DNA of 50,447 nucleotides from Oscillospiraceae bacterium (GCA_045112425.1 JBGUHV010000068.1:1-50447), one strand, 5' to 3'. Counted from the stretch's first letter, positions 1 through 50,447 are shown. Notes: generated from the sequence alone by a model not told the origin. Translations and numbers: made by a program.

Positions 1-1631
1 CTGCTCTCGAGGGCGAGGCGGATCGTGCGGCGCACGGCGCCGTTTTCCAAAAGCTCCTCCGCACCATAGCGCCGGAGCTGATCGTTCACGGCGCCGACGT
101 GCTCGGTGAGATAGAGCCGCACGCCCCTGGCGCGCAGGCTCCGCTCGAGCTGCAGCACGCGCTCGGCGGCGGTGATGTCAATGTTCGCGATGCCGCGCCC
201 ATCCACGATGACCTGCTTCGTATCGGGCTGCACGGCGGCGAGAATGTCGGACTGAAAGGCGCCGACGTTGGCGAAAAACACGTTGCCGCTGAAGCGGTAG
301 ATCACCGTGTGCTCAATCGGGTGCGCGGCGCGGTTTCGCTCGAGATTATAGAAATCCTCGTGCCCGGGGATCATGCCGAGATACCCCTTCGGCGGCACGA
401 CCGCGCGCACCACAACGGCGAAGAAGCTCAAAAGCACGCCGATGAGCACGCCGCCCATCGTGCCGAAGAGGAGCACGCCGAAGAAGGCCGCGAGGAAGAT
501 ATAAAACTCCCGCCGGTTCGCGCGCAGCAGGCTCCGCGCCATTTTGATCTCCAGAATGCCAATGAGCGCGGCGGCGACGATGCCGGTGAGCACCGGCACG
601 GGCAGGAGGCTCAGCATCGGCGTGAAAAAGAGCAGCACCAGCAGCATCACCGCCGCTGCCGTGACGCTCATGAGCTGGCTCCTGCAGCCGAACTGATCGG
701 CCATGCCGGAGCGCGAGACGCTGCCGTTGACCGGGCAGCAGCCGGTCGTGCAGGCGGCGAGCTCCATCACGGCATATGCCAGAAGCTCCCGCCGGTTGTC
801 GACCGGGTCATCATAGCGCTGGGCATAGCTGTTGGTGGCAAGGAGCGTCTGCGCCATGACGACGAGCGCAATGGTGAGACTCAAGACCGCAATCGACTGC
901 ACCCTGCCCGCGAGGAGCGTCACGTCCGGGATTGAAAACCGGGGCAGCCCGCGCGGCACGGCGGGCAGGAGCTTCACGCCGAGGCGGTCGATATGAAACA
1001 CCGCCGTGAGCACGACGCCGAGCGCCATGAGCACCACGGGCATCGGAAACCTCGGCCAGAGCCGCTTGGAGACGAGAATGATGACGACCGTGCCGAAGCC
1101 GAGCAGCGCTGAGAGCGGGTGGAAATTGGGAAGCTCGGCGGCGATGTGGCGCAGGAGCGGAACGAGCTCCCCCGTGCCGGCGCTGCCGCCGAAGAGCTTC
1201 GGCACCTGCATGAGGATGATCGTGGCGCCGACGCCGGAGATGAACCCGCCCATGACGGGCGTGGAGATATACTTCACCACGCGCCCGGCGCGAAACAGCC
1301 AGAACACGAGAAACCAGACCCCGACGCAGAGCGTCACGACCGGCACGAGCGCCGTGGCCTCCTCCCCGCCGAGGACGAGACCCATCGACGAGAGCGCGGC
1401 GCCGACCATGACGGCGGGCATCGCGTCCACGCCGACGACAAACTGCGGCGACGACGTGACGAGGCCGAAGAGCAGAATCGGCAGCAAGGATCCATAGAGC
1501 CCATAGACCGCCGGCAGCCCCGCAATCTGCGCATAGCCCATCGAGATCGGGATGGAGACGAGCGCGACAATGACCCCGGAGAGAAGATCCGGGGCGGGAT
1601 GTTTGAAATTGATGACAGGGGTGAAACGCAT
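1..1631 (-). CDS. SulP-family anion transporter with C-terminal STAS domain (3' end runs off the window)
   Basis: Not in the ORF track because its stop lies left of the window. Manual minus-strand translation from the ATG at 1631-1629 gives MRFTPVINFKHPAPDLLSGVIVALVSIPISMGYAQIAGLPAVYGLYGSLLPILLFG..., a multi-TM SulP core. A STAS-like tail follows (TVIYRFSGNVFFANVGAFQSDIL...VIVDGRGIANIDITAAERVLQLERSLRARGVRLYL). GGAGG lies 5 nt upstream of the ATG. Confidence 0.85.
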   Translation of the reverse strand, partial: MRFTPVINFKHPAPDLLSGVIVALVSIPISMGYAQIAGLPAVYGLYGSLLPILLFGLVTSSPQFVVGVDAMPAVMVGAALSSMGLVLGGEEATALVPVVTLCVGVWFLVFWLFRAGRVVKYISTPVMGGFISGVGATIILMQVPKLFGGSAGTGELVPLLRHIAAELPNFHPLSALLGFGTVVIILVSKRLWPRFPMPVVLMALGVVLTAVFHIDRLGVKLLPAVPRGLPRFSIPDVTLLAGRVQSIAVLSLTIALVVMAQTLLATNSYAQRYDDPVDNRRELLAYAVMELAACTTGCCPVNGSVSRSGMADQFGCRSQLMSVTAAAVMLLVLLFFTPMLSLLPVPVLTGIVAAALIGILEIKMARSLLRANRREFYIFLAAFFGVLLFGTMGGVLIGVLLSFFAVVVRAVVPPKGYLGMIPGHEDFYNLERNRAAHPIEHTVIYRFSGNVFFANVGAFQSDILAAVQPDTKQVIVDGRGIANIDITAAERVLQLERSLRARGVRLYLTEHVGAVNDQLRRYGAEELLENGAVRRTIRLALES

Positions 1632-1644
1632 GAAAACCTCCGGG

Positions 1645-2043
1645 AGAGTGTGGAGTTTGGAGTGTGGAGTGTGGAGTTTAAAAGCAGTGCGCTTCGCGCA
1701 ATTGGATAACCCCCTCAGTCTCGTCGCGGCAAGCTCCATATCCCTCACCGCTGAGCAAAGCTCACCGGATCGCTCATTCCGCTGCCGCTCCTCTCAAAAT
1801 CAAAGCAATTGCTTTGATTTTGCTCAGGAGGATTGACTTTCGCCGTCAGCCTTGTGAGGCCAAAGCCTCGCAAGGTGACTTGCGCAAGTCAATCGGACGC
1901 GGGGGCGCCAAGTAGGTGCGCCAGTGCACTTGCCTCCCCCTATGGGGGAGGTGGCCGAGCGAGGCGAGGCCGGTGGGGGTCTTCCAATTTCGTCGGCGCA
2001 AGCCGACACCGCAACTCCACACTCCTAACTCCCCACTCCACAC
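1645..2043. repeat. Mosaic intergenic element A: 7-nt-periodic inverted arms flanking hairpin modules and a 270-bp core
   Basis: The left arm (1645-1679) is 4-5 tandem GGAGTKT heptads. The right arm (2013-2043) is the imperfect complement (AACTCCA CACTCCT AACTCCC CACTCCA). The interior holds a GCGCTTCGCGC hairpin, the core 1711-1980 (about 90 percent identical by eye to 36712-36980), and a GTCGGC-GCAA-GCCGAC hairpin also seen at 44298-44314 and 48829-48844. Confidence 0.8.
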
Positions 2044-2101
2044 TTTTTTCACACTTTACCACGTTCTGTCCTTCTATGCAAACATTCCCTTTTCCGCTCC
2101 C

Positions 2102-2130
2102 TTGAAAAAGGGAACCAAAAATGGTAAACT
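2102..2130 (+). promoter_or_regulatory. Putative sigma-70-type promoter of the LRR/SLH surface protein gene
   Basis: TTGAAA (2102-2107), 17-nt spacer ending TGG (extended -10), TAAACT (2125-2130). It lies about 50 nt upstream of the ATG at 2179. Confidence 0.4.
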
Positions 2131-2178
2131 TGCGTCAGAATCCTGTTGAGATTTTTTCCCTGAAAGGAGCAGAGATAT

Positions 2179-5100
2179 ATGACGAAACGACTGCTTTCGC
2201 TTGCGCTGTCTCTGATGATGGTGCTGAGCCTGTTTGCGGGGCTCGCCGTGCCCGCGAGCGCGGACGGCGAGATCGGCCAGCTCTTTGACCGCTACCTCAC
2301 CGGCGAGAAGATCGACGAGCTGTTCGCCGGCGACGCCGTGAAGACCAAGAGCAACTACGTCGGCAAGAACAACCCCGGCGCGGTGCGCTATGAGATCTAC
2401 CGCGTCGATCCCGAAAAGGTCAAATCGCTGCAGGCCGACACGAGCGTGCTCGAGCAGAACGCGCTCTTCCAGCAGCTGCGCGAGCGCTACCCGGACTTCA
2501 ACGTCAACGGCGACCAGCTGCTGACCGATCTGAACTTCAACCTGCAGGATGATCAGGAATACTACGCCCTCAAGCTCTACGGCATCAACGACGGCGTGAT
2601 GGAGGACTACTCCCTCACGAAGAAGGCGCCGTGGGTCGGCACGGTGGTGCTCGATGACGGCACCGAGGTCGACAAGATGGACGAGAAGATCATCGCGATC
2701 TATGTGGAGGGCAAGAACACCAAGCTCAGCCACGCGGGCGTGACGAACATCGGCGAGCGCGCATTCTTCGGCATGGACGGGGTCATGCTCGCCTACCTCG
2801 GCGAGACGGTCAAGACCATCGGCGAGAAGGCCTTTGAGACCTGCGACCAGCTCACCGCCGTGAACTTCCCCTCGAAGCTCGAGAGCATCGGCCGCCGCGC
2901 GTTTTATGCCTGCGACTATCTCACCTTCGCGCGCATGAACACCTGCACGCTGCTCAAGGAGATTCCCGAGCGCGCCTTCTGCACCTGCAGCCACCTGACG
3001 GAGATCTCCTTCCCCCCGAACGTGACGAGCATCGGCGACTTCGCCTTTGCGTGGGATCATGTGCTCGGCACGAACAAGTTTAACCTCCCGGCGAACCTCA
3101 AGACGCTCGGCACGGGCGCGTTTACCTTCTGCTCGCACCTCGGCGTCGTGGGCGACGTCTCGATCCCCGCGAGCACGACGAACATCGGCGCGTGGGCCTT
3201 CGCCTGCTGCTTCGACATGGGCCGCGGCGGCGAGCTGAACATCTATCCCGGCAGAGCGGGCGCGGCTCAGGCGCTCACCATCGGCACCGGCGCCTTCGCC
3301 GGCTGCGCCTCGCTCAATCAGATCACCTTCCCGAACCGCGTGCGCCAGATCGGCAGCTATGCCTTCGCCGCCTGCGATCAGCTTGAGCGCGTCATCTTCG
3401 GCGACCGCGACGGCACGGACGCTCTGCACGTCGCCATCATCGGCGACCGCGCGTTCGATTCTCTTGAAGACACCGGCCTGAGTGCCTTCCGCACCGTGGC
3501 CGACGCCTTCAAGGTGACGGACAGCGGCGAGGCCGCGTATGTGGACGGCTCCCGCTCTGCGGCAGAGAAGCTCAGCGGCGAGGTCTATGATCTCAGCGGC
3601 GTGACCCCGCTGAAATATGCCGCCTTCGGCAGCATCCCGCCGACGAAGGACTCTGTCGTGGAAGCAAAGGCCAACAAGCACTCCTTCCCACGCGACGTCA
3701 CCATCTGGTATCCCTCCCCGGATTACAACAAGGACGCCTACGGCCAGTGGCGCAGCGTCGTGACGCCGGGCAACCCCATGAGCACCTGGTACGGCTACAG
3801 CTGCGAGCCGATGTGGGTCGGCCACTACCATGAATACGGCGACCCGGAGATCGTGGAGCGCACCTGCACACAGGACGGGCTCGAGATCTACACCTGCCAC
3901 GTCTGGCAGGACGGCAAGGAATGCGGCCATGTGGAGACCGTCGTCACGGCGGAGCACACCGGGCACGACAGCGAGGTCATCAAGTCTGAGGATCCCGACT
4001 GCACGCACGACGGCGTCGCCTGGTATCAGTGCTACAACGAGTGGTGCGACAAGCCGATCTACTCCGAGACGCTCCCCGCCCTCGGTCACGACTACGAGCA
4101 TCTCGCGGAATACAAGGCGCCCACCTGTCTGGAAGCCGGCTATGCCAGAGGCACCTGCTCCCGCTGCGGCGAGGCGATCGACGAGGTGATCCCCGCCAAG
4201 GGGCACAACACGTCCTCGATGGATCTCGTCAAGGCGCCGACCTGCACCGAGTCCGGCTACTATCAGGGCGACTGCATGGACTGCGGCCGCCGCAGCGTGC
4301 GCCAGACGGTGCCCGCGCTGGGTCACGATTGGAACGACGGTGTGATCATCAAGCCCGCCACGCAGACGGAAGACGGCAGCGCGCTCTATACCTGCATGCG
4401 CTGCGGCGAGACGGAGGAGCGCGTCATCCCCAAGACGATGCACGTGCACAGCTATGTGGAGACCGTCGTTCCCCCGACCTGCACCACGGAGGGCTACACG
4501 AACTACAAGTGCTCCGGCTGCGGCGATGAATACAACGACAACTACATCCCCGCCGCCCACAAGTGGGATCAGGGCACGGTCGTCACGCCGGCCGGCGCCC
4601 ACACCGCGGGCAGCATCAAATATACCTGCACCGTCTGCGGCACCTATAAATATGACACCATCCCCGCCACGGGGCTGCAGTTCGTGGACGTGCCGGACGG
4701 CGACTGGTTCACGGAGCCCGTCAACTGGGCGGTGAATCACAAGCCGCAGATCACCAACGGCACCGACCCGACGCACTTCTCCCCCGATGCCTACTGCACC
4801 CGCGGTCAGGCCGTGACCTTCCTTTACCGCGCGGCGGGCGAGCCGGCTGTGACCGGCGTGAACCCGTTCTACGACGTGCACGCGGATGATTACTACTACA
4901 ATGCCGTGCGCTGGGCGGTGAAAAACGGCATCACGGACGGCACGAGCCCCAGCACCTTCTCGCCGGACGACACCTGCACCCGCGCCCACATCGTCACGTT
5001 CCTGTGGCGCTGGATGAATAAGCCCGGCGTCCATTCGAGCGTGATCCCGTTCTGGGACGTGGGTTACAACGAATGGTACACGCAGCCGGTGCTCTGGGCG

Positions 5101-5211
5101 GCTGAAAACAATGTGACCAACGGCATCAGCCCGGGCATCTTCGGCACGATGAATTACTGCACGCGCGCGCAGATCGTCACCTTCCTCCAGCGCGCGGACA
5201 AGCTGAAATAA
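2179..5211 (+). CDS. Secreted cell-surface protein: signal peptide, BspA-type leucine-rich repeats, seven Cys/His-rich ~40-aa modules, three C-terminal SLH domains
   Basis: 1010-aa ORF with AAAGGAG 8 nt upstream. N-terminus MTKRLLSLALSLMMVLSLFAGLAVPASA. LRR_5-like repeats (IGERAFFG..., IGEKAFETCDQL, IGRRAFYACDYL, IGDFAFAW, LGTGAFTFCSHL, IGAWAFACC, IGTGAFAGCASL, IGSYAFAACDQL). Three SLH repeats (FVDVPDGDWFTEPVNWAV..., FYDVHADDYYYNAVRWAV..., FWDVGYNEWYTQPVLWAA...). Confidence 0.85.
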   Translation: MTKRLLSLALSLMMVLSLFAGLAVPASADGEIGQLFDRYLTGEKIDELFAGDAVKTKSNYVGKNNPGAVRYEIYRVDPEKVKSLQADTSVLEQNALFQQLRERYPDFNVNGDQLLTDLNFNLQDDQEYYALKLYGINDGVMEDYSLTKKAPWVGTVVLDDGTEVDKMDEKIIAIYVEGKNTKLSHAGVTNIGERAFFGMDGVMLAYLGETVKTIGEKAFETCDQLTAVNFPSKLESIGRRAFYACDYLTFARMNTCTLLKEIPERAFCTCSHLTEISFPPNVTSIGDFAFAWDHVLGTNKFNLPANLKTLGTGAFTFCSHLGVVGDVSIPASTTNIGAWAFACCFDMGRGGELNIYPGRAGAAQALTIGTGAFAGCASLNQITFPNRVRQIGSYAFAACDQLERVIFGDRDGTDALHVAIIGDRAFDSLEDTGLSAFRTVADAFKVTDSGEAAYVDGSRSAAEKLSGEVYDLSGVTPLKYAAFGSIPPTKDSVVEAKANKHSFPRDVTIWYPSPDYNKDAYGQWRSVVTPGNPMSTWYGYSCEPMWVGHYHEYGDPEIVERTCTQDGLEIYTCHVWQDGKECGHVETVVTAEHTGHDSEVIKSEDPDCTHDGVAWYQCYNEWCDKPIYSETLPALGHDYEHLAEYKAPTCLEAGYARGTCSRCGEAIDEVIPAKGHNTSSMDLVKAPTCTESGYYQGDCMDCGRRSVRQTVPALGHDWNDGVIIKPATQTEDGSALYTCMRCGETEERVIPKTMHVHSYVETVVPPTCTTEGYTNYKCSGCGDEYNDNYIPAAHKWDQGTVVTPAGAHTAGSIKYTCTVCGTYKYDTIPATGLQFVDVPDGDWFTEPVNWAVNHKPQITNGTDPTHFSPDAYCTRGQAVTFLYRAAGEPAVTGVNPFYDVHADDYYYNAVRWAVKNGITDGTSPSTFSPDDTCTRAHIVTFLWRWMNKPGVHSSVIPFWDVGYNEWYTQPVLWAAENNVTNGISPGIFGTMNYCTRAQIVTFLQRADKLK

Positions 5212-5225
5212 GACCATCGGCAAGG

Positions 5226-5257
5226 AAAAACGCTCCCGGTTTCGGGAGCGTTTTTTG
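5226..5257 (+). terminator. Rho-independent terminator of the LRR/SLH gene
   Basis: AAAAACGCTCCCG-GTTT-CGGGAGCG followed by TTTTTT, 15 nt after the stop codon. Confidence 0.8.
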
Positions 5258-5289
5258 TGTTCCGGCAGAACGTACCGCAATGCGGCAAG

Positions 5290-5725
5290 CGTCCGTCAAA
5301 GGGTCGTAGAGGACGCCGACCCCTACGGTGGCATCGCACCGGAACAGAATCCGTAGGGGCGATTCACGAATCGCCCGCGGCGTCGGCAGGCGTCTCACAA
5401 GGCGGGCGACGCAGGTCGCCCCTACAGCATGATAATCTGCCGGCAGAATTCGTCGGACATTGCCGCGAAGCGAAAACCTCACGCACATGGGTGGACTCCG
5501 TTCGGGCGCAGATGCCCCCTCAGTCGCGGCTTGCGCCGCGCCAGCTCCCCCGTAGGGGGCGCCAAGAGGCTGCCTCGCAGAGTTCACGCGAATGCGTGAA
5601 GAAATTCAAATCCGTTTTTCCGGCGACATGTGCGGCGGAAAAACTCCCTGAGGCGCGGCTGATGCCGCGCCCTCGCGCCGACCAACCGAGCAAAGCGAGG
5701 GCGATGGAGCGCGAGTATCCAAAAA
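5290..5725. repeat. Mosaic intergenic element B: three GTAG-headed REP-like palindromes plus modules shared with other loci
   Basis: REP-like units at 5301-5326 (-), 5353-5376 (+) and 5401-5425 (-). The CCCCTCAGTCGCGGC...GGGGGCGCCAAG module (5516-5573) resembles the head of the 270-bp core. The 5574-5725 module aligns with 29124-29278. Confidence 0.75.
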
Positions 5726-5762
5726 AAGAAGCCCTGCCGACAGGCAGGACTTCTTTTTTTGT
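5721..5762 (-). terminator. Rho-independent terminator ending the ribosomal supercluster (bidirectional shape)
   Basis: The minus strand reads GAAGTCCTGCC-TGTC-GGCAGGGCTTC followed by TTTTTTT, just after the rplQ stop. A- and T-runs lie on both sides. Confidence 0.8.
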
Positions 5763-5767
5763 TTTGG

Positions 5768-6109
5768 TTACACGAGCTCGATGACTGCCATCTCGGCAGC
5801 GTCGCCGCGGCGGGTGCCGATGCGGGTGATGCGGGTGTAGCCGCCGTTGCGCTCGGCATAGCCGGGAGCGACGGTATCAAACAGCTTCTTGGCGACATCC
5901 TCACGGGTGATGTAAGCCAGAGCCTGACGGTATGCGGGCAGGCCACCCTTCTTGCCAAGGGTGATCATTTTCTCGGCCATGGGAGCAATCTCCTTGGCGC
6001 GGAAGAGCGTGGTCTCCATGCGGCCCTTATCGAGCAGATCGGTCACCTGCTGACGGAGCATGGCCTTGCGCTGCGCGCTGGTCTTGCCGAGTTTCCTTGT
6101 TCCGGGCAT
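5768..6109 (-). CDS. rplQ: 50S ribosomal protein L17
   Basis: 113 aa, [22 protein letters not shown]...[13 protein letters not shown]. Last gene of the alpha operon. Confidence 0.97.
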
Positions 6110-6163
6110 TTCGGTTTTTCCTCCTTGTTAGCGGTATGGTATTACGATACGCTATTGCGTGAA

Positions 6164-7117
6164 TTACTGCTGGCTGTCGTCACTGGCCAGGGACAGGCCC
6201 ATCGTGGCGAGCTTATGCTCGACCTCTTCCAGAGACTTGCGGCCAAGGTTGCGCACCTTGATCATTTCTTCCTGCGTCTTCGTGGTCAGATCCTCGACCG
6301 TGTGGATGTTGGCGCGCTTCAGGCAGTTGAAGCTGCGCACGGAGAGGTCCAGCTCCTCGATCGTCATCTTGAGGACGGTATCGGGCTGCTTGACCTCGCG
6401 CTCCACGACGGTGCTGCGGCTGCCGATCGTGTCGGACAGATCGGTGAAGAGCGTGAAGAGATCGCAGAGGATCTTGGCGCCAAGACTCAGCGCGTCGCGC
6501 GCGGTGGTGGTCTTGTCGGTCCAGACCTCGATGGTGAGCTTGTCATAGTCCGTCTGGTTGCCGACACGGGTGTTTTCCACCGTGTAGTTCACCTTCAGGA
6601 CCGGGGCGTAGATGGAGTCCACCGGAATGGTTCCGATGATCTGCTGTGCGCCCTTGTTCTTGTCCGCCGGCACATAGCCGCGGCCCTTATCGAGCGTAAT
6701 CTCCATGGAGAGCGCGCCGTCGGGGCCGAGCGTGGCGATGTGCAGCTCGGGATTGAGAATCTCCACGTCGGCATCCGCGCGGATGTCGCCCGCGGTGACC
6801 TCGCCCTCACCGGAGGCCTCGAGGTAGACGGTCTTGGGGCCGTCGCAGTGGAGGCTGGCGATGATGCTCTTGACGTTGAGAACGATCTCGGTCACGTCCT
6901 CGGTCACGCCGGGGATCGTGGCGAACTCGTGCTGCACGCCATTGATGCGGATGGAGGTCGGAGCGGTGCCGGGGAGAGAGGAGAGCAGGACTCTGCGAAG
7001 GGAGTTCCCAAGCGTCGTGCCGTAACCGCGCTCCAAAGGCTCGATCACATACTTGCCGTAGGAAGCGTCCTCGGGGGATTCGATGCATTCAATGCGCGGC
7101 TTCTGAATTTCAACCAT
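6164..7117 (-). CDS. rpoA: DNA-directed RNA polymerase alpha subunit
   Basis: 317 aa, ...[20 protein letters not shown]...[22 protein letters not shown]. Conserved operon position. Confidence 0.97.
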
Positions 7118-7200
7118 GTTCGAAGTAACCCTCCTTGTGAAATTGTTGCGTCAGCTGTTGACGCTGCGTGGATCAGCTTACCAATATGAGGGTTTCTAAA

Positions 7201-7800
7201 TTACTTAGAATACAGCTCGACGATGAGGTGCTCTTCCACAGGCAGATCGATGTCTTCGCGCGCGGGAACAGCCAGAACCTTCGCGGTCATGTTGTTCGCG
7301 TCGTACTCGATCCACTTGGGAGTGGCACGGAAAGAAGTGCCTTCCAGGTTGGCCTTGATCTTCTCAAGGTTCTTGCTGGAATCCTTCAGCGTAATAACCA
7401 TACCGGGCTTCACGAGGAAGCTGGGGATGTTGACCTTGCGGCCGTTGACCAGAATGTGGCCGTGGCTGACAAGCTGACGGGCCTCGGGGCGGGTCATGGC
7501 GAAGCCAAGACGGAACACCACGTTGTCCAGGCGGCTCTCCAGAATGGCGAGCAGGTTCTCGCCGGTCTGGCCGGGACGGCGCTCGGCCATCTCGAAGTAG
7601 TTCTTGAACTGACGCTCCAGAACGCCATAGACAAACTTGACCTTCTGCTTCTCATTGAGCTGGCGGCCGTACTCAGACTGCTTGCGGCGCATCTGACCCT
7701 TGGGGTTGCGGTTCGTGGTCTTCTTGGCGTAGCCCAGCTCAGCGGGGGAAATGCCCAGCGCCTTGCAGCGCTTGGCGATCGGCTGAATATTTCTTGCCAT
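7201..7800 (-). CDS. rpsD: 30S ribosomal protein S4
   Basis: 199 aa, [19 protein letters not shown]...YGVLERQF...[13 protein letters not shown]. Confidence 0.97.
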
Positions 7801-7820
7801 AATTCTCTACCTCCTATTCC

Positions 7821-8219
7821 TTAGACGCGGCGGCGCTTGGGAGGACGGCAGCCGTTGTGCGGAATCGGGGTGACGTCCTTGATCATGGTGACTTCAAGAC
7901 CGGCGGTCTGGAGGGCGCGGATGGCAGCCTCACGACCCGAGCCGGGGCCCTTGACGAACACTTCCACCGTCTTCAGACCATGCTCCATGGCAGCCTTGGC
8001 GGCCGTCTCGGCAGCGGTCTGAGCCGCGAAGGGGGTAGACTTCTTGCTTCCGCGGAAGCCCATGCCGCCGGCGGACGCCCAGGAGATGGCGTTGCCCTGC
8101 GGATCGGTGATGGTGACCATCGTGTTGTTGAAGGAAGAGCTGATGTGAACGGCGCCCTTCTCGATATTCTTGCGCTCTTTGCGGCGCGTTCTTACCTTTT
8201 TGCCTTTCGGTGCAGCCAT
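7821..8219 (-). CDS. rpsK: 30S ribosomal protein S11
   Basis: 132 aa, ...[30 protein letters not shown]...[13 protein letters not shown]. Confidence 0.97.
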
Positions 8220-8235
8220 TGTTCAGTTCCCTCCC

Positions 8236-8604
8236 TTACTTCTTCTTGTTGGCGATGGTGCGTTTCGGACCCTTGCGCGTGCGCGCATTGGTCTTGGAGC
8301 GCTGGCCGCGAACGGGCAGGCCGCGTCTGTGACGCATGCCGCGATAGCAGCCGATCTCCGTCAGGCGCTTGATGTCGAGCGCGACGCTGCGGCGGAGGTC
8401 GCCTTCCACGACGAAGTTGTGGTCGATGCACTCACGGATCTTGGCTTCTTCCTCGTCCGTGAGGTCCTTCACGCGGGTGTCGGGATTGATCCCGGTCATT
8501 TCGAGAATTTTCTTTGCGCTGGTTCTGCCGATACCGTAAACATAGGTCAGGCCAATTTCAATTCTTTTGTCCTTGGGCAGGTCAACGCCGGCGATACGTG
8601 CCAT
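8236..8604 (-). CDS. rpsM: 30S ribosomal protein S13
   Basis: 122 aa, [26 protein letters not shown]...[19 protein letters not shown]. Confidence 0.97.
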
Positions 8605-8753
8605 ACGAATCGATCATTCCTTTCGATAAATAATGTTGCTGGGGATGATTTGGACTATTGTAATCACACGCCTTTTCAGGGGAAGCTGGCTTACTCCCGC
8701 CGGAGGGAGCCGAGGCTTCCGGCGTGGGATCTTAGTAATAATTCAAGCAGGGA

Positions 8754-8867
8754 TTAACCTTGTCTCTGCTTGTGCTTGGGGTTTTCGCAAATAACCATAA
8801 CTTTGCCCTTGCGCTTGATGATCTTGCACTTCTCGCACATGGGCTTGACACTCGGTCTGACTTTCAT
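8754..8867 (-). CDS. rpmJ: 50S ribosomal protein L36 (zinc-binding type)
   Basis: Too short for the ORF track. Manual minus-strand translation gives [37 protein letters not shown] followed by a stop. It sits between infA and rpsM, as expected. Confidence 0.93.
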
Positions 8868-8880
8868 TAATGTTTACCTC

Positions 8881-9099
8881 CTACTTGCTTCTCCAGGTGA
8901 TGCGGCCGCGGGTCAGGTCATAGGGAGACATCTGAACCGTCACCTTGTCACCGGGGAGGATGCGGATAAAATTCATCCGGAGCTTGCCGGAAATGTGCGC
9001 CAGGATGATATGGCCGTTGCCGATATCGACCTGGAACATGGTATTGGGCAGGGATTCAACCACAGTGCCCTCAAGCTCAATTACATCGTCTTTTGCCAA
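8881..9099 (-). CDS. infA: Translation initiation factor IF-1
   Basis: 72 aa, [53 protein letters not shown]. Confidence 0.97.
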
Positions 9100-9114
9100 C
9101 GAAAATACCTCCTG

Positions 9115-9870
9115 TTAAATGTCGTCTGCGATGGTGAGGATCTCCGGCTCGCCGTCGGTGATGAGAATCGAGTTCTCATAGTGGGCGGAAAGGCTTCCGT
9201 CCGCCGTGACGACGGTCCAGTCGTTGTCCAGCACGCGAACCTCATAGGTGCCCGCGCTCACCATCGGCTCCACGGCGATGGTCTGTCCTGCGGCGAGACG
9301 CGGCCCGTGGCCGGGTCTGCCGTAGTTGGGAACCTCCGGGGGCTCATGCAGCTTCGCGCCGACGCCGTGGCCCACATAGTCGCGGATCACGCCGTAGCCG
9401 AAGCGCTCGGCGTACTCCTGCACGGCATGGCCGATGTCGGACACGCGATAGCCCTCGCGGGCAAATTTGATGCCCTCGAAGAAGCTCTGGCGCGTGACCT
9501 CGATCAGCTTGAGCGCTGCTTCCGAGCACTTGCCGACAGGATAGGTTCCGGCGCAGTCGCCGTTATACCCCTTGAACTTGGCGCCGACGTCGATGCTGAC
9601 GATGTCGCCCTCGCGGAGCACGCGGCCGCCGGGAATTCCATGGATGATTTCTTCGTTGACCGAGATGCACGCGCTGGCGGGAAAGCCGCCGTAGTTCAGG
9701 AAGGAGGGCGTGGCGCCCGACTTCGTGATGAACTTGTGCACCTCGCGGTCGATCTGAGCGGTGGTCACGCCGGGCTCGATCATCTGCCGGGCGATGGATC
9801 TCGCCCCGGCAGTGATCTTGCCGGCCTGACGCATGAGGTCGATCTCTCTCGGGGTTTTAATGATAATCAT
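9115..9870 (-). CDS. map: Type I methionine aminopeptidase
   Basis: 251 aa, MIIIKTPREIDLMRQAGKI...FLNYGGFPASACISVNEEIIHGIP...VEPMV. Position between adk and infA. Confidence 0.95.
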   Translation of the reverse strand: MIIIKTPREIDLMRQAGKITAGARSIARQMIEPGVTTAQIDREVHKFITKSGATPSFLNYGGFPASACISVNEEIIHGIPGGRVLREGDIVSIDVGAKFKGYNGDCAGTYPVGKCSEAALKLIEVTRQSFFEGIKFAREGYRVSDIGHAVQEYAERFGYGVIRDYVGHGVGAKLHEPPEVPNYGRPGHGPRLAAGQTIAVEPMVSAGTYEVRVLDNDWTVVTADGSLSAHYENSILITDGEPEILTIADDI

Positions 9871-10502
9871 TCAATACCCAGAGCTTTCTTGATGACCGCT
9901 GTGGTCTCTTCGATGGTTTCCTGACCCTCGACGACCTTCAGCTTGCCGCGCTGCTGATAGAACTCCTTCAGCGGCTCGGTTTCCTTGTGGTAGGTGTCGA
10001 GGCGGGCCTTGACCGTCTCGGGAGCGTCATCCTTGCGGATGCCGAGCTCACCGCCGCAGAAATCGCACTTGCCTTCCACCTTGGGCGGATTGGACACGAC
10101 ATGGAACGTGGCGCTGCAGTTTTTGCAGGTGCGCCGGCCGCCCATGCGGTCCACGATGGTCTGGTCCTGCACCTCAATGCTGAGAGCGCAGTCCACGTCG
10201 ATGCGGCAGGCTTCGAGAGCCTCGGCCTGCGGGATCGTGCGGGGCATACCGTCGAGGATATAGCCGTTGGCACAATCGGGCTCGGCCAGACGCTCCTGCA
10301 CGACGCCGATGATCACGTCATCGGGAACGAGCTTGCCGCTTTCCACATATTCCTTTGCCTTGAGTCCCACGGGCGTGCCGTTTTTCATGGCAGCGCGCAG
10401 GATGTTGCCGGTAGAGATGGTGGGGATGCTCAGGGTACGGCTGAGGATCTCAGCCTGCGTGCCCTTGCCTGCGCCGGGGGCGCCTAACAGTACGAGTTTC
10501 AT
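9867..10502 (-). CDS. adk: Adenylate kinase (zinc lid type)
   Basis: 211 aa with P-loop GAPGAGKGTQ. The lid has CKNC...CDFCGG. 4-nt overlap with map. Confidence 0.96.
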   Translation of the reverse strand: MKLVLLGAPGAGKGTQAEILSRTLSIPTISTGNILRAAMKNGTPVGLKAKEYVESGKLVPDDVIIGVVQERLAEPDCANGYILDGMPRTIPQAEALEACRIDVDCALSIEVQDQTIVDRMGGRRTCKNCSATFHVVSNPPKVEGKCDFCGGELGIRKDDAPETVKARLDTYHKETEPLKEFYQQRGKLKVVEGQETIEETTAVIKKALGIE

Positions 10503-10518
10503 AGCAGATCCCTCCAGA

Positions 10519-11817
10519 TCAGTTCAGGAAGCCCTTGTAGTTGCGCATGAGCATCTGCGCCTCGAGGGCGCGGAAGGTCTCAAGCGCGACGCCAACAACG
10601 ATGATGATGGACGTGCCGCCCAGGGAGATGCCGGTCAGCGAATCGGCAGAAGACACCGCGCCGATGATGATCGGCGTCACGGCGATGATGCCGAGATAGA
10701 TCGCGCCGAAGAGCGTGATCTTGTTGAGCACCTTCTGGATGAAGTCGCTGGTGGGCTTGCCCGCGCGGAAGCCCGGGATAAAGCCGCCGTTCTTCTTCAG
10801 GTTGTTCGCCACCTCGATGGGGTTGAACTGGATGGTGGAGTAGAAGTAGCTGAAGAAGATGATGAGCAGGAAGTACACCACGGCATAGGGCCAGGTGTTG
10901 GTGTTGAAGACGTTGGTCATGAGCCAGCTGTTCTGCCAGGAGGCCTTGAACATGCACACCGTCGCCGGGAGCGACGCGATGGACTGCGCGAAGATGATCG
11001 GCAGAACACCGGACATGTTGACCTTCATGGGCAGATGCGTGGTCTGACCGCCGTACATCTTGCGGCCGACAACGCGCTTGGAGTACTGCACGGGGATGCG
11101 GCGCTCGGCATCGTTCACGAGAACGATGAGCACGATCAGCGCGAGGGCGCCGATGTACATGAGCAGGAGCAGCCACCACTGCAGGCTGCCGTTGGCGACG
11201 TTGGTGATCTGGGTCGCAACCGAGGTCGGGAAGCGGGCCACGATGCTGGTGAACAGGATGATCGAGATGCCGTTTCCGATGCCGAACTCGGTGATCTGCT
11301 CGCCGAGCCACATGATGAGGGCAGAGCCGGAGGTGAACGTCAGGATGATGACGATGGCAGCCCAGATGTTCGAGAGATACGCTTCGTCGATCAGCTTGTA
11401 GTTCTTGATCATCATGTAGTAGGCAACGCCCTGGATGAGACCGATGGCCACGGTGCTGTAGCGGGTGATGGAGGCGATCTTCTTGCGGCCTTCCTCACCG
11501 CCCTCCTTCTGCAGACGCTCGAGCGCCGGGATGGCGATCGTGAGCAGCTGGATGATGATGGAGGCGTTGATATAGGGCTGAATGCTCAGCGCGAAGATCG
11601 TCGCGCGGGAGAACGCGCCGCCGGACATGACGTTGTACAGTCCGAAGATCGTGTTCTGCAGGTTGCTGGAATTGAAATACTGCTGGAGAAGGTCAGTGTT
11701 CACAAAAGGAACCGGAACGGCGTTGCCGAGACGGTAAAGCAGGACGATCAGCAGCGTGAAGAGGATCTTCTTGCGCAGCTCTTCGATCCGCCATGCGTTA
11801 CGAAATGTCTGGAGCAC
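10519..11817 (-). CDS. secY: Preprotein translocase subunit SecY
   Basis: 432 aa polytopic protein, MLQTFRNAWRIEELRKKILFTLL...GGAFSRATIFALSIQPYINASII. Confidence 0.97.
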   Translation of the reverse strand: MLQTFRNAWRIEELRKKILFTLLIVLLYRLGNAVPVPFVNTDLLQQYFNSSNLQNTIFGLYNVMSGGAFSRATIFALSIQPYINASIIIQLLTIAIPALERLQKEGGEEGRKKIASITRYSTVAIGLIQGVAYYMMIKNYKLIDEAYLSNIWAAIVIILTFTSGSALIMWLGEQITEFGIGNGISIILFTSIVARFPTSVATQITNVANGSLQWWLLLLMYIGALALIVLIVLVNDAERRIPVQYSKRVVGRKMYGGQTTHLPMKVNMSGVLPIIFAQSIASLPATVCMFKASWQNSWLMTNVFNTNTWPYAVVYFLLIIFFSYFYSTIQFNPIEVANNLKKNGGFIPGFRAGKPTSDFIQKVLNKITLFGAIYLGIIAVTPIIIGAVSSADSLTGISLGGTSIIIVVGVALETFRALEAQMLMRNYKGFLN

Positions 11818-12258
11818 TTACACCACCTCGGCCTTTCCTCCTGCGGCCTCGATCTTCGCCTTTGCGCTCTCGGAGAAAGCGTTGGCCTTCACCGTGAGCT
11901 TCTTGGTGATCTCGCCGTTGCCGAGGATCTTGACGCCATAGACGCACTTGGAGAGAACGCGGCTCTCGAGCAGAGCCTGCGCGTCGACGACGGCGCCGTC
12001 CTCGAACTGGTTCAGTGCGGAGACGTTGACGCTCTCCAGAGGCTTGGCGAAAATGTTGTGGAAGCCGCGCTTCGGGATGCGGCGGGCCAGAGGCATCTGG
12101 CCGCCCTCGAAGCCGATTCTCACGCCGCCGCCGCTGCGGGCCTTCTGGCCCTTGTGACCGCGGCCGGCAGTCTTGCCGTTGCCGGTGCCGTGGCCGCGAC
12201 CCTTACGCTTGTCGACGTGGGTGGAACCCTTTACAGGGGACAGGTCATGAATTTGCAT
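11818..12258 (-). CDS. rplO: 50S ribosomal protein L15
   Basis: 146 aa, [45 protein letters not shown]. Confidence 0.97.
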
Positions 12259-12272
12259 TTTCGCGGCCCTCC

Positions 12273-12455
12273 TTATTCAACTTCGGTGACCTGGACGAGA
12301 TAGCCGATCTTGGCGATCTTGCCGCGGGTCTGGGGGTTATCGGGCTGCACGGTCTCGTTGCCGATCTTGTGGAGGCCGAGAGACTGTGCGGTCGCAATGT
12401 GTTTGTCGTGTCTGCCGTTAAGGCTCTTGACGAGCTTGATCTTCAGGTTTGCCAT
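12273..12455 (-). CDS. rpmD: 50S ribosomal protein L30
   Basis: 60 aa, [36 protein letters not shown]. Confidence 0.95.
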
Positions 12456-12468
12456 CGCTTCGTCCTCC

Positions 12469-12993
12469 TTAACCCAGAATCTCTTCAGCGGTCTTGCCGC
12501 GGTACACGGCGACCTGCTGGGCGTTGCGCAGGCTCTTCAGACCCTGCATGGTGGCGGCGATGACGTTGGCGGGGTTGTTGGAGCGCAGGCACTTCGTACG
12601 AATGTCGCGAATGCCGGCAGCCTCAACGACGGCACGCACAGCGCCGCCGGCGATCACGCCGGTACCGGGGGCGGCGGGCTTCATGAGCACGCGGCCGGCA
12701 CCGAAGGCGCCGATGACCTCGTGGGGAATGGTGGTTCCCTGGAGGGTGATGGTGGTCAGGTTCTTCTTCGCATCCTCGAGTCCCTTGCGGATCGCCTCGG
12801 AAACCTCGGCGGCCTTGCCGAGACCGTAGCCGACGCGGCCCTTGCCGTCGCCGACGACGACGAGCGCGCTGAACTTCATCACGCGGCCGCCCTTGACGGT
12901 CTTGGAAACGCGGTTGAGGGAAACGACGGTTTCGGTGAACTCGGAGGGTTCCTCCTCGCGACGACGGTCGCGTCTGTCATTGTTGTATGCCAT
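12469..12993 (-). CDS. rpsE: 30S ribosomal protein S5
   Basis: 174 aa, ...[39 protein letters not shown]. Confidence 0.97.
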
Positions 12994-13010
12994 GTTCGTT
13001 TCCTCCTCCC

Positions 13011-13370
13011 TTAGAACTTGAGGCCGCCCTCGCGGGCGCCGTCAGCCAGTGCCTTCACGCGGCCGTGATAGATGTTGCCGCCGCGGTCGAACACGACTTC
13101 TTCAATACCTTTGGCGAGAGCGCGCTCGGCAAGGACCTTGCCGACCTTCTCAGCGGCTTCCTTGTTGCCGCCGTTGCCCTCGAAGCCCTTCTCGACGGTA
13201 GAAGCGGAGCAGAGGGTGTTCTGCGCCACGTCGTCGATGATCTGGGCATAAATGTGATTCTCGCTGCGGAAGACGCTCAGACGGGGCCGCTCGGCCGTGC
13301 CGGAGATCTTGCCGCGGACACGCGCATGGCGCTTCGCGCGCTGCGCCTTCGTGTTGGGTCTCTTAATCAT
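13011..13370 (-). CDS. rplR: 50S ribosomal protein L18
   Basis: 119 aa, ...[20 protein letters not shown]...[27 protein letters not shown]. Confidence 0.97.
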
Positions 13371-13386
13371 TCAGGCACACCTCCAA

Positions 13387-13926
13387 TTACTTCGCGCCGG
13401 TCTTGCCTTCTTTGCGGCGGACAACTTCGTAGTCATACTTGATGCCCTTGCCCTTGTAAGGCTCGGGAGGACGCTTGCCACGAACTTCTGCTGCAAACTG
13501 GCCGACCTTCTGCTTGTCGATTCCCTTGATCACAACCTGGTTCGGGTTCGGAACGTCGATCTGGATATCGTCCGTCTCGGAAACCGTCACGGGGTGGGAG
13601 AAACCAAGGTTCATGACGAGGTTCTTGCCTTCCTTCTGCGCTCTGTAGCCGACGCCGTTGATCTCGAGGGTCTTCTGGAAGCCCTCGGTCACGCCCACGA
13701 CCATGTTGTGGAGCAGCGTGCGGGTCAGACCGTGCAGAGAGCGATAAGCCTTCTCATCGCTGGGACGGGTCACATGGACCACATTGCCCTCGACGGCCAC
13801 GTCGATCTCGGGAACGACGTCCATCTCGAGGGTGCCCTTGGGGCCCTTCACGGTGACGTGCTTGCCGTCAACCTTGAACTCAACGCCTGCGGGCAGCTCA
13901 ATGGGAGCTCTACCAATTCTAGACAT
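13387..13926 (-). CDS. rplF: 50S ribosomal protein L6
   Basis: 179 aa, MSRIGRAPIELPAGVEFKVDGKHVTVKGPKGTLE. Confidence 0.97.
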   Translation of the reverse strand: MSRIGRAPIELPAGVEFKVDGKHVTVKGPKGTLEMDVVPEIDVAVEGNVVHVTRPSDEKAYRSLHGLTRTLLHNMVVGVTEGFQKTLEINGVGYRAQKEGKNLVMNLGFSHPVTVSETDDIQIDVPNPNQVVIKGIDKQKVGQFAAEVRGKRPPEPYKGKGIKYDYEVVRRKEGKTGAK

Positions 13927-13941
13927 GTCTCGTTACCTCCC

Positions 13942-14340
13942 TTACCACACGAACGCGAGGACTTCGCCGCCGACGTGATTGGCGCGAGCCTTCTTGTCGG
14001 TCATGATGCCCTTGGAGGTGGAGATGATGGCAATGCCGAGGCCGCGGAGGACCTGGGGCAGCTCGTCCGCGCCGGCGTACACGCGCAGGCCGGGCTTGGA
14101 AACGCGCTTGAGGCCCTGGATGGCCTTCTCCTTGCCGGGGAGATACTTCAGGGTGATGCGGATGACGCCCTGCGTGCCGTCATCAATGAGCTGGAAGCTC
14201 TTGATGTAGCCTTCCTCGAGAAGAATTTCGGCGATGGCCTTCTTCATCTTGGAGTTGGGGACGTCCACGGTGGCATGTCTGGCGGATCCGGCGTTGCGGA
14301 TGCGGGTCAACATGTCTGCGATGGGATCAGTGATCTGCAT
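13942..14340 (-). CDS. rpsH: 30S ribosomal protein S8
   Basis: The ORF-track ORF runs up to 14649. The S8 sequence starts at [22 protein letters not shown] (ATG 14340-14338) with AAGGAGG 10 nt upstream. 132 aa. Confidence 0.95.
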
Positions 14341-14597
14341 TTGTGTGTTTCCTCCTTGTTCGAAGTTACCGGTGATTCCGGTTTGGGCGGCGAGGTTCCG
14401 CATGAATGCATGATTCCCTGCGGCCTTTCGCCATCCCTGTTCTTTCTTTGGAAAGAAAGAACCAAAGAAACTTGTTTCGTTGCCGGGATCGGCTGAAATG
14501 TCGTCTGCGCAGGCTCGACTGCTGCTGCGGTGGACACAGTGCAAACGCGCTTGGCAGCGGCATTTTTGCCTCGCTCGGCAGCGTATATTGAACGCGC

Positions 14598-14636
14598 AAA
14601 ACCGCCTCCCGCAGATCCAGACGGAGGGCGTTTTCG
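14598..14636 (-). terminator. Terminator-like hairpin inside the rpsN-rpsH spacer (weak, bidirectional shape)
   Basis: The minus strand reads CGCCCTCCG-TCTGGATCTG-CGGGAGGCG (9-bp stem with one mismatch and one wobble) followed by GTTTTG. The plus strand is also followed by TTTT. Confidence 0.3.
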
Positions 14637-14666
14637 CGAGTGCAACCAAAAAGGCGCAACCAATTT

Positions 14667-14695
14667 ATTTTACCATAGGCGCAAGCCTGTGTCAT
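14667..14695 (-). promoter_or_regulatory. Promoter-like sequence inside the rpsN-rpsH spacer
   Basis: The minus strand reads ATGACA, a 17-nt spacer ending TGG, then TAAAAT. It sits upstream of the terminator-like hairpin and about 320 nt upstream of rpsH. Confidence 0.3.
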
Positions 14696-14858
14696 TTGTT
14701 GGTTTCACCAATGTTTACGGATTGTTACCGTTCCGTTTTGGACATTTCGTCTAAAATCTAACGGATTTCCGTCCGTTTTGCGCACAGCGCAAAAGACACG
14801 CACACCCGCCGGGTCATTTTCAGACCCAGCGGGGTTGCGTTACTATAGATTGAATTGC

Positions 14859-15044
14859 TTACCAGGAAGCCTTGCGCACGCCAGGAATCTGGCCTTTGTA
14901 AGCGAGCTCTCTGAAGCAGATACGGCAGATGCCGTAGTTGCGCAGGTAAGCGTGGGGACGACCGCAGATCTTGCAGCGGTTGTACTTGCGGGTGGAGTAC
15001 TTCGCAGGACCCTGCTGCTTGAGAATCATAGATTTCTTAGCCAT
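14859..15044 (-). CDS. rpsN: 30S ribosomal protein S14 type Z (zinc-binding)
   Basis: 61 aa, [61 protein letters not shown]. Confidence 0.97.
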
Positions 15045-15059
15045 GTTCGTTCTCCTCCC

Positions 15060-15605
15060 TTAAGCCTTGGTCACGAACGGAGCGCCCATGAGGCGGAGCA
15101 GCTCGCGCGCTTCCTCATCGGTGTTCGCGGTGGTGATGATGGCGATGTTCATGCCGCGGAGCTTCTCGATCTTATCGTAGTCGATCTCGGGGAAGATGAT
15201 CTGCTCCTTGAGGCCGAGGCTGTAGTTGCCGCGGCCGTCAAACGCGTCGGCCGAGATGCCGCGGAAGTCGCGGACACGGGGCAGAGCCACGTTGAACAGA
15301 CGGTCGAGGAACTCCCACATGCGGTCCTGACGCAGGGTGACCTTGACGCCGACGTGCATGCCTTCGCGGAGCTTGAAGTTCGCGACGGACTTCTTCGCGA
15401 CGGTGGCGACGGCCTTCTGGCCGGTGATGGCGGTGATGTCCTTGATGACCGCCTCGAGGGCCTTGGCGTTGTCCTTGCAGTCGCCGCAGCCGACGGAGAC
15501 GACGATCTTCTCGAGCTTCGGGATCTGCATGACGGACTTATACTGGAACTTCTCCATCAGAGCGGGAGCGACTTCCTGCTGATACTTGGTTTTCATCGTA
15601 GGCAT
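15060..15605 (-). CDS. rplE: 50S ribosomal protein L5
   Basis: 181 aa, ...[17 protein letters not shown]...[30 protein letters not shown]. Confidence 0.96.
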
Positions 15606-15623
15606 TGTTCAGTCACTCCTTTC

Positions 15624-15965
15624 TCAAATCACGGTGCCGCACTTGGTGCAGGCACGGACCTTCTTGTCGCCTTCCAGAACGCTCTTGACGCGCACGCCTC
15701 TCTTGCACTTGGGGCAGTAGAGCGCGAGCTTGGAGACGTAGATGGGGGTGGACACCTTGATGATGCCGCCCTCTTCGCCCTGCTTGCGGGGCTTCTGGTG
15801 CTTGGTGGCGACGTTCACGCCCTCCACGACGGCCTTGCCGCCCTTGGGGTCGACAGAGAGCACCTTGTGGGCCTTGACTTCCTTCTTCTCGATGAAGTCC
15901 TTGTCGTTGGTGTAGTTGTCCTTGCCGGAGAGGACGACCACCATATCATCTTTTCTGATCTTCAT
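15624..15965 (-). CDS. rplX: 50S ribosomal protein L24
   Basis: The ORF-track ORF extends to 16115, overlapping rplN. The L24 sequence starts at MKIRKDDMVVVLSGKD (ATG 15965-15963) with GAGGAGG upstream. 113 aa. Confidence 0.94.
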   Translation of the reverse strand: MKIRKDDMVVVLSGKDNYTNDKDFIEKKEVKAHKVLSVDPKGGKAVVEGVNVATKHQKPRKQGEEGGIIKVSTPIYVSKLALYCPKCKRGVRVKSVLEGDKKVRACTKCGTVI

Positions 15966-15978
15966 AGATGTGTCCTCC

Positions 15979-16350
15979 TCAAATGACTTCGGGCGCCAGA
16001 GACAGGATCTTGATGAAGTCCGCCTCACGCAGCTCGCGGGCCACAGGCCCAAAGATGCGGGTGCCCTTGGGGTTCTTGTCGTCGCCGTTGATGATGACGG
16101 CGGCGTTGTCGTCAAAGCGGACGTAGGTGCCGTCAGCGCGGCGGACAGCCTTGCTGGTGCGGACCACGACGGCCTTGACGACGTCGCCCTTCTTCACCGC
16201 GCCGCCGGGAGCGGCCTTGCGGACGGAAGCGACGATGACGTCACCGATGCTGGCGTACTTTCTCTTGGAGCCGCCGAGCACGCGGATGCACTTGATTTCC
16301 TTGGCGCCGGTATTGTCGGCAACCTTCAGAAAGCTCTCTTGCTGGATCAT
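15979..16350 (-). CDS. rplN: 50S ribosomal protein L14
   Basis: 123 aa, [44 protein letters not shown]-like sequence. Confidence 0.97.
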
Positions 16351-16363
16351 TTAGGTTACCTCC

Positions 16364-16627
16364 TTACTTCGCCTTTTCCACGATTTCGACCACGCGCCAG
16401 CGCTTGTCCTTGGACAGGGGGCGGGTCTCCATCACACGGACGGTATCGCCGATGCCGCACTCGTTCAACTCGTCGTGCGCCTTGAGCTTATACGTCCGGC
16501 CGATGATCTTCTTATAGGTCTTGTGCGCAACGTGGTCAGCGACGGCCACGACGACGGTCTTGTCCATCTTGTCGGAGACGACCTTGCCAACGCGCACCTT
16601 ACGGGAAGTCGTTCTGTTCTCGTTCAT
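16364..16627 (-). CDS. rpsQ: 30S ribosomal protein S17
   Basis: 87 aa, ...[20 protein letters not shown]...[29 protein letters not shown]. Confidence 0.97.
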
Positions 16628-16641
16628 TTCTTACTCCCTCC

Positions 16642-16836
16642 TCACTGCTCGAGCTGCTTTTCGCGGATCACGGTCTTGACTCGGGCAATGTCGCGACGCA
16701 CGGTGGAGATCTTAACGGGGTTGTCAAGATGATTGGTGGCGTGCTGCATGCGGAGCATGAACAGATCCTTCTTCAGTTCCACGAGCTTCTTGTCGAGCTC
16801 TTCGACGGACATGGAGCGAATTTCACTGGCCTTCAT
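16642..16836 (-). CDS. rpmC: 50S ribosomal protein L29
   Basis: 64 aa, [40 protein letters not shown]. Confidence 0.95.
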
Positions 16837-16838
16837 CT

Positions 16839-17267
16839 TTATTCACCACCATTCTCAGTCTCTTCCCGCTTGACGATCTTGGTCTTGCAGGGCAGCTTGT
16901 GGCTCGCCAGACGCAGGGCCTCGCGGGCAACTTCTTCGGAAACGCCGCCGATCTCGAACATGACGCGGCCGGGCTTCACAACGGCAACCCAGTACTCGGG
17001 AGAGCCCTTACCGGAACCCATGCGGGTCTCGGCAGGCTTCTGGGTAACGGGCTTGTCGGGGAAAATCTTGATCCAGACCTGACCGCCGCGCTTGGTGTAG
17101 CGGGTCATGGCGACACGAGCCGCCTCGATCTGGTTGGAGGTGATCCAGCTGGGCTCCTGAGCCTGCAGGCCGAACTCGCCGTAGGTCACCTTATTGCCGC
17201 GGGTGGCTTTGCCGGTCATACGACCGCGCTGCACTCTGCGGTACTTCACTCTTTTGGGCATCAGCAT
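16839..17267 (-). CDS. rplP: 50S ribosomal protein L16
   Basis: 142 aa, [27 protein letters not shown]. The ATG overlaps the rpsC stop (TAATG). Confidence 0.97.
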
Positions 17268-18163
17268 TAGTTGTTGCCTCCTTCCTTCGGAGCAGCGCCA
17301 GCTGCCGGACGGGGACCGCGGTTGTAGCCGCCCTGCGGACGGGTGCCCTGGCCCTGGCGGTCGCGGTTGTAGCCGCCGCCCTGACCCTGACGGTCGCGGT
17401 TGTAGCTGCCCTGACCCTGACGGTCACGATTGTAGCCGCCCTGGCGGCCGCGGCCGCGGCCACCGTCACGACGATCGCGGCGGCGATCATCACGGCGGTT
17501 CAGATCCATCGTGCGCGGGGTGGTGCGCAGGGTCTGAGAGAGGATCTCGCCCTTGTAGATCCAAACCTTCACGCCAACGCGGCCATAGGTGGTGGCAGCC
17601 TCGGCGAAGCCGTACTCGATGTCGGCGCGGATGGTCTGAAGGGGAATGGTGCCCTCGTGATAGCACTCGGTGCGGGCGATCTCGGCGCCGCCCAGACGGC
17701 CGGAGCACATAATCTTGATGCCGCGGGCGCCCATGCGCATGGCGCGGCCCATGGCGTTCTTCATCGCGCGGCGGAAGCCGATGCGCTTCTCGAGCTGCGC
17801 GGCGATGTTCTCAGCGACGAGCTGAGCGTTGGTGTCGGGCGTGCGGACCTCAACGATGGAGAGGGCGACCGGCTTGCCGATCATCTTCTCGACGGAGAGG
17901 CGGATGCGCTCGATCTCAGCGCCGCCCTTGCCGATGACGACGCCGGGGCGGGCACAGTGGATGAAGATGCGGACCTTCGCGCTGTCGCGCTCGATCTCGA
18001 TGGTGGGGACGCCTGCGCTGTACAGGGTCTTCTTCAGATACTCACGGATCTTGTAATCCTCAACGATCAGGTCGCCGACCTTCTCGTCACGGGCGTACCA
18101 ACGGCTGTCCCAGTCCTTGATGACGCCAACACGCATGCCATGCGGATGAACTTTCTGTCCCAT
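17267..18163 (-). CDS. rpsC: 30S ribosomal protein S3 with ~70-aa Arg/Gly/Gln-rich repetitive C-terminal extension
   Basis: 298 aa. The N-terminal ~225 aa are canonical S3 ([24 protein letters not shown]...). The tail is ...[64 protein letters not shown]... Confidence 0.96.
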
Positions 18164-18180
18164 GTTCTGTGCCTCCTCCC

Positions 18181-18528
18181 TTAGTCTTTCTCAGCCACGA
18201 CGATGGTGATGTGGCTGGTGCGCTTGTTGATGCGGTACATACGTCCCTGAGCTCTCGGGCGGCCTCTCTTGAGGATGGGGCCGGCGCCGCAGTAGGCTTC
18301 CTTGACGTAGAGGTTGTCGGGATCCATCTCGAAGTTGGTCTCGGCATTGGCGCAAGCGCTCTTGAGGAGCTTCAGCATGAGCTCGCAGGCGGCCTTGGGG
18401 GTGTTCTCCATGTAGGCCTTGGCAAGCTTGGTATCCTTGCCGCGAATCATATCGCAGACGATCTGCACCTTGCGGGGAGCAATGCGGGCATACATCAGCT
18501 GAGCCCGAGCGGTTTTCTTTTCTTCCAT
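18181..18528 (-). CDS. rplV: 50S ribosomal protein L22
   Basis: 115 aa, ...[26 protein letters not shown]...[17 protein letters not shown]. Confidence 0.97.
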
Positions 18529-18540
18529 GTCTGCTCCTCC

Positions 18541-18816
18541 TTACTTACCGGCCGTCTTGCTGCCGGCGTGGCCGCGGAACGTGCGGGTGGGCGCGAACTC
18601 GCCCAGCTTGTGGCCGACCATATCCTCGGTGACATAGACCGGAACGTGACGGCGGCCGTCGTGCACGGCGATGGTGTGACCGACGAAAGACGGGAAAATC
18701 GTGCTGGCGCGGCTCCAGGTCTTGATGACCTTCTTCTCGCCGGCAGCGTTCATGGCGTCGACGCGCTTCAGGAGTTCCGGAGCGGCGAACGGGCCTTTTT
18801 TGACACTTCTGCTCAT
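18541..18816 (-). CDS. rpsS: 30S ribosomal protein S19
   Basis: 91 aa, [19 protein letters not shown]...[38 protein letters not shown]. Confidence 0.97.
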
Positions 18817-18830
18817 TGTTTAACTCCTCC

Positions 18831-19667
18831 TTACTTCGCGTTGCGGCGCTTGACAATATACTTGTCGCTGGCGTTCTTCTTCTTGCGGGTCTTGTAACCC
18901 ATGGCCGGCTTGCCCCAGGGGGTCACAGGGCCGGGACGTCCGACGGGGCTCTTGCCCTCGCCGCCGCCGTGGGGGTGGTCGTTCGGGTTCATGACGGAGC
19001 CGCGGACGGTCGGGCGGATGCCCATGTGACGCTTGCGGCCGGCCTTGCCGATGGAGATGTTGGCGTGGTCGATGTTGCCGACCTGGCCGATCGTGGCAAA
19101 GCAGTTCATGCGGACCTTGCGGAACTCACCGCTGGGCAGACGGACGGTCGCCATGCCGTTCTCCTTGGCCATCAGCTGCGCGGCGACGCCCGCGGAGCGG
19201 ACCAGCTGCGCACCCTTGCCGGGATAGAGCTCGATGTTGTGGATCACGGTGCCGACGGGGATGTTCGCGAGGGGCAGCGCGTTGCCGGGCTTGATGTCAG
19301 CCGCGGCGGAGGAGACGATGCTGTCGCCGACCTTCAGGCCCACGGGGGCGAGAATGTAGCGGTGCTCGCCGTCTTCATACTCCACGAGCGCGATGAAGGC
19401 GCTGCGGTTGGGGTCATACTCCAGACGCAGGACGCTGGCGTTCATGTCCAGCTTGTTGCGCTTGAAGTCGATGACGCGGTACTTTCTGCGGTTGCCGCCG
19501 CCCTGATGGCGGACGGTGATGCGGCCGTAGCTGTTGCGGCCGGAGTGCTTCTTGAGGACCTCCACCAGCTCCTTCTGGGGCTTGGCGTGCTTGTCAACGC
19601 CGTCGAAGCCGGAGACCGTCATACTGCGGCGGGCGGGTGTGGTCGGCTTATAAGTTTTAATAGACAT
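18831..19667 (-). CDS. rplB: 50S ribosomal protein L2
   Basis: 278 aa, [19 protein letters not shown]...[28 protein letters not shown]...[16 protein letters not shown]. Confidence 0.97.
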
Positions 19668-19682
19668 ACTTCGTTACCTCCC

Positions 19683-19979
19683 TTACACCATGCCCTCGAA
19701 GATCTCGATGTTCTTCGAATCCGCGGAGAGCTTGACAACGGCTTTCTTGCGCTTGGCGGTCATGCCGGAGGGCTGGGCGCCGACGCGCTTTTCCTTGCGG
19801 TGGATATAGGTCGTGGTCACCTTGATGACCTTCACGTCGAAGATCTCCTCGATGGCCTTCTTGATCTCGATCTTGCCGGCGTCGGGGGCGACTTCAAAGA
19901 CGTACTTCTTGATGTCGAGGTCCTCCATGGACTGCTCGGTGATGATCGGGCGAAGAATGATGTCGTAAGCGGTTTTCAT
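19683..19979 (-). CDS. rplW: 50S ribosomal protein L23
   Basis: 98 aa, MKTAYDIILRPIITEQSMEDLDIKKYVFEVAPDAGKIEIKKAIEEIFDVKV. Confidence 0.96.
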   Translation of the reverse strand: MKTAYDIILRPIITEQSMEDLDIKKYVFEVAPDAGKIEIKKAIEEIFDVKVIKVTTTYIHRKEKRVGAQPSGMTAKRKKAVVKLSADSKNIEIFEGMV

Positions 19980-20599
19980 GCGAACACCTCCTCGATTTTC
20001 TTCAGCGCGGCCTGATCCAGAACGAGCGCGCGGCTGTTGAGGATCGTGTAGGGGCTGATGATGGTGGCGGTGGTGCTGGTCACGCCGGGGATGTTGCGGG
20101 AGGACTTGACGACGTTCTCGTTGACATTCTCGGTGATGACGAGAGCCTTGCCCTCGACGCCCAGCTTCTGCAGGAACGCGGCGAACTTCGCGGTCTTGAT
20201 CTCGTCCATGTGCAGATCGTCGATCACGAAGATGGCGTTCTCGGCGGCCTTGGCGCTCAGCGCGCTCTTGAGGGCCAGACGCTTCACCTTCTTGTTGAGG
20301 GTGTAGCTGTAGTCACGCGGCTTCGGCGCAAAAGCGACGCCGCCGTGCGTCCACACGGGAGAGCCCTTGTAGCCGGCGCGGGCGCGGCCGGTGCCCTTCT
20401 GGCGCCAGGGCTTGGCGGTGGTGAAGCTCACTTCACCCTTGGTCAGAGCGCTCTGCGTGCCCTGACGGCAGTTGGCCAGATGATTCTTCACGGAATCATG
20501 CAGCACGGACTTGTTCGGTTCCACCCCGAAAATACCCTCGGAGAGCGTAACCTCGCCGATATTCTCGGCAGCCATGTTGAACAGTTTTGCGGTAGGCAT
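19976..20599 (-). CDS. rplD: 50S ribosomal protein L4
   Basis: 207 aa, ...HLANCRQGTQSALTKGEVSFTTAKPWRQKGTGRARAGYKGSPVWTHGGVAFAPKPRDY. Confidence 0.97.
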   Translation of the reverse strand: MPTAKLFNMAAENIGEVTLSEGIFGVEPNKSVLHDSVKNHLANCRQGTQSALTKGEVSFTTAKPWRQKGTGRARAGYKGSPVWTHGGVAFAPKPRDYSYTLNKKVKRLALKSALSAKAAENAIFVIDDLHMDEIKTAKFAAFLQKLGVEGKALVITENVNENVVKSSRNIPGVTSTTATIISPYTILNSRALVLDQAALKKIEEVFA

Positions 20600-20617
20600 T
20601 GATTCTCTCTCCTTTCC

Positions 20618-21337
20618 TTACTTTCTGGCGGAAGCCTTCTGCGGGTTGCGGCCCGAAGCCTTCTGCGGGTTGACGGAGACACCGGCGTCGCCCTTCTTGA
20701 CGATCTGCTTCTTGACGGTGCTCTTGACGTAGACGATGCCGCCCTTGGGGCCGGGGATGGCGCCGCGGATGACGATCATGTTGAGCTCGGGATCGACCTT
20801 CACGATGTCCAGATTCTGAACCGTGACCTGCTCGACGCCCATGTGGCCGGCCTGCTTCTTGCCCGGGAAAATGCGGGAGGGGTCGGTGCTGGAGCCCATG
20901 GAGCCCGCATGACGGTGCACAGGACCGCCGCCGTGGGTGGTGGGGGTACGACCCTGGCCGAAGCGCTTGACGACGCCGGCGTAGCCCTTGCCCTTGCTGA
21001 TGCCGGTGACATCAACCTTGTCGCCCTCTTTGAAGACGTCAGCCTTCAGAACGTCGCCGACGTTCAGAGCGCCGGTGTCCTCGAGGCGGAATTCCTTGAG
21101 GTGCTTCTTGTAGCTCACGCCGGCCTTGTCGAAGTGACCCTTCTCCGGCTTGGAGAGCTTCTTCTCGGCGACGTCCTCGTAGCCGAGCTGGACGGAAGTG
21201 TAGCCTTCCTTTTCCTCGGTCGCCTTGTAACCGACCGTGCAGGGTCCGGCCTCGATCACAGTGACGGGAACGACCTTGCCTGCTTCGTCGAAGATCTGCG
21301 TCATGCCGACCTTCTTGCCGATGATGGCAGTTTTCAT
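20618..21337 (-). CDS. rplC: 50S ribosomal protein L3 (with short repetitive C-terminal extension)
   Basis: 239 aa, [33 protein letters not shown]...[21 protein letters not shown]. The tail is ...[21 protein letters not shown]. Confidence 0.97.
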
Positions 21338-21577
21338 AGGTATCCTCCTTCAGGTTATTGGTCAGACCGCGTAACAGGAGCGTTCACTCTCTGACAGAGG
21401 CTTCTGACTTGACCCGCCCGCATACGCAAGCTGCGGGTATGGGTGAGATTGTGGGTTTCGTCCAAACGGGCGCGCTTCACTCCGTTTCCGCGGTTTCCGA
21501 AAGAGCCGCGAAAACTGCGCATCCGCTTCCCCGTTTGTCCTCCCCGATTTTGCACCCAGCGCAAAATCGGTTGTGGG
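21338..21577. repeat. 240-bp hairpin-rich spacer between rpsJ and rplC (element D)
   Basis: Unusually long for this junction. Contains CCGATTTTGC-ACCCAGC-GCAAAATCGG (21544-21570, the same TTTTGCRC..GCGCAAAA theme as 14776-14794), CGCGG..CCGCG and CCCGCA..TGCGGG stems. No credible ORF. Confidence 0.7.
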
Positions 21578-21889
21578 TTACAGCTTGATGTCGATCTCGA
21601 CGCCCGCAGGCAGCTCCAGAGTCGTCAGGGCCTCGACCGTCTTCTGGGTGGGGCTCATGATGTCGATCAGGCGCTTGTGGGTGCGGCGCTCAAACTGCTC
21701 GCGGCTGTCCTTGTACTTGTGAACAGCGCGCAGGATGGTGACGATCTCGGTCTTGGTCGGCAGCGGAATGGGGCCGGAGACCTTCGCCTCGGTGCGCTTG
21801 GCGGTCTCGACGATCTTCTCGGCCGCCTTGTCGATGAGCTGGTGATCGTACGCCTTGAGGCGAATGCGGATCATCTTTTTGTTTGCCAT
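21578..21889 (-). CDS. rpsJ: 30S ribosomal protein S10
   Basis: 103 aa, [46 protein letters not shown]. First gene of the supercluster. Confidence 0.97.
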
Positions 21890-22185
21890 GTTGTTTTTCC
21901 TCCGTTACGAATTTGATTGGCAGCATTGGCTCTGCCTTGGTTCGCACGGGTGAAGCTCTTATACACCCAACCGTGCGTATCAAACCCCGTCCGAAAAACG
22001 AACCGGCTTTCGCCGGATTCCCGTTCCCTTTCGGGTGATATACGCGGTGTCAGGAGCTTCAGCCGCCCGATTGCCTGCCGGAAAACGATCCGGCAGCGGA
22101 CATACTCCACGGAAGTTACCAGCGCGTCGCTGCAATCTCCCGCTTCATCGCATACTACGCCCTGCTCTCGCACAGGCGCTCTGAT

Positions 22186-22214
22186 AGGATATCAAATCCC
22201 CTCCTGTTTGTCAA
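22186..22214 (-). promoter_or_regulatory. Putative promoter of the S10-spc-alpha supercluster
   Basis: The minus strand reads TTGACA (22214-22209), a 17-nt spacer ending TGA (extended -10), then TATCCT (22191-22186). This predicts a ~290-nt structured leader before rpsJ. The -35 box lies in the loop of hairpin 22194-22224. Confidence 0.5.
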
Positions 22215-22330
22215 GAGGGGATTTTGTTATTTTCGGAGAATTTTTCACATTCTTTTTGTGGAAATTGTTGCCTTGTGGCCAGAGGGCAAAACCGGCGCAA
22301 AATATGGGGGGGAGCCAAGTGGACTGGCAG

Positions 22331-24508
22331 TTACTTCACAGCCGACGCCCGAAACAGGAACGTCACGACGTGGGCGCGAGTGCAGGCGGCGTTGGGCGAG
22401 AAGGTGGTCTCGCTCGTGCCGGCTGTGATTCCCTGCCCGGCTGCCCAGCAGATCGCGTCATAGGCAAAATTTCGCTCCACGTCCGTGAAGGAACAGTCCG
22501 CCGACTGCGGCGCGGGATTGCCGAGGGCGCGGCGGAGGAACGTGACCACCTGCGCGCGGGTGCACACGGCGCCGGGCGAGAAGGTCGTCTCGCTCGTGCC
22601 GGTCGTGATGGCCTGCTCTGCCGCCCAGCAGATCGCGTCATAGGCAAAGTTTCGCTCCACGTCCGTGAAGGGGCAGTCCGCCGACTGCGGCGCGGGCGAG
22701 CCCGCCGCCCGCCAGAGGAACGTGACCACCTGCGCGCGGGTGCAGGGAGCGTCGGGCGAGAAGAGCGTCTCGCTCGTGCCGTTGGTAATCCCGCGCACAA
22801 GCGCCCAGTCGATGGCGTCGTGCGCCCAGTGATCCTTCGGGGGCATGTCTGCAAAGACTGTGCCCGGGCAGTCGCTGCCGCCGGCGCAGGGCAAGGTCGG
22901 TACGGTCGGCGCAGTCGGCGGGGCCGATTCGGTCGGCGTCGGATCTGGCGTCGGCTTCGGATCGGGCGTCGGCGTCGGCACGGCGGACGGATCGTAGATC
23001 TCGTACTCGATGCGGATGTGGCCGTAATAGTCGCCGCAGCCCTGGATCTCGACGGCGGCGATGCCCGGCGCATCATAGCTGTGCCAGCTGAGCAGGCCGT
23101 CGCGCGCGGCGGTGACGGAGTTGCTCAGCACGAGCTGGTATTCCCCGTCGGAGAGCTTCGGCTTCGGGCGGATCGCGCCGCCGGTGAAGCGATACCGCGC
23201 GGCGACGCCCGTGGGCTTGAGCAGGCTGACGTCCTTTCCCTGCGTGCCGCAGACGGTGCAGACGTGGTTTTCATCCCAGACGTGCCCCGCCGGCCACATG
23301 GCGCTGCCGGTGAATTTCTCGCCGCAGGCGCACCGGCCGGAGATGAAGTCATAGCGCTTCTTGCCGCTCTGGTCATAGAGCGTGCAGCGGTAGGTGTGCG
23401 TGGTTTTGACGCTGTGCAGCGCGCCGTCGGCTCCGGCGTGGAGCATCTCGTCGCCCCAGACGAGCCAGCCGGTCTGCTGCGCGCCGAGGATGGCGCAGCG
23501 GGAGGCCTCCCCGTCGCGGTAAATGCCGGTGAAGGAGGACAGCACGCGCGTTGTGCCGCAGAGGCCGCAGCGCACCGTGCCTCCGTCGCGCGCCCAGTCG
23601 TGCGCGCAGGTCTCCGGCTCCCGCACCGTCTGATACGGCGCGTCGGAGACGACCATAAGCGTCGCCGAGACACAGCGCTCCGCGCCGTCGGAGGAGCGGT
23701 TTTTCATCGTGAGCCCCTCGCCGGGGCGGCGGCTGAGGAAGGTGGAGGAGCCGCCGCCGTCGAGATTCACGGCGTCGGTGCAGCCGAGGGCGAGCAGGAT
23801 CTCGCCGAGCTTGTCGCAGGTCATGCCGCAGGACTCGGGGCGCTGCCGCCCGTCCACCTCCACGATGACGACCGTGCCGTCGGCGCAGGTGCCCACGGCG
23901 GTGCGGGGCTGCGGATCCGTGAGATAGCCGCCGGACTGCTCGAGGAGCCTGCCGTTTTCGATGAGGCGGTTCATGCCGCCGACGGCCTCGCGCACGGTGT
24001 TGTCGAGCCGCTGCTCGCCCGGCAGCACGGCGGCGGAGCCGTCGCGCCGGACGCAGAACCAGTGGTACCCGTCGATGGACTGATCGACGATTTTGCCGTT
24101 CATGGCGAAGGCGCCGGTCGGCTCGCCGGTATTCATATTATAAAAGTTCGCGTTGACGCAGCCGATGACCGTGGCAGCGGGGTCGGTCTGCCGCAGGGCG
24201 GCCTCCATGGCGGCGGACTGCTCGGTGCAGCGCTGCATGCCCCACTCGTCGGTGCTGTTGTTTCGATAGCCCGCGCGGAGCGAGACCGTCGGCTCCGAGG
24301 GATCGACAAGGAGCACGTGCAGCCGCTCCTGCCCGTCGCCGGACGGGAGATTCACCGTGAGCGCAAGCTCCGTCACGCCCGGGGCGAGGGCATGCTCCTC
24401 GGCCTCGACGACGCCGAAGCTGCCGAGCGTATCGCCCTGAGAGACCGCGAGCGCCGGCACGGCCAGCAGCAGCGCGAACGCCAGCGAGAGCAGGATGCGT
24501 TTGAACAT
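22331..24508 (-). CDS. Secreted phosphodiester glycosidase (NAGPA/DUF2233-like) with Cys-rich modules, Pro/Thr linker and three SLH domains
   Basis: The track ORF starts at a GTG (24517). The ATG at 24508 (MFKRILLSLAFALLLAVPALA) has GGAGG 8 nt upstream. Motifs VNANFYNMNTGEPTGAFAMNGKIV and AVNLDGGGSSTF fit the phosphodiester glycosidase family. Linker PTPTPDPKPTPDPTPTESAPP. Three SLH units at a 180-bp period (22381/22561/22741 are in register). Confidence 0.8.
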   Translation of the reverse strand: MFKRILLSLAFALLLAVPALAVSQGDTLGSFGVVEAEEHALAPGVTELALTVNLPSGDGQERLHVLLVDPSEPTVSLRAGYRNNSTDEWGMQRCTEQSAAMEAALRQTDPAATVIGCVNANFYNMNTGEPTGAFAMNGKIVDQSIDGYHWFCVRRDGSAAVLPGEQRLDNTVREAVGGMNRLIENGRLLEQSGGYLTDPQPRTAVGTCADGTVVIVEVDGRQRPESCGMTCDKLGEILLALGCTDAVNLDGGGSSTFLSRRPGEGLTMKNRSSDGAERCVSATLMVVSDAPYQTVREPETCAHDWARDGGTVRCGLCGTTRVLSSFTGIYRDGEASRCAILGAQQTGWLVWGDEMLHAGADGALHSVKTTHTYRCTLYDQSGKKRYDFISGRCACGEKFTGSAMWPAGHVWDENHVCTVCGTQGKDVSLLKPTGVAARYRFTGGAIRPKPKLSDGEYQLVLSNSVTAARDGLLSWHSYDAPGIAAVEIQGCGDYYGHIRIEYEIYDPSAVPTPTPDPKPTPDPTPTESAPPTAPTVPTLPCAGGSDCPGTVFADMPPKDHWAHDAIDWALVRGITNGTSETLFSPDAPCTRAQVVTFLWRAAGSPAPQSADCPFTDVERNFAYDAICWAAEQAITTGTSETTFSPGAVCTRAQVVTFLRRALGNPAPQSADCSFTDVERNFAYDAICWAAGQGITAGTSETTFSPNAACTRAHVVTFLFRASAVK

Positions 24509-24524
24509 GACGGTCACCTCCGTG

Positions 24525-25931
24525 TCAGGTTCCGGCGGGAAAGTCGACGGTAAAGCGCGTGCCGTGCGGCTCGACGCCGTCGACCGTGATCTCGCCGCCG
24601 TAGAGCTTCACCGCGTCGTGCACGATGGACAGACCCAGGCCGCTGCCGCCGTGCTCGCGGCTGCGCGCCTTGTCCACGCGGTAAAAGCGCGTGAAGACGT
24701 GCGGGCGGTCGGCCTCGGGGATGCCGATGCCGGTGTCCTCCACGACGAGGCGGCAGCGGTCACCCTCGCGCGAGACGGAAACGCGCACCTTCCCCATCGG
24801 GAGATTGTATTTGATCGCGTTTTCCACGAGGTTGAATACAATATGATAAATGTCGTCCTCCGTGGCGCGGACGATGCAGCCCTCGGCAAGCTCGGTCTCG
24901 ACGGTGACGCTGCTCGCCTGCGCCAGCGGCTCGAGCAGACGGCGCGTGCCGTCCACGGCGGCCTTGAGATCGACGTCCTGCAGCTCGCCCTGCACGCCGT
25001 CGTCGCGGCGGGAGAGGTTCAGGAGCTTCTCCGTCGTGCGCTGGAGGCGCTCGGCCTCGGCGCCGATGTCGGTGACGAATTCGCGCATGGTCGCGGCGTC
25101 CATGCCCTCGCTCTGGACGATGCTGTCCGAGAGCAGGCGGATGGAGGCGAGCGGGGTTTTCAGCTCGTGCGACGCGTCCGAGACGAACCGGCGGCGCTGC
25201 GCCTCGGTGGTCTCGAGCCGCTCGGTGAGGTAGTTTAATTCGCTGCCGAGCTCGGTGAGCTCGTCGTTGCCGGTGAGGTTCAGGCGGAAGGAATAGTCGC
25301 CGGACTGCACGGTGCGCACGCCGTCGGCCAGGATCTTGATGCGGCGCGTCATCATGCGGATGGAGAAGAAGATGATCACCAGCGCGAGCAGGGCCGCGGC
25401 GAGGGAGATCGTGCCGAGCCGGTGCTGGATTGAGACGATCAGCTCCGCCTGATCGGCATCATACTCCGAGATGTAGACCGCGCCGATGGTGCGCCCGCTG
25501 TTGCGCACGGGCACGGCGGCGCCGGAGGCGAAGGCCGCCATGTCGAACTTCGAGCGGAAGGCCGCCTTGCCGCCGAGCGCGGTTTTGACCTCCGCGGGCG
25601 CGGCGAGATCCTCGTCCGCGAGCGTGTCATAGAGCGGCACGCCCTCCGGATCGGTGACGAGCACGCGCTCGAGCCCCGTCGTGTCGAGCAGGGAGAGCAC
25701 CTGCCGGGTGTTGTCCTCGGTGAGCGTCTCCATCAGCGAAAGCGACGACGAGAGCACCGACGCCCGGCTCATGAGCGAGCTCTCCTTCTCGGAGAACACC
25801 ACGTCGCGCGACGCGCGCAGCGGATAGGTGTTGAGAAGCGCGAGCAGCACCACCGTCAGCAGAAAGAAATACGCCGCAAACTGCAGCTGCACACTGTAGC
25901 GGTATGGTTTTTTGGAAATGGATTCTTCCAT
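24525..25931 (-). CDS. Sensor histidine kinase (two TM segments, HAMP, HisKA, HATPase_c)
   Basis: H-box FVSDASHELKTPLASI. N and G boxes are present (NLVENAIKYN, DTGIGIP, GGSGLGLSIV). The track start at 25970 is a TTG inside a hairpin, so the ATG at 25931 (MEESISKKPYRYS) is preferred. The stop lies 16 nt before the next ATG, and the SD of the SLH gene overlaps the HK 3' end. Confidence 0.85.
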   Translation of the reverse strand: MEESISKKPYRYSVQLQFAAYFFLLTVVLLALLNTYPLRASRDVVFSEKESSLMSRASVLSSSLSLMETLTEDNTRQVLSLLDTTGLERVLVTDPEGVPLYDTLADEDLAAPAEVKTALGGKAAFRSKFDMAAFASGAAVPVRNSGRTIGAVYISEYDADQAELIVSIQHRLGTISLAAALLALVIIFFSIRMMTRRIKILADGVRTVQSGDYSFRLNLTGNDELTELGSELNYLTERLETTEAQRRRFVSDASHELKTPLASIRLLSDSIVQSEGMDAATMREFVTDIGAEAERLQRTTEKLLNLSRRDDGVQGELQDVDLKAAVDGTRRLLEPLAQASSVTVETELAEGCIVRATEDDIYHIVFNLVENAIKYNLPMGKVRVSVSREGDRCRLVVEDTGIGIPEADRPHVFTRFYRVDKARSREHGGSGLGLSIVHDAVKLYGGEITVDGVEPHGTRFTVDFPAGT

Positions 25932-26134
25932 TGAAAAAGCCTCGCAGAGTTTGCGCCTCGGAAGGCGCAAAGAAGATCAAATCATTTTTGCCGCACGGCT
26001 TCGCCGCGGGGCAATAATTCCTCTCGCGGAGAAAAGAGTTTTTTCTCGCAAGCCGCACTTGCGGCCAAAATCTCTTTTCGGAGCGCAGCCCCCTCGATGA
26101 AAAGCCCGGCGAAGCGGGTTTTCATCGAAAGCCG
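25932..26134. repeat. 203-bp hairpin chain between response regulator and kinase genes (element E)
   Basis: At least five stem-loops on the minus strand (TCGATGAAAA.CCG..CGG.CTTTTCATCGA, GCCGCA-AG-TGCGGC, GAGAAAA..TTTTCTC, CCGCGGC-GAA-GCCGTGCGG, TTTGCGCC..GGCGCAAA). Cognate RR/HK genes usually abut or overlap. Confidence 0.6.
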
Positions 26135-26821
26135 TCAGGCCTCGGCGAAATAATAACCAACGCCCCATTTTGTAATAATGTACTCCGGGCTGTTGGGCTG
26201 CTTTTCGAGCTTTTCGCGCAGGCGACGGATGTGCACGTCCACGGTGCGGATGTCACCCTGATACTCATAGCCCCAGACGAGGTCGAGGAGGTTCTCGCGG
26301 CTGTAAACCTTGCCGGGATTGCGCATCAGGAGCTCGATAAGGTCAAACTCCTTGACCGTGAGCTCCACGTTCTCGCCGAAGCGCTTGGCGCTGCGGCGCT
26401 CGGGGTCGATCTCGATCTGGCCGCGCACGAGCTTGCCGCTCTTCGGCGCGCCCGCGACGGGCATGCTGCTGCGGCGGATGAGCGCGCGGATGCGCGCCTT
26501 CAGCTCGAGGATGTTGAAGGGCTTGGTGATATAATCATCCGCGCCGGACTCGAATCCCATGAGCTTATCGGCATCCTCGCTGCGGGCGGTGAGCATGATG
26601 ATCGGCACGGTGGAAAACTGCCGGATCTGCTGGCAGGCCTCGAGCCCGTCCACCTTCGGCATCATGAGATCGAGGAGGATCACGGCGTAGTCGCCGCTGC
26701 GCGCGAGCTCCACGGCGGCCTCGCCGTCATAGCAGGCGTCCACCTCGTAGCCCTCGTTCTCCAGATTGAATTTGATGCCCTTGACGATGGTCTTCTCATC
26801 GTCGACGACCAGTATTTTCAT
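26135..26821 (-). CDS. OmpR/PhoB-family response regulator
   Basis: The true start is MKILVVDDEKTIVKGIK (ATG 26821-26819) with GGGAGG 7 nt upstream. Receiver domain (DLMMPKVDG) plus winged-helix domain (VWGYEYQGDIRTVDVHIRRLREKLE). 228 aa. Confidence 0.9.
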   Translation of the reverse strand: MKILVVDDEKTIVKGIKFNLENEGYEVDACYDGEAAVELARSGDYAVILLDLMMPKVDGLEACQQIRQFSTVPIIMLTARSEDADKLMGFESGADDYITKPFNILELKARIRALIRRSSMPVAGAPKSGKLVRGQIEIDPERRSAKRFGENVELTVKEFDLIELLMRNPGKVYSRENLLDLVWGYEYQGDIRTVDVHIRRLREKLEKQPNSPEYIITKWGVGYYFAEA

Positions 26822-26848
26822 AAGGGGTCCTCCCTTCGACAATTTCAT

Positions 26849-26877
26849 TTGCTTTTCAACGGTAAACACAGTATAAT
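26849..26877 (+). promoter_or_regulatory. Putative promoter of the DD-carboxypeptidase gene
   Basis: TTGCTT (26849-26854), 17-nt spacer, TATAAT (26872-26877). A short hairpin ACGGGTACAACCCGT lies in the 5' UTR. Confidence 0.5.
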
Positions 26878-26930
26878 GTCACGGGTACAACCCGTACTAT
26901 TTAATATATCATAGTTCGATGGAGAAAACC

Positions 26931-28400
26931 ATGAAAAAATCCAGACCGATTCTGATTTTGCTGATTCTGTGTCTCGCGCTCACGCTCTGCGTGCCGGCCT
27001 TTGCCGCGGACACCCCGGCGAACTACTCCGCCGGCGGCGAGGCGCAGCCTGCGCCGGACATTCACGCCAGGTGCGCGCTGCTGTGCGACCTCGAGTCCGG
27101 ACAGACGTATTATGCCCGCAACGCCGACCAGAAGGCCTACCCCGCGAGTCTGACGAAGATCATGACCGTGCTCCTCGCGCTCGAGGCGCTCGACCGCGGC
27201 GAGGTGAATCTCACGGACGAGGTGACCGCCGGCGCCGACTGCCGGCAGGGCATGGACGAGGAATCGAGCACGGCGGGCATCCAGCCGGGCGAGGTGATGA
27301 CGTTTGAGCAGTATCTCTACTGTGCGATGATCTCCTCGGCCAACGAGGCCTGCAACGTGATCGCCTCCTATCTCGCCGGGAGCATCGACGCGTTTGTGCA
27401 GCGCATGAACGACCGCGCCGCCGAGCTCGGCTGCACGGGCACGCACTTCATGAACCCGCACGGCATGCCGGACGAGAACCACTACACCACGGCGGCCGAT
27501 CTGCGCCTGATCGCCGAGGCGGCGCTCAAATACCCGCTCTTTGAGACGATCAGCAACACGCTCAGCTACTCCATCCCGGCGACGAACATGAGCGATGCGC
27601 GCGTGCTGCAGAACACGAACGGGCTCATCAACCCCAACGCCGTCATGTACCCGAACTACCGCTATGAGCCCGCCGCCGGCATCAAGACCGGCCACACGAA
27701 CGCCGCGGGCTATTGCCTCATTTCCACGGCGGAGAAAAACACCGTGCGGCTGCTTTGCATCGTGCTCGGGAGCGACACCTCCGAGAAAGCCGACGGCACG
27801 CTCGATTTCCACAACTTCACCGATACGATTGACCTCTACGAGTGGCTCTACAACCACTTCAGCATCCAGACCGTCGTGAGCGCGGACACGCCGATGGCGG
27901 ACGTGGCCGTCGAGATGGGCTCGGATGCCGACCGCGTGACCGTGCACCCGCAGTCGGATCTCGCGGCGGTGCTGCCGAACGAGACGGATCTCTCGCTGTA
28001 TGAAAAGCAGATCACGATCTTCTCCGAGCGGGATGGAACGCCGGTCGTGGCGCCGGTGCGCGCCGGAGACGTGCTGGGCGAGCTGGTCGTGTCGAAGGAC
28101 GGGCAGGAACTCGGGCGCATCCCGCTCGTGGCGAGCGTGGACGTGACCCTGAGCCACGGCGTGTATCTCAAGCAGGGGCTGCACAATTTCTTCGCCAAGC
28201 CCGTGGTGCTCATTGCGCTGATCGTGGTGCTCGCCATCGTGATCCTCTATCTCGTGAGCTACGTCCGCTACCAGCGGCGCCGGCGCCAGAGAGCGCAGGA
28301 GGCGCGCCGCCGGAGGCAGCAGGAGGAGGCACTCTACCGCCGGCAGCAGGAGGAAGCCCTGCGGCGGGAGTTTGAAGGGCGCGGAACGAGACGAAAATAA
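26931..28400 (+). CDS. D-alanyl-D-alanine carboxypeptidase (peptidase S11, PBP5-like) with C-terminal TM anchor and Arg/Gln/Glu-rich tail
   Basis: The signal peptide starts MKKSRPILILLILCLALTLCVPAFA. Motifs SLTK (SxxK), SAN (SxN) and KTGHT (KTG). GGAG lies 6 nt upstream of the ATG at 26931; an alternative ATG at 26919 has no SD. Tail RYQRRRRQRAQEARRRRQQEEALYRRQQEEALRRE. Confidence 0.88.
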   Translation: MKKSRPILILLILCLALTLCVPAFAADTPANYSAGGEAQPAPDIHARCALLCDLESGQTYYARNADQKAYPASLTKIMTVLLALEALDRGEVNLTDEVTAGADCRQGMDEESSTAGIQPGEVMTFEQYLYCAMISSANEACNVIASYLAGSIDAFVQRMNDRAAELGCTGTHFMNPHGMPDENHYTTAADLRLIAEAALKYPLFETISNTLSYSIPATNMSDARVLQNTNGLINPNAVMYPNYRYEPAAGIKTGHTNAAGYCLISTAEKNTVRLLCIVLGSDTSEKADGTLDFHNFTDTIDLYEWLYNHFSIQTVVSADTPMADVAVEMGSDADRVTVHPQSDLAAVLPNETDLSLYEKQITIFSERDGTPVVAPVRAGDVLGELVVSKDGQELGRIPLVASVDVTLSHGVYLKQGLHNFFAKPVVLIALIVVLAIVILYLVSYVRYQRRRRQRAQEARRRRQQEEALYRRQQEEALRREFEGRGTRRK

Positions 28401-28444
28401 CCGGTTTGCATACCGACAGAACACATTTTCAGGAGGTTTTGAAC

Positions 28445-29059
28445 ATGAAACGAATCATTGCTCTGCTCTGCGCCGCGCTGCTCTGCCTGACGCTGCTTGC
28501 AGGCTGCGGCAGCCGCGACGCCGGCACGCCCGAGGCGGTCACGGCGGATTACGGCGTCAGCGACGAGGAGATCGCCGCCATCCAGACCCGGTACAGCACC
28601 GGCTGGTACGGCTGGATGTGGATCGCGGAGGCCGACGGCAGCTTCGCCGATTACGCCAACTCCAGCGTGGACGTCTGCGCGCGCTTCGACTTTGACGACG
28701 CCGCCAGCCCGGTGGCGCTCGTGACTGTTTACGGGGCAGAAAACCCGGACGTCGTGCATGCAACCTTTACTGCGCAGATCGCTTCCGACGAGGACTGGTC
28801 GCTGGCCGGCGCGCAGGTTCTGGGCGTGGATGCGCAGCCCAGCGACACCATGCAGCACCAGTTCATCGCCGACTACCCGGATCTGCTGGTCATCAGCGGC
28901 AAATTCCAGCACGACGACGGCTCCTTCTCCTACCAGATTTCCCTGCGCCCGTGGGGCACCCGCTGGGATGACGTGGCAGCCGCCATGCCGGAGAACATGC
29001 CGGCGCTCTATGATTCCTGGTATCTCCCGGCCCTCGACGCCGGCACCCCGATGCCCTGA
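28445..29059 (+). CDS. Lipoprotein of unknown function
   Basis: The true start is MKRIIALLCAALLCLTLLAGC (lipobox LLAGC) with AGGAGG 8 nt upstream. 204 aa, with no family I recognise. 44 nt downstream of the carboxypeptidase gene. Confidence 0.7.
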   Translation: MKRIIALLCAALLCLTLLAGCGSRDAGTPEAVTADYGVSDEEIAAIQTRYSTGWYGWMWIAEADGSFADYANSSVDVCARFDFDDAASPVALVTVYGAENPDVVHATFTAQIASDEDWSLAGAQVLGVDAQPSDTMQHQFIADYPDLLVISGKFQHDDGSFSYQISLRPWGTRWDDVAAAMPENMPALYDSWYLPALDAGTPMP

Positions 29060-29077
29060 CGCTTCACACAAAGCGAT

Positions 29078-29115
29078 AACCCCATGCGCCATTCCACGGC
29101 GCATGGGGTTTTTTG
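29078..29115 (+). terminator. Rho-independent terminator after the lipoprotein gene
   Basis: AACCCCATGCGCC-ATTCCAC-GGCGCATGGGGTT followed by TTTT. Confidence 0.8.
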
Positions 29116-29123
29116 CTGTGAAG

Positions 29124-29278
29124 TCTCACAGAGTTCGCGGCTTTGACGCGAAATGAATCAGATCGATTTTTCAGCGACATATGCGGTAAAAAAAACTCCC
29201 TTGGGCGAGCGTGACGCTCGCCCCTCGCGCCGACCAAGCGGGGCCGATGCCCCGCGCGATAAGCGCGAGTATTCAAAA
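29124..29278. repeat. Mosaic module F, paralogous to 5574-5725
   Basis: CACAGAGTTCGCGG...GCGACATATGCGG...AAAACTCCC...CTCGCGCCGACCAA...GCGCGAGTATTCAAAAA aligns block by block with 5574-5725. In both cases it abuts the terminator of a minus-strand operon. Confidence 0.75.
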
Positions 29279-29307
29279 AGAGAGCCTGCAGAGCAGGCTC
29301 TCTTTTT
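29275..29307 (-). terminator. Rho-independent terminator of the rnf operon (bidirectional shape)
   Basis: GAGAGCCTGC-AGAG-CAGGCTCTC flanked by an A-run and a T-run, 7 nt after the rnfB stop. Confidence 0.8.
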
Positions 29308-29313
29308 GATGTT

Positions 29314-30135
29314 TTACGCCTCTTTCTCGGCAGGCATGACCTGATCCTTCAGGATGCCGCGCGGGCAGATATCGACGCAGTGGCCGCACTGGACACACTT
29401 GCTGTAGTCGATGCGGGCGAGGAAGTTCTCGACCTTGATCGCGTCCGCCGGGCACTCCTTCTGGCACTTCATGCAGCCGATGCAGCCGACGTCGCAGATC
29501 TTGCGGGTGACGGCGCCCTTGTTCTCGTTGCGGCAGGCCTGCAGAACGGTCTGCTTGTAGGGAACCTCCTGCACGAGCTTCTTCGGGCAGGCGTCGCGGC
29601 AGGCCATGCAGCCGACGCACTTGTCGCGGTCGACCTTGGCGACGCCGTTGATGACGTGCATGGCGTCGAACTTGCAGGCGCGCTCGCAGTTGCCGAGACC
29701 GATGCAGGCGAAGGTGCACTCCTTGTTGCTCTTGCCGCCGAAGAGCATGGCGGCCTGGCAGTCCTTGGGGCCGGTGTACTCGAAGCGCGGCACCGCCACG
29801 TCGGAGCAGCCGGAGCAGGGCACGAAGGCGACCATCTTTTCGCCGGCGCCGGCGGAGACGCCCATGATCTCGGCGACCTTGGCAGCGCACTCCGCGCCGC
29901 CCGCGACGCACTTGTTCGTGGGTGCCTTGCCCTCGGCGACCGCCTTGGCATAACCGTCGCAGCCGGGGAAGCCGCAGCCGCCGCAGTTGGCGCCCGCGAG
30001 ACATTCACGGATGGCGGCCTCTCTGGGGTCGACCTCGACGTGGAAGATCTTGGCCGCGAAGGCCAGAGCCGCGCCGAAGATCGCGCCCATGGCGCCAAGC
30101 ACGGCGATGGCGATGAGAATGTTGGTAAAGTTCAT
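29314..30135 (-). CDS. rnfB: Rnf complex subunit B (polyferredoxin)
   Basis: 273 aa with an N-terminal TM segment, a CGGCGFPGC cluster motif, and several CxxCxxCxxxCP ferredoxin motifs. Confidence 0.93.
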   Translation of the reverse strand: MNFTNILIAIAVLGAMGAIFGAALAFAAKIFHVEVDPREAAIRECLAGANCGGCGFPGCDGYAKAVAEGKAPTNKCVAGGAECAAKVAEIMGVSAGAGEKMVAFVPCSGCSDVAVPRFEYTGPKDCQAAMLFGGKSNKECTFACIGLGNCERACKFDAMHVINGVAKVDRDKCVGCMACRDACPKKLVQEVPYKQTVLQACRNENKGAVTRKICDVGCIGCMKCQKECPADAIKVENFLARIDYSKCVQCGHCVDICPRGILKDQVMPAEKEA

Positions 30136-30147
30136 TTCCGGCCCTCC

Positions 30148-30738
30148 TTAGACGATCTTCATGCCGGAGAAGCCCATGAACGCAAGGGCGATCAGGCCGG
30201 CGGTGACGAGAGCGATCGGGAAGCCGTTGAAGCTCTCGGGATAGTCCGCAAACTCGATCTTCTCGCGCACGGAGGCCATCAGGCAGATGGCGAGCATGAA
30301 GCCCATGCCGCCGGTGACGCCGTAGACCACGCTCTGCAGGAAGTTGAAGCTGTACTGGGTGTTGAGCAGGACGACGCCGAGCACCGCGCAGTTGGTGGTG
30401 ATCAGCGGCAGGTAGATGCCGAGCGCCGAGTACAGGGAGGGAACGGATTTCTTGAGGAACATCTCGACGAACTGCACGAGCACGGCGATGACCAGGATGT
30501 AGGCGATGGTCTGCAGGAACTCGAGGTGGAGCGTGACGAGAATGTACTCATTCACGATCCAGCAGATCGCGGAGGCGAGACCCATGACGAAGATGACCGC
30601 GAGACCCATGCCGGCGGCGGTGTCGATCTTGGACGAGCAGCCGAGGAACGGGCAGCAGCCGAGGAACTGCGAGAAAATGAAGTTGTTGATAAAGATGGCA
30701 CTCAGTACGATCTCAATGATGGTTGCGTTGGCATTCAT
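30148..30738 (-). CDS. rnfA: Rnf complex subunit A
   Basis: 196 aa, ...IFINNFIFSQFLGCCPFLGCSSKIDTAAGMG. Polytopic. Confidence 0.93.
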   Translation of the reverse strand: MNANATIIEIVLSAIFINNFIFSQFLGCCPFLGCSSKIDTAAGMGLAVIFVMGLASAICWIVNEYILVTLHLEFLQTIAYILVIAVLVQFVEMFLKKSVPSLYSALGIYLPLITTNCAVLGVVLLNTQYSFNFLQSVVYGVTGGMGFMLAICLMASVREKIEFADYPESFNGFPIALVTAGLIALAFMGFSGMKIV

Positions 30739-31406
30739 ACGTTCGCACCCTCCTTCTCTTTTGCTTCTTTCTTCTTCTCGTTCTTCTTGAGCACATACTG
30801 CATCAGCGCGATCAGGCAGCCGAGCGTAATGAAGCCGCCGATCGGGAGCGTGAGAACCAGCGCGCCGTATTCACTCGGGAAGATGTGGATGCCGGAGCCG
30901 GTGCCGATGCCGTTGGTGGTGTTGAAGATGCCGGAGCCGAAGGAGCCCTTGCCGAGGAACTCGCGGATCACGCACATGCAGATCAGCACGCAGGTGTAGC
31001 CCAAGCCCTGGAAGATGCCGTCGAAGAAGCTCGCGCCGACGGGATTCTTCTGGCAGAAGGCCTCCGCGCGGCCGATGATGATGCAGTTGACGACGATCAG
31101 GGGGATGAACACGCCGAGGCTCTCGCTCAGCGCGGGGATGAACGCCTGCAGCATGAGGTCAACAATCGTGACGAAGCCGGCGATGACGAGAACGAAGATC
31201 GCGAGGCGGATGTCGTTCGGGATGATCTTGCGGATCAGGGAGATGACGACGTTGCAGCACGTCAGGATGATCAGGACCGAGAAGCCCATGCCGATGCCGT
31301 TGAAGAGGCTCGTCGTGATGGCCATGGTGGCGCACATGCCGAGCAGCTGCACGAGCACGGGGTTGTTGGTAACAAGGCCCTCTTTGAATTGCTGTTTGAT
31401 ATTCAT
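30735..31406 (-). CDS. rnfE: Rnf complex subunit E
   Basis: 223 aa, ...LVTNNPVLVQLLGMCATMAITT. 4-nt overlap with rnfA. Confidence 0.93.
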   Translation of the reverse strand: MNIKQQFKEGLVTNNPVLVQLLGMCATMAITTSLFNGIGMGFSVLIILTCCNVVISLIRKIIPNDIRLAIFVLVIAGFVTIVDLMLQAFIPALSESLGVFIPLIVVNCIIIGRAEAFCQKNPVGASFFDGIFQGLGYTCVLICMCVIREFLGKGSFGSGIFNTTNGIGTGSGIHIFPSEYGALVLTLPIGGFITLGCLIALMQYVLKKNEKKKEAKEKEGANV

Positions 31407-31418
31407 GTCGAGCCTCCT

Positions 31419-32000
31419 TTACAGCGATTTGACGGCGTCGATAACCGTCTGGATCTCGGTGACGACCGCGCGGCTGGTGAGCGTCGCGCCGGAGATGGCG
31501 GACACGGAGCCGCCGTCCTTCGAGAGCTTCGCACCGTCGGTCAGGCCGACCATGCTCTGCGGGAAGGGATCGGTGGGATCGGCAGCCTTGGCGCCGAGAC
31601 CGGAGGTCTCGGAGTGCTCAGTGATGCCGATGCCGGTGCAGGTGAGGTCCTGGTCGAGACCGATGACCATCGTGATCATGCCCTGCGCGCCGGAGAAGGT
31701 GGTCTCGGCGACGTAGCCGATGTCGTTGCCGGAGGCGTCCTTCGCGGTGCACAGCTTGGTGATGGAGTTGGAGGGATCGTTGGCGTAGGTGCCGGCATCG
31801 ATCTCCTCATAGGTGTTGCCCTCGCCGGGCATGACCATGGCATAGGCAGCGTCGCGCTTGCCATTGAGGTACTGCTCGATGGGGCCCTTGGTGACTTCGT
31901 TCACCACGCCGAGAACGAGCGCGATGACCGCGGCGACCGCGAGCAGAACCAGAGCGAGCTTGAGGATCTGGCCGCCGCCGGACTGTTTGGTTTCCGTCAT
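31419..32000 (-). CDS. rnfG: Rnf complex subunit G (FMN-binding)
   Basis: 193 aa with an N-terminal TM segment. FMN_bind with the flavinylation motif ...VSAISGATLTSRAV. Confidence 0.92.
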   Translation of the reverse strand: MTETKQSGGGQILKLALVLLAVAAVIALVLGVVNEVTKGPIEQYLNGKRDAAYAMVMPGEGNTYEEIDAGTYANDPSNSITKLCTAKDASGNDIGYVAETTFSGAQGMITMVIGLDQDLTCTGIGITEHSETSGLGAKAADPTDPFPQSMVGLTDGAKLSKDGGSVSAISGATLTSRAVVTEIQTVIDAVKSL

Positions 32001-33040
32001 TGTGCTGCCGCCTCCTTTGCTTCTTTCTTGGCTGCCTTGGCGGCTGCCTTTTTGGCCTTCACGTCTTCACGGGTGACGCCGAACTGGCGGCGCTGCGTGA
32101 GCTGATCGAGGAACCACGCGCAGCAGTTCATGATCAGGATCGCGAAGCTGACGCCCTCCGGGTAACCGCCGAAGCGGCGGATGACGACCGTGAGGATGCC
32201 GCAGCCCGCGCCGTAGATCAGGCGGGCGTTGAAGCCCGTGGGGCTGGTGGAGTAATCGGTGGCCATGAAGATGGCGCCGAGCATCAGACCGCCGGAGAGG
32301 AGGTTATAGACCATCCAGTCGACGTGGCTGTACTCGCTGCCGCCGCCGAAGATCAGGCTGAGCACGGCGACCGTGCCGATGAAGGCGACGGGGATATGCC
32401 AGGTGATGACCTTGCGGCAGATGAGGTAGATGCCGCCGAGCAGCAGCGCGGCCGCGCTGATCTCACCGAAGCAGCCGGGCATCCGGCCGATGAACATGTC
32501 GGCCACGGTGAAGTACTCGGGCAGGGCGACGCCCGCCTTCATGGAGCTGAGCGGGGTGGCCATCGTGATCGCGTCGACCGAGGCCTTCAGACCGTTGGGG
32601 GTGGTCCAGCGGGTCATGAGCATGGCGTAGGACGCGAAGAGGAAGGCGCGGCCCGCGAGCGCGGGGTTGAGGAAGTTGGTGCCGATGCCGCCGTAGAGCT
32701 GCTTGACGAACACGATGGCGAAGAACGCGCCGATGATCGGCAGCCAGAACGGGGCGTTGGCGGGAAGGGTCATGGCGAGGAGCAGGCCCGTGACGACGGC
32801 GGAGAGATCGCCGATCGTGGCGTGCTTGTGCAGGAGCTTGCGGTAAGCCCACTCGAAGAACACGCAGCTCAGGACGCTCGTGCAGACGGGGATCAGCGCC
32901 TTGAAGCCGAACTGCCACACGCCGACGCAGATGGCGGGGATCAGGGCGATGATCACATCGAGCATGATGTTCGACGTGCCGCGCGGTGCGCGGACCTGAG
33001 GCTGATAGCCGGCGTCAAACGTATATTCTTTTCTTGTCAT
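31997..33040 (-). CDS. rnfD: Rnf complex subunit D
   Basis: 347 aa polytopic NqrB/RnfD family protein. Overlaps rnfG and rnfC by 4 nt each. Confidence 0.92.
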   Translation of the reverse strand: MTRKEYTFDAGYQPQVRAPRGTSNIMLDVIIALIPAICVGVWQFGFKALIPVCTSVLSCVFFEWAYRKLLHKHATIGDLSAVVTGLLLAMTLPANAPFWLPIIGAFFAIVFVKQLYGGIGTNFLNPALAGRAFLFASYAMLMTRWTTPNGLKASVDAITMATPLSSMKAGVALPEYFTVADMFIGRMPGCFGEISAAALLLGGIYLICRKVITWHIPVAFIGTVAVLSLIFGGGSEYSHVDWMVYNLLSGGLMLGAIFMATDYSTSPTGFNARLIYGAGCGILTVVIRRFGGYPEGVSFAILIMNCCAWFLDQLTQRRQFGVTREDVKAKKAAAKAAKKEAKEAAAQ

Positions 33041-34416
33041 TTGGCTTCAGCCTCCTTTTTCGCTTCGGCTTCCTTCGCGGCGGCCTCGGCGCGGGCCTTT
33101 TCCTCGGCGGCGCGGGCGGCGAAGAGGAGCTTCGCGGTTTTGAAGGTGTGCGTCAGCGGCAGTCTGCCCGGGCAGTTGTAGGAGCAGCAGCCGCACTCGA
33201 TGCAGTCGAGGATGTGATACTTCTGCATCTTCTCGAAGTCACGCTTCTGGAAGTACTTGTACATGTAGACGGGCTCGAGCTTCATCGGGCAGACCTGCAG
33301 GCACTGGCCGCAGTGGATGCACGTCGGATTCTCGACGTTGCGGTCCTCCTCCTCGGTGAAGAACAGCAGACCCGCGGTGCCCTTGATGTTCACCGCGTCG
33401 ATGTTCGAGCAGATGAGACCCATCATCGGGCCGCCGAGCACGATCTTGCGGGGCTCCTTGACGAAGCCGCCGACCTGCTCGACCAGGTAGCGGATCGGGG
33501 TGCCGACGCGGACGGTGGCGTTCACGCTCTTGCCGAGCGCGCTGCCGCCCATCGTGAGCGTGCGCTGATAGCACGGAACGCCCTCATAGCACGCACGGTA
33601 GATGGCGTAAGCCGTCTGGGTGCTGATGACGTTGCAGCCGACGCCCGCCGGCAGACCGCCGGGCTTGACCTCGCGGTTCGTGATGGCCTTGATCTGCAGC
33701 TTCTCACCGCCCTGGGGGTACTTGACCTCCTCGGGCACGATCTCCACGCCGTACTGCGCGGGGTTCTTGGAGTTGAGCAGATCAATCGCGTCCTGCTTGT
33801 TCTTCTCGATGCCGTAGTAGGCCTTGTCGAGACCGGAAGCGATGCGGGCAAGCTGAATGCCCTTGAGGAGCTCCTCCGGATGCAGGCGCATGGTCCAGTG
33901 GTCGCCGTTGAGGTACGGCTCGCACTCGGCGCCGTTGATGATGAGCGTGTCGACCTTGCCGAGACCGCCGCGGATCTTGAACGCGGTGGGGAACATGGCG
34001 CCGCCCATGCCGACGATGCCGGCTTCGCGAATGCGCGTGAGAATGGCTTCCTGATCCTGCAGCTCCGCCTCGGTCAGCGGGGCCAGATCGGTACATGGGG
34101 TGTCCTGATAGTCATTTTCGATTACCACGGCCGGGATGTTGTCCCCGAGGGGATGGGGTCTCGGCTCGATGGCGATGACCTTGCCGGACACGGGCGAATG
34201 AATCGGGGCGGAAACCGGCGCGGGATTGTCGCCGATCTTCTGGCCCATCGTCACATAGTCGCCCACCGCGACGGTCGGCTTGCACGGCGCACCGATGTGC
34301 TGCGCCATGGGCACGACGACCTGCGGAGGCGGCGTAATGGAGATCACCGGAACGTCCGGCGCCTTCATGTAGTTCGGATGAACTCCGCCATGATACTTAA
34401 AGGGCATTTGCATCAC
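33037..34416 (-). CDS. rnfC: Rnf complex subunit C
   Basis: 459 aa with 4Fe-4S motifs CIHCGQCLQVCP and CIECGCCSYNCP. GIVGMGGAMFPT fits an NADH/FMN-binding region. Confidence 0.93.
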   Translation of the reverse strand: MMQMPFKYHGGVHPNYMKAPDVPVISITPPPQVVVPMAQHIGAPCKPTVAVGDYVTMGQKIGDNPAPVSAPIHSPVSGKVIAIEPRPHPLGDNIPAVVIENDYQDTPCTDLAPLTEAELQDQEAILTRIREAGIVGMGGAMFPTAFKIRGGLGKVDTLIINGAECEPYLNGDHWTMRLHPEELLKGIQLARIASGLDKAYYGIEKNKQDAIDLLNSKNPAQYGVEIVPEEVKYPQGGEKLQIKAITNREVKPGGLPAGVGCNVISTQTAYAIYRACYEGVPCYQRTLTMGGSALGKSVNATVRVGTPIRYLVEQVGGFVKEPRKIVLGGPMMGLICSNIDAVNIKGTAGLLFFTEEEDRNVENPTCIHCGQCLQVCPMKLEPVYMYKYFQKRDFEKMQKYHILDCIECGCCSYNCPGRLPLTHTFKTAKLLFAARAAEEKARAEAAAKEAEAKKEAEAK

Positions 34417-34438
34417 CTCTCTATTTTATGACTAAGAT

Positions 34439-34467
34439 ATTCTATCACAAGGTTGTTCACAAGTCCA
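34439..34467 (-). promoter_or_regulatory. Putative rnf operon promoter
   Basis: The minus strand reads TGGACT, a 17-nt spacer ending TGA, then TAGAAT. It lies ~25 nt upstream of the rnfC ATG, at the edge of an AT-rich island. Confidence 0.4.
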
Positions 34468-34620
34468 CCAAAAAGCCGCAAATGAACTAATTTAAATATT
34501 AACAAACCTGCCAAAATGACAGCATTTTCAACAGTTTTTGCCAATTTAACGGCAGTCGGGCGAGCTGATGTTCCCTTTTGCGGCACAGTGTATTATTTTG
34601 TTGAAAAATAAAATCAGCAC

Positions 34621-34649
34621 TTAACAAAGCGAGTAAAATCGGGTAAAAT
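34621..34649 (+). promoter_or_regulatory. Putative promoter of the GH2 gene
   Basis: TTAACA, 17-nt spacer, TAAAAT. The predicted start falls at the first base of mosaic element G, which would place the element in the 5' UTR. Confidence 0.35.
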
Positions 34650-34655
34650 AAAAAA

Positions 34656-34867
34656 GTTAGGAATGAGGAATTAGGAATTAGGAATTGACAAACGGTTTCT
34701 GCGCAGAACCCATTTTGTCATCCTGAGCTTGTCGAAGGATCTTGGCACCGCAGCAAAAGAGAATCATAAACGTCTGTCCAACTGCTCTGCCCAGATTCTT
34801 CGACTACGCACTTCGTGCTCCGCTCAGAATGACCTTCTCGGATAATTCCTAATTCCTAACTCCTAAC
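34656..34867. repeat. Mosaic element G: AGGAATT-heptad inverted arms around a nested inverted repeat
   Basis: The left arm is GTT AGGAATG AGGAATT AGGAATT AGGAATT (34656-34686). The right arm is AATTCCT AATTCCT AACTCCT AAC (34844-34867). The inner inverted repeat is GTCATCCTGAGC..GTCGAAGGATCTTGG (34717-34745) against CCCAGATTCTTCGAC..GCTCAGAATGAC (34790-34833). Confidence 0.8.
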
Positions 34868-34901
34868 TGAACTTTCCCCTCACGCAAGGAGGTCATCCGA
34901 C

Positions 34902-36656
34902 ATGCTCACCCCCTGGGGCGAACAATTCAATCCTGACGCGCCGCTGCCGGAATATCCCCGGCCGCAGATGGTGCGCGACAGCTATTATAACCTCAACGGC
35001 CCGTGGCAGTATGCCGTGACGCAGGATGCCCAGCGCCCCGCGAAGGCCGACGGCACGATCATCGTGCCCTACAGCCCGGAGTGCCAGCTCTCGGGCGTGG
35101 AACGGCGCATCCGCCCGGGCGACTGGCTCTGGTACATCCGCGACTTCACGCTGCCGGAGGACTTCTTCCGGGGCCGCGTGCTGCTGCACTTCGGCGCGGT
35201 GGATCAGCTCTGCAGCGTCTGGCTCAACGGCGTGGAGGCCGGCTCCCATTCCGGCGGCTACAGCCCCTTCACCGTGGAGCTCACGGAGCTTCTCAAGAAG
35301 GGCTCGAATACGCTGATGGTCTGCGTGCGCGATCTGACTGACCGCAACGACCTGCCCCGCGGCAAGCAGCGGCTCGAGGGCACGGGCATCTGGTATCCCG
35401 GCCAGAGCGGCATCTGGCAGACGGTCTGGCTCGAGAGCGTGCCGAAAAACTACATCCGCGGCCTGAAGATCACGCCCCGGCCCGACGAGGGGCTTCTCGA
35501 GCTCGTGGTCTACGGGCAGGGCAGGTGCGTCGCAGGCATTCTCGGGAAGAAATACGCCTTCCCCGCCGGCTCCACCGTGCGCGTGCCGGTGCCGGACTGT
35601 GAGCTCTGGACGCCGGAGCACCCGAAGCTCTATTATTTCAGCGTCACGCTCGACGGGGTCGACCGCGTGAAGAGCTATTTCGCCATGCGGAGCATCGCCG
35701 TCGGCCCGGACGAGGCCGGCGTGCCCCGTTTGCTCTTAAACGGCGAGCCGTATTTCCAAAACGGCCTGCTCGATCAGGGCTACTGGAGCGACGGGCAGTA
35801 CACCCCGCCCGCGGATGAGGCGATGATCTTCGACATTATGACCGCGAAGGACATGGGCTTCAACATGCTGCGCAAGCACATGAAGGTGGAGCCCGACCGC
35901 TGGTACTACCACTGCGACCGGCTGGGCATGCTCGTCTGGCAGGATATGCCGGCGGGCGGCGGGGAGTACTCCCCCGCCGTGATCACCGCCCCGCTCGTGA
36001 CGAAGCGCCACATCGACGACAGCCGCTACCGTCTCTTCGGCCGCGAGAGCGCCGAGGGCAGAGCGAACTTCCTCATGGAGCTGCGGCGCATGGTCTCGCA
36101 TCTCTACAACCACCCCTCCATCGTGCTGTGGGTGCCGTTCAACGAGGGCTGGGGCCAGTTTGACAGCCAGACCGCCGTCGAGACGATCCACTCCATCGAC
36201 CGCACGCGCGTGATCGACCACGCCAGCGGCTGGCACGATCAGGGCATCGGCGAGACGCAGAGCCTGCACGTTTACTTCACGCCCTACCGCTTCAAGCCCG
36301 ACAAAAAGGGCCGCGCGGTGCTGCTCTCGGAGTTCGGCGGCTACACGCTGAAGAGCGCGGAGCACAGCCGCCCGGAGCGTCCCTTCGGCTACAAGCCCTG
36401 CGGCGACGAAAAGGCGCTGGAAAAGGCGCTCTGCAAGCTCTATTACAGGCAGATCCACCCGGCGGTGGAAAAGGGTCTCGCCGCCGCGGTTTACACGCAG
36501 CTGTCGGACGTGGAAACTGAGATGAACGGTCTCATGACCTACGACCGCCACGTCGTGAAGCTCTCCCCCGACGTGCTCCGCCCGATCATCACCGGCCTCG
36601 GCGAGGCCCCGGAGGGGCTGGAGGAGGAAGCATACGAAGAGGAAGAAGCAGAATAA
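34902..36656 (+). CDS. Glycoside hydrolase family 2 enzyme
   Basis: 584 aa with AAGGAGG 9 nt upstream. GH2 sugar-binding signature VLLHFGAVDQLCSVWLNGVEAGSHSGGYSPFTVELT. TIM-barrel region FNMLRKHMK...WVPFNEGWGQ. No signal peptide. Acidic tail EEEAYEEEEAE. Confidence 0.85.
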   Translation: MLTPWGEQFNPDAPLPEYPRPQMVRDSYYNLNGPWQYAVTQDAQRPAKADGTIIVPYSPECQLSGVERRIRPGDWLWYIRDFTLPEDFFRGRVLLHFGAVDQLCSVWLNGVEAGSHSGGYSPFTVELTELLKKGSNTLMVCVRDLTDRNDLPRGKQRLEGTGIWYPGQSGIWQTVWLESVPKNYIRGLKITPRPDEGLLELVVYGQGRCVAGILGKKYAFPAGSTVRVPVPDCELWTPEHPKLYYFSVTLDGVDRVKSYFAMRSIAVGPDEAGVPRLLLNGEPYFQNGLLDQGYWSDGQYTPPADEAMIFDIMTAKDMGFNMLRKHMKVEPDRWYYHCDRLGMLVWQDMPAGGGEYSPAVITAPLVTKRHIDDSRYRLFGRESAEGRANFLMELRRMVSHLYNHPSIVLWVPFNEGWGQFDSQTAVETIHSIDRTRVIDHASGWHDQGIGETQSLHVYFTPYRFKPDKKGRAVLLSEFGGYTLKSAEHSRPERPFGYKPCGDEKALEKALCKLYYRQIHPAVEKGLAAAVYTQLSDVETEMNGLMTYDRHVVKLSPDVLRPIITGLGEAPEGLEEEAYEEEEAE

Positions 36657-36702
36657 AAAAGCCACCGCAGGAGGTATTGTTTCCTCCTGCGGTTCTCTTT
36701 TG
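36657..36702 (+). terminator. Rho-independent terminator of the GH2 gene
   Basis: CCGCAGGAGG-TATTGTTT-CCTCCTGCGG followed by TTCTCTTTTG. Confidence 0.75.
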
Positions 36703-36711
36703 CTGCGGACC

Positions 36712-36980
36712 CCCCTCAGTCTCGTTGCAGCAAGCTCCATATCCCTCACCGCTGAGCAAAGCTCACCGGATCGCTCATTTCGCTGCTGTTCCTCTCAAAA
36801 TCAAAGCAATTGCTTTGATTTTGTTCAGGAGGATTGACTTTCGCCGTCAGCCTTGTGAGGCCAAAGCCTCGCAAGGTGACTTGCGCAAGTCAATCGGACA
36901 CGGGGGCGCCGAGGGCTTCTCCGCACCACTCGCCTCCCCCTTTGGGGGAGGTGGACGAGCAAAGCGAGGCCGGTGGGGGT
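36712..36980. repeat. Second copy of the 270-bp mosaic core (element H)
   Basis: Collinear with 1711-1980 in the same orientation, including the 28-bp perfect palindrome CAAAATCAAAGCAATTGCTTTGATTTTG (36796-36823). It diverges only in a ~25-bp patch. This copy has no heptad arms. Confidence 0.85.
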
Positions 36981-36996
36981 CGTGTTTCTCCTATAC

Positions 36997-37030
36997 GCAA
37001 AAAACAGGCGCGGCTTGGCCGCGCCTGTTT
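36997..37030 (-). terminator. Rho-independent terminator of the flavoprotein reductase gene (bidirectional shape)
   Basis: The minus strand reads AACAGGCGCGG-CCAA-GCCGCGCCTGTT followed by TTTTTG. Confidence 0.75.
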
Positions 37031-37045
37031 CTGTTTTGGTTCTGC

Positions 37046-38872
37046 TTATGCCGCGCTGTCAAGAGCCTGCAGCCCGATAAACTCGGATGCGCTCTTGCCG
37101 GCGATGCGGCCGAAGACGATGAAGTCGCAGACAGCATTGCCGCCGACGCGGTTGCCGCCGTGGATGCCGCCGGTCGTCTCGCCCGCCGCGAAGAGGCCGG
37201 GGATGACGTTGCCGCTCGTGTCAATGACTTCCGCGTTGGTGTTGATCTTGATGCCGCCCATCGTGTGGTGGATGCCCGGGGCGATCTTGATCGCGTAGTA
37301 CGGCGCGGTGGAGAGATCGGCGTCCATGCCGTTGTTGCGGCCGAACTCCGCGTCCTCGCCCTTGGCGACGGACTCGTTCCAGGTGTTCATGGTGTTCACG
37401 AAATTCTGCACGGCGTCGCCCGTGAGACCCATGTTCTGGGCCAGCTCCTCATAGGTATTGCCCGTGATGGTGAAGCCGCGGTCAATGAACTTCTGCGTCA
37501 GGGCGACCTCATCCTGCAGATGCTGGTCGAAGATGATGAAGCAGTAGCCGTCCGGCTGCTGGAGCTCGGCCTGCGAGACGACGTCGCGGCCCGCAAGGTC
37601 GTTGACAAAGCGCTTGCCCTCGGTGTTCACGATGATCGCACCGTGGCTGCGCACGGACTCGGACACGAGCGTGCCGTCGGACTGAATGACGGTCGGGTGC
37701 AGCTGGATCTGCTCCATGTCGACGGTGTCGGCGCCGACGTCCTGCGCCATCAGGATGCCGTCGCCGGTCGCGCCGGAGTGGTTGGTCGTGACGGCGTTGC
37801 GCAGGCTCTCGTCGTAGCTAGCCATCAGGTCAAAGTTCGCGCCGAAGCCGCCCGTCGTGATCACGACCGCCTTGGCGTGGATGGTGTAGACGTGCTCGGC
37901 GTCCTCGGCCATGACGCCGACGGCCTGACCGTTCTCCATGAGGATCTCGGTGGCCTTGGTGTTCACGCGCACGTCGATGCCGAGATTCTCGGCCTGCGCC
38001 TTGAGCTTCTCGACAAGGTACTCGCCCACGGGCAGACCGCCCTCGGGCTTGTGCAGATACTTATGCGTGGTGCCGCCGGTCGCAACGACCTCGGGCAGCG
38101 GGGCGTCGATGCTGTAGAGCCAGTCTACCGCTTCGGCACTGTTCTCGGCCATCGTGCGCACGAGATCGGGGTTTGCGAGATCGTGGCCCAGACGCAGCGT
38201 GTCGTCCACGAAGTTGTCGACGGTGCTGTCGGTGATGCCGAGCTCGGCCTCCACCTTGGTGTCCGCCGCGTTCATGCCGCCCTCAGCGCGGAGGCTGTTG
38301 CCGCCGACGAAGGGCATCTTCTCGAGCAGAATGACGTCCGCACCCTGCTGCGTGGCGAGGACGGAGGCCGTGAGACCCGCGCCGCCGGCGCCGACCACGA
38401 CGATGTCGCACTCCAGCTCCTCGGCGGTCTTCTCCACCGGAGCCGCCGCCTCGACCTCGCGCATGAAGACGTTCGGATCGAGACCCGCGTTCGTGAGCGC
38501 GTCGGCCACGGCGGCGACAATCGCCTCGGACGAGATCGTCGCGCCGGAGACCAGGTCGCACTGCAGGCTCTGCGTGTCGAAAATGCGGCCGGGCATCTTC
38601 TCGGCAGCGACGGTGCCGATGCCCTCGGTCTCCTCGTGCGAGAGCACCTCGATCTGATAGATCGCGTTCTCGTCCGCGGTGACGGAGACGGTGATCGGGC
38701 CGTTGCGGCCCTCGGCCGTGCCCTCGGCGGTGACGGCGGTGTCCGGAATTTCGGCGGCGCCGGCCACGGAAGGCTGGTTGTTGATGACGACGCTCAGCAC
38801 GCACACCAAAAGCAGCAGAATACCGCAGGCGATGCCGATGATATCGTACATCTTCGGATTGACTTTTTTCAT
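37046..38872 (-). CDS. Membrane-anchored extracytoplasmic flavoprotein reductase (FMN_bind domain + fumarate/urocanate reductase-like FAD domain)
   Basis: The true start is MKKVNPKMYDIIGIACGILLLLVCVL (ATG 38872) with GGGAGGAAG upstream. FMN_bind with the flavinylation motif DLVSGATISS. FAD fold DIVVVGAGGAGLTAS, GGNSLRAEGGMNA, GLFAAGETTGGIHGGNRVGGNA. Confidence 0.85.
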   Translation of the reverse strand: MKKVNPKMYDIIGIACGILLLLVCVLSVVINNQPSVAGAAEIPDTAVTAEGTAEGRNGPITVSVTADENAIYQIEVLSHEETEGIGTVAAEKMPGRIFDTQSLQCDLVSGATISSEAIVAAVADALTNAGLDPNVFMREVEAAAPVEKTAEELECDIVVVGAGGAGLTASVLATQQGADVILLEKMPFVGGNSLRAEGGMNAADTKVEAELGITDSTVDNFVDDTLRLGHDLANPDLVRTMAENSAEAVDWLYSIDAPLPEVVATGGTTHKYLHKPEGGLPVGEYLVEKLKAQAENLGIDVRVNTKATEILMENGQAVGVMAEDAEHVYTIHAKAVVITTGGFGANFDLMASYDESLRNAVTTNHSGATGDGILMAQDVGADTVDMEQIQLHPTVIQSDGTLVSESVRSHGAIIVNTEGKRFVNDLAGRDVVSQAELQQPDGYCFIIFDQHLQDEVALTQKFIDRGFTITGNTYEELAQNMGLTGDAVQNFVNTMNTWNESVAKGEDAEFGRNNGMDADLSTAPYYAIKIAPGIHHTMGGIKINTNAEVIDTSGNVIPGLFAAGETTGGIHGGNRVGGNAVCDFIVFGRIAGKSASEFIGLQALDSAA

Positions 38873-38915
38873 GTGCTTCCTCCCTGTCAAAAAGTGTGTT
38901 CTGTGCAACGCCTAC

Positions 38916-38943
38916 ACAATACCACATTTCCGTAAAAAAGCAA
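38916..38943 (-). promoter_or_regulatory. Putative promoter of the flavoprotein reductase gene
   Basis: The minus strand reads TTGCTT, a 16-nt spacer ending TGG, then TATTGT. Confidence 0.35.
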
Positions 38944-38981
38944 GAAAAGACCGCATATTCCGTCGGAGAATTTGCGGTCTT
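38934..38981 (-). terminator. Rho-independent terminator after the GT2 gene
   Basis: The minus strand reads AAGACCGCA..TGCGGTCTT followed by TTCTTGCTTTTTT. Confidence 0.7.
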
Positions 38982-38988
38982 GTTTCAA

Positions 38989-39936
38989 TTATTCCCACGT
39001 GCGTTCGCTGATGATATATCTTGGCCGGTGCTTGGTCTCCATGTAGACCTTGCCGATATACTCCCCGATGATGCCGAGGGAGATGAGCTGCACGCCGCTG
39101 ACGAAGCAGATGATGCACGTCATGCTCGCCCAGCCGGCGACGGTCTTGCCCGCGAGCGCGGAGATGAGCGCCCAGATGCACCCGAGAAAGCTCACAATCG
39201 CGACGAAGACGCCGAACGACGTGATCAGATGCAGGGGCTTTACAGAGAGGCTCGTGATGCCGTTCATGGCGAGCGCGAGCATCTTGCGCAGCGGATACTT
39301 GCTCTCGCCGGCCATGCGTTCCCGGCGGGCATACTCCACCGTCGTGCTCGGGAAGCCGACGAGCGGGATCATGCCGCGCAGGAAGAGATTGACCTCCTCA
39401 AAATCGGCAAAGTGCTGCAGCACGCGCGCCGAGACGAGGCGGTAGTCCGCGTGGTTGTAGATCACCTCCGCGCCCATGGCGGAGAGGAATTTATAAAAGC
39501 CCTGCGCGGTGGTGCGCTTGAAAAACGTATCGGTCTCGCGGCTGGAGCGAACGCCGTAGACAACCTCGCTCCCCGCGAGATACGCGTCCACCATGCGGTC
39601 CATCGCGTCGAGATCGTCCTGCCCGTCGCAGTCGATGGAGATCGTGATGTCGCAGCGATCCTTGGCCTCCATGAGACCCGCGAGCACGGCGTTCTGGTGG
39701 CCGCGGTTGCGGCTGAGACAGGCGCCGAGGATGTGCTCCTCCTTCTCTGCCATGGCACAGATGAGCTCCCAGGTGCGGTCGCGGCTGCCGTCGTTGACAA
39801 AGAGGACGCGGCTCTCGTCGGAGATCTTCCCGTCCGCAATGAGCTGCAGCAGCTTTTTGCGAAACAGCGGCGCCGTGATCGGCAGCACCTCTTCCTCATT
39901 GTAGCAGGGCACGACGATATACAGGCTTGGCTTCAT
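38989..39936 (-). CDS. GtrB/CsbB-like family 2 glycosyltransferase (polyprenyl-phosphate sugar synthase type)
   Basis: 315 aa, IVVPCYNEEEVL..., VNDGSRDRT, DCDGQDD. Two C-terminal TM helices, as in bactoprenol glucosyltransferases. Confidence 0.85.
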   Translation of the reverse strand: MKPSLYIVVPCYNEEEVLPITAPLFRKKLLQLIADGKISDESRVLFVNDGSRDRTWELICAMAEKEEHILGACLSRNRGHQNAVLAGLMEAKDRCDITISIDCDGQDDLDAMDRMVDAYLAGSEVVYGVRSSRETDTFFKRTTAQGFYKFLSAMGAEVIYNHADYRLVSARVLQHFADFEEVNLFLRGMIPLVGFPSTTVEYARRERMAGESKYPLRKMLALAMNGITSLSVKPLHLITSFGVFVAIVSFLGCIWALISALAGKTVAGWASMTCIICFVSGVQLISLGIIGEYIGKVYMETKHRPRYIISERTWE

Positions 39937-39954
39937 CTTGCTCTCCCTCGATCC

Positions 39955-40563
39955 TTAAATCAGTCCGCGCAGCTTCAGGTATTCCTGAATGAGCGTGACC
40001 GTGCCGGGGATGCCGAGCTTGGAGGTGTCGACGGTGAGATCATAATCCTTCGCGTCGCCCCAGTGCTCGCCGGTGAAGAAGTTATAATACGCCTGGCGCT
40101 CCTTGTCGGTGAGCTTGATCTTGCGCTCGGCCTCGGCGGCGTCGAGATTGTCGCGCTCAGAGACGCGCGCGACGCGCGCGAACATGGGCGAATGGACAAA
40201 GAGATTCACGACCGTGACGTTCTCCTCGCGCAGGACGTAGTTGGCGCAGCGGCCGATGATGATGCACGAGCCGGTGCGCGCAGCGTTCCGGATGACCTCC
40301 GACTGCGCCTGAAACAGCTGCACGGACACGGGCTGATCCCCGGCAAAGCCGACGCTGCCCGTCACGAGGGAATACAGAAAGCTCTGCGGACGCTGCTCCT
40401 CGTGGCTCTGCACAAAGCCCTCGGCAAAGCCGCTCTTGGCCGCCGTTTCGGCGATGAGCTCGGAGTCATAGCATTTGATGCCGAGGACTCTCGCCAGCTC
40501 CTCGCCCAGATAGCGGCCGCCGCTGCCGTGCTCGCGGCCGATGGTGATGACATAGTTCGCCAT
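39955..40563 (-). CDS. Cytidylate kinase-like family protein (degenerate P-loop, function unknown)
   Basis: 202 aa, MANYVITIGREHGSGGRYLGEELARVLGIKCYDSELI. Resembles the Cytidylate_kin2-type family common in gut anaerobes. Confidence 0.7.
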   Translation of the reverse strand: MANYVITIGREHGSGGRYLGEELARVLGIKCYDSELIAETAAKSGFAEGFVQSHEEQRPQSFLYSLVTGSVGFAGDQPVSVQLFQAQSEVIRNAARTGSCIIIGRCANYVLREENVTVVNLFVHSPMFARVARVSERDNLDAAEAERKIKLTDKERQAYYNFFTGEHWGDAKDYDLTVDTSKLGIPGTVTLIQEYLKLRGLI

Positions 40564-40622
40564 GACAATCCCTCCCGGATCGTATTCATCGGAATTATTA
40601 TAAGCTTTTCAGACGGAGCTTG

Positions 40623-42065
40623 TCAACGCAGACGAGCCCCGCAGCGCGTGCAAAAATTGAGGTTCGGGGAAACGCTGCCGCCGCATTTGGGGCAGAAGCG
40701 CATGCCGCCGCCCGCCGGGCCTCTCCCCGGCGCCTGATAGGGCGTCTGCGCCGGAGCCTGATAAGGCGCCTGCGCCGGAGCGGGCGCACCGCCGCCGAAG
40801 AAATGCAGCAGCGCAAACGCCGCGCCGCCCCCGATCACGAAAATCATCAGATAGAAAACGCGGAAATAGAAATAGATCTCCCTTACATGAATCCACGGCG
40901 CCACATACATCAGCCAGATCATGGCCAGCGCCGTCAGAAGCAGAACCTCCCAGACCGGCTCGAGCGTGAGATACCGGTGGACGCCCTCCATCATCAGCCA
41001 GAGCAGAAGCACGCTCAGGACGATAAACAGCGTCGGCAGAAACAGATACGGAAAGTCATAATGCCACTGCATGAGCAGGCCGCCGAGGATCACCGCCTGA
41101 TAGATCAGATTGACCGTCAGGTTCTGCGTGAGCACAAAGTAAATCATCACGCCGAGCGTGAGCCCGAACGCCAGATCCAGAAGCACAATGTGAACCGGGT
41201 ACGGCACATTCGCAAACCGGTACAGCAGCGGGCGCAGATAGCAGAGGTACACCGCGGGAATCATCAGCAGCAGCGTGCGGGGCAGATCACCCGCGAAGGC
41301 CATCCCGCCGGTTCCCGCCGCCGGGCGGAAGGACAGCTGCGGCTGCCGGGTGCCGCCGGAGGATCGGCTCCCGGCGCCGGAAAACGACGGCGCCGAGGGT
41401 CTGCCGGGCATGACGGGATTTCCCATCGGGCGGCGCTCCACCGGCCCGCCCGGCAGGAGAAAGCGGTTTTTCTGCACGAAGAAGCCCGCCGTGCCGAGCG
41501 CCAGAATCATGGCGATCACAATCAGCCGGGCGGACAGATCCGCATCGAGCGCATAGCGGAAAAGCACGTCGCCGATATCTCTGCCGCTGTAGATGCCGAG
41601 CCCGCCGAACACGGCCATCGCCGCGCCGGTGAAGGCCGTGACGAGAATGACGCCGTATCGGTGATACACATAGGACAAGAACCCGATCACCGCACCCAGG
41701 ATCAGCGAGATGATCGCCGCCATGGTGACGCCGTCGAGATCCTGAATCATGCTGAGCGCAACCAGGAGAATGAGCAGAAACGAGAGCATAAAGGCGTTGA
41801 ATGCGGCGAAAAACCGATCCAGCAGCACCGAGAGCGCCGCCATGATCACGCCGACGATCAGCATGGTCACCAGCAGCCCGCTGCCCTCCAGCGCTTCGCT
41901 CAGGCCGAAGAACCCGTCGCGGCTGAGCGCTATGAGCAGCACCACGACCGCCGCCGCGACCGCGCCCCAGAAAAAGCCGACGACGCCCATCGTCACCTTC
42001 CGGAACACAAAGCCCCCGAAGCAGATCACCAGTCCGACAATCAAAAGCACCCAGTTGAGCGCCAT
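40623..42065 (-). CDS. Polytopic membrane protein with Pro/Gly-rich loop and C-terminal zinc-ribbon
   Basis: 480 aa with GAGGGAGG upstream. About 12 hydrophobic segments in two blocks, then PAPAQAPYQAPAQTPYQAPG, then RFCPKCGGSVSPNLNFCTRCGARL. Confidence 0.7.
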   Translation of the reverse strand: MALNWVLLIVGLVICFGGFVFRKVTMGVVGFFWGAVAAAVVVLLIALSRDGFFGLSEALEGSGLLVTMLIVGVIMAALSVLLDRFFAAFNAFMLSFLLILLVALSMIQDLDGVTMAAIISLILGAVIGFLSYVYHRYGVILVTAFTGAAMAVFGGLGIYSGRDIGDVLFRYALDADLSARLIVIAMILALGTAGFFVQKNRFLLPGGPVERRPMGNPVMPGRPSAPSFSGAGSRSSGGTRQPQLSFRPAAGTGGMAFAGDLPRTLLLMIPAVYLCYLRPLLYRFANVPYPVHIVLLDLAFGLTLGVMIYFVLTQNLTVNLIYQAVILGGLLMQWHYDFPYLFLPTLFIVLSVLLLWLMMEGVHRYLTLEPVWEVLLLTALAMIWLMYVAPWIHVREIYFYFRVFYLMIFVIGGGAAFALLHFFGGGAPAPAQAPYQAPAQTPYQAPGRGPAGGGMRFCPKCGGSVSPNLNFCTRCGARLR

Positions 42066-42125
42066 AGTCCGTTCCTCCCTCTGCAGCGCCCTCGCGGGAG
42101 GGCTGTTCCTCTGCGGTTTTATGCT

Positions 42126-42154
42126 ATCTTATCATACCCCGCCGTCATTTTCAA
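42126..42154 (-). promoter_or_regulatory. Putative promoter of the membrane-protein/CMK-like/GT2 operon
   Basis: The minus strand reads TTGAAA, a 17-nt spacer ending TGA, then TAAGAT. Confidence 0.45.
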
Positions 42155-42261
42155 CGCGGAGCTGACACGCCCCGCGCCCCGTCATTTCTCACCAAGATCG
42201 CCGGAGCGCCCCGAAAAAGTTGTGTTATCTGCCGAAATTCACATTCTGTTCACACATCCTG

Positions 42262-42290
42262 TTGACTTTCCCGCTTTAACGGACTATACT
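42262..42290 (+). promoter_or_regulatory. Promoter of the lysine riboswitch / NhaC-type transporter unit
   Basis: TTGACT (42262-42267), 17-nt spacer, TATACT (42285-42290). Confidence 0.6.
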
Positions 42291-42304
42291 TTAGAGCACT
42301 GAAC

Positions 42305-42475
42305 AAAGTGATAGAGGCGCGGACGTCATCAGTACGCTCCATTTCCCGGCAGGAACCGGGGAGCGGAAAGGGGCTGCCGCCGAAGTGTTCGCTTCGATTC
42401 CTGTCGGGCGGATGCTGGGTCGCCGGAGAAGATCCGGCGGACTGTCGCGGATAACGCGGAGCGCTGTCATGGGCA
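42305..42475 (+). promoter_or_regulatory. Lysine riboswitch (L-box) aptamer
   Basis: Conserved L-box blocks appear in order: AGAGGCGCG, CAGTA, GGGGAGCGGAAAGGGG, GCCGCCGAAG, TGCTGGG, GCGCTGTCA. This matches the B. subtilis lysC and T. maritima L-box cores from memory. Confidence 0.85.
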
Positions 42476-42488
42476 ATTGCATTTTCAT

Positions 42489-42534
42489 TGTGTCATGAAC
42501 AGTTTCACCTCTGTTCAGGACACAATTTTTATTT
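42489..42534 (+). terminator. Riboswitch expression-platform terminator
   Basis: TGTGTCATGAACAG-TTTCACCT-CTGTTCAGGACACA followed by ATTTTTATTT. The TGTCATG segment repeats the 3' end of the aptamer, which allows alternative pairing. Confidence 0.8.
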
Positions 42535-42547
42535 GGAGGCATCCATC

Positions 42548-44194
42548 ATGAGAAACAGCCGCAAGCTCCTTGCCATCGTGCTGCTGGTGATCCTCGCCAT
42601 GTCGCTTCTGACCGTCACGGGTCTCGCCGTGGACGTGGACGACAACGGCGTCGCCACGGGCAGCCCCATGGCCTACTCGTTCTGGGCGCTCGTGCCGCCC
42701 ATCGTCGCCATCGTGCTGGCGCTGATTACGAAGGAGGTTTTCTCCTCCCTGTTCATCGGCGTGCTGCTCGGTGCGCTCTTTGCCAACAGCTTTGCCCCCG
42801 TCGGCACGCTTGACAGTGTGCTCGGCGAGGCAATCGTTCCCGCCATCACCGACCTCGCGGGCAACTTCATGTTCCTCGTCATCCTCGGCATCCTCGTCGT
42901 GCTCATCAACCGCTCCGGCGGCAGCGCGGCCTTCGGACGCTGGGCCGAGAAGAACATCAAGAGCCGCGTCGGCGCCATGATGGCCACGTTCATTCTGGGC
43001 GTGTTCATCTTCGTGGACGACTACTTCAACTGCCTGACCGTCGGCTCCGTCATGCTCCCGATCACCGACCGGCACAAGGTCTCCCGCGCCAAGCTCGCCT
43101 ACCTCATCGACGCGACTGCCGCCCCGATCTGCATGATCGCTCCGATCAGCTCCTGGGCCGCCGCCGTTTCGAGCTACGCCGAGGACGGGCAGGGTTTCGT
43201 CCTGTTCGTGAAGGCCATTCCCTATAACTTCTATTCCCTGCTGTCCATCGTGTTCGTCGTGGCGATCATCCTCATGAAGTTCGACTTCGGCCCGATGCGC
43301 CTGCACGAGATGAACGCTATGCTGAGCGGCGACCTCTACACCTCCGGCGACCACGTCGACAAGGCGCTGGAAAACAGCAAGTTCAACCCCAACGGCAAGG
43401 TCATCGACCTCCTGTTCCCCGTGATCGTGCTGATCATCGCCTGCTTCATCGGTCTGCTCTATGCCGGCGGCTACTACGACGCCTCCGGTGACTTCTACCA
43501 CCAGTTTCAGGGCGCCTTCTCCGAGACGGACGCGACCGTCGCCCTCCCGTGGGGCACGCTCATCGCCCTGCTCATCAGCCTCGTCTACTACTGGTGCCGC
43601 CGCCTGATCACCTTCAAGGAGTCCATGGAGGCGATCCCCACCGGCTTTATGAACATGGTGCCCGCCATCACGATCCTCACCCTCGCGACCGCTCTGAAGA
43701 ACGTGACGGGCCTCCTCGGCGCGAAGTACTTCGTCGCCGGCATCACCGAGAGCGCGGCGGCAGGTCTCTTCAACTTCCTGCCCGCGATCATCTTCGTCAT
43801 CGCCTGCGTCCTCAGTTTCTCCACCGGCACGAGCTGGGGCACCTTCGGCATCCTGATCCCGATTGTCGCCGCCGTGTTCGGCGATCCCAGCACGCAGCTT
43901 TACTACATCGGCATGTCCGCCTGCCTCGCCGGCGCGGTCTTCGGCGACCACTGCTCCCCGATCTCCGACACGACGATCATGGCCTCCGCGGGCGCGATGT
44001 GCAACCACGTCAACCACGTGGCGACACAGCTGCCGTACGCCGGGTGCGTGGGCATCATCTGCTTCGTGAACTACATCATCGCGGGCTTCATCCAGAACGC
44101 CTGGATCTGCCTCATCATCGGCGCCGCCATCACAGTCTGCACGCTGTTCGTGATCCGTTCCATCGTGAGCAAGAAGGAAGTCAAGGCAGCGTAA
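42548..44194 (+). CDS. NhaC-family Na+/H+ antiporter-like transporter (candidate lysine transporter, LysW-type)
   Basis: The true start is MRNSRKLLAIV with GGAGG 8 nt upstream. 548-aa polytopic NhaC-like sequence. It is directly controlled by the L-box. Confidence 0.85.
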   Translation: MRNSRKLLAIVLLVILAMSLLTVTGLAVDVDDNGVATGSPMAYSFWALVPPIVAIVLALITKEVFSSLFIGVLLGALFANSFAPVGTLDSVLGEAIVPAITDLAGNFMFLVILGILVVLINRSGGSAAFGRWAEKNIKSRVGAMMATFILGVFIFVDDYFNCLTVGSVMLPITDRHKVSRAKLAYLIDATAAPICMIAPISSWAAAVSSYAEDGQGFVLFVKAIPYNFYSLLSIVFVVAIILMKFDFGPMRLHEMNAMLSGDLYTSGDHVDKALENSKFNPNGKVIDLLFPVIVLIIACFIGLLYAGGYYDASGDFYHQFQGAFSETDATVALPWGTLIALLISLVYYWCRRLITFKESMEAIPTGFMNMVPAITILTLATALKNVTGLLGAKYFVAGITESAAAGLFNFLPAIIFVIACVLSFSTGTSWGTFGILIPIVAAVFGDPSTQLYYIGMSACLAGAVFGDHCSPISDTTIMASAGAMCNHVNHVATQLPYAGCVGIICFVNYIIAGFIQNAWICLIIGAAITVCTLFVIRSIVSKKEVKAA

Positions 44195-44210
44195 AGTCAC
44201 TGAACCATTT

Positions 44211-44247
44211 AAAACCGCCGCAGAGTTTTTCTGCGGCGGTTCTTTTG
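44211..44247 (+). terminator. Rho-independent terminator of the transporter gene
   Basis: AACCGCCGCAG-AGTTTTT-CTGCGGCGGTT followed by CTTTTG. Confidence 0.8.
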
Positions 44248-44260
44248 CTGTGCAGGCAAA

Positions 44261-44452
44261 GAGTGGAGCGTTGAGAGTGGAGAGTGGAGATGCGAGGTGT
44301 CGGCTGACGCCGACGGATTGGAATGCGGGTCATTCGTGAATGACCCCTACAAAAGGAGAACGCACTTCCCGTCTTTCGTAGGGGCGATTCACGAATCGCC
44401 CGCAAATTCAATTGCGCGAAGCGCTCCTTCAACTCCTAATTCCTAATTCCTT
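44261..44452. repeat. Mosaic element I (heptad arms + REPIN-like doublet)
   Basis: The left arm is built of AGTGGAG heptads and the right arm is AACTCCT AATTCCT AATTCCT. REP-like units at 44327-44350 (-) and 44378-44401 (+) lie head to head with a 27-nt spacer. The core is roughly 90 percent identical to the reverse complement of 48706-48848. Confidence 0.85.
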
Positions 44453-44454
44453 AT

Positions 44455-44484
44455 TTGCCTCATCTCCCACTTCTGTGGTATACT
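44455..44484 (+). promoter_or_regulatory. Putative promoter of the GTPase-NYN / ylmH / ttcA operon
   Basis: TTGCCT (44455-44460), 18-nt spacer ending TGG, TATACT (44479-44484). The -35 box abuts the right arm of element I. Confidence 0.4.
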
Positions 44485-44515
44485 TTGATTCGCAATCCAA
44501 CTCAGGAGTATTCTT

Positions 44516-47080
44516 ATGGACAACCTCGTTCCATCTTCATATCTCACGCTCGGCGTTTTGGCGCATGTGGACGCCGGGAAGACGACGCTCTCGGAGGCGA
44601 TGCTCTATCGCTGCGGGGCGAGGCGCGCGCTGGGGCGCGTGGATCACGGAGACGCGCTGCTCGACTATCACGCGCTCGAGCGCCGGCGCGGCATCACGAT
44701 CTTCTCCAAGCAGGCAAGATTCGACCTCGGGGAGGAGGTGCACGTCACGCTCCTCGACACGCCCGGCCACGTCGACTTCTCCGCCGAGATGGAGCGCGCG
44801 CTGCAGCCGCTCGATCTGGCCGTGCTCGTCATCAGCGCGGTGGACGGCGTGCAGGCGCACACCGAGACGCTCTGGCGCCTGCTGCAGCGCTATGAGATTC
44901 CGACCTTCCTGTTTGTGACGAAGATGGATCTCACAACGCGCTCCGAGACCGAGCTGATGCAGGAGCTGCGGCGGCTCGACCCCGGCTGCGTGGACTTCAC
45001 GGCCGCGCCGGACGAGATCTGGGAAAACGCCGCCATGACGGACGAGAATGCGCTCGAGACGCTGCTCGATTCCGGCTGCCTCGACGACGATCAGCTGCGC
45101 GGTCTCATCGCGCGGCGGCACGTGTTCCCCTGCGCCTTCGGCTCGGGGCTGAAGCTCACGGGCGTGGATGATTTTCTCACAATCCTGCGCCGATACGCCC
45201 CGCGCAACTCCTACGGCGCAGACTTCGGTGCGCAGGTTTTTCAGATTCTGCACGAGCCGCAGGCGGGGAGGCTCACCTGCCTCAAGGTCACGGGCGGCGC
45301 ACTCCGCGTGCGCGACACCATTACCTACTTAAACCGCCGCGGCGAGACCGTGACGGAGAAGGTCACCGCGCTGCGGCGCTACTCGGGCGAGAAGTTTGAG
45401 GCCGCGGACGTCATCCCGGCGGGCGACGTGGCGGCGGTGCAGGGGCTCTCCGAGACGTGGCCCGGGCAGGCGCTCGGCGAGGCGGAAACCGGCCTGCGCC
45501 CGGCGCTCGAGCCGGTGATGACCTACCGCGTGCTGCCGCCGGCGGAGCTGAGCGCGCGGGAGCTGCTGCCGCGGCTGCGCGAGCTCGAGGAGGAGGATCC
45601 GATGCTCCGCCTCGTCTGGGATGAGGAGCACCGCGAGATCCGCATGCAGCTGATGGGCGCGGTGCAGATCGAGGTGCTGCAGAGCCTGATCCGCGAGCGG
45701 TTCGACGCCGACGTGCGCCTCGACCAGCCGCGCATCCTCTATCAGGAGACGATCACCGCGCCCGTTGAGGGCGTGGGGCACTTTGAGCCCCTGCGGCACT
45801 ACGCCGAGGTGCATCTGCTGCTCGAGCCCGCAGCGCGCGGCGCGGGGATTCTGCTCGAGAGCCGCTGCCCCGAGGACGCGCTCGACCGCAACTGGCAGCG
45901 CCTCATTCTGACGCATCTGGCCGAAAAGACGCACCGCGGTGTCCTCACGGGCGCCCCGCTTACGGACGTGAAGATCACGCTCCTCGCCGGCCGCGCCCAC
46001 GCCAAGCACACCGAGGGCGGCGACTTCCGGCAGGCGACCTACCGCGCCGTGCGCCAGGGGCTCATGCAGGCAGAGAGTCTGCTCTTAGAGCCGCAGTACG
46101 CCTTTCGCCTCGCCGTGCCGACCGAGCAGATCGGCCGCGCCATCAGCGACATTCGCTTCAAACACGGCGTGTTTGAAGGGCCTGATACCGAGGGCGAGTT
46201 TTCCGTCCTCCGCGGCACGGCGCCGGTCTCCCTGATGGGCGATTACGCCGCCGAGGTCGCGGCCTACACGCGCGGACGCGGCAAGCTCTCGCTCGAGGCG
46301 GGCGGCTATGACGTCTGCCACAACGCCGACGCCGTGATCGACGCAATCGGCTACGACGCCGAGCGCGATACGAATAACCCCGCCGACAGCGTCTTCTGCG
46401 CGCACGGGGCGGGCACCGTGATCCCGTGGAATCAGGTACGGGAGTATATGCACATCGACACCGGCTTCGGCCGCGAGACCGAGCCCCCGCCCCCGGCGCC
46501 GCGCATCTTCCGGCGCAACCTCGATCTGGACGACAAGGCGCTCGAGGAAATTATGCTGCGCGAGTTCGGCCCGATCCGGCGGCGGGAATATAAAGCCCCC
46601 GTCGTGAACGCGGCGGATGACCCCGCCGATCTCTTCCACAGCCGCAAGCAGACGCTGATCGTCGACGGGTACAACGTGATCTTCGCGTGGGAGGAGCTCA
46701 AAACCCTCGCGCGGGATGATCTCGATCTCGCGCGGACGCGGCTGATGGACGTGCTGTCGAACTACGCGGGCTTTACGCAGCGGCGGCTGATTCTCGTCTT
46801 CGACGGCTACCGCGTGCGCGGAAACCCCGGCGAAAAGGGCGAATACAACAACATCCATGTGGTCTACACGAAGGAACACGAGACTGCCGACGCCTACATT
46901 GAGCGCATCGCAAACGACATCGGCAGAAACGAATCCGTCCGCGTCGTGACGTCGGACAGCCTCATCCGCATCTCCGCGCTCCGCTCAGGCGTGCTGCGCA
47001 CGTCGTCGACGGAGTTTCACGCCGAGGTGGCGCAGGTGGCCGAGCGGATCGAGCAGGCGATCAGGGATTTGAACCAATGA
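44516..47080 (+). CDS. EF-G/TetM-family translational GTPase fused to a C-terminal Rae1/YacP-type NYN ribonuclease domain
   Basis: Single 854-aa ORF with AGGAG upstream. G motifs AHVDAGKTT, RGITI, DTPGH, TKMD. TetM-like landmarks run through ~aa 640. Linker ETEPPPPAP. The last ~150 aa match B. subtilis YacP/Rae1 motifs (LIVDGYNVIFAW, LILVFDGY, YTKEHETADAYIERIA, VVTSD). Confidence 0.85.
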   Translation: MDNLVPSSYLTLGVLAHVDAGKTTLSEAMLYRCGARRALGRVDHGDALLDYHALERRRGITIFSKQARFDLGEEVHVTLLDTPGHVDFSAEMERALQPLDLAVLVISAVDGVQAHTETLWRLLQRYEIPTFLFVTKMDLTTRSETELMQELRRLDPGCVDFTAAPDEIWENAAMTDENALETLLDSGCLDDDQLRGLIARRHVFPCAFGSGLKLTGVDDFLTILRRYAPRNSYGADFGAQVFQILHEPQAGRLTCLKVTGGALRVRDTITYLNRRGETVTEKVTALRRYSGEKFEAADVIPAGDVAAVQGLSETWPGQALGEAETGLRPALEPVMTYRVLPPAELSARELLPRLRELEEEDPMLRLVWDEEHREIRMQLMGAVQIEVLQSLIRERFDADVRLDQPRILYQETITAPVEGVGHFEPLRHYAEVHLLLEPAARGAGILLESRCPEDALDRNWQRLILTHLAEKTHRGVLTGAPLTDVKITLLAGRAHAKHTEGGDFRQATYRAVRQGLMQAESLLLEPQYAFRLAVPTEQIGRAISDIRFKHGVFEGPDTEGEFSVLRGTAPVSLMGDYAAEVAAYTRGRGKLSLEAGGYDVCHNADAVIDAIGYDAERDTNNPADSVFCAHGAGTVIPWNQVREYMHIDTGFGRETEPPPPAPRIFRRNLDLDDKALEEIMLREFGPIRRREYKAPVVNAADDPADLFHSRKQTLIVDGYNVIFAWEELKTLARDDLDLARTRLMDVLSNYAGFTQRRLILVFDGYRVRGNPGEKGEYNNIHVVYTKEHETADAYIERIANDIGRNESVRVVTSDSLIRISALRSGVLRTSSTEFHAEVAQVAERIEQAIRDLNQ

Positions 47081-47820
47081 CGAACGAAGAACTCTTAAAG
47101 CGCGCGGACGATCTGGCCTCCCGCGCGGAAAGAACCGGCTCCGTGACGCACACGGCCTTTCTCACGCCGGCGGAGCAGTATCAGCTGCGCGCCTTTCGCC
47201 CGAGAGCCGACTGCCGCGTCGTGTTCTCCGGCGGCGTCGACGGCGCGGAGCGGCAGTGCGCCTTCTTCCTGCCGGACTGGATGGACGATGCGGACTTTGA
47301 CCCCGCCGAGACCATCCGCTGCATCCGCATCACGGCGCACTTCGGTGAGCCGGGGCACCGCGATTATCTCGGCGCGCTCCTGGGCATGGGCGTCGGGCGC
47401 GAGTGGATCGGGGATATCCTGATCGACGAGAGCGTCGCGCACGTTCTGTGCCTGCAGAGCGTGGAGGCGCATCTGCTCGGCATCGAGAAGGTGGGCCGCT
47501 GCGGCGTGAAGACCGCCGCCGTCGCCCTCCCGGACGTGCCCGTGCCGGAGCGGAAGGTGAAGAAAATTTCCTTCACGGTGCAGTCGCCCCGGCTCGACGC
47601 CGTGCTCTCCGGCCTCTTTCACCTCTCGCGCACGCAGGCCGCCGAGCGCATCCGCGCCGGCGACGCGAGCTTGAACTATGCCGAATGCCTCCGCCCCGAC
47701 GCAGATGTTCGCCCCGGCGACGTCGTGAGCCTGCGCGGATACGGCAAGGCCGCGGTGAAGGACCTCGGCGGTCAGTCCCGGAAGGGCAGAACGTATTTGA
47801 CCGGCGAGGTGTATCAATAA
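47077..47820 (+). CDS. ylmH: YlmH-like S4-domain RNA-binding protein
   Basis: 247 aa. FLTPAEQ, FSGGVDGAERQCAFFLPDW, HRDYLGALLGMGVGREWIGDI, PRLDAV and SLRGYGK parallel B. subtilis YlmH. The ATG overlaps the upstream stop (ATGA). Confidence 0.85.
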   Translation: MTNEELLKRADDLASRAERTGSVTHTAFLTPAEQYQLRAFRPRADCRVVFSGGVDGAERQCAFFLPDWMDDADFDPAETIRCIRITAHFGEPGHRDYLGALLGMGVGREWIGDILIDESVAHVLCLQSVEAHLLGIEKVGRCGVKTAAVALPDVPVPERKVKKISFTVQSPRLDAVLSGLFHLSRTQAAERIRAGDASLNYAECLRPDADVRPGDVVSLRGYGKAAVKDLGGQSRKGRTYLTGEVYQ

Positions 47821-47841
47821 CCCCGGAAAGGACTATTCTTT

Positions 47842-48675
47842 ATGCCCCGTGAACTCTCCCGCTCTGCGCTCATTGAGCGCAGCATCATCAAAACCTACCA
47901 CAAGCAGCTCTGGACGCCGTTTATCAATGCGCTCAAGCAGTATGAGCTCATCTCCCCCGGCGATAAGATCGCCGTTTGTATCTCGGGCGGCAAGGATTCG
48001 ATGCTGCTCGCGAAGCTCATGCAGCAGCTGCACCGCCACAGCGACGTGCCGTTCGAGCTTGAATACCTCGTGATGGATCCGGGCTACGCTCCGGCGAACC
48101 GCGCCAAAATCGAAGAGAACGCCGAGATTCTCGGCGTTCCGGTGACGATTTTTGAGTCCGACATTTTCGCCGTGGCGAACGGCGCGGAGAAAAACCCCTG
48201 CTATCTCTGCGCGCGCATGCGCCGCGGGGCGCTTTACGCCAAGGCGCAGGAACTGGGCTGCAATAAGATCGCCCTCGGCCACCACCGCGACGACGTGATC
48301 GAGACGACCGTGATGGCCATGTTCTACGGCGCGCAGCTGCAGGGCATGATGCCGAAGCTGCACAGCACGAATTTCCCCGGCATGGAGCTCATTCGCCCGC
48401 TCTACTGCGTGCGCGAGGAGGACGTCATCGCCTGGGCGAAGCACAACGAGCTCTCTTTTCTCCAGTGCGCCTGCCGCTTCACGGAGCGCACCGCCACCGC
48501 CGGGCACGAATCGGAGAGCAAGCGCAAGGAGGTCAAAAACCTCATCCGCACCCTCCGCGAGACGAACCCGGATCTGGAGAGCAATCTCTTCCACGCCATC
48601 CACGCCGTGAACTTGGATATGTTCCCGGGATATAAAACAAAAGGTGAAAAACATTCTTTCCTTGAGACATACTGA
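47842..48675 (+). CDS. ttcA: TtcA-family PP-loop ATPase (tRNA 2-thiocytidine synthase-like)
   Basis: 277 aa with PP-loop CISGGKDS. Cys motifs NPCYLCARMRRG and LQCACRF. 21 nt after ylmH. Confidence 0.8.
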   Translation: MPRELSRSALIERSIIKTYHKQLWTPFINALKQYELISPGDKIAVCISGGKDSMLLAKLMQQLHRHSDVPFELEYLVMDPGYAPANRAKIEENAEILGVPVTIFESDIFAVANGAEKNPCYLCARMRRGALYAKAQELGCNKIALGHHRDDVIETTVMAMFYGAQLQGMMPKLHSTNFPGMELIRPLYCVREEDVIAWAKHNELSFLQCACRFTERTATAGHESESKRKEVKNLIRTLRETNPDLESNLFHAIHAVNLDMFPGYKTKGEKHSFLETY

Positions 48676-48873
48676 GAGTGTGGAAGGTGGAGTGTGGAGT
48701 GTGGAGTTTAAAAGGGGAGCGCTTCGCGCGATAAAAAATTGCGGGCGATTCGTGAATCGCCCCTACGAAAGACCGGAAATGCGGTCTCCTCTTGTAGGGG
48801 TCATTCACGAATGACCCGCATTCAAATCCGTCGGCGCAAGCCGACACCATCACTCCACGCTCCTAACTCTACA
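48676..48873. repeat. Mosaic element J (inverted copy of element I)
   Basis: The GGAGTGT heptad arm starts at the ttcA stop codon. GCGCTTCGCGC hairpin. REP-like units at 48742-48765 (-) and 48793-48816 (+). GTCGGC-GCAA-GCCGAC hairpin. CTCC-type right arm. It lies between the ttcA stop and the terminator. Confidence 0.85.
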
Positions 48874-48876
48874 CTG

Positions 48877-48918
48877 AAACACACGCCGCAGATTTTGCTC
48901 TGCGGCGTGTTTCTTATT
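48877..48918 (+). terminator. Rho-independent terminator of the GTPase-NYN/ylmH/ttcA operon (overlaps 3' end of convergent gene)
   Basis: ACACGCCGCAG-ATTTTGCT-CTGCGGCGTGT followed by TTCTTATTT. Confidence 0.75.
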
Positions 48919-49534
48919 TGATTCGTTTCGCCCTTCCGGCTCTGACCTCAAACGCGCCTGCGCACCAGAGTCTGACTGCCTCGGGCAGGAGAATCCACTC
49001 CGCCTGGCGCAGAACGCGGCGCTGGAGCTTGACGGCGTCGTCATCGTCGCGCACCTCGACGGCCTTCTGCAGCAGCACGGCGCCGATGCCGCCCTGCTCG
49101 TCCACGAGATAGGCCGTGGCGCCGGTGAGCTTGAGCCCGCGGGCGAGCACCGCCTCGTGCACGGCGAGGCCGCGCAGGTCCTGAAACGCGGGCACCAGCG
49201 ACGGCTGCACCGCAATGATCTTGTTTCGGAAGGCCTTGGCCGTCTCGGGGCCGACGCCGGGATGGAACCCCGCGTCGATGACGAGATCGGCGTCGAGATC
49301 GCGGATCTTGTTGCGCACGGCGAGATCGAAGGTGCTCTCATTCGGGAAGACCTCGCGGTGGATGTCCACCGCCTCGATGCGCGCGTTGCGCGCGCGGGTC
49401 AGGGCGTTGGCCTCCGGGTCGGAGGAGATGACGGCGACGATCTCCAGCTCCGGAATTTCGCCGAAGAAGATGGAATCCAGCAGGCTCTGCAGCTTGGTGC
49501 CGCTGCCGGACGCGAGAACCACACAGCGAATCAT
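48914..49534 (-). CDS. PurN-like formyltransferase-fold protein with substituted catalytic residues
   Basis: 206 aa. VVLASGSGTKLQSLLDS and the overall layout align with E. coli PurN. However, the NIHPSLLP motif reads AVQPSLVP and DELDGGP reads DEQGGIG. The ATG overlaps the csaB stop (ATGA). Confidence 0.7.
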   Translation of the reverse strand: MIRCVVLASGSGTKLQSLLDSIFFGEIPELEIVAVISSDPEANALTRARNARIEAVDIHREVFPNESTFDLAVRNKIRDLDADLVIDAGFHPGVGPETAKAFRNKIIAVQPSLVPAFQDLRGLAVHEAVLARGLKLTGATAYLVDEQGGIGAVLLQKAVEVRDDDDAVKLQRRVLRQAEWILLPEAVRLWCAGAFEVRAGRAKRIK

Positions 49535-50447
49535 GTTGACGCGCTCCTTTCCAGCAGCCGGACGGCCGCCTCGCGGTTGATGCTTTCCTTTTGGTTGAGA
49601 AGCTCCGTGCGCCGGCGCAGCTCGCGCCCCTCGTTGCCGAGCTGGATGGCGCAGTCGATGAGGCCGGTGGCGTTCACAGCGTTGAGATTCTCAAGCTCCT
49701 GATAGTTGTCCTGTTCGATATAGTCGAGGAAGGCGGTGACCTTCGGGTCATAGCTCACGCCGGCGAGCGGCACGCCCTGCCCCGCGGCGAAGACCAGACC
49801 GTGCAGACGCATGCTCACGACAGCCTTCATCCGCGAGAGCACGCCGATGGTCACGCCCGACGACATGGGCTCCGCGATCACATGATACGGGATGCTCAGA
49901 TGCTGCGTGACGAGCTTGGCCGCCTCCCAGTCGGTGCGGTGGTTGATGCACACGAAGACGGGCGTGAGCTGATAGTTGAGATAGGCATAGACCGCCGCGG
50001 CGGCAAAGACCTTGCTCTTTTCCTCAAACCCGCGCCAGCGGCGCAGCACGAAGGCGATGTAATTGCCGCCGAGGGGGATGCCCGCGCGCTCGAGCAGGCG
50101 ATCCACCTGCGCGCGCGGCGCGCCCGGAAGCGTGAGCGCGGGGTCGGACGAGAGCAGCACCTCCGGCTCGGTCACGCCGAAGCGCTCGAGCACGCCGCGG
50201 CTGTCCGGCTCGCGCAGGGTGATGACGTCCACACAGCGGTTGAGCGTTTTGGCCACGAGCTTCTGATCGCGCGGATAGAGGATCGGGCCGATGCCGCAGC
50301 CGTACATCTGCACGGCGCAGCCGCACTCCTTCGCCTTGCGGATCGTATAGAGATAATACCAGAGACTGTAGCGGCTGGTGACGTCCTGCATGAGGTTGCC
50401 GCCGCCGTTGATATAGAGCTTCGAGGACTTCATGGCGCGGATCATGC
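49531..50447 (-). CDS. csaB: Polysaccharide pyruvyl transferase CsaB (5' end probably beyond the window)
   Basis: ...KLYINGGGNLMQDVTSRYSLWYYLYTIRKAKECGCAVQMYGCGIGP... is typical of CsaB. The reading frame is open to the window edge, and the usual ~60 N-terminal residues are missing. Confidence 0.8.
   Translation of the reverse strand, partial: MIRAMKSSKLYINGGGNLMQDVTSRYSLWYYLYTIRKAKECGCAVQMYGCGIGPILYPRDQKLVAKTLNRCVDVITLREPDSRGVLERFGVTEPEVLLSSDPALTLPGAPRAQVDRLLERAGIPLGGNYIAFVLRRWRGFEEKSKVFAAAAVYAYLNYQLTPVFVCINHRTDWEAAKLVTQHLSIPYHVIAEPMSSGVTIGVLSRMKAVVSMRLHGLVFAAGQGVPLAGVSYDPKVTAFLDYIEQDNYQELENLNAVNATGLIDCAIQLGNEGRELRRRTELLNQKESINREAAVRLLERSAST

Follow-up and report, generated by a model that had tools for sequence, protein, structure and literature searches.

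A gene at 44516..47080 (+) in a 50,447-nucleotide stretch of DNA from an Oscillospiraceae bacterium (GCA_045112425.1 JBGUHV010000068.1:1-50447, here called the window) encodes a protein of 854 amino acids in which an EF-G/Tet-type translational GTPase is followed by a C-terminal Rae1-type NYN nuclease. We infer that the product is a Rae1-type nuclease, tethered by its GTPase, that acts on ribosome-bound RNA; it probably serves as an RNA nuclease held on the ribosome and not in tetracycline resistance. The reading that we prefer, to which we give a probability of roughly 45%, is that GTP controls how the nuclease is brought to, or kept on, a particular state of the ribosome, likely a stalled or collided one, where it would cut ribosome-bound mRNA.

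The fusion architecture is not new. TetM-like/NYN_YacP fusions in Clostridia were reported by Atkinson 2015, BMC Genomics 16:78 (PMC4342817) and by Matelska et al. 2017, NAR 45:6995 (PMC5499597), in about ten species and with no function given, and the window protein, which has the same domain architecture, comes from the same taxon and shows no difference in kind, is one more member of that family. An earlier note on this DNA had stated that no functional description of the architecture was known; the architecture itself is in those two papers, while our search of the literature likewise found no functional study of, or experimental datum on, any member of the family. What can be added to the two reports is the breadth of the family, now at least 598 stretches in species-representative genomes, and the separation of its GTPase part from true Tet proteins.

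The nuclease Rae1 associates with the ribosome and cleaves mRNA where ribosomes have stalled or collided (PMC12407103, PMC13622287). The earlier note took cleavage to occur at the A site, a premise since revised by work of 2025-26 that places the cut upstream of stalled, probably collided, ribosomes (PMC12407103, PMC13622287). Owing to its transient binding, ribosome-bound Rae1 has so far been without a structure, and the B. subtilis pathways Rae1/tmRNA and MutS2/RqcH/YlmH operate independently of each other (PMC13622287).

Domain structure of the fusion protein

The reading frame is open without break over its 854 codons, as the earlier note had it, and an AGGAG ribosome-binding site lies 8 nt 5' of the ATG. 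The G domain (residues 9-229; 44540..45202, +; Pfam GTP_EFTU E=8e-47) contains G1 AHVDAGKTT, G2 RGITI, G3 DTPGH with the catalytic H85, and G4 TKMD, all quoted in that note and, like its HAKHTEGGDF of domain IV, found in the protein; across 53 homologues G1 to G4 vary little or not at all. The G' region is short and Tet-like, and the GTPase is collinear with TetM as one stretch, whereas the alignment with EF-G splits in two around G'. Domains II and III (residues 237-403; 45224..45724, +) are represented by matches to EF-G_D2 (237-314) and EFG_III (332-403), domain IV (residues 405-519; 45728..46072, +) by EFG_IV (E=1.8e-18) and domain V (residues 523-603; 46082..46324, +) by EFG_C (E=6.6e-15). 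The EF-G_D2 match, at 23.7 bits, falls slightly below the Pfam cut-off of 27; the other three each exceed their gathering scores, and domains II, III, IV and V follow in order. The G1-G4 motifs with the catalytic histidine, together with this domain order, make the protein a member of the EF-G/EF2 family of translational GTPases, and its best Foldseek matches are EF-G on the ribosome. It is not a canonical EF-G, as TIGR00484 gives 266.9 bits where 659.4 are required, and the long G' insertion is lacking. In the AlphaFold2 model (pTM 0.51) domains II and III mostly have pLDDT above 80, and domain IV and the tether are poor (pLDDT below 50).

Two segments set this GTPase apart. Domain IV carries a family-specific loop, R493-AHAKHTEGGDFRQATYRAVRQGL (nt 45992-46060, +), which is nearly invariant in fused and unfused members alike (HTxGGDFR in 257 of 280 long family members) and is unlike the YYSPVSTPADFR of Tet(M), Tet(O) and TetB(P). 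Beyond domain V lies a C-terminal extension (residues 597-646; 46304..46453, +) with the pattern GY.vCHN...SVFCAHGAG..W..V..YMH, in which C601, C628, H630 and H646 are invariant and could possibly form a metal site; it is modelled only modestly, with pLDDT of about 50-70. The same extension occurs in unfused members from Lactobacillaceae and Subdoligranulum and does not occur in Tet(M) or Tet(O). Judged on sequence, the N-terminal 646 residues thus appear to be a complete, GTPase-competent EF-G/Tet-type factor of a separate subfamily with its own domain IV loop and C-terminal extension. The unfused proteins, annotated 'translation factor GTPase family protein' (in Lactobacillaceae, for example L. 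salivarius pMP118 LSL_RS10690, and in Subdoligranulum variabile), belong to the same subfamily: their identity to the fusion GTPase is 46-47% across residues 9-648 (for Subdoligranulum, 11-660), they have both the HTxGGDFRQA loop and the SVFCAHGAG...W...MH extension, and they stop after the extension without tether or NYN domain. No conserved neighbours accompany them at the loci examined. The genomes that encode them have Rae1 as a separate protein, a Rosetta-stone hint that both serve a single process.

The tether (residues 647-713; 46454..46654, +) is a low-complexity stretch rich in Pro, Glu and Arg with a conserved helix, DxELExIxxREFGP. Across 223 members the distance from the extension motif to DGYN runs from 75 to 208 residues, with a median of 83, and apart from the helix the tether has pLDDT below 50 and takes no fixed position in the AlphaFold2 model, all of which fits a flexible leash.

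The nuclease domain (residues 714-851; 46655..47068, +) matches NYN_YacP (PF05991; E=2.6e-44, 151.6 bits against a gathering score of 24.6) and aligns with residues 3-142 of B. subtilis YacP/Rae1 (PDB 5MQ8; E=3e-22, about 40% identity), in agreement with the Rae1-type NYN domain that had been proposed for the C-terminus. Loss of the catalytic acidic residues had been named as grounds for giving up this assignment; in the alignment all four Rae1 aspartates are retained, D7, D53, D81 and D104 corresponding to D717, D763, D792 and D814, which are invariant in 53 homologues. The domain, modelled at pLDDT 80-93, is predicted to be catalytically intact. Among 280 long family members DTPGH is kept in 275, DGYN in 277 and TSD in 274, and this joint conservation of both sets of catalytic motifs suggests that both activities are under selection. 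The fusion is not a Rae1 orthologue in the strict sense: Rae1 is a free protein of about 170 amino acids from a cysS-mrnC-rlmB-yacP(-sigH) neighbourhood, whereas the NYN domain here is a tethered part of a larger protein with nhaC-type, ylmH and ttcA-like genes as neighbours, lacks the last ~28 residues of Rae1 and is preceded by the conserved ELxxIxxREFGP helix.

Gene context and distribution

The only sigma-70-like match in 44100-49000 is a promoter-like site (TTGCCT, an 18-nt spacer and TG-TATACT; 44455..44484, +), which follows a terminator-like hairpin of the upstream nhaC-type gene (44213-44241). The stop codon of the fusion gene does overlap the ATG of a YlmH homologue, through ATGA at 47077-47080. 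The YlmH homologue (47077..47820, +; 247 aa) matches YlmH_RBD (PF17774; E=2.8e-9, 37.6 bits against 23), and its similarity to B. subtilis YlmH (8S1P chain V, from a 50S complex; E=2.6e-27) extends over residues 34-252 and includes the C-terminal S4 part, so that the earlier identification holds over its full length; the cyanobacterial equivalog cut-off of TIGR03069 is missed (99.9 versus 201.6). The gene is not in the usual setting of ylmH, the ylm operon beside the dcw cluster: it follows the fusion gene, and no dcw or ylm genes were found among its scanned neighbours. The next gene (47842..48675, +; 277 aa) encodes a PP-loop tRNA thiolase (ATP_bind_3 E=9e-19), and a terminator-like hairpin (48881..48910, +) closes the putative three-gene unit. 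The earlier note called this product a TtcA-type tRNA thiolase encoded after 21 nt; the spacing is right, while the score with the equivalog NF007972 (198.1 bits) is below the cut-off of 272, and the product is best called TtcA-like.

The two downstream genes differ in how far their linkage extends. The ttcA-like gene, although in the same putative transcription unit as the fusion here, is adjacent to it in none of 80 related loci, and the adjacency is incidental and seen in this genome alone. By contrast ylmH lies directly 3' of the fusion gene in 14-15 of the 80 species loci and in all four closer metagenomic contexts; the remaining ~65 loci lack this arrangement. The linkage belongs to the window's own subclade, throughout which it is kept while other flanking genes change. 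The 'module' with YlmH that had been envisaged is accordingly narrowed to this subclade, and the B. subtilis pathways that contain Rae1 and YlmH are independent of one another.

The fusion itself is widespread. Of the at least 598 stretches of species-representative genomes that encode relatives, the best 80 all carry a full-length fusion and come from Oscillospiraceae, Ruminococcaceae, Acutalibacteraceae and Lachnospiraceae; the best 120 database proteins are likewise all full-length fusions, at 57-92% identity, and with tether and NYN domain as the query the best 150 representatives are fusion-type proteins or their fragments. Such recurrence in the best 120 proteins and best 80 loci rules out a chance reading frame as well as an assembly or frameshift artefact joining two genes, and the fusion is not confined to one genome, which the earlier note had named as a possible undoing of its proposal. 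The gene is present in single copy in hundreds of species in housekeeping contexts. The protein tree matches taxonomy, and housekeeping genes surround the fusion in the window, where neither mobile nor resistance genes adjoin it; these two findings argue for vertical inheritance and a housekeeping role. Since the family occurs in major human gut genera (Faecalibacterium, Agathobacter, Blautia, Dorea and Flavonifractor among them), its function would bear on translation quality control in the gut microbiota.

Alternative readings

The common database name implies a ribosomal protection protein against tetracycline, or another A-site antibiotic, that has gained an RNase accessory domain, an idea raised by Atkinson 2015 (PMC4342817). 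Tet(M) and Tet(O) do share with the fusion the five-domain EF-G-like build, the short G' region, a similar GTPase length, collinearity and the same G motifs; tet_protect is the best NCBIfam model, and NCBI names many members as TetM/TetW/TetO/TetS family proteins. However, the tet_protect score of 383 bits is half the equivalog cut-off of 775, the Tet-specific models are all missed widely (M/W family 246 versus 1100, Tet(M) 213 versus 1420), identity to Tet(M), Tet(O), Tet(S) and TetB(P) is only 28-31%, and domains IV-V score higher with EF-G (73 bits) than with TetM/TetO (46-50 bits). In true Tet proteins the loop III motif of domain IV, Y-S-P-V-S-T-P-A-D-F, displaces tetracycline. Alignment with Tet(M), Tet(O) and TetB(P) shows the tetracycline-contacting loop exchanged in the fusion for an equally invariant but different RAHxKHTEGGDFRQA; the two domain IV loops are VGHFEPLRHY and HTEGGDF, against TIHIEVPPNPFW and YSPVSTPADF in Tet(M)/Tet(O), and the C-terminal extension is longer than and different from theirs. 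The fusion gene is moreover chromosomal, with no mobile-element or resistance context and a tree in line with taxonomy. Membership of Tet(M)/(O)/(W)/(S)/(Q)/Otr(A) is thus rejected on both the HMM cut-offs and loop III; a protective function of any such kind is highly improbable, and the earlier note's doubt on this point was sound. The name 'TetM/TetW/TetO/TetS family tetracycline resistance ribosomal protection protein', attached to many fused and unfused members that fail its defining features, can inflate metagenomic counts of resistance genes.

Two further readings keep the nuclease and change its target or purpose. The GTPase could recognise vacant, immature or damaged ribosomes, with the NYN domain processing or inactivating rRNA or tRNA as ribosomes mature, are turned over or are shut down. 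An rRNA RNase activity was proposed for these fusions by Atkinson 2015 (PMC4342817), and an operon shared with mrnC and rlmB first tied NYN_YacP to the processing of rRNA/tRNA (PMC5499597). A factor at the GTPase centre would also put a tethered nuclease beside the sarcin-ricin loop, H69 and h44, the EF-G-family paralogues BipA and LepA function in ribosome biogenesis, and a tRNA-modification (ttcA-like) gene is co-transcribed in the window. Yet Rae1, the sole characterised NYN_YacP enzyme, cuts mRNA, the TtcA linkage recurs in none of the 80 related loci and no rRNA-processing genes are conserved near the fusion at the loci examined, and we consider this target unlikely. An effector in stress, toxin or anti-phage responses, a GTPase-gated nuclease that cuts RNA on ribosomes wholesale when triggered, for example by infection or starvation, would resemble ribosome-dependent mRNA nucleases of which RelE is one, which shut down translation in this way; a BrnT/CopG toxin-antitoxin pair adjoins the Agathobacter copy, a YafQ/RelB pair adjoins an unfused Levilactobacillus copy, and a 2026 preprint speculates on Rae1 as a defence against phage mRNA (PMC13622287). 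That role seems very improbable to us, as defence genes are typically patchy and island-borne, whereas the fusion is single-copy, vertical and in housekeeping contexts in hundreds of species, with no match to PADLOC defence models and no conserved partner immunity gene.

Proposed mechanism and comparison with known systems

EF-G and TetM bind the GTPase-associated centre of the ribosome and extend domain IV toward the decoding site. In the GTP-controlled delivery that we prefer, the GTPase part would dock there as its paralogues do, carrying the NYN endoribonuclease on its flexible tether, and GTP control would deliver the nuclease to, or retain it on, a stalled or collided ribosome. The mRNA would be cut near the entry side of the factor-holding ribosome, a position equivalent to the inter-ribosome site where free Rae1 cuts, and the truncated mRNA would then pass into ribosome rescue. 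Within the window's clade, co-transcription with ylmH hints at a connection with the removal of 50S-peptidyl-tRNA. For the fusion protein we infer that it binds the ribosome, what RNA it targets and that it is linked to stalling; the earlier idea of a GTPase-delivered nuclease is a plausible one. It is favoured by the presence of all domains and both catalytic motif sets, by the association of Rae1 itself with stalled or collided ribosomes and by the retention of ylmH directly downstream across the subclade. It is weakened in that B. subtilis Rae1 works without such a GTPase, that the Rae1 and YlmH pathways there are separate and most related loci lack ylmH, and that the GTPase subfamily also exists without the nuclease in Lactobacillaceae and Subdoligranulum, which suggests a nuclease-independent job and not a mere delivery vehicle. 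Moreover, Rae1 cuts on the mRNA-exit side, far from the factor site of the stalled ribosome, so that the model requires the factor to sit on the trailing ribosome or the nuclease to reach far.

A bolder and, in our view, doubtful extension is that this EF-G-family subfamily of Firmicutes, with its HTEGGDFRQA loop and Cys/His extension, free in Lactobacillaceae and fused in Clostridia, is dedicated to sensing ribosomes that have stalled or collided, in partnership with Rae1. The fused form would then act as a bacterial enzyme of no-go decay, with GTP hydrolysis licensing the cut in the mRNA, and would be wired in the window's clade to YlmH-dependent 50S-peptidyl-tRNA clearance. With GDPNP or an H85 mutant, a leashed Rae1 domain could be held fast on ribosomes, which would make testable which collision ribosome Rae1-type nucleases bind and from which side; if the sensor proposal were true, the fusion would be a natural covalent trap for solving the seat of Rae1 on the ribosome.

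We know of no bacterial collision or stall system that fuses a nuclease to an EF-G-family GTPase. The logic of bringing a nuclease or probe to the stalled ribosome is shared with SmrB of E. coli, Cue2 of yeast and Dom34-Hbs1, the last being a GTPase-delivered A-site probe in which Hbs1 provides control by a translational GTPase. The SMR nuclease fold is unrelated to the NYN fold of the fusion, and the analogy is a purely functional one.

Architecture of the fusion protein and its putative transcription unit

The fusion protein joins a complete, motif-intact GTPase, from a distinct subfamily of the EF-G family, through a covalent tether to a Rae1-type nuclease with equally intact motifs. It is encoded by one uninterrupted ORF of 854 codons (44516..47080, + strand) with an AGGAG sequence 8 nt before its ATG. 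Pfam recognises GTP_EFTU (residues 9-229, E=8e-47), EF-G_D2 (237-314), EFG_III (332-403), EFG_IV (405-519), EFG_C (523-603) and, towards the C-terminus, NYN_YacP (714-851, E=2.6e-44). The nuclease part aligns with residues 3-142 of Bacillus subtilis YacP/Rae1 (PDB 5MQ8, E=3e-22), placing D7, D53, D81 and D104 of Rae1 at D717, D763, D792 and D814 of the fusion. The four catalytic aspartates are kept, and the NYN assignment made by the earlier note holds in the Pfam search.

Domain V is followed by an extension of about 50 residues that is the family's own (GY.PCHN...SVFCAHGAG..W..V..YMH), in which C601, C628, H630 and H646 are invariant. Between the extension and the nuclease lies a low-complexity tether of varying length (75-208 residues from the extension motif to DGYN, median 83), and a conserved helix, DxELxxIxxREFGP, directly precedes the nuclease domain. 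AlphaFold2 was confident for the G and NYN domains and for domains II, III and V, while in the full-length model (pTM 0.51) the loops of domain IV and residues 611-709 fell below pLDDT 50; a separate model of residues 585-854 gave the C-terminal extension modestly. No placement of the nuclease against domain IV could therefore be trusted, and we make no claim on domain arrangement. A Foldseek search of the PDB returned ribosome-bound EF-G only and nothing new.

The ATG of a 247-residue YlmH homologue (47077..47820, +; Pfam YlmH_RBD) overlaps the stop codon of the fusion gene, and its product matches B. subtilis YlmH, as seen in the 50S complex 8S1P, over nearly the full length (E=2.6e-27). A TtcA-like PP-loop ORF (47842..48675, +; 198 bits, under the cut-off of 272) follows after 21 nt. 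The three genes appear to form a single transcription unit, since there is one promoter-like site (44455-44484) before the fusion gene and terminator-like hairpins bound the block, one closing the upstream gene (44213-44241) and one 3' of the ttcA-like gene (48881-48910). What the earlier note had read directly from the sequence, namely the ORF, its domains and NYN motifs, the ATGA overlap with YlmH and the TtcA-like ORF, is thus all borne out.

Breadth of the family

Neither an assembly artefact nor a fusion confined to one genome, both considered in the earlier note, is what we found: the fusion is no artefact and is widespread. In a search of 5.8 billion proteins, all 120 of the 120 best matches (about 810-1100 amino acids, 57-92% identity) carried the GTPase domains together with PF05991, and relatives are encoded in at least 598 stretches of species-representative genomes, with query residues ~10-850 covered in all of the best 80 loci. 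The hosts of these 80 include Oscillospiraceae, Ruminococcaceae, Acutalibacteraceae, Faecalibacterium, Flavonifractor, Intestinimonas and, among Lachnospiraceae, Dorea, Blautia, Mediterraneibacter, Anaerobutyricum and Herbinix; a plasmid collection added copies in Monoglobus and Agathobacter. Searching 1.84 billion cluster representatives with the tether and NYN domain gave 379 matches at E<=1e-30, the best 150 of which are fusion-type proteins or pieces of them. Short, high-scoring NYN proteins were considered as free paralogues and rejected, as all 13 that were read look like fragments of fusions, most starting at an internal methionine of the extension (MHLDSG..., MKWNRVREYMH...) and the rest inside the tether or NYN region. 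The catalytic motifs of the two parts are retained together almost throughout 280 long family members (DTPGH in 275, DGYN in 277 and TSD in 274), and selection acts jointly on the GTPase and the nuclease in hundreds of Clostridia species.

The architecture itself is already published, and the protein of the window is one more member of a functionally uncharacterised family. Tet proteins of ten Clostridiales species were reported to have gained a YacP-like NYN RNase domain, with their RNase activity named as an experiment to do (Atkinson 2015, PMC4342817), and the identical fusion was later recorded with its role termed unclear (Matelska et al. 2017, PMC5499597). Our full-text literature searches found the fusion mentioned in no further paper, and no functional study of it. 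The present analysis sets the GTPase part apart from the Tet proteins, reveals unfused members of the subfamily, shows how broad the family is and delimits its linkage to YlmH and TtcA.

Unfused members of the GTPase subfamily

Proteins of 640-660 amino acids have the family loop and extension with no NYN domain, and occur on the chromosomes of many Lactobacillaceae, on the megaplasmid of Lactobacillus salivarius and in Subdoligranulum variabile. In a neighbour-joining tree, for which Tet proteins were the only outgroup and the root within the family was left unplaced, the Lactobacillaceae proteins form one clade (100/100 bootstrap replicates) and the fused proteins cluster in line with their taxonomy, a sign that the latter descend vertically. 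The Subdoligranulum protein (658 aa; OY725836.1, record L087, 2992-4968, a gene that lacks annotation in the record) is placed, with a long branch, next to the fused Faecalibacterium protein, a position that suggests a secondary loss of the nuclease within Oscillospiraceae. On the L. salivarius UCC118 megaplasmid pMP118 (record L081, 4396-6914), the unfused GTPase gene adjoins, in divergent orientation, a plasmid-borne rpsN (S14) paralogue and a gene for a 'putative metal homeostasis protein', neighbours that, together with the invariant cysteines and histidines of the extension, hint at a metal (zinc) connection of the subfamily.

Gene neighbourhood

The 80 loci were compared by clustering all ORFs and with a custom YlmH HMM. 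A YlmH gene lies immediately downstream of the fusion gene in 14 of them (plus one truncated case), all being the closest relatives of the window, and the HMM had no match in the other loci (downstream sequence of at least 900 nt was available for 73 loci). YlmH also adjoins the fusion gene, or lies within 3 kb of it, in four closer contexts (metagenomic or genomic, 64-82% identity), with differing other flanking genes. The genomic linkage to YlmH therefore holds for the subclade of the window and is absent from the remaining loci. TtcA is adjacent in 0 of the 80. No other conserved neighbour emerged from the 80 loci of fused members or from the loci of unfused GTPases; two genes that each recur in just 8 of the 80, one MATE-like and one for a response regulator, were dismissed as partners. 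On L095, the ENA scaffold that carries protein P0018, an 81-aa S4-domain gene (3904-4149), which comes two genes before the fusion-ylmH pair, looks RqcP/YabO-like by size and context, beside mazG and hbs. It is probably in the usual yabN-yabO neighbourhood, but the fusion gene would then have two S4-type genes of RQC families no more than 4 kb away.

In the window, a 113-nt element (44296-44408) and its inverted copy (48736-48848, 93% complementary) stand on either side of the fusion-ylmH-ttcA block; both contain internal hairpins (GGGTCATTCGTGAATGACCC) and short repeats of the GAGTGTGGAGT type. They were rejected as the ends of a cassette, as related pieces recur at four other intergenic sites (1644-2037, 5356-5377, 36711-36981 and 48674-48875), and the element looks like a genome-wide REP/MITE-like repeat. 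A lysine riboswitch (RF00168, 42304-42474, +, 91 bits) lies directly 5' of the NhaC-type antiporter gene (42488..44194). Elsewhere, a minus-strand run of small ORFs (~5700-22156, reaching about 5.7 kb) resembles, by ORF sizes alone, the principal cluster of ribosomal-protein genes (S10, spc and alpha operons; secY, adk, map, rpoA), with an S10-Clostridia leader (RF03136) at 22071-22156; a 399-aa ORF of low GC3 (13297..14496, +) occupies the place expected for rpsH, rplF and rplR and is probably spurious. At 22331-24517 (-) lies the gene of a surface protein that combines SLH domains with a phosphodiester-glycosidase domain; three tandem 180-nt repeats within it (22356-22895) encode the SLH copies, and relatives of these repeats lie inverted at 4898-5009.

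Proposed function and alternatives

We propose that the fusion is a Rae1-type nuclease, tethered to a GTPase, that acts on mRNA bound to the ribosome, a reading to which we give a probability of about 0.45. To our knowledge, every characterised EF-G paralogue docks at the ribosomal factor site. The fusion GTPase would dock there likewise and thereby hold the nuclease on a particular state of the ribosome, and by analogy with Rae1 the substrate would be mRNA on stalled or collided ribosomes. This model has its limits: B. subtilis Rae1 requires no such GTPase partner, the existence of unfused members shows that the GTPase also has a role independent of the nuclease, and the linkage to YlmH is specific to one clade.

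The premise of the earlier note that Rae1 cuts in the A site is out of date, the cut being at the tail of the stalled ribosome (Deves et al.). A September 2026 preprint ties Rae1 to collided ribosomes and tmRNA, states that a ribosome-bound Rae1 structure does not exist, and finds the Rae1/tmRNA pathway independent of MutS2/RqcH/YlmH in B. subtilis, so that Rae1 and RQC are separate pathways there, a further limit on the model (PMC13622287). Rae1 cuts on the exit side of the stalled ribosome, which is also where a trailing ribosome has its entry side, and the best-fitting geometry, offered as speculation, is therefore a factor on the trailing ribosome with a leash of ~60-190 residues. The earlier interpretation is partly supported: the architecture and the distance from tetracycline protection survive, its novelty and A-site cutting do not. 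The proposed delivery of the nuclease has its appeal, lends itself to experiment and could offer a way into the structural study of Rae1.

Among the alternatives, rRNA or tRNA as the target, in ribosome maturation, turnover or shutdown, seems unlikely but deserves the most weight. A stress, toxin or anti-phage effector is improbable: PADLOC found no defence-system match, and the neighbours of the fusion gene in the window are housekeeping genes (nhaC-type transporter, cytidylate-kinase-like gene, glycosyltransferase, formyltransferase), with no mobile or resistance genes among them. Slightly more improbable again is antibiotic protection with the RNase as an add-on, a reading on which the comparison with Tet proteins bears directly.

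Comparison with tetracycline-protection proteins and EF-G

Database names of fused and unfused members often read 'TetM/TetW/TetO/TetS family tetracycline resistance ribosomal protection protein', or else 'elongation factor G' and even 'Tet(M) from Tn916'; genes at 6001-8802 of record L083 and at 4980-6914 of L081 are examples of such Tet-type or EF-G-type naming. The Tet loop III motif is absent from fused and unfused members, and Tet-type naming is likely to lead to resistance being called falsely. By every criterion applied, the fusion is no Tet resistance determinant, as the earlier note had expected: its best NCBIfam model, tet_protect, gives 383 bits against a cut-off of 775, the EF-G models likewise stay under their cut-offs, and identity to Tet(M), Tet(O), Tet(S) and TetB(P) is 28-31%. 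Domains IV-V score higher with EF-G (73 bits) than with TetM/TetO (46-50 bits), and in direct alignment, where Tet(M), Tet(O) and TetB(P) have the tetracycline-displacing loop YYSPVSTPADFR, the family has instead the near-invariant RAHxKHTEGGDFRQATYRAVRQGL.
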